From Euprymna scolopes (Eukaryota): 64,000 nt of DNA. A model generated the notes under the pieces. That model saw only the letters and a program-made list of their open reading frames with translations. It ran no database searches and had not been told where the DNA came from. Location: assembly GCA_053919585.1 (NCBI GenBank), contig CM132806.1. One strand, written 5' to 3'. This document shows, one piece after another, positions 1 through 64,000 of the stretch (its first letter is position 1; each line of letters begins with the position of its first letter). Position numbers and translations under genes: made by a program.

Positions 1-2877
1 TTTGATTTTTTGTCTGAGTTTGCATTAGGGTTTTTTTTTTTTTTTTTTTTTTTTTTATTTAAAAAAAGTTTTGTTTCTTACGGACTTAAATTGTTCAGCT
101 TACTTTTACAGATTTTGATCTGCAACCATTTGATCTGGTATCATTTAGACCAATTAAAGGTATAGAACCTACACATATTCTTCTGGCTATTTTCTTTGGA
201 ATGCTGTGTATGTCTGCATATATGAAACTGTAAATTTTACATTTCAGCCTTATAAGTCTGTCCAACGGATGAATTTTCATTTTAATATATTAAGATGGAT
301 TTTTATCCTGTCAGATTTATCAATCGCTTAAAAATTGAGAAATGTGCACATGCCAAGTAGATTGAGTATTGGACTTGACTTTGATTTGAGCAATAAACAT
401 GCTTGTGCAAATATTTTTTTTTCTAATGCTCTACTACCAAGTTGAGTATCTACAATGTCTATTGAAGCTTGGATATAGAACGAGACCCAGCACCATCGCA
501 CCAAAATAAACAAATATATAAAAGTTATCCAGGTGATGAAATTTTGGACAATTAGTCAATGCATATAGTTAGTTCCTAGACGAACAACTATCATTGTCAT
601 CTTGCAAAGCACTCAGCTTTAGATGAGACTAATGCTGTGCGCAATAAACTTAGCTCTCATGTACAGGTAAAGAAACCTGTAAGAAGTAAGGTTGAAAAAC
701 CAATTCCACCTGAAATTGGTGAAAGAAACAAAAAAAAGCAAAAGAAGGGGAAAAAAACTACCAAAAAAAAAATGAAGCTCCCAGAAGAAACATATGTAAA
801 AGAAAGCCAGTTCCCTTCATTTTTATATATATATTTATATATATATACATATTCAGAAAAAAAAAAAAAAAGGAAAAAAGAAAAAAAAGCTAAGTTTGAA
901 GACAAATTAACGAACATTTCTAGCCTTTTGGAAGTATCAAAGATTCGAGGTCTGACAACTTTGGTAAGTCTCAACATCCCTTTTGATTTTACATGTTGCT
1001 GATTGTTAATCCACCCACATGAAGTAAATAAATCTTTCAAGGTTCAGCTAAGAAGTTGTCCTTGATTAATGTTTTTAATGTATCTGAAACTGCCTTTTTA
1101 TTTTAACAGATGAATAAATTGCATTGCAAACACAAAGTGATCAATAATTGAGCATACATCCAAACTTAAGGATACAATGAAAACCACCCAAAGAATAGCA
1201 ATTTTTACATTTCAATACATGCATTTATAAATACTTCATTTTATTCAATATGAATGTTTTTGTAAACAATCCTTCAAGCATGTTTACAAAATGTTAAAAA
1301 CAATGTACCTAGATTTAAAAGATTTTAAAATAATGCAAATATCTAGTAGTGTTATTTTATTATTGAAATTTTTAACATCTCCTCATATGACACATACAGG
1401 ATGTTTTGTTTTAAATTTCTTTAATTTTAGAAACCGTAAAGTGGGATAATAGCCTCCTCTGTATACTGTTGAGTTTTAGAACTGGAAGAAAAAACAGAAG
1501 TGACCTACATGATTTACACCAAATTTGGAAATTTCAAAATATTAACTGTAAGTCTGTGCTCCTTAAAGGCTGTAAGCTGGAGAATTGCTATGGAGATGTG
1601 GAAGCAGTTGCTAGCAGAAAAGATAAGACATTGGAAAGCCAAAAAAAAAAAGTGTGGCGAGATAATGTGGACTTTGGTGAGAGTGATAAGTATATGAAGC
1701 GTGAGGATAAAAACAATCACTGAATGCGGATCTTTGCTATTATTTAAGTATTAATATTCCCATGAAATTTCCTCCTCTGGGGGAAGCCAGTTCAACCTGC
1801 CTAGAGCAAATGCTGCTGGCCGGCTGGGTTTGTTACTCTTCATACAGAAGTTACGAGGGCCAGCTAGTTGTGGTGAAGGTCCAAGAGGAAAGGAAAACAA
1901 ACAAGATCAAATACCCAGTTGAGCAGAAGAGTCTGTTTCCTCTCAAGTTTCTCCCAGAACCAGTTGCATAAAGTGCATAATAAATGGTTAGATAAGTTTG
2001 CATAAAGTTGTGCATATTAGGAAGACCCATTTCACTCAAAATGCGATGGTCTTTAGGTATGTTTCCCCGCAACATGCCATCCCACATTTTCAGAAAGAGA
2101 TTTGGGCTTGATTCCATTGTTGAGTGCTGGGTGGAGAGGGTGGCTATGATAAGTCTATACATGTGGCAGCAGAATTTTTCACTGCTGTTAAAAAACAAAA
2201 AACAAAAAAAAACTGAATTCGTTTCCAATTTGATGTACTTAACTTTCTTTATTGCAATACTATGGACTATTAAGTGTGAAAGAGTTAAAACACCAATAGT
2301 ACTATTTGCAACACCAAGAATGAGTTGATTGACAGAATTAAACTGATGTTTAGATGTCTTGTGAAGGCTATGTGCTCTAGTTCGGATCCCACTTAGTGGT
2401 TCAGGATGACTTTAAGTGAGCTGTATTTGGAAAAAGATGCACTTTAAATTTCAAGGATACATTAATTATTAATAAAGATTTTTTTTCTTTCCTCTCTAAA
2501 AAAAAAAATCAAATTTATTCTGAACACTTAATAATATCAAATGGCTAAGTATCATAATCTCACTGTGACTGTATTTCCCAAGAGTTATCAATAAAACTGC
2601 ATTTTTAAAAAAAATTTTTTATATATATATATAAATAAATAATTTAATATTAAAGAGGTCTTAATGTTATTCTAATGAGAATTTAATTTTGGGTGCTGCT
2701 TCGTTTTGTAAGTTTTATTAAATTATTTGATTAATATAGGCCATAAAATAAACTTGTAGAGAAGTAATTTTCTAATGTATCCTAATTTAATGTAACCTCA
2801 AATCTTTATTGCCTTTCAAATATTTGACTGAGATTAGATCTGTTTAACAAGCAATTTATTGTAATGGATTTTTTAAA

Positions 2878-3233
2878 AATTATTCAGACTACTGTTCTCA
2901 TCTTGTGTTATTTCCAACCTTTTCAGGTATCTTGTAAAATTTTGAAATCTGCACAGAATTTTGAATGGTACCTTTTAATCCATGGGAATAGCATGCTCTT
3001 GTTTCATCAGCCATGACCGGGTAGAAGTCCTATGTAATTCATAATTGTATTCTTTGTATTGTCCGCATTAAACCATCAACCTCCAGAAGAGTCACTTAAA
3101 ACTGAATTTTAAATCGTACTTTATCTCTCAACAAGAGTCCTTTGCAAAACACGAATAGCACTCAAAATATGAACAGTAGTTTGATTAATTCAAGCAAAAA
3201 TTATCAATTCTCATCTCCAAAATTCAGAAACAT
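2878..3233. mobile_element. Fold-back SINE/hammerhead family copy A (long left arm, very short right arm plus tail)
   Basis: Left arm GACTACTGTTCTCATCTTG...AATCTGCACAGAATTTTGAATGG...TAGCATGCTCTTG...CAGCCATGAC aligns to copy E; hammerhead partly deleted. Right end GAACAGTAGTTTG followed by tail TCTCATCTCCAAAATTCAGAAACAT. Confidence 0.7.
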
Positions 3234-4429
3234 ACTAATTCTTAATAGTTTACAGATTCTATTGTACAAAATGCTTTTCTGCAATTATTTCTGCTTTGGA
3301 ATTTTTTTTTTTATGAGGAAGGTTGAGTAAAAATGTCAAGTTTTGTATTTACTTGCTTTTTAATTAAAATTTACTCCAAATTTACTCATTAGACTATTGT
3401 ATCATAACTATAATAACCTAAAAATGTTATGGCATCTCAAATAGCATGTTTAAAAATACTAATTTAGATTAAATGCTTCGCTATGCACTTTGATGTGATA
3501 TAACTCAATTTTGTGTGGTCACTATTTTTAGATACCATTCATTGCATAATAGAGAAATTGGAAAGTTTTTCATTATGTTTGTATGATGAGCAAACTTTTC
3601 TGTAATAGAGAATGAACACAAAATCAGTATCTGTTTTAATAAGGTATGTTTGTTTTGAAAATATTTGGTAAACTTTAAATTGAGTTATTCCAAAAACTTT
3701 AACACAGAGCTTCTTAATCAAAAACTAAGCCGATCATATTCATTTCTACTACATTAAGTTTCATGAGTGTAATTAGAATAACTTTTTGAAAAGTACTTTT
3801 TAAAATATTAACTTTTTTTTTTTTTTTTTTTATAGTTGATCAAATGCTGATTGTTAACTTCAAATAGCTTTGGAGATTTGAGCAATTATAGATTGATCAA
3901 ATCTTTATTTGAGAGACAAGTATTGTAAAAATATATTTATACACTTGCACAACTTTAACATTAATAAAGTCTCCATTTAAGTATGAAATTTAATATTTTA
4001 ACGGTCATCTATTTAAAATTATTTTTTTATTTTTTTATTCTATTAGATAAGCTTAATTTTGTTAGCTTATTTAGACATGTTTAGATTTTTGGTCCAGATG
4101 TCTATAAAATTAACTTTCTAACTGTATAATTAAAATGTTAAATATTTTAGTTTAGTAATAAAATATTTCATACTTTATAAAAATTAAAATAAACAGAACT
4201 TATGATTTCTATAAGAACCGATATTTTGTAGTGTTAGTCTTCATGGTAATGTCAAAGTGATCTATTAATACCATGAAATTAATACTAAATCATCTGTCAG
4301 ACCAGAAAATAATTTTTCCTCTTTATAAATCATGACTAATAATGTCTATATGCTTCAGTAATTCTAGGTTGTTTATAAAAGTTGTGTTCATGGCAAATTA
4401 AGGTGTTTTTTGATAACTAGAAATGTTTT

Positions 4430-4890
4430 GGATTATTCAGACTTTTAGTTTTATTTTGGTTTTATATTTCAACCAATGTATCCCTCCTCCTCCTCCTTTG
4501 GATGCATCTTTTCAAACCTATGAGCATTTGTTGAATTCTAACCTGTATGTAATTTTAAACTGAAACCTTTAAGATTGTCTTCAGTTTATCAGCCATCACC
4601 AGGTAAAAATGTTACTTTTTTATATTATCACCTAGTAAGGATGAAACTTTTAGAGGTTATTTAGAACAATTTTCTTGCCTTTTATGTGTGACCTATCCAT
4701 GTTAATTCTCGTATGAATTTTTGGAGGCTAATATTGTCTGTGTATTCTTACTACTTATCACTATAGAATTATGGATGTTTCACATTCTCTCAACTTGGAA
4801 AAGATGCTCCTGAAGATCAGAGGTTACATCGGTTGAAATGTAAATGGAACGACTAAGATAAGGATAATTGTCTGAATAATTCTGAAGTAT
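4430..4890. mobile_element. Diverged fold-back hammerhead element (copy B)
   Basis: Ends GATTATTCAGAC...GTCTGAATAATT are inverted. Right arm has CCTGAAGATCAGAGGTTACATCGGTTGAAA. Possible TSD GAAATGTTTT/GAAATGCTTT (4420-4429, 4891-4900). Confidence 0.6.
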
Positions 4891-7800
4891 GAAATGCTTT
4901 AAAACTTTATTAGCTTATCTTCTCTTTAAACTTAACAGGTTTATATCTAAAAAATTAACACCTGTTATATCTAAAAAATTGATTTCTTATAATAATTGGA
5001 AAATCCTTCAAGAATCCATCAGCATGACAGAAGTGAAGACGTGCAACCAATGATCTTTTTTCCTTTGGATTTTATCAGGGAATTCAAGATTTTAAAACTG
5101 CTCTGATTTAAGGACATATAATCAGATATGCAATTTATTGACTGGATCAATACCTGACAAAGATTGGCAAAAAGGACTTTGAGAATACATCAGCTATCCA
5201 TTTATTGGAAATGCAACCATCTTTAAATTGATTTGTAGAATTTACTGCATTCTAGTCACAAGTGCTGACAGTTTGCTTCATAAGGATGCTTTCTGTTCAT
5301 GCATATAGTACCAATTAGTCTTAACAGTTCATTTCATTATTTAAATGTTAGGAAAGTCATCTCCACATAGTTTGTCTATCTGTAATTTACATTGCTATTT
5401 TAAGTGAAATGGCAACACTGGTTAATATTGGTTAATGTGTTTTTAATACTTTGATCTTATCAAGTTTGTTTCAACTGCTGGAATTTTATAAACAAATCTT
5501 GACTGTTGCCAACATTTTCTTTTTAAATACAAGATATGTAAAAGGGAATTTCAAGGAAGTTTTTTTTAAAGTGACAATTTCTAGTTGAATTCAACAAATT
5601 GGCTGGATATGTTAAGTACCCAAGAAAGGCGGAATTTTAAATAATGAAAGTTTTTACCATGGACAAAAGACAAATTTTCAATTGAATGTTTTTTTTTCCA
5701 CAGGTCATTTTTCATTAGCAATTTTTAGGTAATGTAAAAACTAATTCTGTTGCTTCTCTTGTGTTTACTGAGTTTTCTTATCTGAATCACATTTCCTTTA
5801 GACAAGTTTTAAGAAAAATGCTCTAGTTTTGTTGGAAGAGATTTGGTATTTTTCAGTTAAGTTACAAAAAATGCACCTTCCAGAATTGAAGGCTCTAATT
5901 TTGAGTAGACATTTTTTTCCTTCTAGGTTTATATTGAACTTATTCTCAAACCTTTTGTTGGTACACTTTTTTGCTAAGCAGCACTTTTGTTATTCACAAA
6001 ATTTTATATGGTTGAACTTTCTTGATTATCTGAAATTTCTTTAAATCATAACAAAACTTTCAGGCAAATAGTTGTATTTTTTCCTGTTAACTTAAAATAT
6101 GCATAGGTTTCAAAAGTAAAGATCATCAACCACTTCTGCAAAATTCAAAATTTGGCTTTTTTTTGGATTCAAATGCTTTATTGAAGTTAGATTTTAAAAA
6201 AAAAAAAAAAATTAAAATTAAAATTACATATCAGCTTTGTTAATATTTAGACAAGATGCACAAGAACATTAATGAAAATAAACACTGATCAACAAGAGTT
6301 CATTACCAGGTTTGTATTCTATTTTGATTTCAATTGAATCAGATTGAAATTAATTTCTATGAAAAGTTAAATAAGGAAATGCAAGGTTGTGATTTCTTTA
6401 CTATTGTATCAATTCATTAGAATTTGTTCTGATAGTTACCAAACCTTTTTTAAATTCTATTTAATACACTTTTCTAGATTTACAATCAGATATGCACACA
6501 ATATCACAACAGGAAATAAAACTGGATAGGTTACCAAAAAAAAATACATAAGAACTAAGTTTTTTTTCTTTTTTTTTTTTTTTTTTTTAACTTTACTGCA
6601 TTGCTAGAATTAAATAATTATTAAAAATACATTTCCAAAGAAAATTAAATTTGCTCTTTGTTCATTGGATTCTTTGATCTCTCATAAATTTTTATATTTC
6701 AAAAATTCTTTCATCTAGCACAAAAAATAACTTTAAATAGCCTGGAATAATAAAAAAAGAAATATATTAATGATAAAATATTAAATTTTAATATCTAAAT
6801 TTATTAAAATAATCCCTGAAATTAAAGTTAATCCCAAATTGAATAGAATTTCACAATTTGTTCCCATTTCTGAACTCTAAACTAAACCTGTTGGTATTAA
6901 GTATTATTAGTGTTATTGCTTTGCTTCTTTGTTTCTAAATGATTGAATTGTCTTTGTATTTTTTTTTTTTTTTTTTTTTGTCCGTCCTCCCATTAACACT
7001 AGCAATTGTTCACAACATAAACACATCTGGTTTGCTACAGTTTCTTCGAAAAGTAAAAACAAATTTAAATGCAGACTAGAATGTTTTCTTATATAGAATA
7101 ATGTTGGACGAAGACATGTTCATATTATGAGACAAGATCATTTTATTCATTTATCCTAATAAACTTTTTTATCTGCATAATATTTGGTTGAAAATATATT
7201 TTCATGTCTATATCGCATGTAAAAAAAAACAACATTTTAATAAATATCTTGTGTAGATGTTTAATTTTGCTATTTTTATGAATAAAATTTGCATAATATA
7301 TTTCCTGTCTTGGATCTAGGAACTTGTAACATTCCTAATTGACTCAACCAAACATTTGATTTGATGCTATTTGTACTTGCTCCATTATGTGAATTTTGCC
7401 TTCAACGTTCAGCAGACACTTTATTCTCTCAACTGTTTGATCTACATTTAGCATTTGACTACACTCTGTACGTCTGTACAAATACAAGATTTTCTTAGCT
7501 GATTTGTGTTGACACATCAAGATTTGATCTGTGCAGAAAATTTTACATGATTTCAATGATATTTTAAAGAATTTGAGTGTCAATTTTAATTTTTATTAAG
7601 TCGCACGTTTTTATATTGCTAATTGGTTTTGGTAGGTTTATAAAAAAAAAAAATGCCTTTTAAAGCAAGTTCTCTTAAAAACCACATTAGTGTTTTTGTT
7701 TTTTTTTTGGGGGGGGGGGATTTTTTCACATTCAATTTTCACTGTCACAATTATTCCAATTTTCATTATAGAAACAAAAAAAATTAAATAGTTTTAATAT

Positions 7801-9712
7801 TTAGAACCTTTTTGTACTCAATAATTTAGTTTGACAATTTGTGCATGAAAAAAAAGTACTTAGTCTGAATGACAATTGGATTCATTCTTCATCATACTTT
7901 TTTGTAGAGATACCGTGATGGCACCCTTGCATTTATTTAGGATCAGTAACTTTGTTTGGTCTTACTTTAAATGTCATTATAAAGTGATTTCTCATTTACT
8001 TTTGTATATTTATTGAAGTAAAAAAAATTCTTGATTCAACAATTATTTCCTCAGTTGAATATTTTTCTAAGAAAAAAAATAATATATTTTGTTGTATTCA
8101 CTGCTCACATTTCTAGATTGTATACTACACATAGTCGCATTAGATCTGAATGGAATTAACAATAGATAAAGCATTTTTTCTTTTGATCTTTGTTTCGATT
8201 TTGCCGGTATATTTCTGAAATCAACAAACCAAACATCTGATTATATTAAAGCAGAATAAAATATTCCTTGGTTTGATTATGTTTGAGGAAAAGAACTTCC
8301 ATTTTTGATTGTTTTACTTATCCATAATTTGTACTCTTCAAAGTGACTCATCTCTTACTAAACTTCTATTACTTTCACCCTCTCTTACTGTATGTTATTT
8401 GACCACCTGCTCTGTTTTCTGTTTTTGTTGTTTAAGATTAGTTTTGCAAGCTCACTTGTTCTTGATTCAAACAGTTCTAATCTGAGCTCAATAAGTAATC
8501 CAATGAACACTTTGTTTTATTTTTTTTCTAATATTCAAATCTTATTAAACATTATGAAACTATGTTGACTGATGTTAGAAAACATTTTAATCTGTTGAAA
8601 TATTTTCTCTGAAACTTAACATTTATATTCAAACACTGAATTTCACTTTGAAATATTAATAGAATTGTTTGCTGAATTCAAAATCTTGTCTTCTCAAACC
8701 TAATTAAAAAACTTGATTAATTAAAACTTATCTAACGGCGAGTGCTTCCTGTGACACAAGATTTCTATATACAGAAAACATTTCCAAGTAATAAAAATTC
8801 CTCTAAAACAAGAGATCCTCATTAGCAAACTTGATCACAAATGAGTTATCATTTTAGACTATATAAAATGGGTGATGAAAACAAATTACAAAAAGATATC
8901 TTGAACATGGCAAAACTGTAAGCTGAACAGAAAGTCCTCAAAAGAGAATTTTGTTCTAAAGTTATACTCGGAAAATTGCATGATTGACTTGCAAAATGTC
9001 ATACCAATGTACCTTTGGATGAAATTATTGGAATTTCTGCTCATGCTGTTTTATACCAAGGATTTCTTGACCAACTTGTTTGCCCAGGTGAAATATTTAT
9101 GGAATTGATGTTTTCCCATAAATTTCAGCTTCAGTAATGAAATTGTATTTAGGTGGTCAGTCTTTACAACTGCTGATGGTCAATGTCTTTGTTTCAATTA
9201 AAAAAATTTTTTTCTTAAATGAGTTGCCTATTTCCATTATGCTACTTTTCAAACAATATCAGAATTCAATCAATTTTACTAAAAGTTTGTTTGCATATGC
9301 CTCTAACTTTTGCTTTTGAAATGGCAAAATAACTCCTTACATGTTTTTCTTGTGTAGATTTAAATTTCTTACTAATGTTTATTGGAAATTTACTTTTACT
9401 GGTATATATTCATTGGAATTCTTTTGGTTCTAAACAAAGGAAAATTCAACTGTCTGACACTTAATTTATTTAAAAAAAAAAAAAAATGCTTTAACTGTAT
9501 ACTGTACAAAATAAATATTCAAAAAAGTCTTGGAAAAAAAAAACTTCTAAATTTTACCAGCCCTTGAGTGACTCTTGATAAACCTGTCGAACAGATTTTG
9601 TTTAATCAATTTTACATCCAAGATAGTGATGGATTCTGCAATCCATCTAATGAGTTTCCAGTCATCTACATCTTTTTGCACTTTTCACCAAACAAATATC
9701 TTGATGGGTGGG

Positions 9713-10623
9713 TGGTGGTACAAATATTTGTATAATTAAAAAATTTAAAAAATTGTACCTTTTTTTATGTAAAAGCCCAAACAGACAAATTTATGTATTT
9801 ATTTATAAGCATACAGATTATAAAAAATAAATTTAATTCTTATAATGACAAAAATTAATACATTTTTTCATTTGACCTGGTGAAAAAAAGTATTTGTACA
9901 ATTCAATTTTAAAGTGAAACAATGTATATTGTCTGACTAGCTATGATTATTATATTCTAGAATGTTCAAGTAGTGTTATCATTAACTATAGTTTACGATA
10001 AAATCCATTGTCAGAACATTCTGCAACTGGTAGTCTTACAAGAACCTTCTAATAATGCCAAAAGATAAAGAAATGTCTATTCCACAAAAAAACTTCTATT
10101 TGGAAAGATGGGAACAGTTACAGAACAATTTCTAAAAACCTGAATATCCCTTTTACTACAATTCCTTCGTTCATTTTGAGGTTTAAAACTTGTAACAGCA
10201 TTAAAAACCAAAGACAAATAGTTGTTCCAAGGAAATTTTCTCTAAGATCAACAAGGATATTAGGTCGACAGATTCAACAAAATCCACAGGTTACTCTAGA
10301 AGAGTTGCAAGAACATTTCTATGCACTAGGCATTAAAGTATTCAAGCATACAATAAGTAATGAACTACACAGGAACAGTTTCAAATCACTCCAAAAAAGA
10401 CTGCACTCCTGAAACAATGCGGATGCTAGGCTAAAATTCATTAGAGATCATAAGGATGTAGAATGAATTGGGGGAAAAGGTACTATGGACAGATGAAACT
10501 AAAACTTTATTCATTCTAATAGTATGTATTTTTATAAATAAACATATCTAAACTTGTGTTTGTTTAGGCTTTTACATGCATAAAAATACAATTTTTCAAG
10601 TGTACAAACGTTTTGTCCCACTG
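9713..10623 (+). mobile_element. Internally deleted Tc1-like DNA transposon
   Basis: ~100 bp TIRs, right end CCCACTG|TA. Decayed transposase: ORF 10176-10412 (IQQNPQVTLEELQ...TISNELHR) followed by KVLWTDETK. Confidence 0.8.
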
Positions 10624-12019
10624 TATAAATGTGCTGTGATTTCTAGTATATAATTTATACTTCTCAAAGATTGGATATCAGAATTAACATATACCAGCAA
10701 GTGTTATCCACCTAACTGGCTACAAAGGGAAGAAAACAACCACCTCAAATTGTCAAACTTGTAAATGGACCAACAATATAATTCTGTTGTCACTTATTGG
10801 ACAACCAAAGATTTTGTGCTTAGGATTATTTGAAAATTAAAAATGATTTTCTTTATTTACCTTAGAATTTGGGAAACTCGTTGCATGAAAAGCCATTTTT
10901 AAACAAAAACGTGCTTTCACTGAAGTTATTTAATCAACCTACTGTTTTTTCAAGTGGAAAGTTTTAATATCGCTGAGATTTTTCTTTTTCAAATTAATGA
11001 AATTTTGCTGAAATTACAAAATATATTTTAGTTAAACCTTTACTGAGCAATATTTTAGTTGTAATGAATAGAATGTTGCTCTTGGCAAATTGTTATAAGT
11101 AACATTGCAGGTTTTTATTTTATTTTTTATTGGATAATTAGATTTCAACATTTGAATTCTAAACAAATCATTCTGTTTAAACTTCAAATAATGAAAACAA
11201 ATAACATTGTAGATGTATTCTAAATTATTATCCTGATTTATTTGGAAGAAAAATAATTTTAGGACAACTTACTATTTTCTCGTTTTTTGTTATTTAGTAA
11301 GCAACTTAAAAATTCTTATTATCTTTTGTATGGGATACTAACAGTTAAATTTTAATACTGTAATTCAACATAGTTGACCAGTAGTTAATATGCTTTTTTA
11401 GAAATCATCCTGTAAAAGAATCCAAAGCCAAACATTTGGTGCAGAACTGCTAAGCCTTATTGATAATGTTTTTTTTTACTTATTCCCATAAAACTACAAA
11501 TACAGATCCAAAGGTTTGTGTGATTATTTCAATTTGATGTTGCATGACATGGATATTATTTTTATACAGTGAAAGAAAAAAAAAAAAGTTTGATATATTA
11601 CACATTGTCATTTGATGAGCGCATCATGTTCAATAAATTCCTAGTTTTTGTCATAAAAAACATTTCTGAATACAAATGAGTAATATTATTGAAAAAAATA
11701 TTTTTTCACAAATTCCTACTTGTAAAAAAACTAATTTTCAATTTACATGAATAATGAAAATAATTTAAAAAGTAACAACTCAATTACTTCCATTGAAGCC
11801 ACCTTACTTTGATATATCATTGTTCGAAAACAAAATGGTACTAACATGGGTAAAAATAAATTTAAATATTTTTGCTAATCACATTTGGACGTTTTGTATT
11901 AAATATTTGTCAAGATTTCAAATAATCCATTAAAAAAATATTAAATTTCTTGCAAAGAGATTTTAGAGGGTTTGTTCAGAAAAAAAAAAGAATTTAAAAA
12001 GAAAATGTGTATTTCTCCA

Positions 12020-12057
<38 letters not shown>

Positions 12058-12079
12058 AATCTACCAAGTGCAACTTACT

Positions 12080-12860
12080 ATCACTTAGACATAAGTTTGG
12101 ACATGTGTACACTTCATATGTCACTTTCAAAGTGGAGACTGACATTTGACAGGGATGTGTGCTTTCATCAACTCTCTTCAACTATATCATTGACTACATC
12201 CTTGATCATACCCTCCAGGAATATCATGGATTAGTAGTTGGGCAGGAGATGAGTGTCAGACCTGACTTATGTTGATTACATTGTTTTGCTGGAATTGGAC
12301 AGATTGCAGGAGGCTGTGTTTTGCATGGTTGTGCACCTCAATGCATTTTGAATGGCACAATTTTGTGTATCTTATGTTCCCCCATTGTTCTACACATTCG
12401 GGGTACGGTGGCGATCAATTAAGCTGCAGCTGCTCGATCCACCTTTATGCATCTCCAATGGTCTTTGTAGGGGGATTATTGATATTGGATATTACTATAT
12501 CATGCAAAAACATGCTTATCATCTGATCGATTTACCTTTATGGCTAAGATTATGCCAATAGGGTTGGTTGTCAGAAGTTAAGTCTTTGACAATGGCTACT
12601 TCAGCTTAGCGTTGTCAACAGGCTAACTGTTTCTTCTTTGCTAGTGTTTCACTAACATTATTAATGATTTAAACATCCAGCATTTGGAGGGAGAATTTGC
12701 AGCATGATTGGCACAAGCATATTGTTGAACGGCTGAGGAATTAGATGACAACTATCAAAGAGAACTTGGTTGATCCACCATCACCAAGAGTTAATTGAAA
12801 AATGACATCACTCATAGGAGGCAAAGCAAGCAACATTTGTCGAGCAGTCACTATCAATAA
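12080..12860 (+). mobile_element. RTE-like LINE remnant
   Basis: Translates to QGCVLSSTLFNYIIDYIL...DLTYVDYI (decayed RT motifs); 3' part shares ACTATCAA.GAG.ACTTGG.TGA with 34320-34360. Confidence 0.6.
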
Positions 12861-13209
12861 TGAATGGCAGCTTTTTGAAAAAGGATGAAAGAACTTAAAT
12901 ATACTGAAAAAGAGAATAACACAATTTAAATTTAATTTTATTCAATATTACAAAAAGACAGCAGGAATTCAAAAACAAAAGTATACTGTCCCTACGTTAA
13001 GATAAACGTACCTTAACATGGATTATAATACATATGATTATATCATATACATATTTACCATTGCTTGGTTGTTTTTTGTTTGAATAAATGTTCAAATTGT
13101 TTTCAAATTATTCACAATAAAAATAAACAAATTTTAGTGTTTGGGATCTATGATAAACCAATGTTCATCTTTAAACGCGGGGAGGAGGACAACATACAAC
13201 TTCTAAATG

Positions 13210-13240
<31 letters not shown>

Positions 13241-13295
13241 TTGAATGAATTTAAATTTAAGTGTAAATTGTGTTCATTATTTTTCTTTTATTATA

Positions 13296-13316
13296 TTAGG
13301 TTGTTGCATAAGTTCC

Positions 13317-13364
<48 letters not shown>

Positions 13365-13707
13365 AAATCAAAAATTTTGACAGTAAAAGTTTGTGTGGAA
13401 TCTAAGCTTAAAATTTTTGTGAATTCCACCAACTGAAGATGGCGTGAAATTGTCACAAAATCACACTTCTTTTCACCCAATTCTCTACATGTCTGATGGC
13501 CATCTTCCTTCAAAAGAACTCTGAGTTGGTCTTCATCTATCTTGATTGTTCTTCCGGAATGAGGAGCATCAATTACTGTTTGAATCTGGTAAACCAATCT
13601 CGAACAGTTTTCTCAGCTATAGCATTTTCTCCATTATACAGTACAAATATACTTGGTTACTTAACTCACTTTTTGACCTCAATTAAAGGCAAAAAGGAGG
13701 TGGTGTC

Positions 13708-13749
<42 letters not shown>

Positions 13750-13929
13750 TACTTGACAATCCATTTGACAGTTCTGAAAAACGAGAAAAAAATTATGAGC
13801 AAAAAACGCTGACCATTATCTTGTAGAACAGAATACATGCTTTCTAATGATATATAACACTTTGCCAATATCAAAACATGTTTTAGAACAAAAGTTTATG
13901 AAACGGTGGGAACTTATGCAACAACTTGA
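13296..13929 (-). mobile_element. Deleted mariner element
   Basis: TA-flanked TIRs TTAGGTTGTTGCATAAGTTCC / GGAACTTATGCAACAACTTGA; HTH remnant DAPHSGRTIKIDEDQLRVLLKEDGHQTCREL. Confidence 0.85.
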
Positions 13930-14724
13930 TATTTAAGTTTTTCATTCCCCCCCCCCCACCCCACCCCCACACACAAAAGCTGTCATTCATTTTTGACAGT
14001 CTCACTGTGCTCAAAAGATCTTGCTTGCTTTACTTACTACATGTGACATAATTTTTCAGTTAACAGGCCTTATCTCTCTGGTGATAACTGACCTCATGTC
14101 CACAGTTGGTTAACCATGATGGTTCGAGTCATGATTGGTCAACCATTTTGTGCAGCCTTTCTCACAACAGCTATGCAAGGGTCATTAAGGTTCAGGGTGT
14201 GATTCAGGTTAGAAAAAAAACCCTGCTCAATTTGAACATGGTGAACAACTTAAATAGAAAAATGTACATAGATGGGAATAAAAATATAGATCAAATTTGT
14301 GTTTCTCTATGAATAAAATTATGACCATTTTTCATGTATATGCATTTATCATCACCATTTTTATTTACTATTAATAGATTTTAATTTTATTCATTGTAAT
14401 GCCTTTCTAATTCTTACAAGTCAAGCTATTTTAATCTTTTGTGAAAAAGAAAATAATTTCAAAATTTGGAAGCACTTAAAATTGTCAAATAGAATGCAAT
14501 TCCTGTCTTTTAAAGTTTTGAGAAAGTCCTCGTGTCCAATAAGTTTATAAAATATTGCCTTAAATTCGTTTTATAACAATTCCGTTCAATTAATCATTTA
14601 GTGACAACAATGCTGCAATAATTTAACTGTGAAAATCCTATTCGAAAGAGAAGAGCAAAAACAAACAACTGATGGTAATATCCTGCCGCGTTAGTGAATT
14701 TATTGTGGTTTCGTTTATAGAGCA

Positions 14725-15860
14725 AACGCTCTTGACATGGCTAAAGTATTTGATTAGAGTTTGGTATAAAGATCTACTTCACCAGACTTCCAGCTATGGA
14801 ATAACTGAAAATGTCCTCAACTATCAAATCCTTTCTCTTGGATAGATTTATTAAAGCAGTTGTTGATGTGCAAAAATCCGAAGCTTACAGTATTAATGCT
14901 GGCATACCTCAAGGATCTGTCCTGAGCCCAACTCTTTCCTCATCTTCAATGATATCCCAAATCATATTCTACAATCATTCAACATTTGTACAGACAATAC
15001 TACCATCTATGGCAACACTTTAACAGCTGGTAATGACCAAGATCTTTTTTATTTTAAACATGTGGTACAATAGGGTTGAAAAAAAAATGGTTATCTTGCA
15101 ATGTATCCAAAACCAAACATCTATCCTTTCACTACCAACGCTCAAATCTGTACTTTGCCCCAATTGAAATGAGGAGCTCTTGCTTTGAGGAAATATCTTG
15201 GACTTACCTGAAATAGAAGACCTACATTGGATCCATTTTCAGAATCACTGAAAAAATGGTGAGACTATTCTACCATTCCAGAAAGTATATATCCCTCCTG
15301 ACGCAATCCTCTACCTGTATAAGAGCCAAATACGTCCTTAGAGTACTTTTTCCTGCCTTAACAAAAGTACAAAACCATCTTCGAAATTTAGTGGGAAGGG
15401 ACCTTTTCACCTCTCTACTTCCTCTTTCTCACAGAAGAGACATTGCGAGATCTATCGTTACTTTTAGGATAGATGCTCAACTGAAGGTTCAATCTTTGAC
15501 CCCCCCCCCCCCAAAAAAAAAAGTTTTGTAACAAATATTCATCTAGCTATAACAACTGTCAACAATTTTCCTTACTCTCTGTGTCTGCCTAAAACTAAAC
15601 AAAATTCCATGAGCAGAGTTTTTTGATTTTTTTTTTTTTTCTAGAACTGTGGAACACAATACCATGAGACTGCTTCCAAGCTGACTATAACATGTCTGAT
15701 GTAAATAAGTTCTTGTTGAGTCGTGCTCTTGCATAATTAAACTATACCTATTTCACCCATTAATGATAAATATGGTGTTGTTTCATCATCTACCTCACAT
15801 TAACTTTTATTCTAGAGTGGAATTTGGACCTTTGATAAACCGTAACACCCAAGTAAAAAA
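14725..15860 (+). mobile_element. CR1/L2-type LINE 3' remnant
   Basis: LDMAKVFD, SINAGIPQGSVLSPTL and PLSHRRD motifs with frameshifts. Confidence 0.8.
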
Positions 15861-17869
15861 CTTAAAACGCTGTGCAAGGTTTATAAATCACAAGGAACTA
15901 ATAATCATACAAAAAGAATTCAAAAATCTCAAATAACAATTTTATTTTATTGCTGCATTAATTAAGCAAATCAAAGTTTTTTAGTTTAATTGTAAAAGAA
16001 AAATAATCTCTACTGCCATTAATTTTGTTTATTTTGAATTTTTTAATATTGATAGATTACCTTTCCGCAATTCAATATGTTAGAAAATGCTGACCAAACA
16101 AAATTTATTAAGCAACACTATTTTTCTTTATTCAAAAGTTAAAAATTTTAATGAAATTATTGCTAATAGTTTTCAGGTTAATATTTCTTTTGACATTGGC
16201 TGCATTCTTGTTTCTTTCTAGAATCCTCATCATTGGCATTTTGAGAACCAATATCACAGAAGATCAAATTAGTAGTTTATACTTAAAATTGTAATACTTG
16301 TCTCAAAATCTGCAAGCTTTAAAATGCTGCCGGCAACTATTTACAATTGCAACAGATTACTTATAATCTGGAAAATTTGAAAACAAAGGCATCAACTTGT
16401 TGCAAATAGTTTACATAATGAATTAGATAAATTGCAAAAAATAAAGCATTAGTCTTTTTCATAAATTGCAAATAATGGAGCATTATTCTTCAAGCCCGAT
16501 TCTTACATTTTTTTACTCATTCTAGGAAACATAAATGAATTTAAACGAAATAGTTAAATGAAAATAACATTAAAATCTTGATGAAATATCTATATAAAAG
16601 TAAATAAGTTTGTAAGTGTTTCTGATAAATATGACATTGGTTAGGCTTATGATGTTCGTGATGACCTACATTGGCGGCATCCATCTCTTCAACAGCATTA
16701 CATTGACAAAACAAATGAAAACCACTTTGATTAAAATGGAAATAACAAGACAATGCAATCTATATGTCGGAGACACACATGCAATGAGGATAGAAAACAC
16801 AAGGTAGGCTTAATGGTCATATAATAATTAAAACTGCATTGTGTAGAAAACACAGCTGAATTAGACTACTGAAAATGTAATTGCAATTTTAAATTTTGCA
16901 ACTATCTCATTTTCCATGGTCATTATGATGCATAGTACTAATTGTATGCCCAATGTTGTCCTACGTTCATTACATTCTAATTTGTTTCATAAATATTTCC
17001 CTTCTATAATAGTGCCTTTTTTATTAGGTTTAGTAACCAAGCTATCAAAAAAATCTTTTTTTATTGAAAGGTTATTACTTTTAGCTGATTTGTATTTTGA
17101 GATCTTTAAGAATGTTTTCAGATCAGCAAACTCCCAAACATTTCTTTAATGAAATATGTTTATTGCCAATAACATGATGAAATAATGTAACAAATGAAAA
17201 TAGATTGCAGTTTGATCTGTCAACTTTACAGTAGTAATTTTTTAAATCCATCCAGCATAATATATATGAGAATATACAAGAGATTTATTTGATAGTTATA
17301 TTTTTTGTTGACATTTTTTTTTTAAATAACTAAAATATCATTAAAATCTTTGTATTCTAATGAATAAAAAAAACATGTTTGGAATAATTTATTACATGTA
17401 TTTAACCAATTGATGTAATTGTAGTCTGTAGGATAAAGAAAATCTTTAGGATTATATATGGAAATTTAATTAGTTTTGTTGTATAATTCTGGACTGATAA
17501 AGGATCTAAATTATAAATAATTTAGCTTAGAATATTTAGGTTAAACTACATTGCCACCTCTTAGTCAAAATATCAAACATTAATCTCTCCTCACACGGGA
17601 AACATATTTCTGAAGAGGATTAAGAAAAAAAAAAAAATAACACATTAAATCTTTTTATAAAATATTTTTGAAGTTATAAACAAAGCAACAAAAAAAAACG
17701 TTGGATGGATTTAGAAATAAAGGTAAAATGAAATATTTGGCAGGATTGTGGGTGTATGTATATACGTACAAACATAAGTGCTAAAGTCTGACACTAGACA
17801 AGAAAAACTATTTTGGTAATAAAACAAAAGTTGTATATGCAGAGGCCCGACAGTGTATTTAGCATCAGT

Positions 17870-18430
17870 TAGTTACATATATTATTTTTCAATTTAACCG
17901 CTAATGGTTGATACTACTATTACAAAGAGGACGTGAAATGAGTCTCACGCTTTGGTGAAATGAGTCTCACGCTTTTGCTAATAACGGCGTATGCTTCCAC
18001 AATAGCAACCTTCAGAGAGTTAACTGTATTGTGGGTGTGCTTTTTGGTCTTGGCCTCGATTATGCCTCAAAAATAGTAAAGTGAGGAAAGTGCCCACACG
18101 TTCAGCAACAGTGGTGAGAGGAGCATTGTTGAGCAGCCATGCCTGGATCATCTTGGCCTTGTATGTTGGAACAAAGTTCTATTAAAACTCTGTAGATCCA
18201 CCTGTCGTTCTGCTTGTTCAAAATTCTTTTCATCAGAGAAGAACCTAAGCAGACTTGTGCTTGTGCTCATTTTGCAGATCCCTTGTCTTGATCTTCCTGA
18301 ATTCTTTTGAGGCATTCATAATGAACATGTGGTAGGAGGAGTAACTAATGTCTTTGATTGTTTGGTAAAACATTGACTTGTGACAGGTCGTGCCAGCCGA
18401 AATCTTGGCATAGTGGTGGCTTTTGCTGCA
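17870..18430 (-). mobile_element. Tc1/mariner transposase remnant with a 22 bp tandem duplication (17933-17975)
   Basis: Minus strand gives PTYKAKMIQAWL and IIEAKTKKHTHNTVNSLKVAIVEAY, typical of a Tc1/mariner C-terminus. Confidence 0.55.
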
Positions 18431-19052
18431 ACACCTTGTACCTAAAAATATTCAGCAGTTTTAAATGGTATGAAGCGATCTATAAAGAAACCTAATAAAT
18501 AGTAATTTAGATTTGTCAACTTGCAGAACATATTTTATTTTTCTTAAAATTCTCATGAGAATTTGTTATGCTGTTGTTTCTTTTTTGTTTACGCATCCAA
18601 AGCAACCAGTTTGAAGAAGGCAACACACCACGTTTCAACTTTCAGAACATCAGATTTTCTAAAACTTGTTAATATGGCTTAAATCAGATTTGTTTTTATA
18701 GATGATCATATTGGCAACACATCAACATGAAATGACATTCCTGCTCTTTCTCAACCTCTTATTTCTATCATTAGTCTGTTGCATTGAACATAGAAACTAT
18801 TGTGTCAATTGGTAGCATAATGTTTACTTATTCAGACTCTAGGATTGGCAACCACATTGAAATACCATTGGATCAATTATGCTCACTTCTGATATTGAGA
18901 AAGGACTTTTAACTCTCAGTGCAAAGTAGCTTCTATTTAATGAACCATTTTTATTAGGTATTATTTTTCAGCATTTACAAAAGCTTTGATGGGCCATCAC
19001 GTATCAAACCCAGTATCACTATATCACTCACAATAAAAAAAAAAAAAAAAAA

Positions 19053-20726
19053 ATGCTGTCCTCTACTACCAGTCGTTTTTGTGATTAAAGGGCAATCAGT
19101 AATTTCTTCACTATCCAACAACCAGAAGGTCGCATGCACGGCAATCGAGAAGGTGGAACTGCTTGCCCGGCGATTCCAATCCAACTCCATGTAAGCCAAC
19201 AAACAATTCCCTCACAAATTTCCCTATACGGATTGAAGCCACACTTGATGATCTGTAAACTCAACCCTTTTGTCCGTGATATAAAAAACTTAGACATCTC
19301 CAAGGCGTGTGGGTCTGTTCTGCTTACTAATTAAGAAATGCCCAGTTGAGCTAGCCTTGACACTTTCCAAACTCTACCACAAATGCCTTGCTGAATCTTG
19401 CTTGGCCTCTGTGATACCAGTATACAAAAATTCTGATAAAAGAACCCTCTCAATTATCTCCCTATCAGTCCTCCCACTCTTTGCTAAAATCTTTGAGACC
19501 TTAATCAGTCAAGCACTAGTTCACGACCTTGCAAAAGCTAACCTTCTCTTTGACAAACAGTATGGCTTTAGGCAATGTCGTTCTACTGTAAATATTTTAA
19601 ATCATCCTTGAACGCATATACCATGCACTGGATAAGGCGAGCAAAACTAGGACTGTAACCCTTGATATAAGCCAAGGCCTTTGACAAAGTCTGGCACGAA
19701 GAGTTGCTAATGAAAATTAAATCTTAATGTATATCTGGACATATACTAAATATTAGATCCTTCTTGAGACAATACGATCATCCAGGTTGTCATTGAGGGA
19801 TGTACATCCAAACAGCATAACATTAATGTGGGAGTGCCTCGGGGTTGATCCTTGGACCACTATAATTCCTGATATTCATTAACAACCTCCCTGATAATAC
19901 TGTGTCAGAGATGAATATATTTGCTGATGATACAATGCTCTATAACATGCATGAGGGAAAAGCAGATGTACACAAATCTAAGTCAATCATTAAAAAAATG
20001 ACCTCCAGAACAAATTGGAATGGGGTCGTAAATGGATGGTAACATTTAATGCTAGTAAGACTAACCTACTCTCCTTTAACAATTGCAGGATGCCTCTCCA
20101 ACCACAAATATCTAACACATACCACTCTAGCTGAAAATTCTTCCTTCAAACTCCTCGGCTTAACATTCACAGGAAATATGAACTGGAACAAATACATTGA
20201 GGACATCACAAAAGCTGTTGCAAATAAGGTGGGTTCCCTCGATCGTGCTAAAAAACTACTCACGTGAGAGTATCCTGTATCTCTACAAAGCCACCATTCC
20301 CCCATGCATGGAGTATTGTTGCTATATCTGGGCCGGTGCATTAGTCTCCCTCTTGGATAGGTTAAAAAAAAAATTCTTCAATCTAATAGATCCCATTTTG
20401 TCAATTGCCACAATTTTACATCCCTGTGCCTGTTTTACAAATATTTAAATGGAATGTGCTCTGATAAACTCTTTGCATTTGTGCCCCCTTGACGTACATA
20501 TCCCTGACAAATCCGCTTAGCAATAAAATCACACCCCTTCACTGTTGAGGTCTCTAAATGGCAGAAAGCTTTCTATTCTAATAGTTTCTTTTCTTAAACG
20601 GCTAGACTTTGGAATTCTCTTACTGTACTGATATGAAGAAGCTTAAATGTAACGTTAACCAACATCTTGTTAATCTTATTTCCTAGGCAATATGCCTTGT
20701 TAGGGTTGAACGTGAATTTTAAAAAA
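19053..20726 (+). mobile_element. 5'-truncated CR1/L2-type LINE (RT domain to 3' end), decayed
   Basis: QYGFRQCRST, KAFDKVWH, FLIFINNLP, FADDT and MEYCCYIWAGA in broken frames; A-rich end. Confidence 0.88.
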
Positions 20727-20809
20727 TCTAACATCGGAAACAAGAACATTAAACGCCACAACTCTGCTTGACGTTTTTTTTTGTTTTGTTTTTTTTTAGA
20801 CCTTCCTTC

Positions 20810-21190
20810 ATATAGGAAGTATTCTTTAAGTTATGCTATAAAAAAGTTGATAACTCAAAAACTATCTGATCAAACTGAAATTTTGCACAGTGGTTGCGGT
20901 TATCAAAAAATATGAGAGCCACATAAAATTTGAAAAAATCCAAAGTTGAAATTCTGTCAATTTAAACCAAGACCAAACTTTTCATGATCATATGAGGTTA
21001 ACTACAATACAGACCAAATAATGATGAACAGAACCAAAGTTATTGCCAAAGTTTTACTTTGGTCTTAGAACCGAGTTATGGTAGACGATGACTAATATCT
21101 TTTGATCAAGTTTAGTGACGATTGTACACTAGGCTGTATACAAATCAGCATAATGACAAATTACCCAAAATATGACCTCCTTAGTGAAAA
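20810..21190 (+). repeat. Unclassified dispersed repeat, second copy at ~29275-29690
   Basis: Shared TGAT(A/G)ACTCAAAAACTAT..CTGATCAA(A/G)CTGAAA...GTGGTT..GTTATCAAA...GTTGAAATT...ACTACAATA..GACCAA blocks. Confidence 0.6.
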
Positions 21191-21649
21191 TAAGTATAAG
21201 TTGGTCATTAATTCAAATGCTGGTCTTTCTTAGTATGAACTTTTCCGGCCTACCCACTTGGAAAATTGCCCAATTTAATTTATGGCAAGGTTTTCTAATA
21301 GTTTGAACTATAAAAATTGTGTACCCAACACCTCAGTTTGAGTGTTTATCAGAAAGGTGTTTTTTTGTTATGTTTGACAAAATTTAATATGACATAAATA
21401 ATTTCATGTTTTACTGTATCAATGGTCTTAATTGTATTTAAAAAAAAACATTTAAAACTTCTATTAGATCATTTCCAAACTCTTGAGTCAATCCAACACA
21501 AATCATAGCACGTCATGATTAAGACTATTGTCAGAATCTATACACAAATTTTTGTAAAGGTAAATTAGTTTTTAAATATTGAATCATGTTGGGCTGGTGC
21601 ATTTATTAATCTCTTACACGAAAAAAATTTAAAATGAGTCTACAACCTA

Positions 21650-21990
21650 GTAGGTCTTGCATTATCAAACCAGCTCCAACTCCTATCCCATTGCCAAAAT
21701 GTTCCATCCATGTGCCCGTTTCACAAGTACTACAATGGTTTGTGATTTGACAAACTCATTGCACTTGTGCCTCTTCAACATGCATACACCCAATAAACCT
21801 GTGTAGCAGCAAAATCCCACCTTTTCAGTAGAAAGGTTTCTAGATACAAAAAAGTCTTCTACTCTTAGTTTCTTCCCTCCAGCTGATAGACTTTTGAATT
21901 CTCTTCCTGCATCCCTGACTGCTAGCATGCAGAAGTTTAAATGTCATGTGAACAAACATCTCGTTTATCTCCTCACATAGTCCCAAATGC
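21650..21990 (+). mobile_element. CR1/L2-type LINE 3' fragment
   Basis: Similar to 20380-20690 (CTCCAACTCCTATCCCAT...AGACTTTTGAATTCTCTTCCTG...AAATGTCATGTGAACAAACATCT). Confidence 0.6.
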
Positions 21991-22243
21991 TAGTCCCTTA
22001 CGTTTCAAATGTCTTTGGGATGAACAAGAGTTTAAAAACAGTAAAGAAAAAAAAAATAAAACAGAAAAATAGTTTCATATAAATGTGAGAATTCATACAT
22101 AGTAAAATTAATTGGATTACGTTTATTCTTGTCTCAATGTTTGATGCATTTTTGGTAGTGTAGTAACAATGAGCTAATATATTTTTCACTATTAATTGGA
22201 AAATGAGTTATTTTCCGAGCCAATCACTTGTGAATTATATATA

Positions 22244-25200
22244 CTAGCAGGGAAATCCAATGTTGCCCAGGATTGAATGAGGATCAACAAATTTTCCACG
22301 CCATACTTTTGTCATCAAAATTGGTGAAATTGTCCATTTTTCAATTACATTTGCCTGTTCTGATTAGGGACGTGCTGTGCTGTGCTGCACCAGACAAAAA
22401 ACTTCACATGCCCTCCCGCAATTACTTAGTCCATAATACATTGTATTCTATATTGTTGTTCCAATCTTATCAAAGAACTTACTGTTTTTATACACTGGTG
22501 ATAAAACATTTCAAATGCATATGTGATGTTAGGTTTTATAAGTTGTTAATTTTGTTCAAAATCTGACTGTTTTTTCTTTAATCGGATTTTTCAATTAACG
22601 ATTTTCATCAGAGACATTCTGATACAAAACCTAAGAACAGTCCCTGGCACATAAAGTATATCTGTGTTAAATTTCATAAAGATTGGCCCAGCTGTTTTGA
22701 AGTCCATAGGGAACGAACTCATGCATGGATGCACACACACAAAGTGCCTTCTATATATATATATATATATATATATGTATACTAGCGGGGGTACCCGGCG
22801 TTGCCCAGGTGTGAAGATGTGGTGTAGTTAAGAACCTAGGGGGAGGGGAACAAAGCAACAGTAGGCAGCCCAGGTGGAGAGAGGTGTTAAAAAAAAATGT
22901 GGTAGCAGGCAGGCTTGAACCCGTAACGCAGAGGAGGAAAAGAAGGTGAAAAAAACCTAAGGAAGTTGCAAGCATTGGAATTAAGGGTAGTCAATCCAAT
23001 GAAGACAACTTGCGCAAATGTTGGCGCAAAACCGACCCCTTCTTGTAAAAACGGTTCAGGTGAAGGAATTAATGTTTTCGGCCAATTTTTTTTATATTTG
23101 TCGTCCTAGAGACAACTTTAAAACGATACCGATTTTGTCACGTCCTGACATGTCTGTCGGAAGATTTTGCAAGACAGAAACACACACACATTTTGCCTTT
23201 TATATATTAGACTAGCAGGGGTACCCGGCATTGCATTGGTGTAGTAAGGGTAGGAATAAAAAGAAGCCCAGTGGAGGGGGAGGAGGCAGGGTTGAAAGGT
23301 GTTCAAAAAAAGTGGTAGTCAGCTGGAACCCATAACGCAGAGGAGGAAAAGGTGAGGTTTAAAAAAAAAAAAGGTTGAAGCAGGCAGGCTTGATACTGCT
23401 TTATCGTTTTTTCAAACAGTTTCATTTTATACAAAAAAGCCAAACAAACTCCCAGGATGACACTAAAGTGGAAATCAAAAAAAGAAAGACAATTTCCATT
23501 TGCGAATCTGAGATATTACGATCTGGGAAGTCTGCAAAAACTTCTTGTGGAATCTAACCGATGCGAGAACCCTGATGCAAAAGGCATTTCACGGACATAC
23601 ACAAATGCTTGTGACCATTTTGCCTTTTATGTATATACTAACGGGGATGTTTGGAGGTGTAAAAGAAAAAAAAGCCTGATCCTTAAACCTTGAGGTGAAT
23701 AGCCTGATAACTTACCTCGATACTACGAGGGCAGAGAAGTAATAAAGGTTGAAATTAAGTGATTAAAAAGTTAAAGGGCATCAAATTTAATGAGATCAAA
23801 CATCATGCCATAGGGTAATGAAATTACTTACTTAACTTTGGCTGCAAGCTAGTTTCTGCATATTTGTTTTTTTTTTCCATAAAAAGGAGAGTGTCCGTGT
23901 CCAAATGAATAGCAATTGTCTGATATGATAGGTTTTCCTGACATTGATAAAACCTCATTGTTTCCTGGACATCCTCAGCATGAGTGCCAAGGGGCTTCTT
24001 TTTTCTACGGGTTCGGTTTCCGTTTTATAATGAAAAGCCAAACAAACACGCGAAGAATAAAAAATAGTGTGTAAAAGTCGTTCAAAAGATACATACGACC
24101 CCCTTTCGTAAATCTGAGATATTATAATCTAGGTAGCATGTAAAAGGTTCTACGAAACAGTGAAAAAAAAAAAAAAAAAAAAAAAAGCCTTTGCCGGACA
24201 TACAAAATGTGCACACACCTCCACACATTTTGCCTTTTATATATAGATAAACCAGCGGGGGTACTTGGCGTTCCCCGGGTGTTTGTAGGTGTAAAAGAAA
24301 AAAGTTTTGAACTCGAAGGCGGAAAAGAAAGTGAAAGAAAACGTGAGATCTTACCATGATGCTACGAGGCCATGGAAAGTGAAAAGCGTTGAAATTTAGC
24401 GATGTCAATGAAAAAGTACTCTTGCAGAAACATTGGCTGGAGGCTAGTTCAGCTTTTTGTTTCCCCCATGATGTCGGAGAAAACCAACTCCCCACAAAAA
24501 GGGAGTGTCCAAATGAATAGCAATTGTCTGATATGAGGGGTTTTCCCCCCACATTGATCAAAGCTAATTGCTTTCTGGATGTCCTGGCATGAAAGGCCGA
24601 GTAGCTGCCTTTGCTTTCAATTCAGTTTCCCTTTTATACGAAAAACCCAAACAAATATGCAAGAGGAAGGAATAGCGTGGATTTAATGAAAGTTGATATA
24701 AATAAATGTAAATACGTGCGTTCACAAATCATAGATATTATAATCTAGGGAGTATATAGAAAGTTATAAAGAATAGTAAATCTCCCCTGAGCACCCCGGC
24801 GAAAAAAAAGCCTTTGTTGGACATATAAAAACATGCATGGCCATTTTGCCTTTTATATGTATATAGACTAGTAGGGGTGCCCGGTTGTTTGGAGGTTTGT
24901 GTTGAGCAAAAAAAAAAAAAATGTGGCAGGCAGGCTTGAACCTGTACTGCAAAGGAAGAAAAGAATGTGAAAAAAAGTTGCTTTTAAACCTGACCGAGGG
25001 CTAGTTAAACTTTATGCTTTCTGTCATGGTATTTATTTGCTTCCCCATGAAAGCAAATTAGACACAAGGTCGTTTTTAATGTTGGGGAAAACCAGCTCCC
25101 CCAAAAAAGGGAGCACTGGCAGAATCAAAATAAATAGTAATTGTTTCAGTATGAAGGGTTTCTCCTATATTGACGAAGGACCAATTACAGAACAGACACT

Positions 25201-25453
25201 ACCTCGCCCAAAGACCAGGCAGTTGTGTTTGCTTTGATTGGTTTTGCTTTATTTACATGAAAAAGACAAACAAACACTCGAAACAAGGGAATTTTTTAAA
25301 ACTCTATCCAAAAAAAGGGACGATGTCTGTTTGCAAATCTGAGATATTATGATCTAGGAAGTATACGAAAACTTCTCCCGGAATCTAACCGACTTAAGAA
25401 CTGCAATGCAAAAAGCCTTTCGTGGACATACATAAACGCGCGCTTCCATTTTG

Positions 25454-25499
<46 letters not shown>
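22244..25499 (-). mobile_element. Head-to-tail array of six non-autonomous Helitrons
   Basis: Minus-strand 3' ends (GC-rich hairpin of CCCGGGCAACGCCGGG type plus CTAG) at 22244, 22782, 23212, 23638, 24252 and 24868. 5' ends TCTATATATAAAAGGC-like at ~22781, 23211, 23637, 24247, 24867 and 25499. Confidence 0.8.
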
Positions 25500-25829
25500 T
25501 GGCGGTGTAATTAGTTCAACGACAGATTTGTTTTGCTTACATTAATGCTTTGTGATCTCAATCCTGAAATTTACATGTTTGTTTACTTCTGAAACTGTAA
25601 CGGTTCGTCTTAATTTATGTAATCCTTCTCTTGAAGTAACTTGATCAAAAGGCCCAAATTTCAAATAAGAAACCGAAATTTTTGTGTTCAATTTGCATAA
25701 AGGTTACAGAAGAAATCCAGAAACCTTTCCCTTTTTCGCAAACCTTATTAGTTGTTTGCTTTAAAATTTAAAAGATAATTTAAGAAATAACTGAACGCCC
25801 TTAAAACCTCAACATAGTATTCCTTGTTG

Positions 25830-26666
25830 GCTGTTTATCTAGTTGGAATTTTGTCCATGTAGATCATGCCCATGCTGTCAAAAAAAGGGATCATCATAAG
25901 TGGATTTGTTCTGTCTGGTCTTCTTGAGTCTGGGTGAGCCAGCATGCTTCCAATTGGAACCCTTGTCTCTGGGTCATAGCAGAAGATCCAGCTTTCATCA
26001 CAAGTCACCAGAGCATCAAGAATTGCGGTTGATCAGCTCGACCATGTCCCTGCTGTTATAACAACGTCTTTCTAATCTTCTCTAAGCCTCTTTGGGACAA
26101 ACTTTGTGCAAATCTGTTGCATCTTCAGTTCTTTGTGAATAATTGTGTGTACAGTTCCCACACTGACGTCAAACTGCACTTATTGTCTCTATAGACACAC
26201 AACGGTCCTTATCCATCAAATTCTTTATTTGGTCTATTAACTCTGGTGTTCTGACTTCCTTACTCCTCTCACAGACTTCCTGTCTTCCTTGAATCTCTTA
26301 TGCCACCCAAAAACTGATGCTCAATTCATGCAAGATGGTCCAAAAGCAGTCTGAAGCATTCCATACGTTTCTGTGGCATTTTTTCCAAGTTTAAAACAGA
26401 ATTTTATATTGCATATTTATAGTGCATATTGTTCTTCTAAAGTGTCCTCACGTCCAGATTGCATTTTTGAAATTCACCAGCTGTGACAATCAGGCTTTAG
26501 TAAGGTGTATTCCAATTCCTGCTGTAGCTGTTTATTTGAACCTGAAATCCTAAAAATTGGTCAGTCATAACATGTATAAACAATAACATAGTGAATTTTC
26601 AAGAGTCTGCAACAATTTTAAATAACTGTTCAAAAAAGTTTGGAAACTTGCTGAAGGCACCTCGTC
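25830..26666 (-). mobile_element. Mariner element, 5' two-thirds
   Basis: Minus strand DALVTCDESWIFCYDPET..WKHAGSPR.KK (first catalytic D region); TIR-like end GGAAACTTGCTGAAGGCACCTCGT. Confidence 0.8.
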
Positions 26667-27089
26667 ATTTGTTTGAGCGTTCATTACTATCAAGATTTAA
26701 TGAAACAAAGTCGATCGTTTAAAATCAATTTTGCGAGCAAATTCTAAATATCTCCAATATCTTGTAAAGATTTTTTTAATTTAATGAATATAAAATTACA
26801 CGACTTTTTTGCAAAAGTTAAAAACAGTCAAAAGTTATAGCTCATTGACTTAGAGTGCTTCATGCCAAATTGATGGTTTATTATGGTTAAATTTGTGTTT
26901 ACTTTTACATTAAACACTAATCCCCATTAATCCCTAACTGTGCATCAAACGGATACCATAATACTTAGTTTGTTGCACTTTATCATAACAAAGTTCCAGG
27001 GAAAATTTCAGTCAAATCAAACCAGTAGTTCCTGAGAAAAAGTGGAACGAACAGACAGCCACAAAGAAATATTAACTATTACAGACAGT

Positions 27090-27377
27090 ATAATTTTTTT
27101 TTTTTTTTTTTTTAATTGGACCATTATCATCTTGTTGTCATGACGTTTCGGTCAATTATTCCTCTGGCTTTCGTCAGGTTAACCGCAACGGAATAGGAAT
27201 GTTGAATCCTCCAACTGCATCCACAGCAATTGCTGTTAACCTGACGAAGGCCACAGGAATAATTGACCAAAATGTCGTGAAAACAACTAGAAGATGAGGA
27301 TAATAGTCCACAAATAATTAAATAAAAAAATAATAAATTTTACAAATTTACTCCTCAAAAATATTTCTAAATTCAAT
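27090..27377. mobile_element. Headless mini fold-back with two inverted hammerhead motifs (copy C)
   Basis: ~75 bp inverted arms. Minus strand 27139-27180 reads AAC-CTGACGA-A-AGCCA-GAGGAATAAT-TGACC-GAAA-CGTC-ATG; plus-strand partner starts at 27241. Perfect 15 bp TSD ACTATTACAGACAGT (27075-27089, 27378-27392). Confidence 0.8.
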
Positions 27378-27428
27378 ACTATTACAGACAGTTTGAAATA
27401 TATTAACATTAAACCATTTTTTTTTTTT

Positions 27429-27935
27429 TGTTTCTGAATTTTTAAGTGAGAAATGATAATTTAGATTATTCACACTTACTGTTCATATTTCGAGTGTTAT
27501 TGTCACGTTTCAGCTGATGTAACCTCCGACTTTCTTCAGGTCTCTCTAATTGGACCCTGAAATCTGCACAGAATTTTGAATGGAACACTTTATTTAATCC
27601 ATAAAGATAGCATGTGCTTGTTCTGGCAGCCATTATGAATTTGCAATTGTATTCTTTGTATCGTCCATACTGAGAATTGAACCTTCAACCTCCAGAAAAG
27701 TGTCACTTCAAAATTCAGTTGTGATACTCTTCTGGAGATTGAAGATTCAATGTTCAGTCCAAGCGATACAATTGCAAATTACTGAAAAGTTTTCACTGGG
27801 TTGTTGATAGAATGAGAGCATGTCACCCATATGGATTCAATAAAGCGTCCTGTTTAACAGGAGACACCTGTTAAAAGTCGCATCGTCAAAAACATGAAAA
27901 TAGATGAGAACAGTAATCTTAATAATTCAAATAAT
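27429..27935. mobile_element. Fold-back SINE/hammerhead family copy D
   Basis: Left arm CACGTTTCAGCTGATGTAACCTCCGACTTTCTTCAGG...GAGAATTGAACCTTCAACCTCCAG; the right arm is its decayed reverse complement; tail on the left side. Confidence 0.75.
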
Positions 27936-27989
27936 ACATATTATTTATTTCTACTTAACTATTAAGATGAGACCTTGAACAACTTCACC

Positions 27990-28420
27990 GTTGTTTTAGT
28001 ATTTAAACTTTTGCGAAATTTCTTTGGACCTTCATCAGATCACCTAATAATCAAGAAAACCCAAAACGGACTGCTTCCACTTTATTGCTGATGAACCAAT
28101 CCTGTCTCAGCTGCTGCTCTTTACCAACACCTCAACCTGAAGTCTGTCATATTGCTGCAACGTCTTCAATGGTTCAGGTATACAGTTCCTCAACCAATCA
28201 GGGAATTTGTAACATGTTCCTTTCTACCTGGATGGTTCAAGCATATCCATGACCGCAACCATCAAGAGGCAATTAGCTGAGCTCTCAAGCCCACAAGTGG
28301 TCAGCCTTCAACTATAGGGATTAAGAATAGTCAACCATCTTATGCAACCTTGTTCTGGACTCATATTGTTCAGGGTGTGTTGCCAGGCAAGAAGAATCTG
28401 GTTCAACCCAATTAGAGTGA
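27990..28420 (+). mobile_element. RTE-like LINE 3' fragment
   Basis: ACCATCAAGAGGCAATTAGCTGAGCTCTCAAGCCCACAAGTGGTCAGCCTTCAAC shared with 34340-34400. Confidence 0.5.
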
Positions 28421-29089
28421 ATGCTGTTACAAGTGTGGCCTTGAATCAACTTTGTTTTGATAATAAACTAGCAAGGTTACCTAGTTGAGTAGATGATACA
28501 AAGCATTACAAAAAAGTGTTTAAAATAAAATGCACACCGGAAGTTTTGATGTCACATAAAAGGAAAGGAATAGATAACACCAAATTGCAATAGTGTTTCT
28601 AATAATACTAGAAATGGATTAAACACATGAACCATTTAAAAAAAAAAAAAATATGTATCTCTGCATTCAGATCGAGACCTCAACACAATTGGTTTTCATA
28701 TTTAAAATAACATTTTATCTTTTTTTTTTTAATACACATACAGAAAGGAAAGAAATTGTTGCCGCTTTTTAAAAAATCATTTCATTGCTATTAATAGTAA
28801 ATTAGTAAATAATTGAATCATAGGAAAATAACTAACTGTAGGTTCTGTAAATGACGACAGGAAAATAAGTTTTTGAACGAATGAAGAATTTTCAATAAAA
28901 GTAAAATAGTTTTGCATACAATATAACAAATTTGACCTACTTTTAGCATTTTACAACCTTGAACTTAATAAACACTAATAATTAAAAATCAAAATGATTT
29001 TATTGCCATTATATTTAAGTTTCAAATAAGCGTCATATGAACACATAATTTGGTTGTGACTTACATTTACAATTAGTTGACACTCATAG

Positions 29090-29092
<3 letters not shown>

Positions 29093-29130
<38 letters not shown>
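29093..29130. repeat. (TA)n microsatellite
   Basis: Uninterrupted TA run; others at 22752-22776 and 25458-25497 coincide with Helitron 5' ends. Confidence 0.95.
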
Positions 29131-29133
<3 letters not shown>

Positions 29134-30179
29134 CAATGTTTTGATACAATAATTACATTTTTCTGATTATAATAAGAACATAACTAGTCTATGAAACTGC
29201 ATACCTGTACCCGACAATATAAGGATGGACCAAAGTCTTACCTGAGCTTTACTTCTTCATATTTCTTGAAGTATTCCTGGAATTTATGCCATGGAAACAT
29301 TGATGACTCAAAAACTATTTGATCTGATCAAGCTGAAAATTTATGTTGTGGTTACTGTTATCAAAGAACAGATCTGCACATCAAATTTTTTAAAAATCAT
29401 AGGTTGAAATTATGTGAACTTCAACTTTAACTAAACATACCAAGGTCATATACTGTGCAGGACTTAATTGACTACAATATGGACCAAGTAGTGAACCTCT
29501 ACGTTAAGTGAAACCAAAATTATTGCCAAAAGTGTTGATTTCTCCTTTTCCATAATATAGTTATCCAAAAATTAAATCCGTTTTAACTTGAACTTGACTG
29601 AGATATTTTGACAGTTTAGTCACGCAATGTGGACTATAAGAAAACAAACCTACTGACAAATTCAACCATGGACATAACTTTGATGGAAGTAGGCATTAAA
29701 AAATTTTTTTTTTTTATATATATAAATATTGTAGGAGGAATCTTTTCGAGTGAAAATCTACTGAAAAATACTTTGTGTAAACATTAAGTAAAGAATAACA
29801 AGTTATTCAAAATGGCCGTCTAATTTGAGATATATTGGATAACTTTACTTAATGTTTACATGTTTAAAGTGTGTATTTCTTAATACAAAATGTGTATTTT
29901 TCAATAGATTTTAACTCAAAAAGATTCCTCATATAATAATATTTAACAAAAAGAATTTGTTTTCTCCCAACACACTCATGCCATGATTTAGCGTCTTTGT
30001 CAGTAGTGGTAAACTCCTTTATGTAGGAATAACCAAAGCTCATTATTGCTTTTCCGGTAGAGGATTGAAGTGAGATAAGGATGCTTATTGCCAGAGGAAG
30101 AGCAGTATCCAACAACTGTGACATCCCTTATTTCCCACATCCAACAACAGATGTAAGAGATAGCCATCATCGCACATAC

Positions 30180-30745
30180 CTTAGTCTTAATATCTATGGG
30201 GGAAAGAGCAAGATGAATAAAAATAAATGCACATCCATCACACTAAAGGAGAGGGAGGGGGTTACTGTGACAACATCAGAGGTAAAAGATTGGATTAATG
30301 AAGCATGGGCTGCCTTTTACCAGTTAAAAATGGTCTGCTAGCCTCAGACTTGCCCTTCAAAAACCTCCAGTTCAGGATTTTTTTTATGTGATAGTGAAGC
30401 GAGTTTTGTTTTATGGAGAATCGGTGTGGAAAGCAATTCCCTGCAAACACTTTTCTCTAGAGAATCCTCAGAATTGATCAATTGTAACAACTGATCGAGG
30501 AAGAAAAACATCTTACAAAGATGTTGGAAATCGGTTGATTGCACATCCTCGCAAACTGCCATCTAATATGAGGTCTGCTCTCTTTTGGAACTCATAAGCA
30601 CATCCAGATATATGTAGCATCATCAAGTGAAAAAATCTGCCGTACATGAGGATGGTTGGAGAAGCTTGCTCAAGACCGGCATACTTGGAAGGATTTCATT
30701 CCTCGCCTGCGCACAAAGTTAGCTGACGAGTCTGATAATTAAGAA
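30180..30745 (+). mobile_element. RTE-like LINE 3' fragment
   Basis: INEAWAAFYQLK..., VKRVLFYG, HILAN and LEKLAQDRHTWK: decayed RTE C-terminal motifs. Confidence 0.7.
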
Positions 30746-30799
30746 AACTGCGTACTGTAACGAAATCTCATTAAAAATATGCTAGTAGGCTTTATTCTA

Positions 30800-31150
30800 T
30801 CTTCTATATATTACAAAATGACAATGTTTATTGAAAAATATCCTGCAAGAGACAGTTCATGCCATATTAGTTGAAATCCCACCAGTCATCCAAATGTCCA
30901 ATAGTCCGAGAAATCTCGGCTATTACTGGAGTAAAAATAAATCTTCCAGCCGTATTTACTTTTTTAATCTGCATCTTGAATAATGGACTTTTTTTAATTG
31001 TGAACAGAAAATCTGTTGCCGCATGTAGCATCCCAATGTTCTCTTTTTAAAAGATAAAATTATGACTTTATCCGGTCGCTTTTTATTACCACAGTTGAGG
31101 TCTACCGGTTTGATTCAAAAACAAACTCCTCTTTATTTCACCTCTTCCGG
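30800..31150 (-). mobile_element. CRE-like non-LTR retrotransposon remnant (restriction-like endonuclease domain)
   Basis: Minus strand across frameshifts: KPVDLNCGNKKRPDKV...HWDATC...KSKY...RFIFTPVIAEISRTIG, matching the RPD..WDATC..K..KY..F.P.A.E..G pattern of RLE domains. Confidence 0.55.
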
Positions 31151-32692
31151 TATTTATTTATTTTATTTATTGATTGGTAAGCACTTGGCACTACAACAAC
31201 AGGAGAAGGGAATGCAAATCAAACTCCTCAATGAAAGCTCAGTAATTGGAATTCAAGGTGAATAGCTACTGCCACTTGAGTGCACTCATGGTCTAGAAGG
31301 ACATCAGTAGATGAGATTACTGTTGATCCTGGTACTACTACTTGACTGTTACGCAGCTCATCCAGCCTGCGTGTTATTGAAATTGTTTTTAAAAAATGTT
31401 TTCTGGATCCAGACATATGCATAGTTCAAAAATAATGGCAGCAAACCACTGTTTCAAAAAATTTATCAAGTGATTGAAAGAGGGCAAAGAAAAAAGAAAA
31501 ATATGCTGAAGGGGGTAAGTTTATCACTAATGAAGATCCAGACCATAAAAATTCAAAGAAAGTGTTGCTTCCCAAACTTAAATTGTATATAAACTTTGCA
31601 CACATTTCTTAACTAGTATCTGCCTCGTTTAAAGATTTCTGTTCAAGCTAGCAAGGGGCCACTTTGGAGAGTGTAGATGAATCTAGACGTGGCCAAAATA
31701 TTTGAACAAGAACTGAATGTACAATCGTTTATCATCTCTGACTTTAATAAGTTTATATACTTGTATTTAATGATATGGTTTTGTAATGTATTGTCGAAAA
31801 GAAAGACTGTCTTTAAAAGAAGACAAATTATGAGCCGTGTATTTACATTAAATTTAGAATGAACAAATGTTCAACTGAAATAGTCAAAATGCTTTTCCAA
31901 ACTTTTGACCAACTTTTAAAAAAACGGCCTTTGAGGTTATGATCAAGTGTATCAAATCAAATTTATCGACAAAAAAAAAAAATAGTTCAAGTCCTGTAAA
32001 AAGACAAGATCTTTGTATATCTTTGTAGGTAAGCATAAAGAGTACAGCCAACATCTTGGTTGTGAACTTTTGAACATGCTTCGAGTGTACAATATTTTGA
32101 GGATGCAGATTTGTTGCTTGGATAACATCCTCAAGAATTAATTGTACCAGAGTTGCGTATAAGCATCTGTTTTTAATTGAGAAAGGTTCTCTTGATGAAA
32201 CAAAAAAAAAATCCATTTGATTTTATTTACAATAACACGTTTGAAGGAGTTTTCCACAGCTGTACCAAGGAACTTGTGAGAGGCGGGGAAGCTGAACTCT
32301 CCCAAAACTCTTGCTGAAAAGTCCACCATTTCTGTTGCATAATTTAACATATAAGTTAGTCCATTATGATTCTTAGTGTTTTTAGGCTTATTTCAAATTA
32401 TCAACCTGAAGAAATCTATGGTTCACAAGATCATAGTGGACCAAATTATTATTTGTCAGCCACGGTTTATATAGAAAAGTTAAATCTATCAAATTTATGT
32501 ATTTTTTTTTTTTTAAATATTAGGTCTTGTTATCTCTTGTTTTTTTTTTTTTGTTTTTTTTACGTATCTAACAAATATGTACACCAAAATCAAAGTGTCA
32601 TAGGTTTTATTGTTATACAAGGTTAGCTAATACAGTAATATAGTTAATTCAATATAATCCATTTAATTATCCTCTTTTGTATTGATGCAGCT

Positions 32693-33050
32693 TCTTTTTT
32701 TTTTTTTTTTTTTACAAAGAAGTCATCACTTATCAAGGCCTGGAGGCCACTCGTGGGTAAGGGTTATTGTGTGTACAGTAATCAATGGGATAATATTGTA
32801 GTAATCATTAGTAATGGAGATTTGATAAAGTGTCTTACTTAAGTTGACGGTTTATCAGGAATTTGTTTATGTTGGACTTGAAGACATCCAAGTTGTAGTC
32901 AGGTGGGAAACAGGCAAACGGAAGAGAATTCCACAGGCGTGCATTTCTAAGAAAGAAGCTTTGTTCATAGAATGTACGTTTTGATTTAGGCACAGATAAA
33001 GAGTGGAGAAAATTACTGACAGTGTTTTCAGCTAGACGGGATTTGAGGAT
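32693..33050 (-). mobile_element. CR1/L2-type LINE 3' end with poly(A)
   Basis: Reverse complement of the 51400-51700 terminus (..GAGTGGCCTCCAGGCCTTGATAAGTGATGACT..A(n)). Confidence 0.75.
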
Positions 33051-33269
33051 TATGTTTATAATTATTTATTTTCAACTGAAAGGGCCAAATGTACTGCTGA
33101 ACGGTGACCATGTTATGAGTGTTGAATTACAAAGACGAAGTTGGAGGTGGATTATAAAATCTGTAAACTAAATTCAAATCTAGTTGGATTTCGAAAGGTG
33201 TGAACCTTCAGATTCTCCGCAGCAAAAGATTAAATTTTGCAGTTTCTGTTTATAAGTATTTGAATATTA

Positions 33270-33944
33270 TGTTTCTGATGTTTTGAGATGAAGTTTTGAG
33301 ATGGTTATTCATATTATTTGGATTCATTGGACTGCTGTTCTCATCTTGAGTGTCATTTTCACAATGTTTCGGCCGATGTAGTCTCCGTCCTTCTTCAGGT
33401 GTATCCTGTCAAACTCGGGAATTTGGATGGAATTTTGAATGGAACCTTTTATTTACTTCACGGATGTAGCATGCTCTTCTTTCGTCAGCCATGACTGTAT
33501 CGAGGTCTTAAATAATTTGCAATTGTATTTTTCAGTCGCCCACATTGAGAATTGAACCTTCAACCTTCAAGAGAATATCACTTTTACAATTGATTTTTCC
33601 AAGTACTCTAACCACTGCGCCATCGGTTCTTGTGGACTCCATAGTGGTTAGAATACTTGGAAAAATCAATTGTAAAAGTGATATTCTGAAGGTTTAAAGT
33701 TCAATTCTCAGTATGGGCGACTGAAAAATACAATTGCAAATTATTTAGGACCTCAATCCAGTCATGACTGACGAAACAAGCACATGCTACCCCCGTGAAG
33801 TAAATAAAGGATTCCATTCAGAATTCCATCCAAATTCCCGAGTTTGACAAGATACACCCTTTAGAAGGTTGGAGGTTACATCAACTGAAACGCGAAAATA
33901 ACACTCAAGATGAGAGCAGTAGTCTGATGAATTAAAATAATGTC
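33270..33944. mobile_element. Fold-back (inverted dimer) of a tRNA-derived SINE with a Penelope-type hammerhead 3' end; best-preserved copy (E)
   Basis: ~300 bp arms are reverse complements around a centre at ~33630. Minus strand: A box TGGCGCAGTGG 33612-33622, B box GGTTCAATTC 33549-33558, hammerhead motif 33360-33401. Flanked by direct repeat TTTGAATATTA (33259-33269, 33945-33955). Confidence 0.85.
33360..33401 (-). ncRNA. Minimal type I hammerhead ribozyme-like motif
   Basis: Minus strand reads CAC-CTGAAGA-A-GGACG-GAGACTACAT-CGGCC-GAAA-CATT-GTG: CUGANGA and GAAA core, stem II (one mismatch), stem I CAC/GUG. Stem III palindrome ACGT has decayed to ACAT in this copy. Confidence 0.65.
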
Positions 33945-34019
33945 TTTGAATATTAATCTACGCAGTCCACGCTTCAGGCGAGGTCCGATGAAATTCTATC
34001 ATCAAGTTAGTTTCACTAG

Positions 34020-34400
34020 ATCTTCAGCAGTACTGTTTAAAGTCATCGAGAGATTTCAGTATCAACCAAGAGGTGTGTATATAAATCCTTCTTTATGACT
34101 GTGAAATATGGCTGATGAGGGTGGTTGCTCGATGAAAGTTGTAAATCTTTTACAATAACCTCTATCACATCGTGTGTTGTTATCTACCAACACTGGCATC
34201 CTTCTTGTTGCTGCAACATCTTTGATGGTTTGGGCATGCAGCTTGTCGTCCAGGATGGTGGGTGGGGATTAATATGCAATGTAATCCTTCTAGCCTGTGT
34301 AGTGTTAATATATTGATGGCCTGCTGAGGATGTGGATGATAACTATCAAGGAGGACTTGGCTGAGCTTTCAGGTTCACAAGTGGTTAGCCTTCAACAAAC
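34020..34400 (+). mobile_element. RTE-like LINE 3' fragment
   Basis: WFGHA...WMITIKEDLAELSGSQVVSLQ remnant. Confidence 0.55.
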
Positions 34401-35185
34401 TCGTCATGGTTTGTAATGTAGTGCAAGCCAGGAAAGAAACCAGCTTGTCTTGACTAGGGTCTGAATAGTCGATAAACCAAAGAACTATCAGACATCTAAA
34501 TGACTTAGATCATTTGCTTATTAGTTTACGTTGTGTTATGTCATCATCCGATAGTCTTTATTAGTGTTGAGATGATTAGTTAGAATCGGAAAAATTTGTG
34601 TCTTTTTTCTGATGCCAAAAACGATTCTTTTAATTGGTTTTTCTTATTTTTATTTAATTTTGTTTAAAGCAAAACCTTGCTTATAGTAATGATGAAACGA
34701 TAAATAGTTATTGATTTTAAACAACCAATAAAACTAAAATCGATAGATCATCCCCCCACGAAAGTATTTTGATATTTGAGAAAATATCTGCACATTTAAC
34801 ATGTGTTTTCATGGTATTTGTGACAAAATAACAACTTCATAGTTTAATATTTACAGAATTATAAAGAATCGGAATCCGGAATAATATTGGGATTGCCCAA
34901 TCACTAGTCTATACATCATTTTCAATTCAGTACCTTTAAATGTACAAGCCAGCAAAACATCTACACATATAAAGGGCAAGTGTATGTCCAGTTAAAAGCT
35001 AAAAAAACAAAGACCTATAAAATTAATATAATCTTGATCAACGTTATCCAAGATGAATAATATCTAAAATTCAAAAATTTTTATTCATTCTCCAGCAGTC
35101 AACTGGGTCAGGTTTTGTCCAAGGAGGCAGTTTTTCAGTATTGTTATTAATTTGGAAAGAAAATGCAGACAAATTCCACAAGAAA

Positions 35186-35313
35186 TCTATTATATAAATG
35201 AGAGATTTGTGTATGTCCAACTAGAGAGGAATGGGCTTGGCAGAGAAGAGGGAGGAGACATGATAGAGATCTGCAACATTTTTGCCCCGGGCAATGGCAG
35301 ATAGCTCTGCTAG
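35186..35313 (+). mobile_element. 128 bp mini-Helitron
   Basis: A|TCTATTATATAAA ... CCCCGGGCAATGGCAG ... CTAG|T: 5' TC, subterminal hairpin remnant, 3' CTAG, AT target, no TSD. Confidence 0.65.
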
Positions 35314-35583
35314 TTTACATATATTGTGAGTAAATCTGCCTGAAAGTTGTTTCTTTATTTTTTAAAAAAATTTTCTCCTAACAGTCAACATAAGCAATTA
35401 AATATAAAGTTTGTTTTTGTTTTTTTAAAGATATTTTGAAAAAAACTGGAGTCTAATTGAGATTTTCAAAATATTTCATGATTGATTTAATTGAGATTTT
35501 CAAAATATTTCATGAAATTTTGAAAGATGAAAAGTTTTATGTCAGGGGTGAGATTTCTGTTATGGAAGCATTGATTTGATTTG

Positions 35584-36037
35584 AATAAAATAGAATATAC
35601 ATCAAGTGTGCTTGAAAGCCAAATTACAACAAAATATTATGAAAATAAACATATTTTACTCATTTGAAATTTATAAGTTAAATATATTTCAGAGTCAAAC
35701 TCCATCCTCAGTATTTTGTTTGTTTGTTTTTGTTTTTTTTTTCTTGCCATGTTGTAAAGTTGGAGATCCACACATTGTCTTTCAGTAGTATTTTAAAATG
35801 CCGGGAACAGTGCGTTGGCTACGTGAGATTAATGTCTGACAATGCGCGGATCTTTACTACTGACTTTTCTTTCTCCAACTTTATATCATGGCAAGAAAGA
35901 AGAAGAAAAAGAAATACTGTTTGACTCCGAAATATATTAAAATTATAATTTCCAAACAAGTAAAATATTTGTTTATTTTTGTAATATTGTGTTATAATTT
36001 GGCTTTCAAGCATACTTGATGCATATTTTATTTTATT
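35584..36037. mobile_element. AT-rich fold-back element / MITE with ~175 bp inverted arms
   Basis: AATATACATCAAGTGTGCTTGAAAGCCAAATTA... mirrored by ...TAATTTGGCTTTCAAGCATACTTGATGCATATT. Confidence 0.75.
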
Positions 36038-36128
36038 ATGAAAAGGTTATTTTTTATTTTTATTTATTTTTTTGAAAAAGAATAGAAAAACTTAACACCA
36101 TATGTTTGTTTTCTTAAGAACTAATATA

Positions 36129-36300
36129 CAGAGTGGTTAAAAAATAATGTACTCACACTTCACCTTTATTTAGAGTGAAATGGAATTGCTTCGAATACAG
36201 AAAACAAACATAATTGAAAAATTCTGTTCAAATTGATGACCATTATTGTCTACACAATGCTAATAACAGTTAAAGTGTGAGTACATTTTTAGACACCCTG
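36129..36300. mobile_element. Tc1/mariner MITE
   Basis: TA|CAGAGTGGTTAAAAAATAATGTACTCACACTT ... AAGTGTGAGTACATTTTTAGACACCCTG|TA. Confidence 0.75.
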
Positions 36301-36559
36301 TATTGTTTTGTTTGCTTTACCTAAAAAAGTTAAAGTTAGCCCTTGTGCAAACAATTTTAATGAGTTCAGAAAAATGGTGAAACAATGAATTTACAAGCTT
36401 AATTGTGGAACCTGTTACGAGAATTTCTTTTCTTCGATAAGATGATTGATTAAAATGTAAGATGTTCACAGAATTATAATTTAAATTAACATTCGCAAAA
36501 GACATATGCTTGGACAACGAAATCTTGACATATACTTTTACTAATACTACAAGTATTTT

Positions 36560-36850
36560 GCATCTCTTCAAAGTAGCAAAAAAACAAATCTCTGACCTAA
36601 TAGGTCCCACACTATCAACTAAGCTCCAATCCCTATCCCATCACCACTATGCTGCATCTCTGTACCTGTTTTACAAGTCCTTTAATGGAATGTTCTAATG
36701 AACTTGTAGTACTTGCGTCCTCTTTATATCTACACTTCCGACTAAAAATTCCACCCATTTCGCTGCTCAACTCTACATCGTGTCTCTGTAAATATGGTCC
36801 CAGTTAGTCCTTATGTCCAAGTGGCAATATGCCTTGTTTAGGATGAATTT
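36560..36850 (+). mobile_element. CR1/L2-type LINE 3' fragment
   Basis: DLIGPTLSTKLQSLSHH...SLYLFYKSFNGM; ends GGCAATATGCCTTGTT like 20685-20700. Confidence 0.65.
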
Positions 36851-37244
36851 TATGGTTGATGACTTGTCAATGTTACAAAGAAAAAAAAAATTTTTTTTTC
36901 ACTGCACTGTAACGTGTGCTGTGATCACATGATAATTTGCCATGTGTAAAAAAAAAAAAATCTCTGCTGTATTATAAACAAATTGTGAACTTTTTCACAT
37001 TGTCATCATCAATTGATTGCATTGTTGTAGACTATCGAGTATGTTCCTGATGCCGTTTCAACTGTGTTCCTGTTTGTCAAATATTTATCAATCAACTCTG
37101 AAAGGATCCTTTTTCTTTTGCAACTAACATATTCAAAACACTGCTAGGAATAGAGAGTACAATCACTAGATAGTAATCAATGACTATTGATGTATATTAG
37201 GAACAATCATTTTAATATGACCAATTATTGTCCATTCACAGCTA

Positions 37245-38326
37245 CAGGGTGTTCAATAATTAACGTTACAAAGTTGTCTGCCCATGTTAAATAAATTCAA
37301 CAATACAAATCACCCAAACGTAAATTTATACAATAGTATTACTAGATTGAAAATATCCAAATTTTATTCAAAGTATTGTGCATCAAAAACCTACTGCAAA
37401 CGCTTGGTGAATGTGTCACACGAGTTATGGATGATTTTCTGTAGGATTTTTACTCATTTCTCACTTAATTTCTTCTTCAGAACCTTCAAATTGGTATGGT
37501 TGGAAGCCGAGGCATAACTCTCTAAGAAAGACTAAAATTCTTCATCTCAACAGTTGATTTGAAACGTTTTAGTGCTCTCCTCACTAACATTCAATTCATA
37601 TTTAAGGTCTTCGCAATGTCTCCTGCAGACTCCAGATTTGAATATAACGGCAATTCGTTTCGCTAAAGCATGGAACATATTGTCAAACGTAATCTTCAAG
37701 TTAAACTTACACCATATACACTTGAAAAAAGCTGAAAATTCATAAATATTCAAATATAGAAAACTAGCCTTGGTGCCAGGCGTTGCCCGGGTGTTTGTAG
37801 GTGTGTATTGAGCAAAAAAAAAAAAAAAACAATACAAATCACCCAAACGTAAATCTATACAATAGTATAACTAGATTCAAAATATCCAAAATTTATTCAA
37901 TGTAACCGCCTTGTGTATCAATAATCTGCTACAAACGCTTGATGAATGCTTTACATGAGTCACGAATAGTTTTTGTGTGATTTTGGTGGCCCATTCCTCA
38001 CTTAATTTCTTCTTCAGAGCCTCCAAGTTGGTGTGATGGGAAGCTAAGACTTTACTCTCCAAGAAAGATCAAACTTTTTTACCAGATGATTTGAAGCGTT
38101 TTAAGTCCTCTCCACACCAACATTCGATTCACATTTAAGGTTTTAGCAATGTCTCTTGCAGACTTTCCGGATTTGAATTTGTTTCGCTAAATCATGGGGC
38201 ATATTGTCAAAAGTGAACTTCAAGTAACACTTTGTCTATATACATCCGAAGAAGAAAGAAAATCATGAAAATTCATTAAATATAGATTATAATAGAAAGT
38301 TGTAACAATAAATATTGACTCCCCTG
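37245..38326 (-). mobile_element. Deleted Tc1/mariner element with an internal ~460 bp duplication split by a Helitron end
   Basis: TA|CAGGGTGTTCAATA ... TATTGACTCCCCTG|TA TIRs; ESKVLASHHTNLEALKKKLSEEW remnant; 37301-37760 resembles 37830-38286; Helitron 3' end at 37764-37792. Confidence 0.7.
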
Positions 38327-38487
38327 TACACATACATGGACATATAATAGACTAAAATAAGACTAAATTTAAGTGTAAAATACGCTTAAATATATTTTAA
38401 TCCATGCAGATTTTGTATTTATTATTACAGAGCTAATTCTCCATTGAAGTTTTTATTATACCTAATATATAGTAGTTATTTCAAAAT

Positions 38488-38524
<37 letters not shown>

Positions 38525-39018
38525 CTTGAGTGCCATCAGCTAGAATTGAAACTGAAACATTATAGTGCCCCAGTTATGTTTCCCACCATTTTAGGTATTA
38601 ACAGATAAGTTAGAAATATTTAAAATTAAACCACTTCAAGTTGTGAATGAATTTGCACATACGCAAAAGTAATAGAAATATGTCTGTAAGTTGAAATGAA
38701 CATTTTGCATTTCAACTCACTGACATATTTCTGTACGGTTTATTCATTCCTCCAAATAAATATTTTACTTGTTATAAACCATCCTGGGTGTATGATTACT
38801 ATTTTCTGTTTATTTCAGTGTTATGTAACCAGTAGTTTAAGAATTTATCGGTTAAATATTTAAACACAGACACACATACATACATCTACTGTTTTATTGA
38901 TATAGATTACAATGATTATCGCTGATATACATCAATTCTTCTTTTGATACTTATCTAGTTGTAGAAACTTTTCCAAGTCATCATCAAAGCTTGTAGTAAT
39001 CTTCCATGATGTTTTTGG

Positions 39019-39320
39019 CTTTTTTTTTTTTTTACAAAGGAGTCATCACTTATCAAGGCCCGGAGACCACTCGAGGATAAGGGTTAATGAGTGAACAGTG
39101 GTCATGGGGAACATGTAGTAATTGTTAGTAGTGGAAATTTGGTAAATTGGATTACTTAAGGGGATGGTTCATCAAGAATTTGTTTATGTTGGACTTGAAG
39201 ATTACCAAATTATAGTCAGTTAGAAAACTGACAAATGGAAGAGAGTTCCACAGGTGTGCAGTTCTAAGAAAGCAGCTTTGTTCATGGAATCTACGTTTAG
39301 GTTTAGGCACAGATAAACAT
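39019..39320 (-). mobile_element. CR1/L2-type LINE 3' end with poly(A)
   Basis: Same terminus as 32693-33050. Confidence 0.75.
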
Positions 39321-42099
39321 AAACATTTATCCTGATTTCCTAGGTGGTTGATGAAAGATAACTTAGTTGTTGAAGACTGGCTTTCTTCAAAGAGAAACTC
39401 CTTTAATGAAATGTGTCTAACTTGATCTCAACATTGTGAACCTGACTCACAACCATTGGACAAAGTTGGTTCTTCTTTTGTGACAAAAGCAAACATCTTA
39501 CTTCGTCTTTCTACACTGTAAATCTTGTAACGTTTTACTACCCTATGCATCACCACTTTTTACCTATCTCTACAAGATATTTTTTTCTTGGTTCTGGTCC
39601 AAAATTCACCCTATGTTAACCTTTTATGACCTGAATTATGATGTAGATGATTAAGAAATATTTATTGTTAATTTTAGTTAGTTTAAATGTAAATGGTATT
39701 ATGATTTAAAGACATTTTCACTATAACGTTCTTTCATTATGAAGTTCAATAGTTAAACTAACACAGAATTTTTGCATTTCATAAACTTACCTTGATTATT
39801 ATCTATAGTGATTGAAAAATGTGTGTTTATGACAACAAACGAAATCCTCGACTCTCTGAGACAGACGGTGGCATACTGAATGTAAGCAATGGACAGTTGC
39901 AATCTGGAGGTATTTGACATCTACCCAAATACTGAACTAATATGTACACGGCATGTTTGAATCAATTCCCACGTTATGTATGCCATTATACTCCTTTATT
40001 TACGACTGAACGAATTAGTTCAACCAGGTCTTAAAGGGTTGAAGAATAAAAATAAAGAAAAATCTGTATTATGCATGTACTTGTGACAAAACAAAAATAT
40101 CATATTCCAAAAATCACATCAATTGATCAAGTAATTTTATTTTTTAATGAGAATATAAAACTTTATGAGTAACTGAAAAATGGTTTTGTCTGCTATTTTG
40201 AAAACAATCTAAAGAGAGACATAACTCCACATTCAAACGTGCGAGATTTATGTTGTAATGCCTACCAATTCCCATTAAGAACTTAAAAATGGTTTGCTTT
40301 GTAAAAATAAAACTACTTAATTAATTTATAATTTTCGGAATGACATTTTCGTTTCATCACAGGTGCGTACATCATACTGAATTTGTGTTTTGTTTTTTAA
40401 TATAGGTGGAATTCTGGACAGTAACCTTCTTTTATTTTTTTTGTTGAAGTCTTGGCATGGGTCCAATTTAAAATTCTCGGAACATTATCACTTTCAGTGA
40501 ATGGTCCAAGACTACCATTTTTAGACGAAATGAAGTCGCTTATCAAAATATAATCAAATTTTGAAAATACCAAAGAGGTTTGACAGTATCAAGAGGTTAC
40601 TTACTCATTTTAGTTTTGCAGGAGTTAACTTTAGTCTAAAAGGTTGCTCCGAAATTGGTAAACCAATCCAATCAATATGTAATAGTAGTGGGTGGTGCAA
40701 GTTTACCCATGGATGACAGCCATCAGTGTTTATTCGATGAATACGTTATATATTTTATAAGGAATATAAATTTTTAAATGTTAGAAAAAAAAAAATCTAG
40801 TTTGAGACAGATTAACATGGATGATTATAAATGTTTTATGGGATTTTTTTTTACTGCTAAAGATGACTAAAAACATGTCTACAAAAAAAGAAAATAACAA
40901 AGGCCTCCAGAGCTCTGCTGAAACCATCCATTTGGAGGTAGGTAGCGCTGGTTTTGCGATTTCTTTATGAAGTTTGAGAATGAAGCGTGATTTTGATTGT
41001 TTATATCGGAGACAAGATGCATTATTGGGTCTTATTTCAAAAGCAGTGCAGTCATTATCGAAAACATCCTTGCTGTTTGTATCATTTCCAAAATAAAGAG
41101 AGTCAAAATATTGCAACAAATGTTTACTAAATTAATTCTTCAATATAAAAACCAATTTTTCCCTTATTTCAAAAATAGCTTTAATAACAAAAGATAAATT
41201 TTTTAAAAGTCTGTTTTGTCAATCAAAATGTGTTCTTAAAAACAAAATTGTTTTAATTTTTTTTTATTTAATCCTAATCAATATTTTATTCACTTTTTTT
41301 TTTACTCATATTTAGACAAAATTTTCATAGTGTTTACTCTCTTAGTAACATATACTCCTACTCTCTCTCTCTCTCTGAACCTGCGGCAAAAATAATGCAA
41401 AGGGTGATTTTTCAATGTTCGCTGATATTTTCAGCGTTTTCATTGTTTACTGAAAGTGTTCATTATTTATATAAAGTTAGGGGATGTGCATATGTTTATA
41501 AATTTGTGTGTGCAAGATTCACTTATAAATTAATGGATTGATCCTTCTGAATATTTAAACAGCTAGAAGCTAAAGTGCTGGACAATGCTCAACTATATTT
41601 ATAGGTTAATGAGGAAGTGGATGCCATGCAGATACTTTTAAGTGTTGTGAAATTTTAACAATAGAAGTTTCAGTTTCCTGTACAAAAAGTGCATTACAAT
41701 TCAATTTTGAGTTCTCTAATTTCTTTTTTATTTTTTTGTATACATGGAATTTTTATGGTATTGCATATTTATGTGCATTTCCTGCAGATTACTTAGAAAC
41801 GATTAATTTCTAGAGATTTTCAATGCTATATTCAGATTCCTTGCACAAAAATACACTTATATGGAAAATTTTATTACTTAATCTTGTGTTTTAACAAAGA
41901 TATAACATTTTTACTGAAAAAGTAGTGTAAAAAATGTGCTGAAACACATATGATCTTAAAGAGGGAAAAATGTCCAAATGTATGCGGCACAAAAATAGTC
42001 ATAACATCCTTATTTTTAATCAGATTTTAAAATTTAAAAGGGTTCATTCTTAGATTATCAAGCTCTTTCTATGCCATTATTTAGATTTTTATTTTATTT

Positions 42100-42480
42100 T
42101 ATAATGGGTTTACCATATACCAAGGCCCGGAGGCCACTTGAGAATAAGGATTAATGTGTGTATTTTAGTTATTGGGACAGTAGTGTAGTAATCTTTTGTG
42201 GTGGAAATTTGGATAATTAGATTATTTACAAAGACAGTTCAATAAGAACTTGTTTACATTGGACTTGGAAGGTATCAGCTGGAAAGCAGATCAGCGGAAC
42301 AGAGTTTCATAAATGGGCAGTTGTAGAAAGTTTTGTTGATGGAATCTACGTTTAGGTATAGGCACCGATAGAGAGTGAGGGGATTTATTGATTGTGTTTT
42401 TAGCTAGATGAGTGTTTTTTGTGAAAGATTAGTGGAGTGGGGGGGGGCATAGATTGAAGCTCATGTGTATTGCCAATAGT
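42100..42480 (-). mobile_element. CR1/L2-type LINE 3' end
   Basis: CAAGGCCCGGAGGCCACTTGAGAATAAGGATTAATGTGTG, same terminus as 32693-33050. Confidence 0.7.
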
Positions 42481-43143
42481 AGATTTCTTGTGAAAGTAAT
42501 CAGGGTTTTCTTTCCAAATTAATGCACACTGAAAAATTCTCTCCCACTGACAAAATCTGATCCAGTTGACCCTCAGAAATGTATAATTTTTTCTTTTTAG
42601 TTGGATATACAAACATATACGCTGAGACAACTGTCCTTTACATAATAGATTTCTTGCTTATATTTAATTTTGTTTCATACTTATGAATTATTTCTTTGAC
42701 AACTGTTTTAAAAGAAGTTATTCCAAATTGATTTCATTGACTTTATATTTAATCCTATCAACATTTTTATTTTTGCTCATATTTTGGAGGAGGGGTCGGT
42801 AGGCTTTTTCTACTCCAAACACTCAAAAAGGACCGGAACAAATTCACACATTTTTTATTCGTTTTTTTTTTTTCCTTCCTTACTTCATTCCACAGTAAAA
42901 TAAAATTAATTTTTTTTTAATGTAATCTACTATATTAATAAAGTAAAGTTATTTTTTTTCTCTCATCTTTCCAACACGCCACACATAATTACAATACGGT
43001 CACACTTCTTGATGGTACATGATGCATGTTTCCAGAAATTATCAGTTTTATTTATCTTTGTAATTTCCTACTTTGATTCTGACTAAAGTGACTCTCCCAA
43101 AACAAGTCCTCTTTAGAGGAGGTAGAAGGATATTTCACTTAGT

Positions 43144-43185
<42 letters not shown>

Positions 43186-43842
43186 ACTAACACTTCTCAC
43201 AATTCACTATGCTCTATCAGATCCACTTCTCAGAAAGAAGTGGCACTGTTTCATTATCTTTTACTGTTATTGATTTCCCCAAGTAAAAGATTACTGCTTC
43301 CTTTCAATTTGATTCTTATTTTCCAAGCAGTTTGATTGGCTGCTCATTTACATTTTTCAGAATACTGGATTATATTTGCCAAACCCTTTCAAAATCCATT
43401 TGTGAAAAATAAAAAAAATGGTGTCTATCTAGCAGCTGCATTAAATTCTGTTAACTAGCACCAGTTCATACTTAAATGTAATTATGCATAATTCCTACTG
43501 ATAGATACATCGGACTTAAAACCACCTTTGTAAAGCATCACAATAACTATACATAACGTTCTACATCAGTAGTCAGGTCATATGGAAAACAATCCATTAT
43601 TCTAATTCTTATATAAAAAAATCTTTTCTACACTATTGTAAGTTAACAGTAATATCAATTATATCATATTCCCTTTTACTAATGCAAAAATTACCAGCTG
43701 ATAGTAGCAGAGCTGCTAGATGTTGATGCTGCTATTTCTTCTTTGTCTGGTTTCAGTAGTACTAGTTAGTAATAGTAGTATTGATAGCAACTACTCTGCC
43801 ATATTCACAATTTCTTACAAAGTAGTGACGTATATTATTATA

Positions 43843-43922
43843 TTAGATTGGTGCAAAAATAATGTTGATTTTTGACTTCAGGTTGAACGTCAAAAAACGA
43901 CATTATTTTTGCCACAACCTAA
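43843..43922. mobile_element. 80 bp MADE1-like mariner MITE
   Basis: TA|TTAGATTGGTGCAAAAATAATG ... CATTATTTTTGCCACAACCTAA|TA; two mariner TIRs with a short spacer. Confidence 0.8.
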
Positions 43923-45485
43923 TAATACTTTTATTATTTCTTTTATTGCTATCAATCTCTTGAGTTAATCTAAGTTCCCGAGCAAAGACGCAAATTTCAT
44001 ATTTTAATGCTAAACATAAAAATATGCAGAAATAGCATCCATTTTTCTTTCTTTCTTTTTTTTTTTTTAAAGCACACCTGATTGGCACATTAATGCCAAC
44101 TCCATAACACTGTCACATTCCAGCAACAAATTTGCTCTTACTATATTTTAAGCATAATTCTTGACTAAACAAGCTTGCGCATTAACTTCATTTTATGGGA
44201 TTTGCACATTCGAAAAGCCTTTAAACTGCATAGATCACTCTGTGTATGTTGGCACTTAAGAATTATCTACGTTTTGCTGTGGTTGCTTCACACACTTACA
44301 GATAATTAAATGACTTTTTTCAAGACGGTTTCTTGCCTTTCCGTCTATAATAATTTGTGTGTGTTTATGACTAAAATATAACGCCAACAAATGAACTCGT
44401 CCTACAATAGTACTTGAGTTAGAAACAAATAATTCATGCAGATTACAGAACAAATATTATTATTTACGTACGATTTCTAAACTTACCTGTAATTTCACAT
44501 CCGGGCAATGCCAGAACAGGTACCACTAATAATATAGAAACAAAGTAAAAATAATAATGAAAATATTCAAAGATTTCAATAATTTTCAATTATAAAGTAT
44601 TTATTTACCAACATAATGTGTTGAACCAGAATGGTATTGTGGTGTTAAGTTCTTTAAAAAGTCAAGGGTGTGCCTCATCTTCAGAAATAAGAAAAAGAAA
44701 ATAAATTGTACAATCACTTGCCGGGAGTTTGAAATATTAGAACTACAGTAGAGCAGATTCACAGGGGTTGTTAAATTATTTTTATTCAACCAATAAATAC
44801 TTTATAATTGAAATCTTTGAATATTATCATTATTCTTTTTACCTTGTCGGATACCTGACAGTGCATTTCTATAAGATAGCCTTGTTATAGCCTTCAAACA
44901 CAACTCGTTACCCACTACAATATCCTTGTATAATATTTTATTAATATATTATACTGGCTTTTTTTTTTTTTTTTTTTTTTAATTTTTTATTTATTTATTT
45001 ATGTTTTTAATTCAGCTTCATGTATCTAAACACTATTTTAATATGATAGTTTTCAGCAATTTACTACTTGGTTCATTAAAGTTTAATATTTAGGTTTGGG
45101 GGTTCAACGCATATATTTTAGAGCAATTTCATTGACAGTACAGATTATAATAGTAATAATAATTATAGAAAAAATAAATAAATAAAAACATCAGACAGCT
45201 GAGAGCACTATTAAACAATAATAATACGATGCCGGCACCTAAAACTGTAAGAAAGTCCAGGTGATTCCCATTGTAATTGAAACGCTTCAGACCATAACAA
45301 AAAGCCACCATAAATGGCTTAATCAGACTGACCAGATAATTTTTTTCCAATTTTGCCTGCTAGGAATGATGATAGTGTTAATACAGCTTGAATGTCTAAA
45401 GTCAAAGGAATTGACCTGATTTTCAAGAAAAATATTCCTATTTAAAACATCGAAAGGTTGAGACTACTATGGATTAGGTAACCAT

Positions 45486-46600
45486 AGGTAACCAAAAAAG
45501 TTCTGTCCACTTTTATAAAAAAAAAAAAAATGCTTCACAGTATATGGAACTTATATTACATCTTTGAAGTAATCGACTTTGGCATCCGGCAGCTTCTGCC
45601 AACATGTCTCCAGCTGTTCAATTTCCTTGCGGTAAAACTCGAGGGTTTTGGACGAAAGAAGTTTATGAGAGCTTGGCGCAAGTCTATCATTGGTGAAGAA
45701 TTTCACACAAAGGTGTTCATCTAAAGAGTGGAAGAGGTGGTAATCTGATGGCACAAGGTTAGGTGAATAATGCGGATGGCACAAAGTCTTCCCCCCCCCC
45801 CCCCGAGTTGCTGTATGGTATCCATGACCACTCAAGTGACATGCGACCTGTCATTGTTATGCATGAAAAGCACACCTTTGTGAGCCACCAGTGCCAGCTC
45901 TTTCTGGTGCAATGCCTGTTGCACACATTTCAATTGCTATGAGTATCAGTGACCTTTTGGCCCATTGGTAGCAGTTCATAATGAACCACTTGACAACCTG
46001 CCCACCAGACACAAAGTATAGCCTTGTGTGGGTGCATAGGCGGTCTTGCAGTGTAAGGGACAACAACCTGAAGAGACAATCAATGCTTGGGTGTTTCGTA
46101 CAGAATCCACTTTTCATCACTGGTAAGCATTCTACTGAATAAGGATGTGCTATGGTGCCAAGAAAGCAATAATATGCAGGCTGACACTTGTTGTCCCTTG
46201 TAAACCTCTAACAATGTTTGCCAAACCCACATGCTCAGTTTGTATGTCTTAGGCGATGCAAGTGAAGGCTAACTTCATCGGCAACATTGAACTGTCTTGC
46301 AAGTTCATCACGTGTTAGACTACTGTCCTCTTCAATGGCAGCTTTTAGAACTCCGTCATTCAAGAGCTGTAATCGTTCACTGCGAGGCTTATTACAGCTC
46401 TCCTCACTTGAATTTTTTAAATTAACATCTTGCAGTACATTCATCCACAGCACTATCCCCAAACGCTTGACACATGCAGGGACTTGATGCAGCTGCTGAT
46501 TAAGCCAACTTTGAAATCGTAAATCAAACAACCCTGAATGAGATCTTTAGACTCTTCCATTCTTCTCAGTTGTTAAACTTATAACTGATGGTTTAGTGCG
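45486..46600 (-). mobile_element. Near full-length decayed mariner (DD34D) element
   Basis: KPRSERLQLLNDGVLKAAIEEDSSLTRDELARQF (HTH), DEKWIL, HPHYSPNLVPSDYHLFHSL; multiple frameshifts and stops. Confidence 0.88.
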
Positions 46601-47292
46601 ATTGTTTTTTTTTGTTTTTTTATATAACTTCTGATGTTCCTACTTCCAGCTGTCCGAATTTGAAAACAATTGCTACACACATTTTGTATATATTTCAACT
46701 TTATGTAATGGCTAATCAAAAAACAGACAAAACTTTTTTCGATTATGTAGTAGAAAAAGAAACGTGTAGTGACATTGGTTGGTGCCACACAAAATAGTTG
46801 TGAAGGATTAAAGAGGATAACGAACAGCATCCAGACCTCCACTAGAAGGACAAAGAAAATGCTGGAATTGTGAGGCGGCTTATTGTCACTCAAATTCCAG
46901 AGTTCATTGGTGGTTGTGCTCAGCAAAAACTCAATGGCAAACGGATGTTGTAAGAGCACAAAAAGATTTGAAGCAGTTATGGAAAGAATTCTGAGGAATA
47001 CCACTGATAAAGATGTTTGAAAACTATTAATTATATCATTGTAGAGTTGGGCTGGATAGCAGTGACTGAGATGATGTTAGTGATTGAGAATAGTGAAACA
47101 GGATACAGAACTGATTATCAGTCTGTGTATCTATGGTGTTTACCGATGGAATAAAGACTGTCACTATTCTGAAATTTAGAAGGAGTGGGTCAGCCCTGAT
47201 TTTGAATTCATTGGAACGAGCTCAACTGACCTGGGGTGAATGCTCTAAAACAATATCCATTTGAAACAATTGGTTGAACACAAATGACTTCA

Positions 47293-47805
47293 TATCATTT
47301 GGATTCGTCGGATTGCTGTTCTCATTTTCACTGTTATTTGCACAAAGTTTCAGTCGATGTAACCTCCAACCTTCTTCAGTTCTATCTTGTCAAACTCTGG
47401 GAATCTGCACAAAGTTTCAAACGGAACCCTTTATTTAATCCACAGAGGTAGCATGCTCTTGTTCCGTAAGCCATAACTGAGTAGAAGCCTTTGCACATGT
47501 ATTTTGTCTGTCGCCTGCACTGAGGATTGAACCTTCAACCTCCTGAAGAGTGTAACAGTGACATTCAAAATACAGTCGCTAATTACTTAGGACTTCTACC
47601 TAGTCATGGCGTGACAAAATGAGAGCGTGTTACCCCTGAATAAAAGGTTCCATTTGAAATTCTCTGCAGATTCCTGATTGTGACCAGATACATCTGAAGA
47701 CGGTCAGAGGTTACATTGAGCAAAACATAAAAATAACATTCGAGATAAGCACAGTGGTCTGACTAATCCAAATAATCAATCCTCAACTCCAAAATTCTGA
47801 AACAT
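47293..47805. mobile_element. Fold-back SINE/hammerhead family copy F
   Basis: Left arm TTTGGATTCGTCGGATTGCTGTTCTCAT...GTTTCAGTCGATGTAACCTCCAACCTTCTTCAG; right arm ...CATCTGAAGACGGTCAGAGGTTACAT...AATCCAAATAAT plus tail CCTCAACTCCAAAATTCTGAAACAT. Confidence 0.78.
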
Positions 47806-48455
47806 AATTGGAAATAAGTGTTTGTAAAATAGCCACTTGTGTTCGATGAATTATTTACAATGCATTGTTTCACATAGAAGATATTTTGTTACGGCATTCA
47901 TCTTAGGTTTATTGAGCCAACTCCTCTGAGTGAATTCAGTGAGGGCTGACCGAATACAACAGTCTATTAGCAACGTTAAGACTTCACTGGCGGACACCAT
48001 AGATACATGGACCGGCAATCATTTATGCATCTTGCTTCACCATTTTAAATTGGTTATGGCGTCTTCTAGTCCCGAAGTATTGATAGTTATAATTAAGTCT
48101 TTGTTTCATTGCGGCTGAAGAACTTGACCAAACCAGCGAAGCAGCTCTGTGCAGAGAGTGCTATTTGAAAGGAGATTTGTGTTTGGACCACTGCATTTGA
48201 AACAACTATAAACTTGGAGGATGCAACGTAGACAATAATGATCAAAGACTTTCAGTCTACAAATGTCTGCGACCTGCACTCATAGAGGAGGTTGGTACAA
48301 ACAAGGACTTGGTAAATTTGGATTTTTATTAAAACGGGCATTTCTGGTGTGTCCGTTTATATCCTCTTCCCCTTTAACCTATAATTGTTTCCCAACATTA
48401 ATTTACCTGAAAAGGTGTTAAAACATTTAAAAAACAAACGAGACGTTAACTGGAA

Positions 48456-48894
48456 TTATTATTTGGATTCTTCGGACTACTGTTCTCATCTTGAGTGATA
48501 TTTTCACGTTTCAGTCAATGTAACCTCTGAGTTTTTCAGGTGTATCTTTTTGAACTCGGGAATCTACATAAAATTTCAAATGGAACCGGTTATTTAATCC
48601 ACAGAAGTAGCATGCTCTCATTCTGTCAGCCATGACTAAGTAATTCACAATTGTGTTTTGCACAGAAGATTCAACCATCAACCTCCAGAAAAGTGTAACT
48701 TACAACTGATTTCAACCACTTTATCCACTACGCTATGGGACACATGTTCGACAGAAAGATTTCTGAGTTCAACAAACTACACCTGAAGAAGGTCGAAGGT
48801 TACATCAACTGAAACATTATGAAATAACACTCAAGATGAGAACAGCAGTCTAAAGAATACAAATAACCATTCCTCATCTCAAAGACTCAAAAAT
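48456..48894. mobile_element. Fold-back SINE/hammerhead family copy G (full left arm, 5'-truncated right arm)
   Basis: Minus-strand A box TAGCGTAGTGG (48725-48735) in a tRNA-like context GTCCCATAGCGTAGTGGATAA. Plus-strand hammerhead CAC-CTGAAGA-A-GGTCG-AAGGTTACAT-CAACT-GAAA-CATT-ATG 48780-48821. Degenerate TSD GTTAACTGGAA/GTTGGCTGGAA. Confidence 0.8.
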
Positions 48895-50184
48895 GTTGGC
48901 TGGAAACTTTTACAGTGCACAACATACAAATAAAAGTATATTCTTTTAAGAAATGCTTAACAGATAATTGGTATTAACAAGTAAAGGTTCGTAAAATACT
49001 AATGTGAAAAGAACTGTGGTGTAAGGTCAACCAGGCCTGTAATTAATTCACAGCAAAGGCCAACAGTCAATTAGTACATTCTTTGCTAAATTACTCCCTC
49101 GCACCTAGCAGCCAATTTGCCTTTCCTCTTTTGTGAGATGCGATGACGATTGATCTCCAGTTATTTAACTGAAATTCTTTCTAAATGACCTTCATATGCT
49201 GATATTATCATAAGTATTTTTTTTTTATAATTAATGAGTCACTTCTTATCAAAGATAAAAGTCACTTGAGAATAAGTGTTACTGTGCTTGGTGAATGATG
49301 AAGAATATTATGAGAGGATTGAAAATAAGTAAATTGAACAAGCAAAATTTGATTATGCACTTCACCTTTTAAACTATATGAAATGCCCCATTAGTCATAG
49401 ACAAAGATGTGTCATAAGTCTGCTCATAATAATCTGCAGGGAGTCATTTTTTTTTTTATATCACACTTTGCGTTTTTTCAGTTGACTTTCCTGTTATAAT
49501 TGATGCTATTCTCATTTGTTTGACTAAGGAATCACTACTTATTAAGGCTAAAAGCCAATTGAGGATACGGGTTAATTAGATAATAGATTGTCAGTTGAGT
49601 AATGGAGAATGTTATGACACGGTTGAAAATGATAAATAAAATGAACAATATTTGATTACTTATGAGGACGGTTAATGGTAAATATTTGTTGGCACAGAAT
49701 TTGAAAACGAGCTGCAGAGAAAGCCAAATCAAGTTTCCGTGTCTCTACATGGTATGTAATGGACTTTGCAAACTAAATAAAGAAAACAGTTTGGTCTGTA
49801 TTGTGTAGACTATTCATTGACGTTTGTTATCGTCACCTGTACTTAGTCAAACACTGATATTTTCCAGAATTTAACTGCCCTCCACCCTCCCTTTCAAAAA
49901 AAATGAAAATTTAAAAAATGAAATCTAACCTAAATATTTTTAAAACTGAAGAAAACTAATTTGGGTCAATAGTAAAAAAAACTTAATTCTCCACCACAAT
50001 TTTCCAGTTCAAATTGAGGAACCATTTGGTTATATGTCTCGAGATATCGCTAACTGGACCAGAATTATATTGAGTTTTAAGGATGAAAATCTTAAAGGAA
50101 AACGTATGAAAGGTAAAAACTATACTCGTCTAGCTATCACCACTATCAACAACTTTTGCCCATTCTATCTGTGATCTAAATCTA

Positions 50185-50455
50185 AATGCAGATTTCAGGA
50201 ACAAAGCTTCTTTCCTAGAACTGCCTGCCTGTGAAACTCTCTTCTGCTTTTCAATTGACTACAGTATGGTTGTCTTCAAGTCCAATGTAAACAAGTTCTC
50301 GTTCAGCCGTCCCCTTAAATAATAAAATTATACTCGATTTTCACCATTAATGATTACTACACTGTTGTTCCGGTAACCACTATATGTTCGTTAACACTTA
50401 TCCTCAAGGGGTCTTTGGGCCTTGTTAAATGGTGACTCCTTTGTATTAAAAAAAA
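50185..50455 (+). mobile_element. CR1/L2-type LINE 3' end
   Basis: Same terminus as 51440-51700, ending CCTTGTTAAATGGTGACTCCTTTGTATT-A(n). Confidence 0.7.
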
Positions 50456-50664
50456 GGTATAGTAAGGAAATATAATCTAAGAAATAAGCGAAAACTTTTT
50501 TCCAAAGTAAAGATCTGTAATCGTAGCGAACATTTGGTTTTGAATGAAAGGTTTTTATATTTATTTTAATAAGTTATGAATAAAGAGCATTTGAATTTTA
50601 AACCATAATAGCGGTAAAAATCATGTTTACGTGGGTAATATTTTTGTTTTGTTCTGTTTGAAAG

Positions 50665-51705
50665 CAGAGCATCTACTCAAAGTATTAATGCTGGAGTCCC
50701 TCCTGGGCCCAACTCTCTTCCTGATCTACATCAATGATCTCCCAAATCACATCCTAAGATCATTCGTAGACATTTATGCTGACGACACTACCATCTATGG
50801 CGACACTTCAAGGGCCATATATGACCAAGTTCTCTCCGATTCTCTCTCCTCTGGTCTTGATCATGTGATGCAATGGGAAAAGAGGTGGCTGGTTAATTTT
50901 AATGCATCTAAAACCAAGCTTCTATCTTTCCATCATCATAGCTCTGATCGCTGGCTGGCATCAATTGAAATGAATGACTTGTCTTGGGGAGGCTCCATAT
51001 TTTGACAATCTTCTGGGTCTGACCTTTACTCCTAATCTGAAATGGAACACTTACATCAAATTTGTTGCCAAGGTCGCTGGAAAAATGATGGGATCATTCT
51101 ACTATTCCAGTAGATATCTCACTGCCGATGCAATTCTCTACTTGTAAAAGAGCCAAGTATGTTCAAGGATGGAATACTGTTGCCACATCTGGCAGGAGCT
51201 GCTAGAAAGACTTATCCTGCCTTGACAGAGTTCAAAATAGACTTTGTAGTCTAGTAGGTGATGCCCTTTTCTCTTTGCAACCTCTTTCCCACAGAAGAGA
51301 TGTTGTGAGCCTGTTTCTGCTTTATCATTATTTTCTTGGCAAGTGCTCGTCTGATCTCTAATCTATGGTCCCTCCTCGCCAAACATTCGTTTAGCTGAAA
51401 CCACTATCAATAATTTCCCCAATCTTTATCTGTGCCCAAATCAAAGCTTCTTTCTTAGAACTGCACACCTGTGGAACTCTCTTCCGTTTCTCTGCTTTCC
51501 AACTGTCTACAATATGTTCATCTTCAAGTCCGATGTGAACAAGTTTTTGATGAGCCATCCCTTAAGTAATCCAATTTACCAAATTTCCACTAATAACGAT
51601 TACTACAATATTGTCCTATTGACTACCCCACACACATTAACATGTATCCTCGAATTGCCTCTGGGCCTTAAGTGGTGACTACTTGGGAAAAAATAAATAA
51701 ATAAA
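50665..51705 (+). mobile_element. 5'-truncated CR1/L2-type LINE
   Basis: LGPTLFLIYINDLP...IYADDTTIY...WLVNFNASKTK (ORF 50631-51005), MEYCCHIW, PLSHRRD; (AAAT)n tail. Confidence 0.88.
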
Positions 51706-52314
51706 AATCTACTTACATGTGAAGGAATGACGTAAATGTTATATGAAAGTGATCTTGCACTGTTTATTAATTAAACTGAAAAAAACGGAATAGATATCGA
51801 AAATATAAAGAAAAGTAATTTGTAATGCTTCAATTCTGAATTTTGCTGTTCCTGTATTCTTAGGAAGGGAGTGATTATTATTTAATGTCCAAAACCTGTA
51901 TATTATGGAGAAGATTATAAGGATATTAAAAGTAAATAATTTAGGTGTTGTAAAGTAATGTTCCTAGGACACAGTGTATAAGAGATACGTTGGAGTAGGA
52001 AATTTATATGGAGGGAAAATGATTGCTATCCTCTTGTTGAACGGCATACTTAAGAGAAACAGATATCTTGGAATAAATGTAATAATATTTGTAAATATTA
52101 AAAAATGTCAAAATATTTTTTTGAAAAATGTGTTCGGAAGTGTTGTAGGTAATACGTAGAAAAGATACGTAGATTATTTTCCTATAACGACTCAAGTTGC
52201 GCTTGATAAATTGACGTTATTATACAGATGATAAATAATGGCATTTTTAATGGTCGACTTTTCGTATTAATCCTTAACCTAGAAATTTATTGTAAAGGCA
52301 AATTTTAAAAATTA

Positions 52315-52870
52315 TCAGCAGGGAGACCTGTCGTTGCCCGGAATTGAACGAAGATCAATGAATATTCCACACTTCCAATACTTTTATCGTCATCGAAGTC
52401 GTTGAAATCACCCATTTTTCAATCAAATCGATTGAGTGCCTGCTCTAGGCTGAGACTCACTGTGGTTTTTAGTTCGCAATACATTGTATTCTACATTGCA
52501 CTGTAGAGAACTTACTGTTGATTTTATAAAATTATTTTTATATAATCGTTTGAATTAAAGTTTAAAATGCAAAAGTCAAGTATTATAGTTCAGTTGTGCT
52601 CTAAATAGAAACATTCATGTTGAACAATGCTCCTGTCTTAAAGAATCTACTGTTGATTTTATATGCTGGGCCCTTCTGCTTGTGTGGTGATAAAACTTCT
52701 CAAATGCACTTGTGATGTTAGGCTGTATAAGAGTGTTAACTTTGCTCCAAATCAGACTGTTCTTTCTTTCATCAGATTTATTTGATTCTAGTGACAATAA
52801 AAGTATCGGAAGTGTGAAACATCTGTTGATCCGTATTCAATGCCGGGAAATGTCGAGTCTCTCTGCTAGT
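52315..52870. mobile_element. Non-autonomous Helitron-derived sequence related to unit 22244-22781
   Basis: AGCAGGGAGACCTGTCGTTGCCCGGAATTGAACGAAGATCAA matches 22246-22290; right end GCCGGGAAATGTCGAG...GCTAG|T. Confidence 0.55.
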
Positions 52871-53299
52871 AATATAATAAATGATGAAAACACAAGTTCA
52901 TATCAAGAATTTTAAAACAAAAACTATTTCTCTTTGTTCAAAAAGATTTTTTTTAATTTATAGCTGAGGAAAGAAAGATCAACCGTAAAAATAAAAGGAA
53001 TGGAAAAAAAGAAGAAAAAAAAATATGGTGCTTGTCTAGATTGGTAATCTTTTAAATAAACGCATTTCAGGTGAAAACATTACATACGTATCATTTCAAA
53101 AAATTCCAGAACGTTTTTTTGGTTTTTCTCTTTCTATTTTAATATCTAACATTGAGGAGAGTGGGGGGTATCAATAGTATCACACTCAAAAGAATCAAAT
53201 CGATAATCAGCAGAAAAGGCCTCGATAGTTGATAGGAAAATACTTGTTTGAATTAAGCAAGAATTTTCCTAATAGATTATCCATTCATAGGCAAGCTGC

Positions 53300-53426
53300 C
53301 AGTCCGAACTCTAAGGATGTGTAACATAGTCGTCTATTTCTTTCTAACGGAACCAACATGTTGTATGCAGACTTGGTCGCAAAGGAAAATGATGACAACT
53401 TTTCTTGGTGGAGGAAAAAGGTATTT
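53300..53426 (+). other. Candidate non-coding first exon and splice donor of RBM12
   Basis: Non-repetitive island ending in AAG|GTATTT (GT at 53421-53422), ~3.4 kb upstream of the acceptor. No transcript evidence. Confidence 0.25.
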
Positions 53427-53969
53427 ATTTTGTCATTTCATGTAACCAAAACAGCTACTCACTATCAGTTTTACAAAGTTCAACTTTTTTAAAAATAGGG
53501 AGAGAGAGCAGACTTTTGCAGGCTGTCACTGGCCAACCTGCCAGCGGTGGTTGTTTCCTTTTCTTTCGTCTCTCTTTTTGTCTCCTTATCCTGCTTCCAT
53601 CTTTTCTCCATATTCATCCTTATATATAAATATACATATTTGAGTGCTTAAGCCATACACCCAAAATGCTAATGCGATAATGTTACAAATGGACTTGCTC
53701 CTCAGAGCGTAATGAGACATTCCAACCTTATAAATCAAATCTCTAGTGTTTTTGTTAGTTTGTAACTCACTTAGTCAAAGAGTTAAGCACTGATTACTGA
53801 ATTAAATAATTTGGAGTTTAAAAGTTTTTTAATAGTTTTGATGGGTTTTTTTTTTTTTTTTTTCTTTCTTGCTTCACTTTCATTTCTGGTATTGTTCAGC
53901 CTAGAAACAGTGACAGAATGAATTAGTCTTTTTATGATTTAAAAAAAAAAATTCTGATTTTGTTTTAGC

Positions 53970-54330
53970 AGGGATGCTAGATATTCACCTGTCATCTTAT
54001 ACATTCCAACTGAGAGAGCTTTTTAAGATTCTAACCATCCCAAGTGCAGTTGCTTGTATCTCTTTTGCACGTGGTTCACCGGGTATATTTGCTAGATACT
54101 TTTTGAAATTCTTTTCCATGAGTATGGTTGTTCCTATAATTATTTGAATGATGGAAATCTTCCTAAGGTTCCAATTTCTTTTCATGTCATACATAATATG
54201 TTGGTATCTTTTCCCTCTCAGTTCTGTTTAACATTGGAGACACTAACTTCTACCAGTTTACATTTTTTTTGTGAGTACAGAATATGTTACGTCACTGCTG
54301 ATAATTGTGTCTTATTGCATTACTGTCATA
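53970..54330 (-). mobile_element. R4/Dong-like RLE retrotransposon C-terminal remnant
   Basis: KKCKLVEVSV...EREK...MKRNWNLRKISIIQIIIGTT...YLANIPG...EIQATALGMVRILKSSL fits the R4-clade pattern D...K..KY..W...P.VIG..G...Q..ALLG...ILR. Confidence 0.6.
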
Positions 54331-54559
54331 GCAGCGACTGAGATCTGTGATTGTCATCGATGCATCTTTTTCGGAATCGATAAATATTTGCTTCTCATGT
54401 GCAGCCATGGTAATGTGTCTGGCAAGCTGGGAAAAAAAAAACAACTTTCATCCAAATGAAGGGGCAACAATGCTGTGCTATAAACAACTTTTATTGAGTT
54501 AACATTTCTTAGCAAAATTCATTGCGGTTATATTTTGTAATGTTTCTCCCATGGTACAG

Positions 54560-54975
54560 AAACATATCTGCAATTTAATTGGCCCCACCCTATCTTCTTT
54601 TCTGCAACCTCTCTCTCACAGGCGTGAGTCTCAGTATTTTTTTTATAAATACTATTATGGCATGTACTTTTCAGAATTGTCTGATCTATTCCCTGCTTCT
54701 TTTGTTCCAGCTTGTTTGATTCGTTGATCTAGTGGTCTTCACCAATTTGTTGTTTTGATAACTCATTGTAATACATCTTTCTATTCCAGGAGCTTCTTTC
54801 CAAGAACTGCAGACTTGTGGAACTCTCTTCCTGCTGACTATTTCCTCATACTTTAACCTTGGTCTTTTCAAGACTAATGTCAATAGGCATTTACTGTCTT
54901 TGCGATAATCATCTTCTGCACTTCTTTACATTAAATGGCTTCACGCCTTGTCGGAAACAATTTCTATAAAAATAA
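54560..54975 (+). mobile_element. CR1/L2-type LINE 3' fragment
   Basis: NLIGPTLSSFLQPLSHRR...SFFPRTADLWNSLP remnant. Confidence 0.7.
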
Positions 54976-55176
54976 ACGTTGAAAGATACTAATGCAATAT
55001 GAATCTCTTATTTGATTATCAGTACAAAAAATGTGGAATTTTAATGGTGACCATTACCATTCTGTTCAGCCTGGGTCCCTCTTTTCCCATAGTCAATTAG
55101 AAATATACTCTTTCTCCAACGTCCAGCAACATCATCATCTTCGTTTAATTATCTCACATCAAAATATTTAAAATCT

Positions 55177-55660
55177 ATTCTTGAATTAGGCTTTCATCCA
55201 AATGTAACCTCCGACCTTCTTCAGGTGCATCTTGTCAAGCATGGGCATCTGTACCGAATTTCGAACGGAACCCTTTATTTAATCCATGGTATTTAGCATA
55301 CTTTCATTTTGTCAGCCATGACCGAATAGATGTGCTAAATAATACGCAGTTGTATTCTTATTACCTGCACTGAGGATTGAACCTTCAACCTCCCAAAAGA
55401 GTGCCACTTAAAACTGAATTTTACTAAGTACTTTATCTGTTATGCCATGGGGCATTACGGAGGTTGAAGATTCAATCCTCAGTGTGGGCTATACTCAGAA
55501 TACAACTACAAATTACTGGTTGACAGAATAAGAACATGTTACCCCTGTGGATTAAATGAAGAGTTCCGTAAAAATTCTGTGTACATTCTCAAGTTTAATG
55601 AGATACATTTGAAGAAGGTCAGAGGTTACATCAGCCGAAATGTGAAAATCAAGATTATGG
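55177..55660. mobile_element. Fold-back SINE/hammerhead family copy H
   Basis: Left arm ATGTAACCTCCGACCTTCTTCAGGTG...GAGGATTGAACC...TTATGCCATGGGGC; right arm starts near the B box (GGTTGAAGATTCAATCCTCAG) and runs to TTGAAGAAGGTCAGAGGTTACATCAGCCGAAA. Confidence 0.78.
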
Positions 55661-56412
55661 AGATGAGACTCTTCTCTCACAGTGTCTCAGGAGGGAGAGG
55701 TTCTCCTCTTTTTACTTTATGAAATTATTACATCATCTGTGTGCGTGTATGTGTTTCTCTCTCATTGCTATCTTAGGATTGGGGGAGACTCTCTTCTCTT
55801 ACTGTATAAGAGTATTAAATATTACTTTGAATGGAGGAGGTTCTTACCCCCCTCCCTTCACAGGCCCCATCATCACAAGAACAACGCACTCTTCAAAAAT
55901 AGAATTTATTTCACTCTTCCCAAATTCTGGAATGTGCTCATCATCACTAGTGACCCCAGGTGACACATACTAGATACAAGTCCAGACAACTTGTCAACTC
56001 ATGACTGATACTATCAGAAAAAAATAATTCTTTTCTCTATTTTGCATTTCACCAATTAAGTTGCAAGTATTTTTTCTTCTTTTTTTTTTTTTCAGAAAAC
56101 TAAGGTTTTATATCATCTCTTTTTTGATTTAATAATACTGTCACAAAGCTGATGAAATATCTTTGCATATGATTGTGTAGATAATGTTTAAAATACAATT
56201 ATAATGTGACCCCACCACCCACCCAGTCTGATATTTTTTCCCTTTTTTTTTTTTTTTGTTTTCCTGATCCATGTAAGTATAAAAAGTTCTGTCACACTTC
56301 AATCCAAAATCACGGATTGAATTGACACCTTAAGAATATCCAGTTCTTGTTTTTATGCAAATTGATGATAGAATTATTTAACTAATTTGAACTTTTCAGA
56401 GAAAAATGTTGC

Positions 56413-56630
56413 TTTTTCAGAACCCGTTTCTGCAAATTTTTTAACATTAATAACAGTTCTTTTTCAGAACTTGTTTCTGCAAATTTTTAAACTTTAATAA
56501 CAGTTCTTTTTGTTTTGTTTTGGTTTTTTTTTCAGAATTTGTTTCTGCAAATTTTTAAACTTGAATAACAGTTCTTTTTCAGAACCCATTTCTGCAAATT
56601 TTTCTAACTTTAATAACAGTTCTTAGAACC
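56413..56630 (+). repeat. Minisatellite, ~4 x 47 bp
   Basis: Unit TTTTCAGAAC(C/T)NGTTTCTGCAAATTTTTAAACTTTAATAACAGTTCT. Confidence 0.9.
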
Positions 56631-56770
56631 AGTGTTGGCCACTTTATTAACATATTTGCAATTGTTCTACTTAAACAGTTGATCGAAACTGTGAAGTAAT
56701 AAAATATCTCAAATAAAAAAAGAAAAACTTAAAATTTTTTACTACCTTTTGAAAAATTAATTTATTTTAA

Positions 56771-56795
56771 TTGTTTTTTTTTTTTTTACTTACAG
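56771..56795 (+). promoter_or_regulatory. Polypyrimidine tract and 3' splice acceptor of the RBM12 coding exon
   Basis: T-run followed by ACTTACAG|AAATC-ATG; exon would start at 56796, 5 nt before the ATG, implying an upstream non-coding exon. Confidence 0.8.
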
Positions 56796-56800
56796 AAATC

Positions 56801-59800
56801 ATGTCCGTCATCATTCGCCTGCAAGGCCTGCCATGGTCAGCTAGTGCGGTGGATATCCGGCAGTACTTTCAAGGACTCAGCATTCCAGATGGTGGAGTAC
56901 ACATTGTTGGTGGGGAACGGGGTGATGCGTTTATTGCGTTTGGTTCGGATGAGGATGCCCGACAAGCGATGCTGCGTACGAATGGCCAGATAAATGGGCA
57001 AACTGTGCAACTGTTGTTGAGCAGCAAGACAGAAATGCAGAACGTTATTGCTTTGGCCCGTGAGGCAGTGCCCAGTCAGACATATGCCAAGCAGGCCACA
57101 GTACTACCTCCACTCCCAGCAGTGCCAACTACAAGACCCCCACCTAATGACCACATGCATCCAGTTAGTCTGCCAAACCATAGCAGCTTTGTTCCAGATA
57201 TGAGCGTTCCACCGCAGCAGAGAAACCTTGATTATCCGAATCGAAGGGACCTTCCACCAATTGCTGTTGATAGGCATTCCACTCCTGTCGCTCCTACTAA
57301 TCCCATTGTCCCAGGAATGATTCCTTTCCCTGGGCCTCAACCAACAAACTTCCCCAGTCAACCTAATATGCCGCCACGTGAAAATTACTTTGTCTCAGAG
57401 CAGGATAATGCCAAAAACCGACCAAATATGGAATTCCGGCCCCCAGATGGTGGAACTAACGATTTCCAGAATAGGAGACCTGCTTTTCCTCCTGCTCAAG
57501 ATCCGCACGTGCAGGCAAATGATCCCAGACGCTTTTCTAACACAAATACAGGTGTTGGCTTTGGTACGATGCGGCCAGCATTCCACAATTTCCCACCACC
57601 ACCAGATAATTTAAGGAATCCTCCTATGCCAAACACGGCCATCCAGCCTCCAAATATGACATCTAAGCCTCCTCCAGTAGCCGACATCCGACCTCCATAT
57701 TCTGCTGAACGACGTGAAGAAGATTTTGGTGTAAATCGAGGAAACATGAGACCAGACTCGAGTGCTCATCATATGCTGCCGATGGAAATGAAAAGACCCG
57801 AACCAGGACGTATTGATTATCAGCTGGGATCTGTCCGTACTGACCCTATAAGACACCCTGTTGGTCTTCCAATGGGAAAGGACACTATGAGCCAACCAGA
57901 TGTTCCTCGGCCTAATGAACTCAATCGACCGGATGTTAAACCTGAACAAGGATTACATGTGCAGACTCTTGCTCGAAATGAGTCCAACCGATCTAATATG
58001 GGTCGCCATGAACCCCCAGTTAGATCTGATATGGGTCGACATGAAGTACCGCCTAGACCTGACTTGGGACGAAACGAACCAGTCAAACAAGACTTGAGAC
58101 GACAAGAACCCGGAAGACCTGACATGGGTCGACCAGATGGTGGACGGACCTATCCAAGTAGAACGGACGGTGTGAGACATGAATCAAGATTTGATGCTCC
58201 GCGGCATGAACCACCCCGGGTAGAGGCACCGCGAACTGAACATACTCGGTCGAACTTAGAAAGAACCGAATCTCTCAGGCAAGAAACAGCAAGGATGGGT
58301 ACAAGCAGATCGGATTCAAGTCGCCCCAGTTCTTCAGCAAGACCTGATGCATCAAGAACTGAAACACGATCTGACTCGAGTCGGAATGATTTACCTAAAA
58401 GCGATTCTACAAGACACGATTCTAGTCGTTCTGATTCTGGTCGCCATGATTCCAAGTCCGAATCTAGGCATGAGTCTCGATCCGAATCTTCGAGTAGATA
58501 CGAATCTAGCAGCAGATATGATTCTGGAAGGCATGAACGGCATGAACGAGGTCGAGATGAAGGCAGCAGATATGATCGCCATGAACGGAGTCGTGAGGAT
58601 AGTAGCCGTTATGACCGCCGCGATAACCGCAGAGATAGCAGATACGATGGACACTATGATAGCGGAAGTAGACATGAAGGGAGATATGATGGGGGACGCT
58701 ATGATAGCCGACATGACTCAAGTAGTCGATATGAATCGAGGAATGAAACCCGACATGATAGCAGCCGTGGAAGTGATAAACCAAGAAGTGGGACAAGCTC
58801 AAGAGAATTTGACCGATCTGGAAGAGATGAACTGCAAAAGTCTGACCCCTCTAGCTCAGATCAACACATGGGTGGAACAAGTAGTTCCCAGTCAGATTCA
58901 TTAAAAAATCCTGTCTCTACTAACATGCCACCCAGACAGGGGGACATGAACAATGCCAGAAAAGGCAACATGGATATGGATGGACCTATGAACCGCGGAG
59001 GGCACATGAACCGAGGTGGCAGGTCTAAAAACGATTACGGTGATGAAAGCAGAAGAAATTATGATTATGGCCCACCTCAACATGATCAGGGATATCCTGG
59101 TGATGGGCAACGATTTGGTGACAGACCCCCTGGTCACAATGATGGACCTTCTTACAGTGGCCCTGGCATGAAAGAAGATTGTGGTATGCAAAATCCATAT
59201 AAAGACAATGATCCGATGGGATTATCTAGGGGAATTTTGGGTGATGCTCCCCCAGGATTCCGCGGAACACCAAATGAACCAAACGATGGCAAGTGGGATG
59301 AAAGGTATGGAATGCGGGATGATATGAGACGCGCAAACCAGTCTCGTGACAACTACCCAGGTGACTGGCACAATGATGGCATGAATATGAGGCCGCCGTT
59401 CCCTCGGCCTGGTTCTTGGAATGATATGCCCCCAAACCAGCCTCCTTACCCTAGAAACGATGGTCCCCCACCATTTGGCATGAATGAGCAATATGGAAGA
59501 TATGATGGACCGAACCGTAACGATAGGGTCCCACCTCCTGGATACATGCACATGGATGACAGAAATTGTGGACCACCAAATGAAATGAATTATGGTCCCG
59601 AAGGTGGAATGAGGCCTGATGGTATGAATGATGATCAGATGCGAGGTGTTAAACGCGGTCACAGAGAGTCTGATTTGTATATTGAGGTTGTCGGCTTACC
59701 CTTTACCGTTGGTTATAGGGACGTTCGGCGTTTCTTCTCAGGTTGTGTCATCCCACGAGATGGACTAAAAATCATTAACAATGAGAAAGGGCGGCGTGTA

Positions 59801-61216
59801 GGAAATGCCTTTATCAAATTTGCTACCGAACAGGACGCCGCAGAGGCATTTAAGCGCCATGGTAACTTTATGGGTAGCCGTTATATAGAAATCTACAGCT
59901 GCAGTCAAGAAGTGTTTGAAAATGCCATAGATTCATATGTGCCGAAAAACCAAGTTGGACCCCCTCCCAGCAAGATGATGAAAGTTGAATCTGAAAATAG
60001 TTCCCTTGACAACAATAACACAAGGACACGAGAAACTGAACCCACATCCCCGGTAAAGATGGCTAAGGATACAGCTAAAGATGCGACCAAGGATACTACT
60101 GTGGTTCCTGCATCAAACACTAGTGGTTCAGCTGGGTCGTCATCATCAAGCGTTATTCAAATCAAAGGCATAACCCTTAATGCGACAGGTGAGGATTTGA
60201 TGAAATTCCTTAAGGATGTTCACACTAAAGACTCTAACAATTCGGTTGTGCTTGAACATGACTCCCGCGGCAAGAACACAGGAATAGCTTACATCGAGCT
60301 TGCTTCACAAAAAGACTGTGAAACGGCGCTTACTTTTGATGGGCGGCATATGAGTGGCAGGCAGATTCGTATCAGCACTGCAACAAAGAAAGATTTTGTC
60401 GCACTTCAAGAGAAAGAGAAGAAGAACCACCCTGACAAGAACTCAACTGCTAAAAATCAAAAAGACTCTCCAAAGGGCTCCACGAAAACAGAACCAAAGG
60501 CGAGTCCTACCACTAAAACTGACTCTCAATTAGCTGCTAGTAAAGGTTCCGACCAAAAGAGCCCCGAGAAAAAATCAAGTTTTGCTAACGAATCTAAAAA
60601 AAATGAGACTTCAACAAGTCGCAACATCCCTTACTACTGTGTCCACCTTAAGGGTCTCCCCTTTGCTGTCACCATTAATGAAATTAGTGATTTTTTTCAT
60701 GGATTAAATATTGCACCTCGTGGAATACATATTATCTACGGCAATGATGGCCGTACGACTGGACAGGCGTTTGTGGAGTTTATGACTAGTACTGAGTGCG
60801 AAAAGGCACTCTTACGGGATAAGCAGTACATTGGAAAACGTTATATTAATGTCCAACCGATAATTAAAGCGGACATGTTAGATCATTTAAGGCAATCCCG
60901 ACAGAGTAATATGCCATACAACATGGACGATTCCGGGCCACCTCCATTGCCGCAATTCATGCAGTCCGGGGCTAAACAATACCATTATTTGCGAGGCGAG
61001 AACTTCCCTCAATCGGTATCTATTGGGGAAATTCTTAACTTCTTCCGAGGGTATTATCCGGTGCCCGAGTCTATTCGACTACATTATGCTGAGGATAACC
61101 AACCAACTGGCAATTCTTTGATCGGGTTTGTCAGCCGAGAGGAGGCCCTGAAAGCCATGGAAGATTTAAACAGGAAACCATGCCGGAAAAACTTAGTTAC
61201 ATTACGTATAGCGTAA
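56801..61216 (+). CDS. RBM12: RNA-binding protein 12 (RBM12/RBM12B family), single coding exon, 1471 aa
   Basis: Only long ORF in the window. N-terminus MSVIIRLQGLPWSASAVDIRQYFQGLSIPDGGVHIVGGERGDAFIAFGSDEDARQAM matches the RBM12 RRM1 signature (IRLQGLP..DIR.FF.GL.IPDGGVHIVGGE.G.AFI.F..DEDAR). Four further hnRNP F/H-like RRMs lie at ~59672-59910, 60152-60400, 60635-60870 and 60983-61213. True start is ATG 56801; the ORF-track start at 56771 is a TTG in the polypyrimidine tract. Confidence 0.93.
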   Translation: MSVIIRLQGLPWSASAVDIRQYFQGLSIPDGGVHIVGGERGDAFIAFGSDEDARQAMLRTNGQINGQTVQLLLSSKTEMQNVIALAREAVPSQTYAKQATVLPPLPAVPTTRPPPNDHMHPVSLPNHSSFVPDMSVPPQQRNLDYPNRRDLPPIAVDRHSTPVAPTNPIVPGMIPFPGPQPTNFPSQPNMPPRENYFVSEQDNAKNRPNMEFRPPDGGTNDFQNRRPAFPPAQDPHVQANDPRRFSNTNTGVGFGTMRPAFHNFPPPPDNLRNPPMPNTAIQPPNMTSKPPPVADIRPPYSAERREEDFGVNRGNMRPDSSAHHMLPMEMKRPEPGRIDYQLGSVRTDPIRHPVGLPMGKDTMSQPDVPRPNELNRPDVKPEQGLHVQTLARNESNRSNMGRHEPPVRSDMGRHEVPPRPDLGRNEPVKQDLRRQEPGRPDMGRPDGGRTYPSRTDGVRHESRFDAPRHEPPRVEAPRTEHTRSNLERTESLRQETARMGTSRSDSSRPSSSARPDASRTETRSDSSRNDLPKSDSTRHDSSRSDSGRHDSKSESRHESRSESSSRYESSSRYDSGRHERHERGRDEGSRYDRHERSREDSSRYDRRDNRRDSRYDGHYDSGSRHEGRYDGGRYDSRHDSSSRYESRNETRHDSSRGSDKPRSGTSSREFDRSGRDELQKSDPSSSDQHMGGTSSSQSDSLKNPVSTNMPPRQGDMNNARKGNMDMDGPMNRGGHMNRGGRSKNDYGDESRRNYDYGPPQHDQGYPGDGQRFGDRPPGHNDGPSYSGPGMKEDCGMQNPYKDNDPMGLSRGILGDAPPGFRGTPNEPNDGKWDERYGMRDDMRRANQSRDNYPGDWHNDGMNMRPPFPRPGSWNDMPPNQPPYPRNDGPPPFGMNEQYGRYDGPNRNDRVPPPGYMHMDDRNCGPPNEMNYGPEGGMRPDGMNDDQMRGVKRGHRESDLYIEVVGLPFTVGYRDVRRFFSGCVIPRDGLKIINNEKGRRVGNAFIKFATEQDAAEAFKRHGNFMGSRYIEIYSCSQEVFENAIDSYVPKNQVGPPPSKMMKVESENSSLDNNNTRTRETEPTSPVKMAKDTAKDATKDTTVVPASNTSGSAGSSSSSVIQIKGITLNATGEDLMKFLKDVHTKDSNNSVVLEHDSRGKNTGIAYIELASQKDCETALTFDGRHMSGRQIRISTATKKDFVALQEKEKKNHPDKNSTAKNQKDSPKGSTKTEPKASPTTKTDSQLAASKGSDQKSPEKKSSFANESKKNETSTSRNIPYYCVHLKGLPFAVTINEISDFFHGLNIAPRGIHIIYGNDGRTTGQAFVEFMTSTECEKALLRDKQYIGKRYINVQPIIKADMLDHLRQSRQSNMPYNMDDSGPPPLPQFMQSGAKQYHYLRGENFPQSVSIGEILNFFRGYYPVPESIRLHYAEDNQPTGNSLIGFVSREEALKAMEDLNRKPCRKNLVTLRIA

Positions 61217-61619
61217 TAAAAGACAATTTCAGCATTATAGGAAAAGAAAAAAAAGAACATTCATCATTTCTGTTAAAGAGTAGATGTACTTTTGGTTACC
61301 TGTCCTCATGTTTCATTTTATTTTATTTTACACCATCAACGGGTTTGACCAATATTCCTCTTGGGCATATAGAAAATAAGAAAAGAAGGCTACACAAATG
61401 AGTTTTAATAACGGAAATCAATTTGGATAGGTCTGGATAGTCCATATACTACCTCTGATGTACACGAGTGTAAATATTTCAGATACTAATTGATAGGCAG
61501 CATTTTTTATTTAACTAGGAGACGTACCTATGACCCGTTGTGTCGCAACAATTACCATTATTTATTCTGTTTGGATTTCATTCAAAAATTTATAAACTGT
61601 AACACATACTTATTTTTTC

Positions 61620-62060
61620 CTTTTTTTTTTGGGGGGGGGGTCATCATTTATCAAGGCCGGGAGGTAACTTGAGGATTAAGGGTTAATAAGTGTTAGGTAG
61701 ATGGTGAGAAAATATGATCAGTAATGGTGGAACTTGGGTAGGGCTTGATTATTTAAGAAGACAACTCACCAACAGGATTTTATTCACATGAGATTTGAAT
61801 ATGACCATGTTATAGCTAACCAGGAAGCAGCCACACAGTATGATGTTCCACAGACAGTTTTAAGAAAGAAACTCTGACCATGGAATTTTTGTTTAGTTTT
61901 AGACACAGATAAAGAGTGAGAGAGATTGTTGACAGTTTTTGCAGCTAGACAAGTATTTGTTGCTAATGTTTTACCATAGATTGAAGCTCAGTCGAGTGCT
62001 TATCATAAAAGTAACTTTGGAGCAGTAATAGATTCGCATAATCTTTTCTCTGAGAAAGGG
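61620..62060 (-). mobile_element. CR1/L2-type LINE 3' end, antisense, downstream of RBM12
   Basis: TCATCATTTATCAAGGCCGGGAGGTAACTTGAGGATTAAGGGTTAAT, same terminus family. Confidence 0.65.
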
Positions 62061-62739
62061 GAAGTGTATGTTAAGACATTCCTCTTGCAGAGACAGAAAG
62101 CAGTTATCTCCCTTCTCTTTGGCCTTGTCAATATATCTTTTTTCTAGCTAGCTAAAATATATTAATTTTCACTTCCCTTAAACATTAATGAACATAATAT
62201 TTTAAGAAAGATTTTAGTAATTTTTAAATAATAAAATTACAAAGAAACACCACCAAGCATTAATTTATTATAAACTTTTTAAAAAATACTTATGTAAAGT
62301 AGACATATAAAGAGTTGCGTTTGTATCTTTGTTTCTTAATATTCAAAAGACTATATTGTTTTATTGATATAAATAACAACTGTTTGGATGCTAATTTAGG
62401 TTTGATAAATGAAAAAAGTTTTCCATTTAATTATTTGGATTAGTTGAAATGACTTTACACAGGTACGTTCATAATGTTGGTCTACCCCTGGCCATTTTAA
62501 TAAGCATAAAAATTCAAGGCCACTGAATACTTCAATGCAGTTTCATTATTTTAATACTACTCAGAGTTTTAAAGGTATTGAAAATTTTTTTTTGCTTTGT
62601 TTCAATCTTAAAATTAGCAGTAGAAAATGGTGGCAATGAAATTTCACACTTCCTGCTGAGTTCACTCCCCCTTAATTTCTAAATTTTTATGCATATTGGT
62701 CATCTCTGAAAAGTTATGTCTGATTCAATAATATTTGGT

Positions 62740-63330
62740 TCAATTTGTACAATTCTTAATTTATTTATACAATTTTTTTTATTAATTTGTACATTTGTTA
62801 ATTAATTTGTATTTAGTGTAATTATTTTGTACTCTTTTAATTAAGTTGTAATTATTTTGTACATTTTTAATTAATTTGTACATTTTAGAATTATTTTGTA
62901 CAATTTATAATTTATTTGTACAATATATTGTACAATTTTAATTAATTTGTACAATTTTTATTTTGCGCATTTTTTAATTAATTTGTACAATTTGTAGTTA
63001 TTTTGTACAATGTAATTATTTTGTACAATTTTAATTTTTACAATTTGTAATTATTTTGTACAATTTTTAATTAATTTGTACACTATTTTGTACAATTTTA
63101 ATTGTGTGCAAATTGTAATTAATTTATAATTATTTTGTACAATGTGTAATTATTTTGTACATTTAATTTGTACATTTTAAAATTATTTTGTACAATTTAT
63201 GATTAATTTGTACAATTATTTGTACACTTTATAATTAATTTGTACCATTTGTAATTATTTTGTACAATTTTTAATTCATTTGTACAGTTTTTAATTAATT
63301 TGTATAATTTTAAATTATTTTGTACAAATT
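62740..63330. repeat. AT-rich minisatellite, ~19-20 bp unit built on TTTGTACAATTT
   Basis: Recurrent AATTA(T/A)TTTGTACAATTT(T/G)T, roughly 30 units. Confidence 0.9.
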
Positions 63331-64000
63331 GATCAGTTATTTACTTATTACAAGTCTTCTCTCAATGAAACATAAACTTTTAGAACAATTGTAAGCAAAA
63401 AATGCCAAAACTAAAACAACTACATCAAAAATATGTATATTAAAATGTAAATGGGACCCCCTTCACGTGTAGGAGGCATCTGAATTTAAAACTGCCACTA
63501 TAACTTCTTAATGCAAAAGAAACAAATCTCTATTATTCTTATGTCTTCAATTTTGTTTAGTTTTATCAGAAGCTCTTAATGATCTGCTCTGGTCTTGAGA
63601 CTCTTAGTCTTCAGCCTATATATAAATCCAGTGCTACTGCTGTTAATAAGATCTTATACTCATTATATTAGGAGCAAATAATTGAAATAGATCTTCTTCA
63701 CTTTTCAGTTGTTTTTCTTTTTTAAGATTCATTTGTGCCATCTTTCCTTTCTTATCTATGTGCTTGATAAATGATTCATGTTTTGTGCGTGAAATATGAG
63801 CGAGGTCAGAAAAAGAACTTTTAAGTAATGTTTAAGAATATGTCATTAATCGCTGATTCGTCAATAAATGACTTTGTTGATTGGAGACTGTGTTAGCAAG
63901 GTGATGCAATTGATGGAGATTACATTTCTGAACTTTTTAGATGAGCATGCATTATTTGTATTTCAATTCTTCGAATTACTTCCTCTTGAGTGTTTTCTTT

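What the first reader, a model, noticed from the sequence alone, without database searches (positions are those of the whole stretch)
33270..33944. tRNA-headed SINE with a Penelope-type hammerhead 3' end that always occurs as a head-to-head palindrome (8 family members in 64 kb)
Seen: each ~300 bp arm, read outward from the centre, has an A box (TGGCGCAGTGG here; TAGCGTAGTGG in copy G), a B box ~53 nt later (GGTTCAAT(T/C)C), a unique body, and then the by-eye consensus CAC-CTGAAGA-A-GGTCG-GAGGTTACAT-CGGCC-GAAA-CGTT-GTG. Relatives lie at 2878, 4430, 27090, 27429, 47293, 48456 and 55177; none is a lone arm. Established: CUGANGA/GAAA/NUH is the hammerhead core. Minimal type I hammerheads with a tiny palindromic stem III (here ACGU) and an extra nucleotide after A9 are known from Penelope-like element termini and cleave as dimers. 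Schistosome Sm-alpha is a precedent for a hammerhead-bearing SINE. Inference: a non-coding Pol III element that borrowed a Penelope 3' end, with divergent Pol III promoters at its centre and a ribozyme on each strand. I do not know of this exact architecture being described.
Basis: partly seen in the sequence, partly recalled or inferred. Interest (0 to 1): 0.92.

Follow-up and report, generated by a model that had tools for sequence, protein, structure and literature searches.

The report
Hammerhead-tailed SINE inserted as inverted pair
This is an old, dead copy of a very abundant short non-coding jumping element of a mollusc, with a tRNA-gene-style promoter motif at its head and a small self-cutting-RNA motif near its tail; its mirror-image shape looks like the insertion scar that Penelope-type retrotransposons are known to leave, so it is an interesting variant of known things rather than a new kind.

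Summary
Window 33270-33941 is a head-to-head pair of one repeat, flanked by a 14-bp target duplication. The left arm (368 nt) is full length. The right arm (304 nt) is 85% identical and starts inside the A box. A profile search finds 14 arms in the window, forming 7 head-to-head pairs with no lone arm. An eighth, headless pair shares only the 3' module.

The pairs are not fixed palindromes. The second arm is cut off at a different point in each pair. In 6 of 6 scorable pairs, one arm carries a conserved ~30-55-nt tail extension and the other lacks it. This matches the published insertion signature of Penelope-like elements, and it argues against a MITE and against a designed divergent-promoter unit.

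Contigs from related species restore an intact minimal type I hammerhead motif. They also show a discrete 5' end about 21 nt upstream of the A box.

Several points remain unproven:
- No tRNA or Rfam hammerhead model matches.
- Stem covariation is inconclusive.
- No Penelope partner could be examined.
- Pol III transcription and self-cleavage are untested.

This scan has already noted the same element type many times elsewhere in this genome. My verdict is a new variant of a known kind, of moderate interest.

The parts
33256..33269 (.). left target-site duplication GTATTTGAATATTA
   Evidence: 14 bp with 1 mismatch against 33942-33955. Matches this good occur in about 3% of random pseudo-boundaries.
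33270..33637 (-). full-length arm, read head to tail on the minus strand: 5' leader, A box, B box, body, hammerhead motif, tail and tail extension
   Evidence: The 5' end matches the family 5' end ..TCCGCAAGGACCCG seen in 279-295 related-species contigs.
33612..33622 (-). A box TGGCGCAGTGG (consensus TRGCNNAGTGG)
   Evidence: the A+B pattern occurs once, against 0.01 expected.
33548..33558 (-). B box GGTTCAATTCT, 53 nt after the end of the A box
   Evidence: It is conserved in 9 of the 11 arms aligned; the other two start 3' of it.
33360..33401 (-). minimal type I hammerhead-like motif. The predicted cut is between 33363 and 33362. This copy has an A-G mismatch in helix II and ACAU instead of ACGU.
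   Evidence: Family-majority letters restore a perfect 6-bp helix II and ACGU-U.
33313..33359 (-). common tail downstream of the predicted cut (GAAAATGACACTCAAGATGAG...CCAAATAAT)
33270..33312 (-). tail extension present on this arm only, ending ..TCAGAAACA. It is conserved in the long-tail arm of the other pairs.
33638..33941 (+). inverted partner arm. It is 5'-truncated inside the A box and has the short tail ending ..AAAATAAT.
33855..33894 (+). decayed hammerhead motif of the right arm (core CTTTAGA; short form GAAACGCG)
33942..33955 (.). right target-site duplication GTCTTTGAATATTA
2878..3233 (.). pair A. The minus arm reaches the 5' leader. The plus arm starts only at the GAAAC of the ribozyme and carries the long tail.
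4410..4885 (.). pair G, an old and decayed pair of the same family
27090..27377 (.). headless inverted pair of a related family. Its hammerhead has a GUC site. It has a 15-bp perfect TSD (27075-27089 / 27378-27392), and its 3' module is 75-79% identical to that of the SINE.
27432..27936 (.). pair B. Both arms are truncated (about q66 and q50), and the long tail is on the minus arm.
47289..47806 (.). pair D. The arms start at q63 and q112, and the long tail is on the plus arm.
48457..48896 (.). pair E. The minus arm is full length, with A box TAGCGTAGTGG at 48725-48735. The plus arm starts at q221 and carries the long tail.
55190..55707 (.). pair F. The minus arm is full length and the plus arm starts at q77. 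The tails are too decayed to score.

Best explanation
Window 33270-33941 is one decayed insertion of a high-copy, roughly 350-400-nt non-coding retroposon of a mollusc. Its arms differ by about 15%.

The element has three modules:
1. A head with Pol III-type A and B boxes, about 21 nt from a discrete 5' end.
2. A family-specific body.
3. A 3' module made of a Penelope-type minimal type I hammerhead motif plus a 50-100-nt tail. The motif has the CUGAAGA core, one unpaired A, a 6-bp helix II, GAAA, a palindromic ACGU helix III and a 3-bp helix I.

Inferred mechanism:
- The head drives Pol III transcription outward through the 3' module.
- The 3' module is what a Penelope-like RT/GIY-YIG enzyme recognises.
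- Integration at a staggered break primes cDNA from both nicks, once from the true RNA 3' end (long tail) and once from an internal site (short tail).
- The two cDNAs meet head to head.

The product is a full or nearly full copy abutting an inverted, variably 5'-truncated copy, with a tail extension on one side only and a 14-15-bp TSD around the whole pair. On this reading the palindrome is an insertion scar, not a functional design.

What is shown: the family, its pairing, the variable junctions, the one-sided tail, the TSDs, the motif content and the discrete 5' end. What is inferred: Pol III transcription, ribozyme activity, the Penelope partner and the two-nick priming model.
For: - Pairing: 14 arms form 7 head-to-head pairs with no lone arm.
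- Variable junctions: the partner arm starts at about q27, q50-66, q77, q112, q221 or q286 of the full arm.
- One-sided tail: exactly one long-tail arm and one short-tail arm in 6 of 6 scorable pairs, with a conserved extension ending ..TCAGAAACA. Independent 50:50 assortment would give this with P about 0.016.
- TSDs around whole pairs: 14 bp with 1 mismatch for this copy and 15 bp perfect for the headless pair.
- Published match: PLE insertions often have an inverted 5'-truncated copy adjacent at the 5' end and a 30-40-bp tail at one end only (PMC8557442; PMC8969392). Min-HHR pairs 100-700 bp apart on opposite strands are reported in Schistosoma (PMC4209133).
- Head: the A+B box pattern occurs once against 0.01 expected. 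In the copies of this window, four long arms (A, C, E, F) reach the same leader; separately, 279-295 related-species contigs diverge right after ..TCCGCAAGGACCCG.
- Ribozyme motif: majority letters in related genomes give a perfect helix II GGUCGG/UCGACC and GAAACGUU|GUG. Helix II is paired in 81.8% of cells. A dimer through the palindrome is predicted. The unpaired nucleotide 5' of helix II and the small palindromic helix III are the published PLE min-HHR traits.
- Shared 3' module: the same module occurs without the head in the 27090-27377 pair at 75-79% identity, z 7.8.
- Abundance: the family is present in three organisms' runs, and family members are present in RNA libraries.
Against: - No Penelope RT/GIY-YIG element could be examined. 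The window's only long ORF is an RRM protein, so the partner is inferred from insertion signatures alone.
- Rfam finds no hammerhead or tRNA family even at E up to 10. ARAGORN finds no tRNA, and at very lax settings it gives inconsistent calls.
- Helix II covariation is not beyond shuffles: 35-128 of 500 shuffles reach the observed values. It is what random CpG decay would give.
- Six of nine scorable arms carry the short site GAAACGTG, with G at position 17 and no helix I.
- Sense-strand T4+ runs are few (9 against 53 A4+ runs), but no fewer than the A-rich composition predicts.
- PolyA RNA reads come from other copies, on both strands, and show no pile of ends at the predicted cut.
- Two arms end in A13 and A22 runs, which would also fit a poly(A)-dependent LINE.
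- Five of the seven pairs show no significant TSD.
Confidence: 0.62

Rival explanations
1. The arms are simply 5'-truncated 3' ends of an autonomous Penelope-like element. The A/B boxes are a chance feature of its 3' UTR, and there is no separate SINE.
For: PLE insertions are heavily 5'-truncated and commonly leave short inverted pairs. The headless 27090-27377 pair shows that the 3' module exists without the head. No tRNA model recognises the head.
Against: Four long arms in this window and 279-295 contigs in a related species stop at the same leader, which is not a random truncation series. No arm continues into coding sequence. The A+B pattern sits exactly at that 5' end, with 0.01 expected by chance.
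Confidence: 0.12
2. It is an ordinary LINE-dependent tRNA-type SINE (for example with an RTE or poly(A)-type partner) that happens to carry a hammerhead-like motif. The inverted pairs arise from twin priming or from nested insertion into earlier copies.
For: The arms at 27432 and 27093 are followed by A13 and A22 runs. Partner arms differ in a 3-nt indel in three pairs, as separate events might. The partner arms of B, D and F are no closer to each other than to other copies.
Against: Twin priming produces non-overlapping inverted segments, whereas here both arms repeat the same 3' region. Seven of 7 pairs are head to head with abutting 5' ends. The one-long-one-short tail rule holds in 6 of 6 pairs. 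TSDs flank whole pairs, not single arms. The arm identities fit a star phylogeny with same-age arms.
Confidence: 0.1
3. One reading: the palindrome is itself the functional and transposing unit, with divergent Pol III promoters at the centre and a ribozyme on each strand.
For: Copy C has two near-complete heads facing outward. All family members in the window are paired.
Against: Only C has two heads. In the other pairs the second arm lacks the A box, or both boxes, or everything up to the ribozyme. Junction positions differ in every pair. Each strand's transcript contains only one sense ribozyme, so the pair gives no cis dimer. A read-through RNA folds into a 278-bp hairpin that buries the core.
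Confidence: 0.06
4. It is a MITE or foldback DNA transposon with long terminal inverted repeats.
For: It has a long inverted repeat with a TSD, and Rfam reports only long-hairpin (plant MIR-like) similarity.
Against: The termini are asymmetric, with a tail extension on one side only. The inner boundaries vary. The TSDs are 14 and 15 bp rather than a fixed short length. The arms have a polar head-to-tail organisation with A>T strand bias.
Confidence: 0.03

Closest known systems
Penelope-like element (PLE) insertions and their pLTR minimal hammerheads (Evgen'ev & Arkhipova 2005; Cervera & de la Pena 2014, PMC4209133; Craig et al. 2021, PMC8557442)
   Same: An inverted 5'-truncated copy abuts the 5' end, and a 30-40-bp tail is present at one end only. 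TSD length is variable. The minimal type I hammerhead has an unpaired nucleotide 5' of helix II, a short helix I and a tiny palindromic helix III. Opposite-strand min-HHR pairs 100-700 bp apart were already seen in Schistosoma.
   Different: There is no RT/GIY-YIG ORF and no direct pseudo-LTR. The unit is a ~350-400-nt element with a discrete 5' end carrying Pol III A/B boxes. A partner PLE was not examined here.
Sm-alpha / Sj-alpha SINE-like elements of schistosomes (Ferbeyre et al. 1998; Laha et al. 2000; reviewed in PMC6765202)
   Same: A short non-coding retroposon that joins a Pol III-type promoter to a hammerhead ribozyme.
   Different: Sm-alpha carries a canonical, efficiently cleaving hammerhead and is typically tandem or dispersed in direct orientation. 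This family has the PLE-type minimal motif followed by a long tail and sits in inverted pairs. The host is a mollusc. Neither cleavage nor Pol III transcription was tested here.
Metazoan non-LTR retrozymes (Cervera & de la Pena 2020, PMC7229834; Li et al. 2026 preprint, 10.64898/2026.07.22.740005; remark in PMC8969392)
   Same: Non-autonomous hammerhead-bearing elements proposed to depend on PLEs and related to PLE pLTRs. [quoted passage not shown]
   Different: Retrozymes are defined by tandem units that yield circular RNAs. This family shows no tandem array in the window, has a promoter-like head, and is dispersed as inverted pairs.
tRNA-derived SINEs of molluscs (Ceph-SINEs, MetaSINEs, bivalve HCD-SINEs)
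   Same: A short dispersed element with an A/B-box head, a body and a tail module.
   Different: The two Ceph-domain motifs quoted in PMC5786205 are absent from the window. Those SINEs have LINE (RTE and similar) tails and insert as single direct copies. I found no published SINE with a Penelope tail.

Membership tests
SINE (tRNA-type, SINE2) | Short non-coding element with a discrete 5' end | tested here: met
   No ORF. Full arms are about 350-370 nt. Four long arms and 279-295 related-species contigs stop at the same leader.
SINE (tRNA-type, SINE2) | Internal Pol III promoter: A box TRGCNNAGTGG and B box GGTTCRANNCC at tRNA-like spacing | tested here: met
   TGGCGCAGTGG and GGTTCAATTCT are separated by a 53-nt gap. 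The pattern occurs once against 0.01 expected. A second A box, TAGCGTAGTGG, is in pair E. This is a sequence match only.
SINE (tRNA-type, SINE2) | Head recognisably derived from a tRNA (cloverleaf or homology) | tested here: not met
   ARAGORN finds 0 genes. Rfam tRNA gives no hit at E up to 10. Relaxed ARAGORN gives inconsistent isotypes.
SINE (tRNA-type, SINE2) | 3' end shared with an autonomous partner retrotransposon | not testable with these tools
Only a headless pair sharing the module was found.
SINE (tRNA-type, SINE2) | Transcription by RNA polymerase III | tested here: inconclusive
   Sense-strand T4+ runs are rare (9 against 53 A4+ runs), but composition explains this. Only polyA libraries were laid, and their reads came from other copies on both strands.
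Penelope-like element insertion / PLE-dependent non-autonomous element | Inverted 5'-truncated copy adjacent to the 5' end of the main copy | tested here: met
   Seen in 7 of 7 pairs, with a different truncation point in each.
Penelope-like element insertion / PLE-dependent non-autonomous element | [quoted passage not shown] | tested here: met
   Six of 6 scorable pairs have one long and one short tail. The extension is about 30-55 nt.
Penelope-like element insertion / PLE-dependent non-autonomous element | Hammerhead motif of the PLE minimal type in the terminal region | tested here: met
   The core, the bulged A, the 6-bp helix II, the ACGU palindrome and the 3-bp helix I are all present in the family-majority sequence. 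This is a motif-level match only.
Penelope-like element insertion / PLE-dependent non-autonomous element | A PLE with RT and GIY-YIG in the same genome sharing this terminal sequence | not testable with these tools
   None in the window. Earlier scan notes mention PLEs and ribozyme-capped palindromes in this genome, but these were not checked.
Hammerhead ribozyme, type I | Conserved core CUGANGA ... GAAA with helix II between | tested here: met
   (helix II paired in 81.8% of cells).
Hammerhead ribozyme, type I | Cleavable site (position 17 not G) followed by helix I | tested here: inconclusive
   The long form GAAACGUU|GUG (3 arms here, and the majority in related genomes) and the GUC form in the headless pair meet the feature. 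The short form GAAACGUG (6 arms) has G17 and no helix I.
Hammerhead ribozyme, type I | Match to the curated Rfam covariance models | tested here: not met
   No hammerhead family hit at gathering score or at E up to 10. PLE minimal forms are known to escape classical descriptors (PMC4209133).
Hammerhead ribozyme, type I | Compensatory covariation in the helices | tested here: inconclusive
   Four helix II pairs change on both sides, but shuffles reach the observed values 35-128 times in 500.
Hammerhead ribozyme, type I | Self-cleavage | not testable with these tools
   This needs in vitro transcription of monomer and dimer. There was no pile of RNA ends at the site in polyA reads.
Metazoan non-LTR retrozyme | Tandem head-to-tail units, each with a hammerhead | tested here: not met
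   TRF finds no tandem array of this family in the window, and all copies are inverted pairs.
MITE / foldback DNA transposon | Fixed terminal inverted repeats and fixed TSD length | tested here: not met
   The termini are asymmetric, the inner junctions vary, and the TSDs are 14 and 15 bp.

The most novel reading that the evidence does not exclude
This may be the first clear case of a Pol III-promoted SINE that is mobilised by Penelope-like elements. On this reading, its obligatory inverted-pair form records an integration in which two RNA molecules are reverse-transcribed from the two nicks of one target site. They may be held together through the palindromic ACGU helix III of their hammerheads. 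The 3-nt indel that sits exactly at the predicted cleavage site, and that differs between partner arms in three pairs, would then be a footprint of ribozyme cleavage followed by template jumping.
Probability: 0.15. Interest if true: 0.75.

Novelty: new variant of a known kind. Interest (0 to 1): 0.45.

Why it matters
Penelope-like elements are abundant in invertebrates, but their integration mechanism is still undefined. A short, very high-copy, non-coding passenger that reproduces all their odd insertion signatures gives thousands of small, easily aligned records of that mechanism. Those signatures are the inverted truncated copy, the one-sided tail and the long TSD.

It would also extend the SINE concept to a third class of partner, after LINEs and LTR elements. 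In addition, it links the schistosome Sm-alpha design (Pol III promoter plus hammerhead) to PLE-dependent retrozymes in a second phylum.

In practice, such pairs create hundreds-of-bp perfect hairpins inside introns. These are potential dsRNA sources and are easily mis-annotated as MITEs or miRNA precursors, as the Rfam MIR-like hits here show.

Tried and rejected
- Rfam at gathering threshold on the whole window, and at E up to 10 on 33200-34000 and 47200-55800, gave no hammerhead or tRNA hit. It returned only generic long-hairpin MIR hits.
- ARAGORN found nothing at default settings. At very relaxed thresholds it gave mutually inconsistent calls, which I rejected as evidence.
- T4-terminator avoidance: sense strands have 9 T4+ runs against 53 A4+ runs, but composition-preserving shuffles expect 11.6. 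I dropped it as support for Pol III.
- Stem covariation was not beyond shuffle controls. My by-hand tally of the two helix II CpG pairs keeps pairing in 5 of 8 arms, as expected from neutral decay.
- RNA evidence: polyA reads and RNA-library contigs on the element come almost entirely from other copies. The flanks are silent and no ends pile up at the predicted cut.
- Empty-site test in related species: their contigs cover only the repeat and not the flanks, so there was no orthologous site.
- Two scans of metagenome contigs for the core+loop pattern gave 0 hits.
- Search for a Penelope ORF in the window: the only long ORF is an RRM protein. I did not run a six-frame Pfam scan of all short ORFs.
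- TSDs for the five older pairs were not significant.
- The Ceph-SINE domain motifs are absent.
- Literature searches for a described tRNA-SINE with a Penelope tail found none. Lunse et al. 2017 is not held.
- I considered whether partner arms being no closer to each other than to other copies (pairs B, D, F) means separate insertions. I rejected this as uninformative, because a star phylogeny of same-age copies predicts the same identities.
Full report
**1. What is at the coordinates**

The region holds a large inverted repeat. The repeat finder gives three collinear arm segments (33313-33360/33894-33941, 33398-33569/33687-33858, 33572-33616/33643-33687) at 85-98% complementarity. BLAST of one arm against the window gives 86% identity over 305 nt to its partner.

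Read outward from the centre on the minus strand, the left arm has these parts:
- a 15-nt leader;
- TGGCGCAGTGG at 33612-33622;
- GGTTCAATTCT at 33548-33558, 53 nt further on;
- a body;
- CAC-CUGAAGA-A-GGACGG-AGACUACA-UCGGCC-GAAA-CAUU-GUG at 33360-33401;
- a tail of about 50 nt ending CCAAATAAT at 33313;
- a further 43 nt ending TCAGAAACA at 33270.

The right arm begins inside the A box (..CCATAGTGG at 33638). Its B box has one mismatch, its core is mutated (CTTTAGA), and it stops at the short tail (33941).

A 14-bp direct repeat with one mismatch flanks the whole pair (33256-33269 and 33942-33955). Matches that good occur at about 3% of random pseudo-boundaries.

**2. The family in the window**

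A profile built from eleven arms finds 14 arms and nothing else. They form seven pairs, always a minus-strand arm followed by a plus-strand arm, so the heads face each other. They lie at about 2878-3233, 4410-4885, 27432-27936, 33270-33941, 47289-47806, 48457-48896 and 55190-55707.

It has no head or body, and its hammerhead has a different helix II and a canonical GUC site. No arm is alone. The core+loop pattern occurs 9 times against 0.12 expected, and the A+B box pattern occurs once against 0.01 expected.

**3. The pairs are not fixed palindromes**

Against the full left arm, the partner arm starts at a different position in each pair:

| Pair | Where the partner arm starts |
|---|---|
| This copy (C) | about q27 |
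| B | both arms truncated, about q50 and q66 |
| F | q77 |
| D | q112 (its other arm at q63) |
| E | q221 |
| A | about q286 |

In four pairs (A, C, E, F) one arm reaches the same 5' leader and abuts the truncated partner with at most a few filler bases.

The outer ends are asymmetric in a regular way. In A, B, C, D, E and the headless pair, exactly one arm carries a conserved extension (..CATTCCTCATCTCAAAAYTCAGAAACA, about 30-55 nt) and the other arm ends at CCAAATAAT. That is six of six; independent assortment would give it with P of about 0.016. The long tail sits on the full-length arm in C, on the arm that is slightly the shorter at the head in B, and on the truncated arm in A, D and E.

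A perfect 15-bp TSD flanks the whole headless pair (27075-27089 and 27378-27392). The five older pairs have no significant TSD.

**4. Comparison with published insertion signatures**

Craig et al. 2021 (PMC8557442) describe Penelope-like insertions as highly 5'-truncated. [quoted passage not shown] Goubert et al. 2022 (PMC8969392) repeat this. Cervera and de la Pena 2014 (PMC4209133) noted pairs of minimal hammerheads 100-700 bp apart on opposite strands in Schistosoma mansoni and attributed them to truncated PLEs.

The structure here reproduces all of these features. It is incompatible with a MITE or foldback element, which needs fixed termini, fixed junctions and a fixed TSD length. It also differs from L1-type twin priming, whose two inverted segments do not repeat the same 3' region.

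**5. Is it a separate short element or just PLE debris?**

The long arms stop at a common position. Loose ends of reads and contigs from this and related species continue 14-16 nt beyond 33622 with the consensus ..TCCGCAAGGACCCG. They then diverge into unrelated AT-rich sequence in 279-295 contigs. Arms A and C contain that leader too. This discrete 5' end lies about 21 nt upstream of the A box, a plausible distance for a Pol III start, although that is inference.

The head is not recognisably a tRNA:
- ARAGORN finds none.
- Rfam's tRNA model gives nothing at E up to 10.
- Relaxed ARAGORN calls are inconsistent.

So 'Pol III-type promoter motifs' is supported and 'tRNA-derived' is not shown. 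Sense strands carry only 9 T4+ runs against 53 A4+ runs, but shuffles that keep the A-rich composition expect 11.6, so this is not independent evidence.

**6. The hammerhead**

In this old copy the left-arm motif has an A-G mismatch in helix II and ACAU in place of ACGU. The right-arm core is broken.

Contigs from two related organisms laid at 88% identity or better show the family-majority letters:
- U21 and A36, giving a perfect 6-bp helix II GGUCGG/UCGACC;
- GG in the loop;
- G at 33365, restoring GAA-ACGU-U|GUG.

This matches the published Penelope min-HHR traits: an unpaired nucleotide 5' of helix II, a short helix I and a tiny palindromic helix III. Cofolding predicts an intermolecular helix through the palindrome.

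Against this:
- No Rfam hammerhead model matches.
- Helix II is paired in 81.8% of cells with four double changes, but shuffles reach these values 35-128 times in 500. My tally of the two CpG pairs (5 of 8 arms keep pairing) is what neutral CpG decay predicts.
- Conservation is no higher in the core than in the body, as expected for dead copies.

**7. An oddity at the predicted cleavage site**

Arms fall into two forms. The long form is GAAACGTTGTGAAAA (C left, D left, E right). The short form is GAAACGTGAAAA (C right, D right, E left, both B arms, F right). The headless pair has GAAACGTC(G/A)TGA, so the long form with a GUC/GUU site is ancestral. The short form has G at position 17 and loses helix I.

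The 3-nt difference spans exactly the predicted scissile bond, and partner arms disagree in three pairs. There are two possible explanations:
- The mundane one is slippage at the tandem CGT-CGT, either in the genome or during reverse transcription.
- The more interesting one is a GU-microhomology template jump across ribozyme-cleaved ends.

I cannot distinguish them here. In the related genome, depth at the long-form site is about 20 times that at the short-form site, although mapping partition between the arms affects this figure.

**8. Age and single-event origin**

Arm-to-arm identity is 85% in C, 80% in E and 67-71% in B, D and F. Between-pair identities are roughly the products of the per-copy decay factors. 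This is what same-age arms in a star phylogeny give, so the data are compatible with both arms arising in one event. The TSDs around whole pairs point the same way. All copies in the window are old.

**9. Expression and abundance**

Runs labelled as RNA from the same organism (a mollusc, by the run labels) and from metatranscriptomes hold parts of the element. When laid, 86-87% of raw reads run on into unlike sequence, the unique flanks have essentially zero depth, and both strands are represented. The signal therefore comes from other copies, some inside polyadenylated transcripts. One abundant relative reads ..GGAAACGTC|ATAACACTC. No ends pile up at the predicted cut. In a related organism, 47,412 contig pieces matched at 88% or better, so the family is very abundant and shared among related species.

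**10. Consequence of the pair shape**

Each strand's transcript contains only one sense ribozyme, so the pair provides no dimer in cis. A read-through RNA of 33270-33941 folds into a hairpin with about 278 inter-arm pairs. Its MFE is -415 to -424 kcal/mol, against -151 for shuffles, and the core is buried. This, together with the variable junctions, argues that the palindrome is a by-product of integration and not a functional design.

**11. The shared 3' module**

From the hammerhead to the end of the long tail, the headless pair is 75-79% identical to the SINE arms (z 7.8 against shuffles). That is as similar as SINE copies are to each other. The module therefore exists apart from the SINE head and body, as expected if it belongs to, or is shared with, another element such as the autonomous partner.

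No such partner is in the window. The only long ORF is a 1481-aa RRM protein, and two metagenome scans found nothing. Earlier notes of this scan mention PLEs with terminal ribozymes, and a ribozyme-capped palindrome around a GIY-YIG remnant, elsewhere in this genome. I could not check them.

**12. Novelty**

All components are published:
- PLE inverted copies and tails;
- PLE minimal hammerheads;
- Pol III + hammerhead Sm-alpha (PMC6765202);

I found no paper describing a promoter-headed, dispersed SINE with a Penelope-type tail and inverted-pair insertions. The Ceph-SINE motifs are absent.

This scan has already flagged the same element type many times on other DNA of this genome. Follow-ups there rated it a new example of a known kind. 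My own tests lead to a similar place: a new variant of a known kind. The Penelope dependence is supported by three concordant insertion signatures, but the partner, Pol III transcription and catalysis remain untested.

Noticed in passing
window 33361-33365 (-), 33890-33894 (+), and the same site in pairs B, D, E, F: A 3-nt indel lies exactly at the predicted hammerhead cleavage site (GAAACGTTGTG versus GAAACGTG). Partner arms of one pair disagree in three pairs (C, D, E). The short form has G17 and no helix I. Either slippage at CGT-CGT or a template jump at cleaved ends could explain it.
   Followed up: partly
window 27090-27377: A headless inverted pair has a GUC-site hammerhead on each strand, a perfect 15-bp TSD (27075-27089 / 27378-27392), one long tail, and one short tail followed by an A22 run. 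Its 3' module is 75-79% identical to that of the SINE family.
   Followed up: partly
window 27419-27431 and 27096-27117: A13 and A22 runs (T runs on the plus strand) directly follow the outer end of two arms (pair B left, headless pair left). They could be untemplated addition, polyadenylated templates or insertion into A/T microsatellites. I could not decide between these.
   Followed up: no
all seven pairs, window 2878-55707: In six of seven pairs the longer (5'-complete) arm is on the minus strand, antisense to the long plus-strand RRM ORF at 56771-61216. This may be the usual antisense bias of intronic retroelements, or it may be chance (two-sided P about 0.13 for 6 of 7).
   Followed up: no
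window 32880-33040: A different repeat just left of the element has enormous summed depth in RNA-library contigs (up to 1.4-1.6 million) and many raw polyA reads. Loose ends read ..GCAGACGAAACAG. I did not identify it.
   Followed up: no
window 56771-61216 (+): A 1481-aa open frame has three RRM_1 matches near its C-terminus (E 7.9e-28). It is probably a giant exon of the host gene. Degenerate 47-nt and 115-nt tandem repeats lie just upstream at 56412-56624.
   Followed up: partly
window 33897-33927 (reads of run X23): One polyadenylated transcript somewhere else in the genome carries a close relative of the tail (165-203 reads, one strand). Its site reads GGAAACGTC|ATAACACTC, a canonical GUC site with a shorter linker.
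   Followed up: no
window 33556-33703: Rfam plant-MIR precursor models (MIR2630, MIR4227, MIR7807) score 55-59 bits on the centre of the pair. This is purely because it is a long near-perfect hairpin, which is a likely source of false miRNA or MITE annotation.
   Followed up: yes
window 62742-63327: An AT-rich degenerate tandem array with a 20/40-nt period (TTGTACAATT-type units). It is unrelated to the finding.
   Followed up: no
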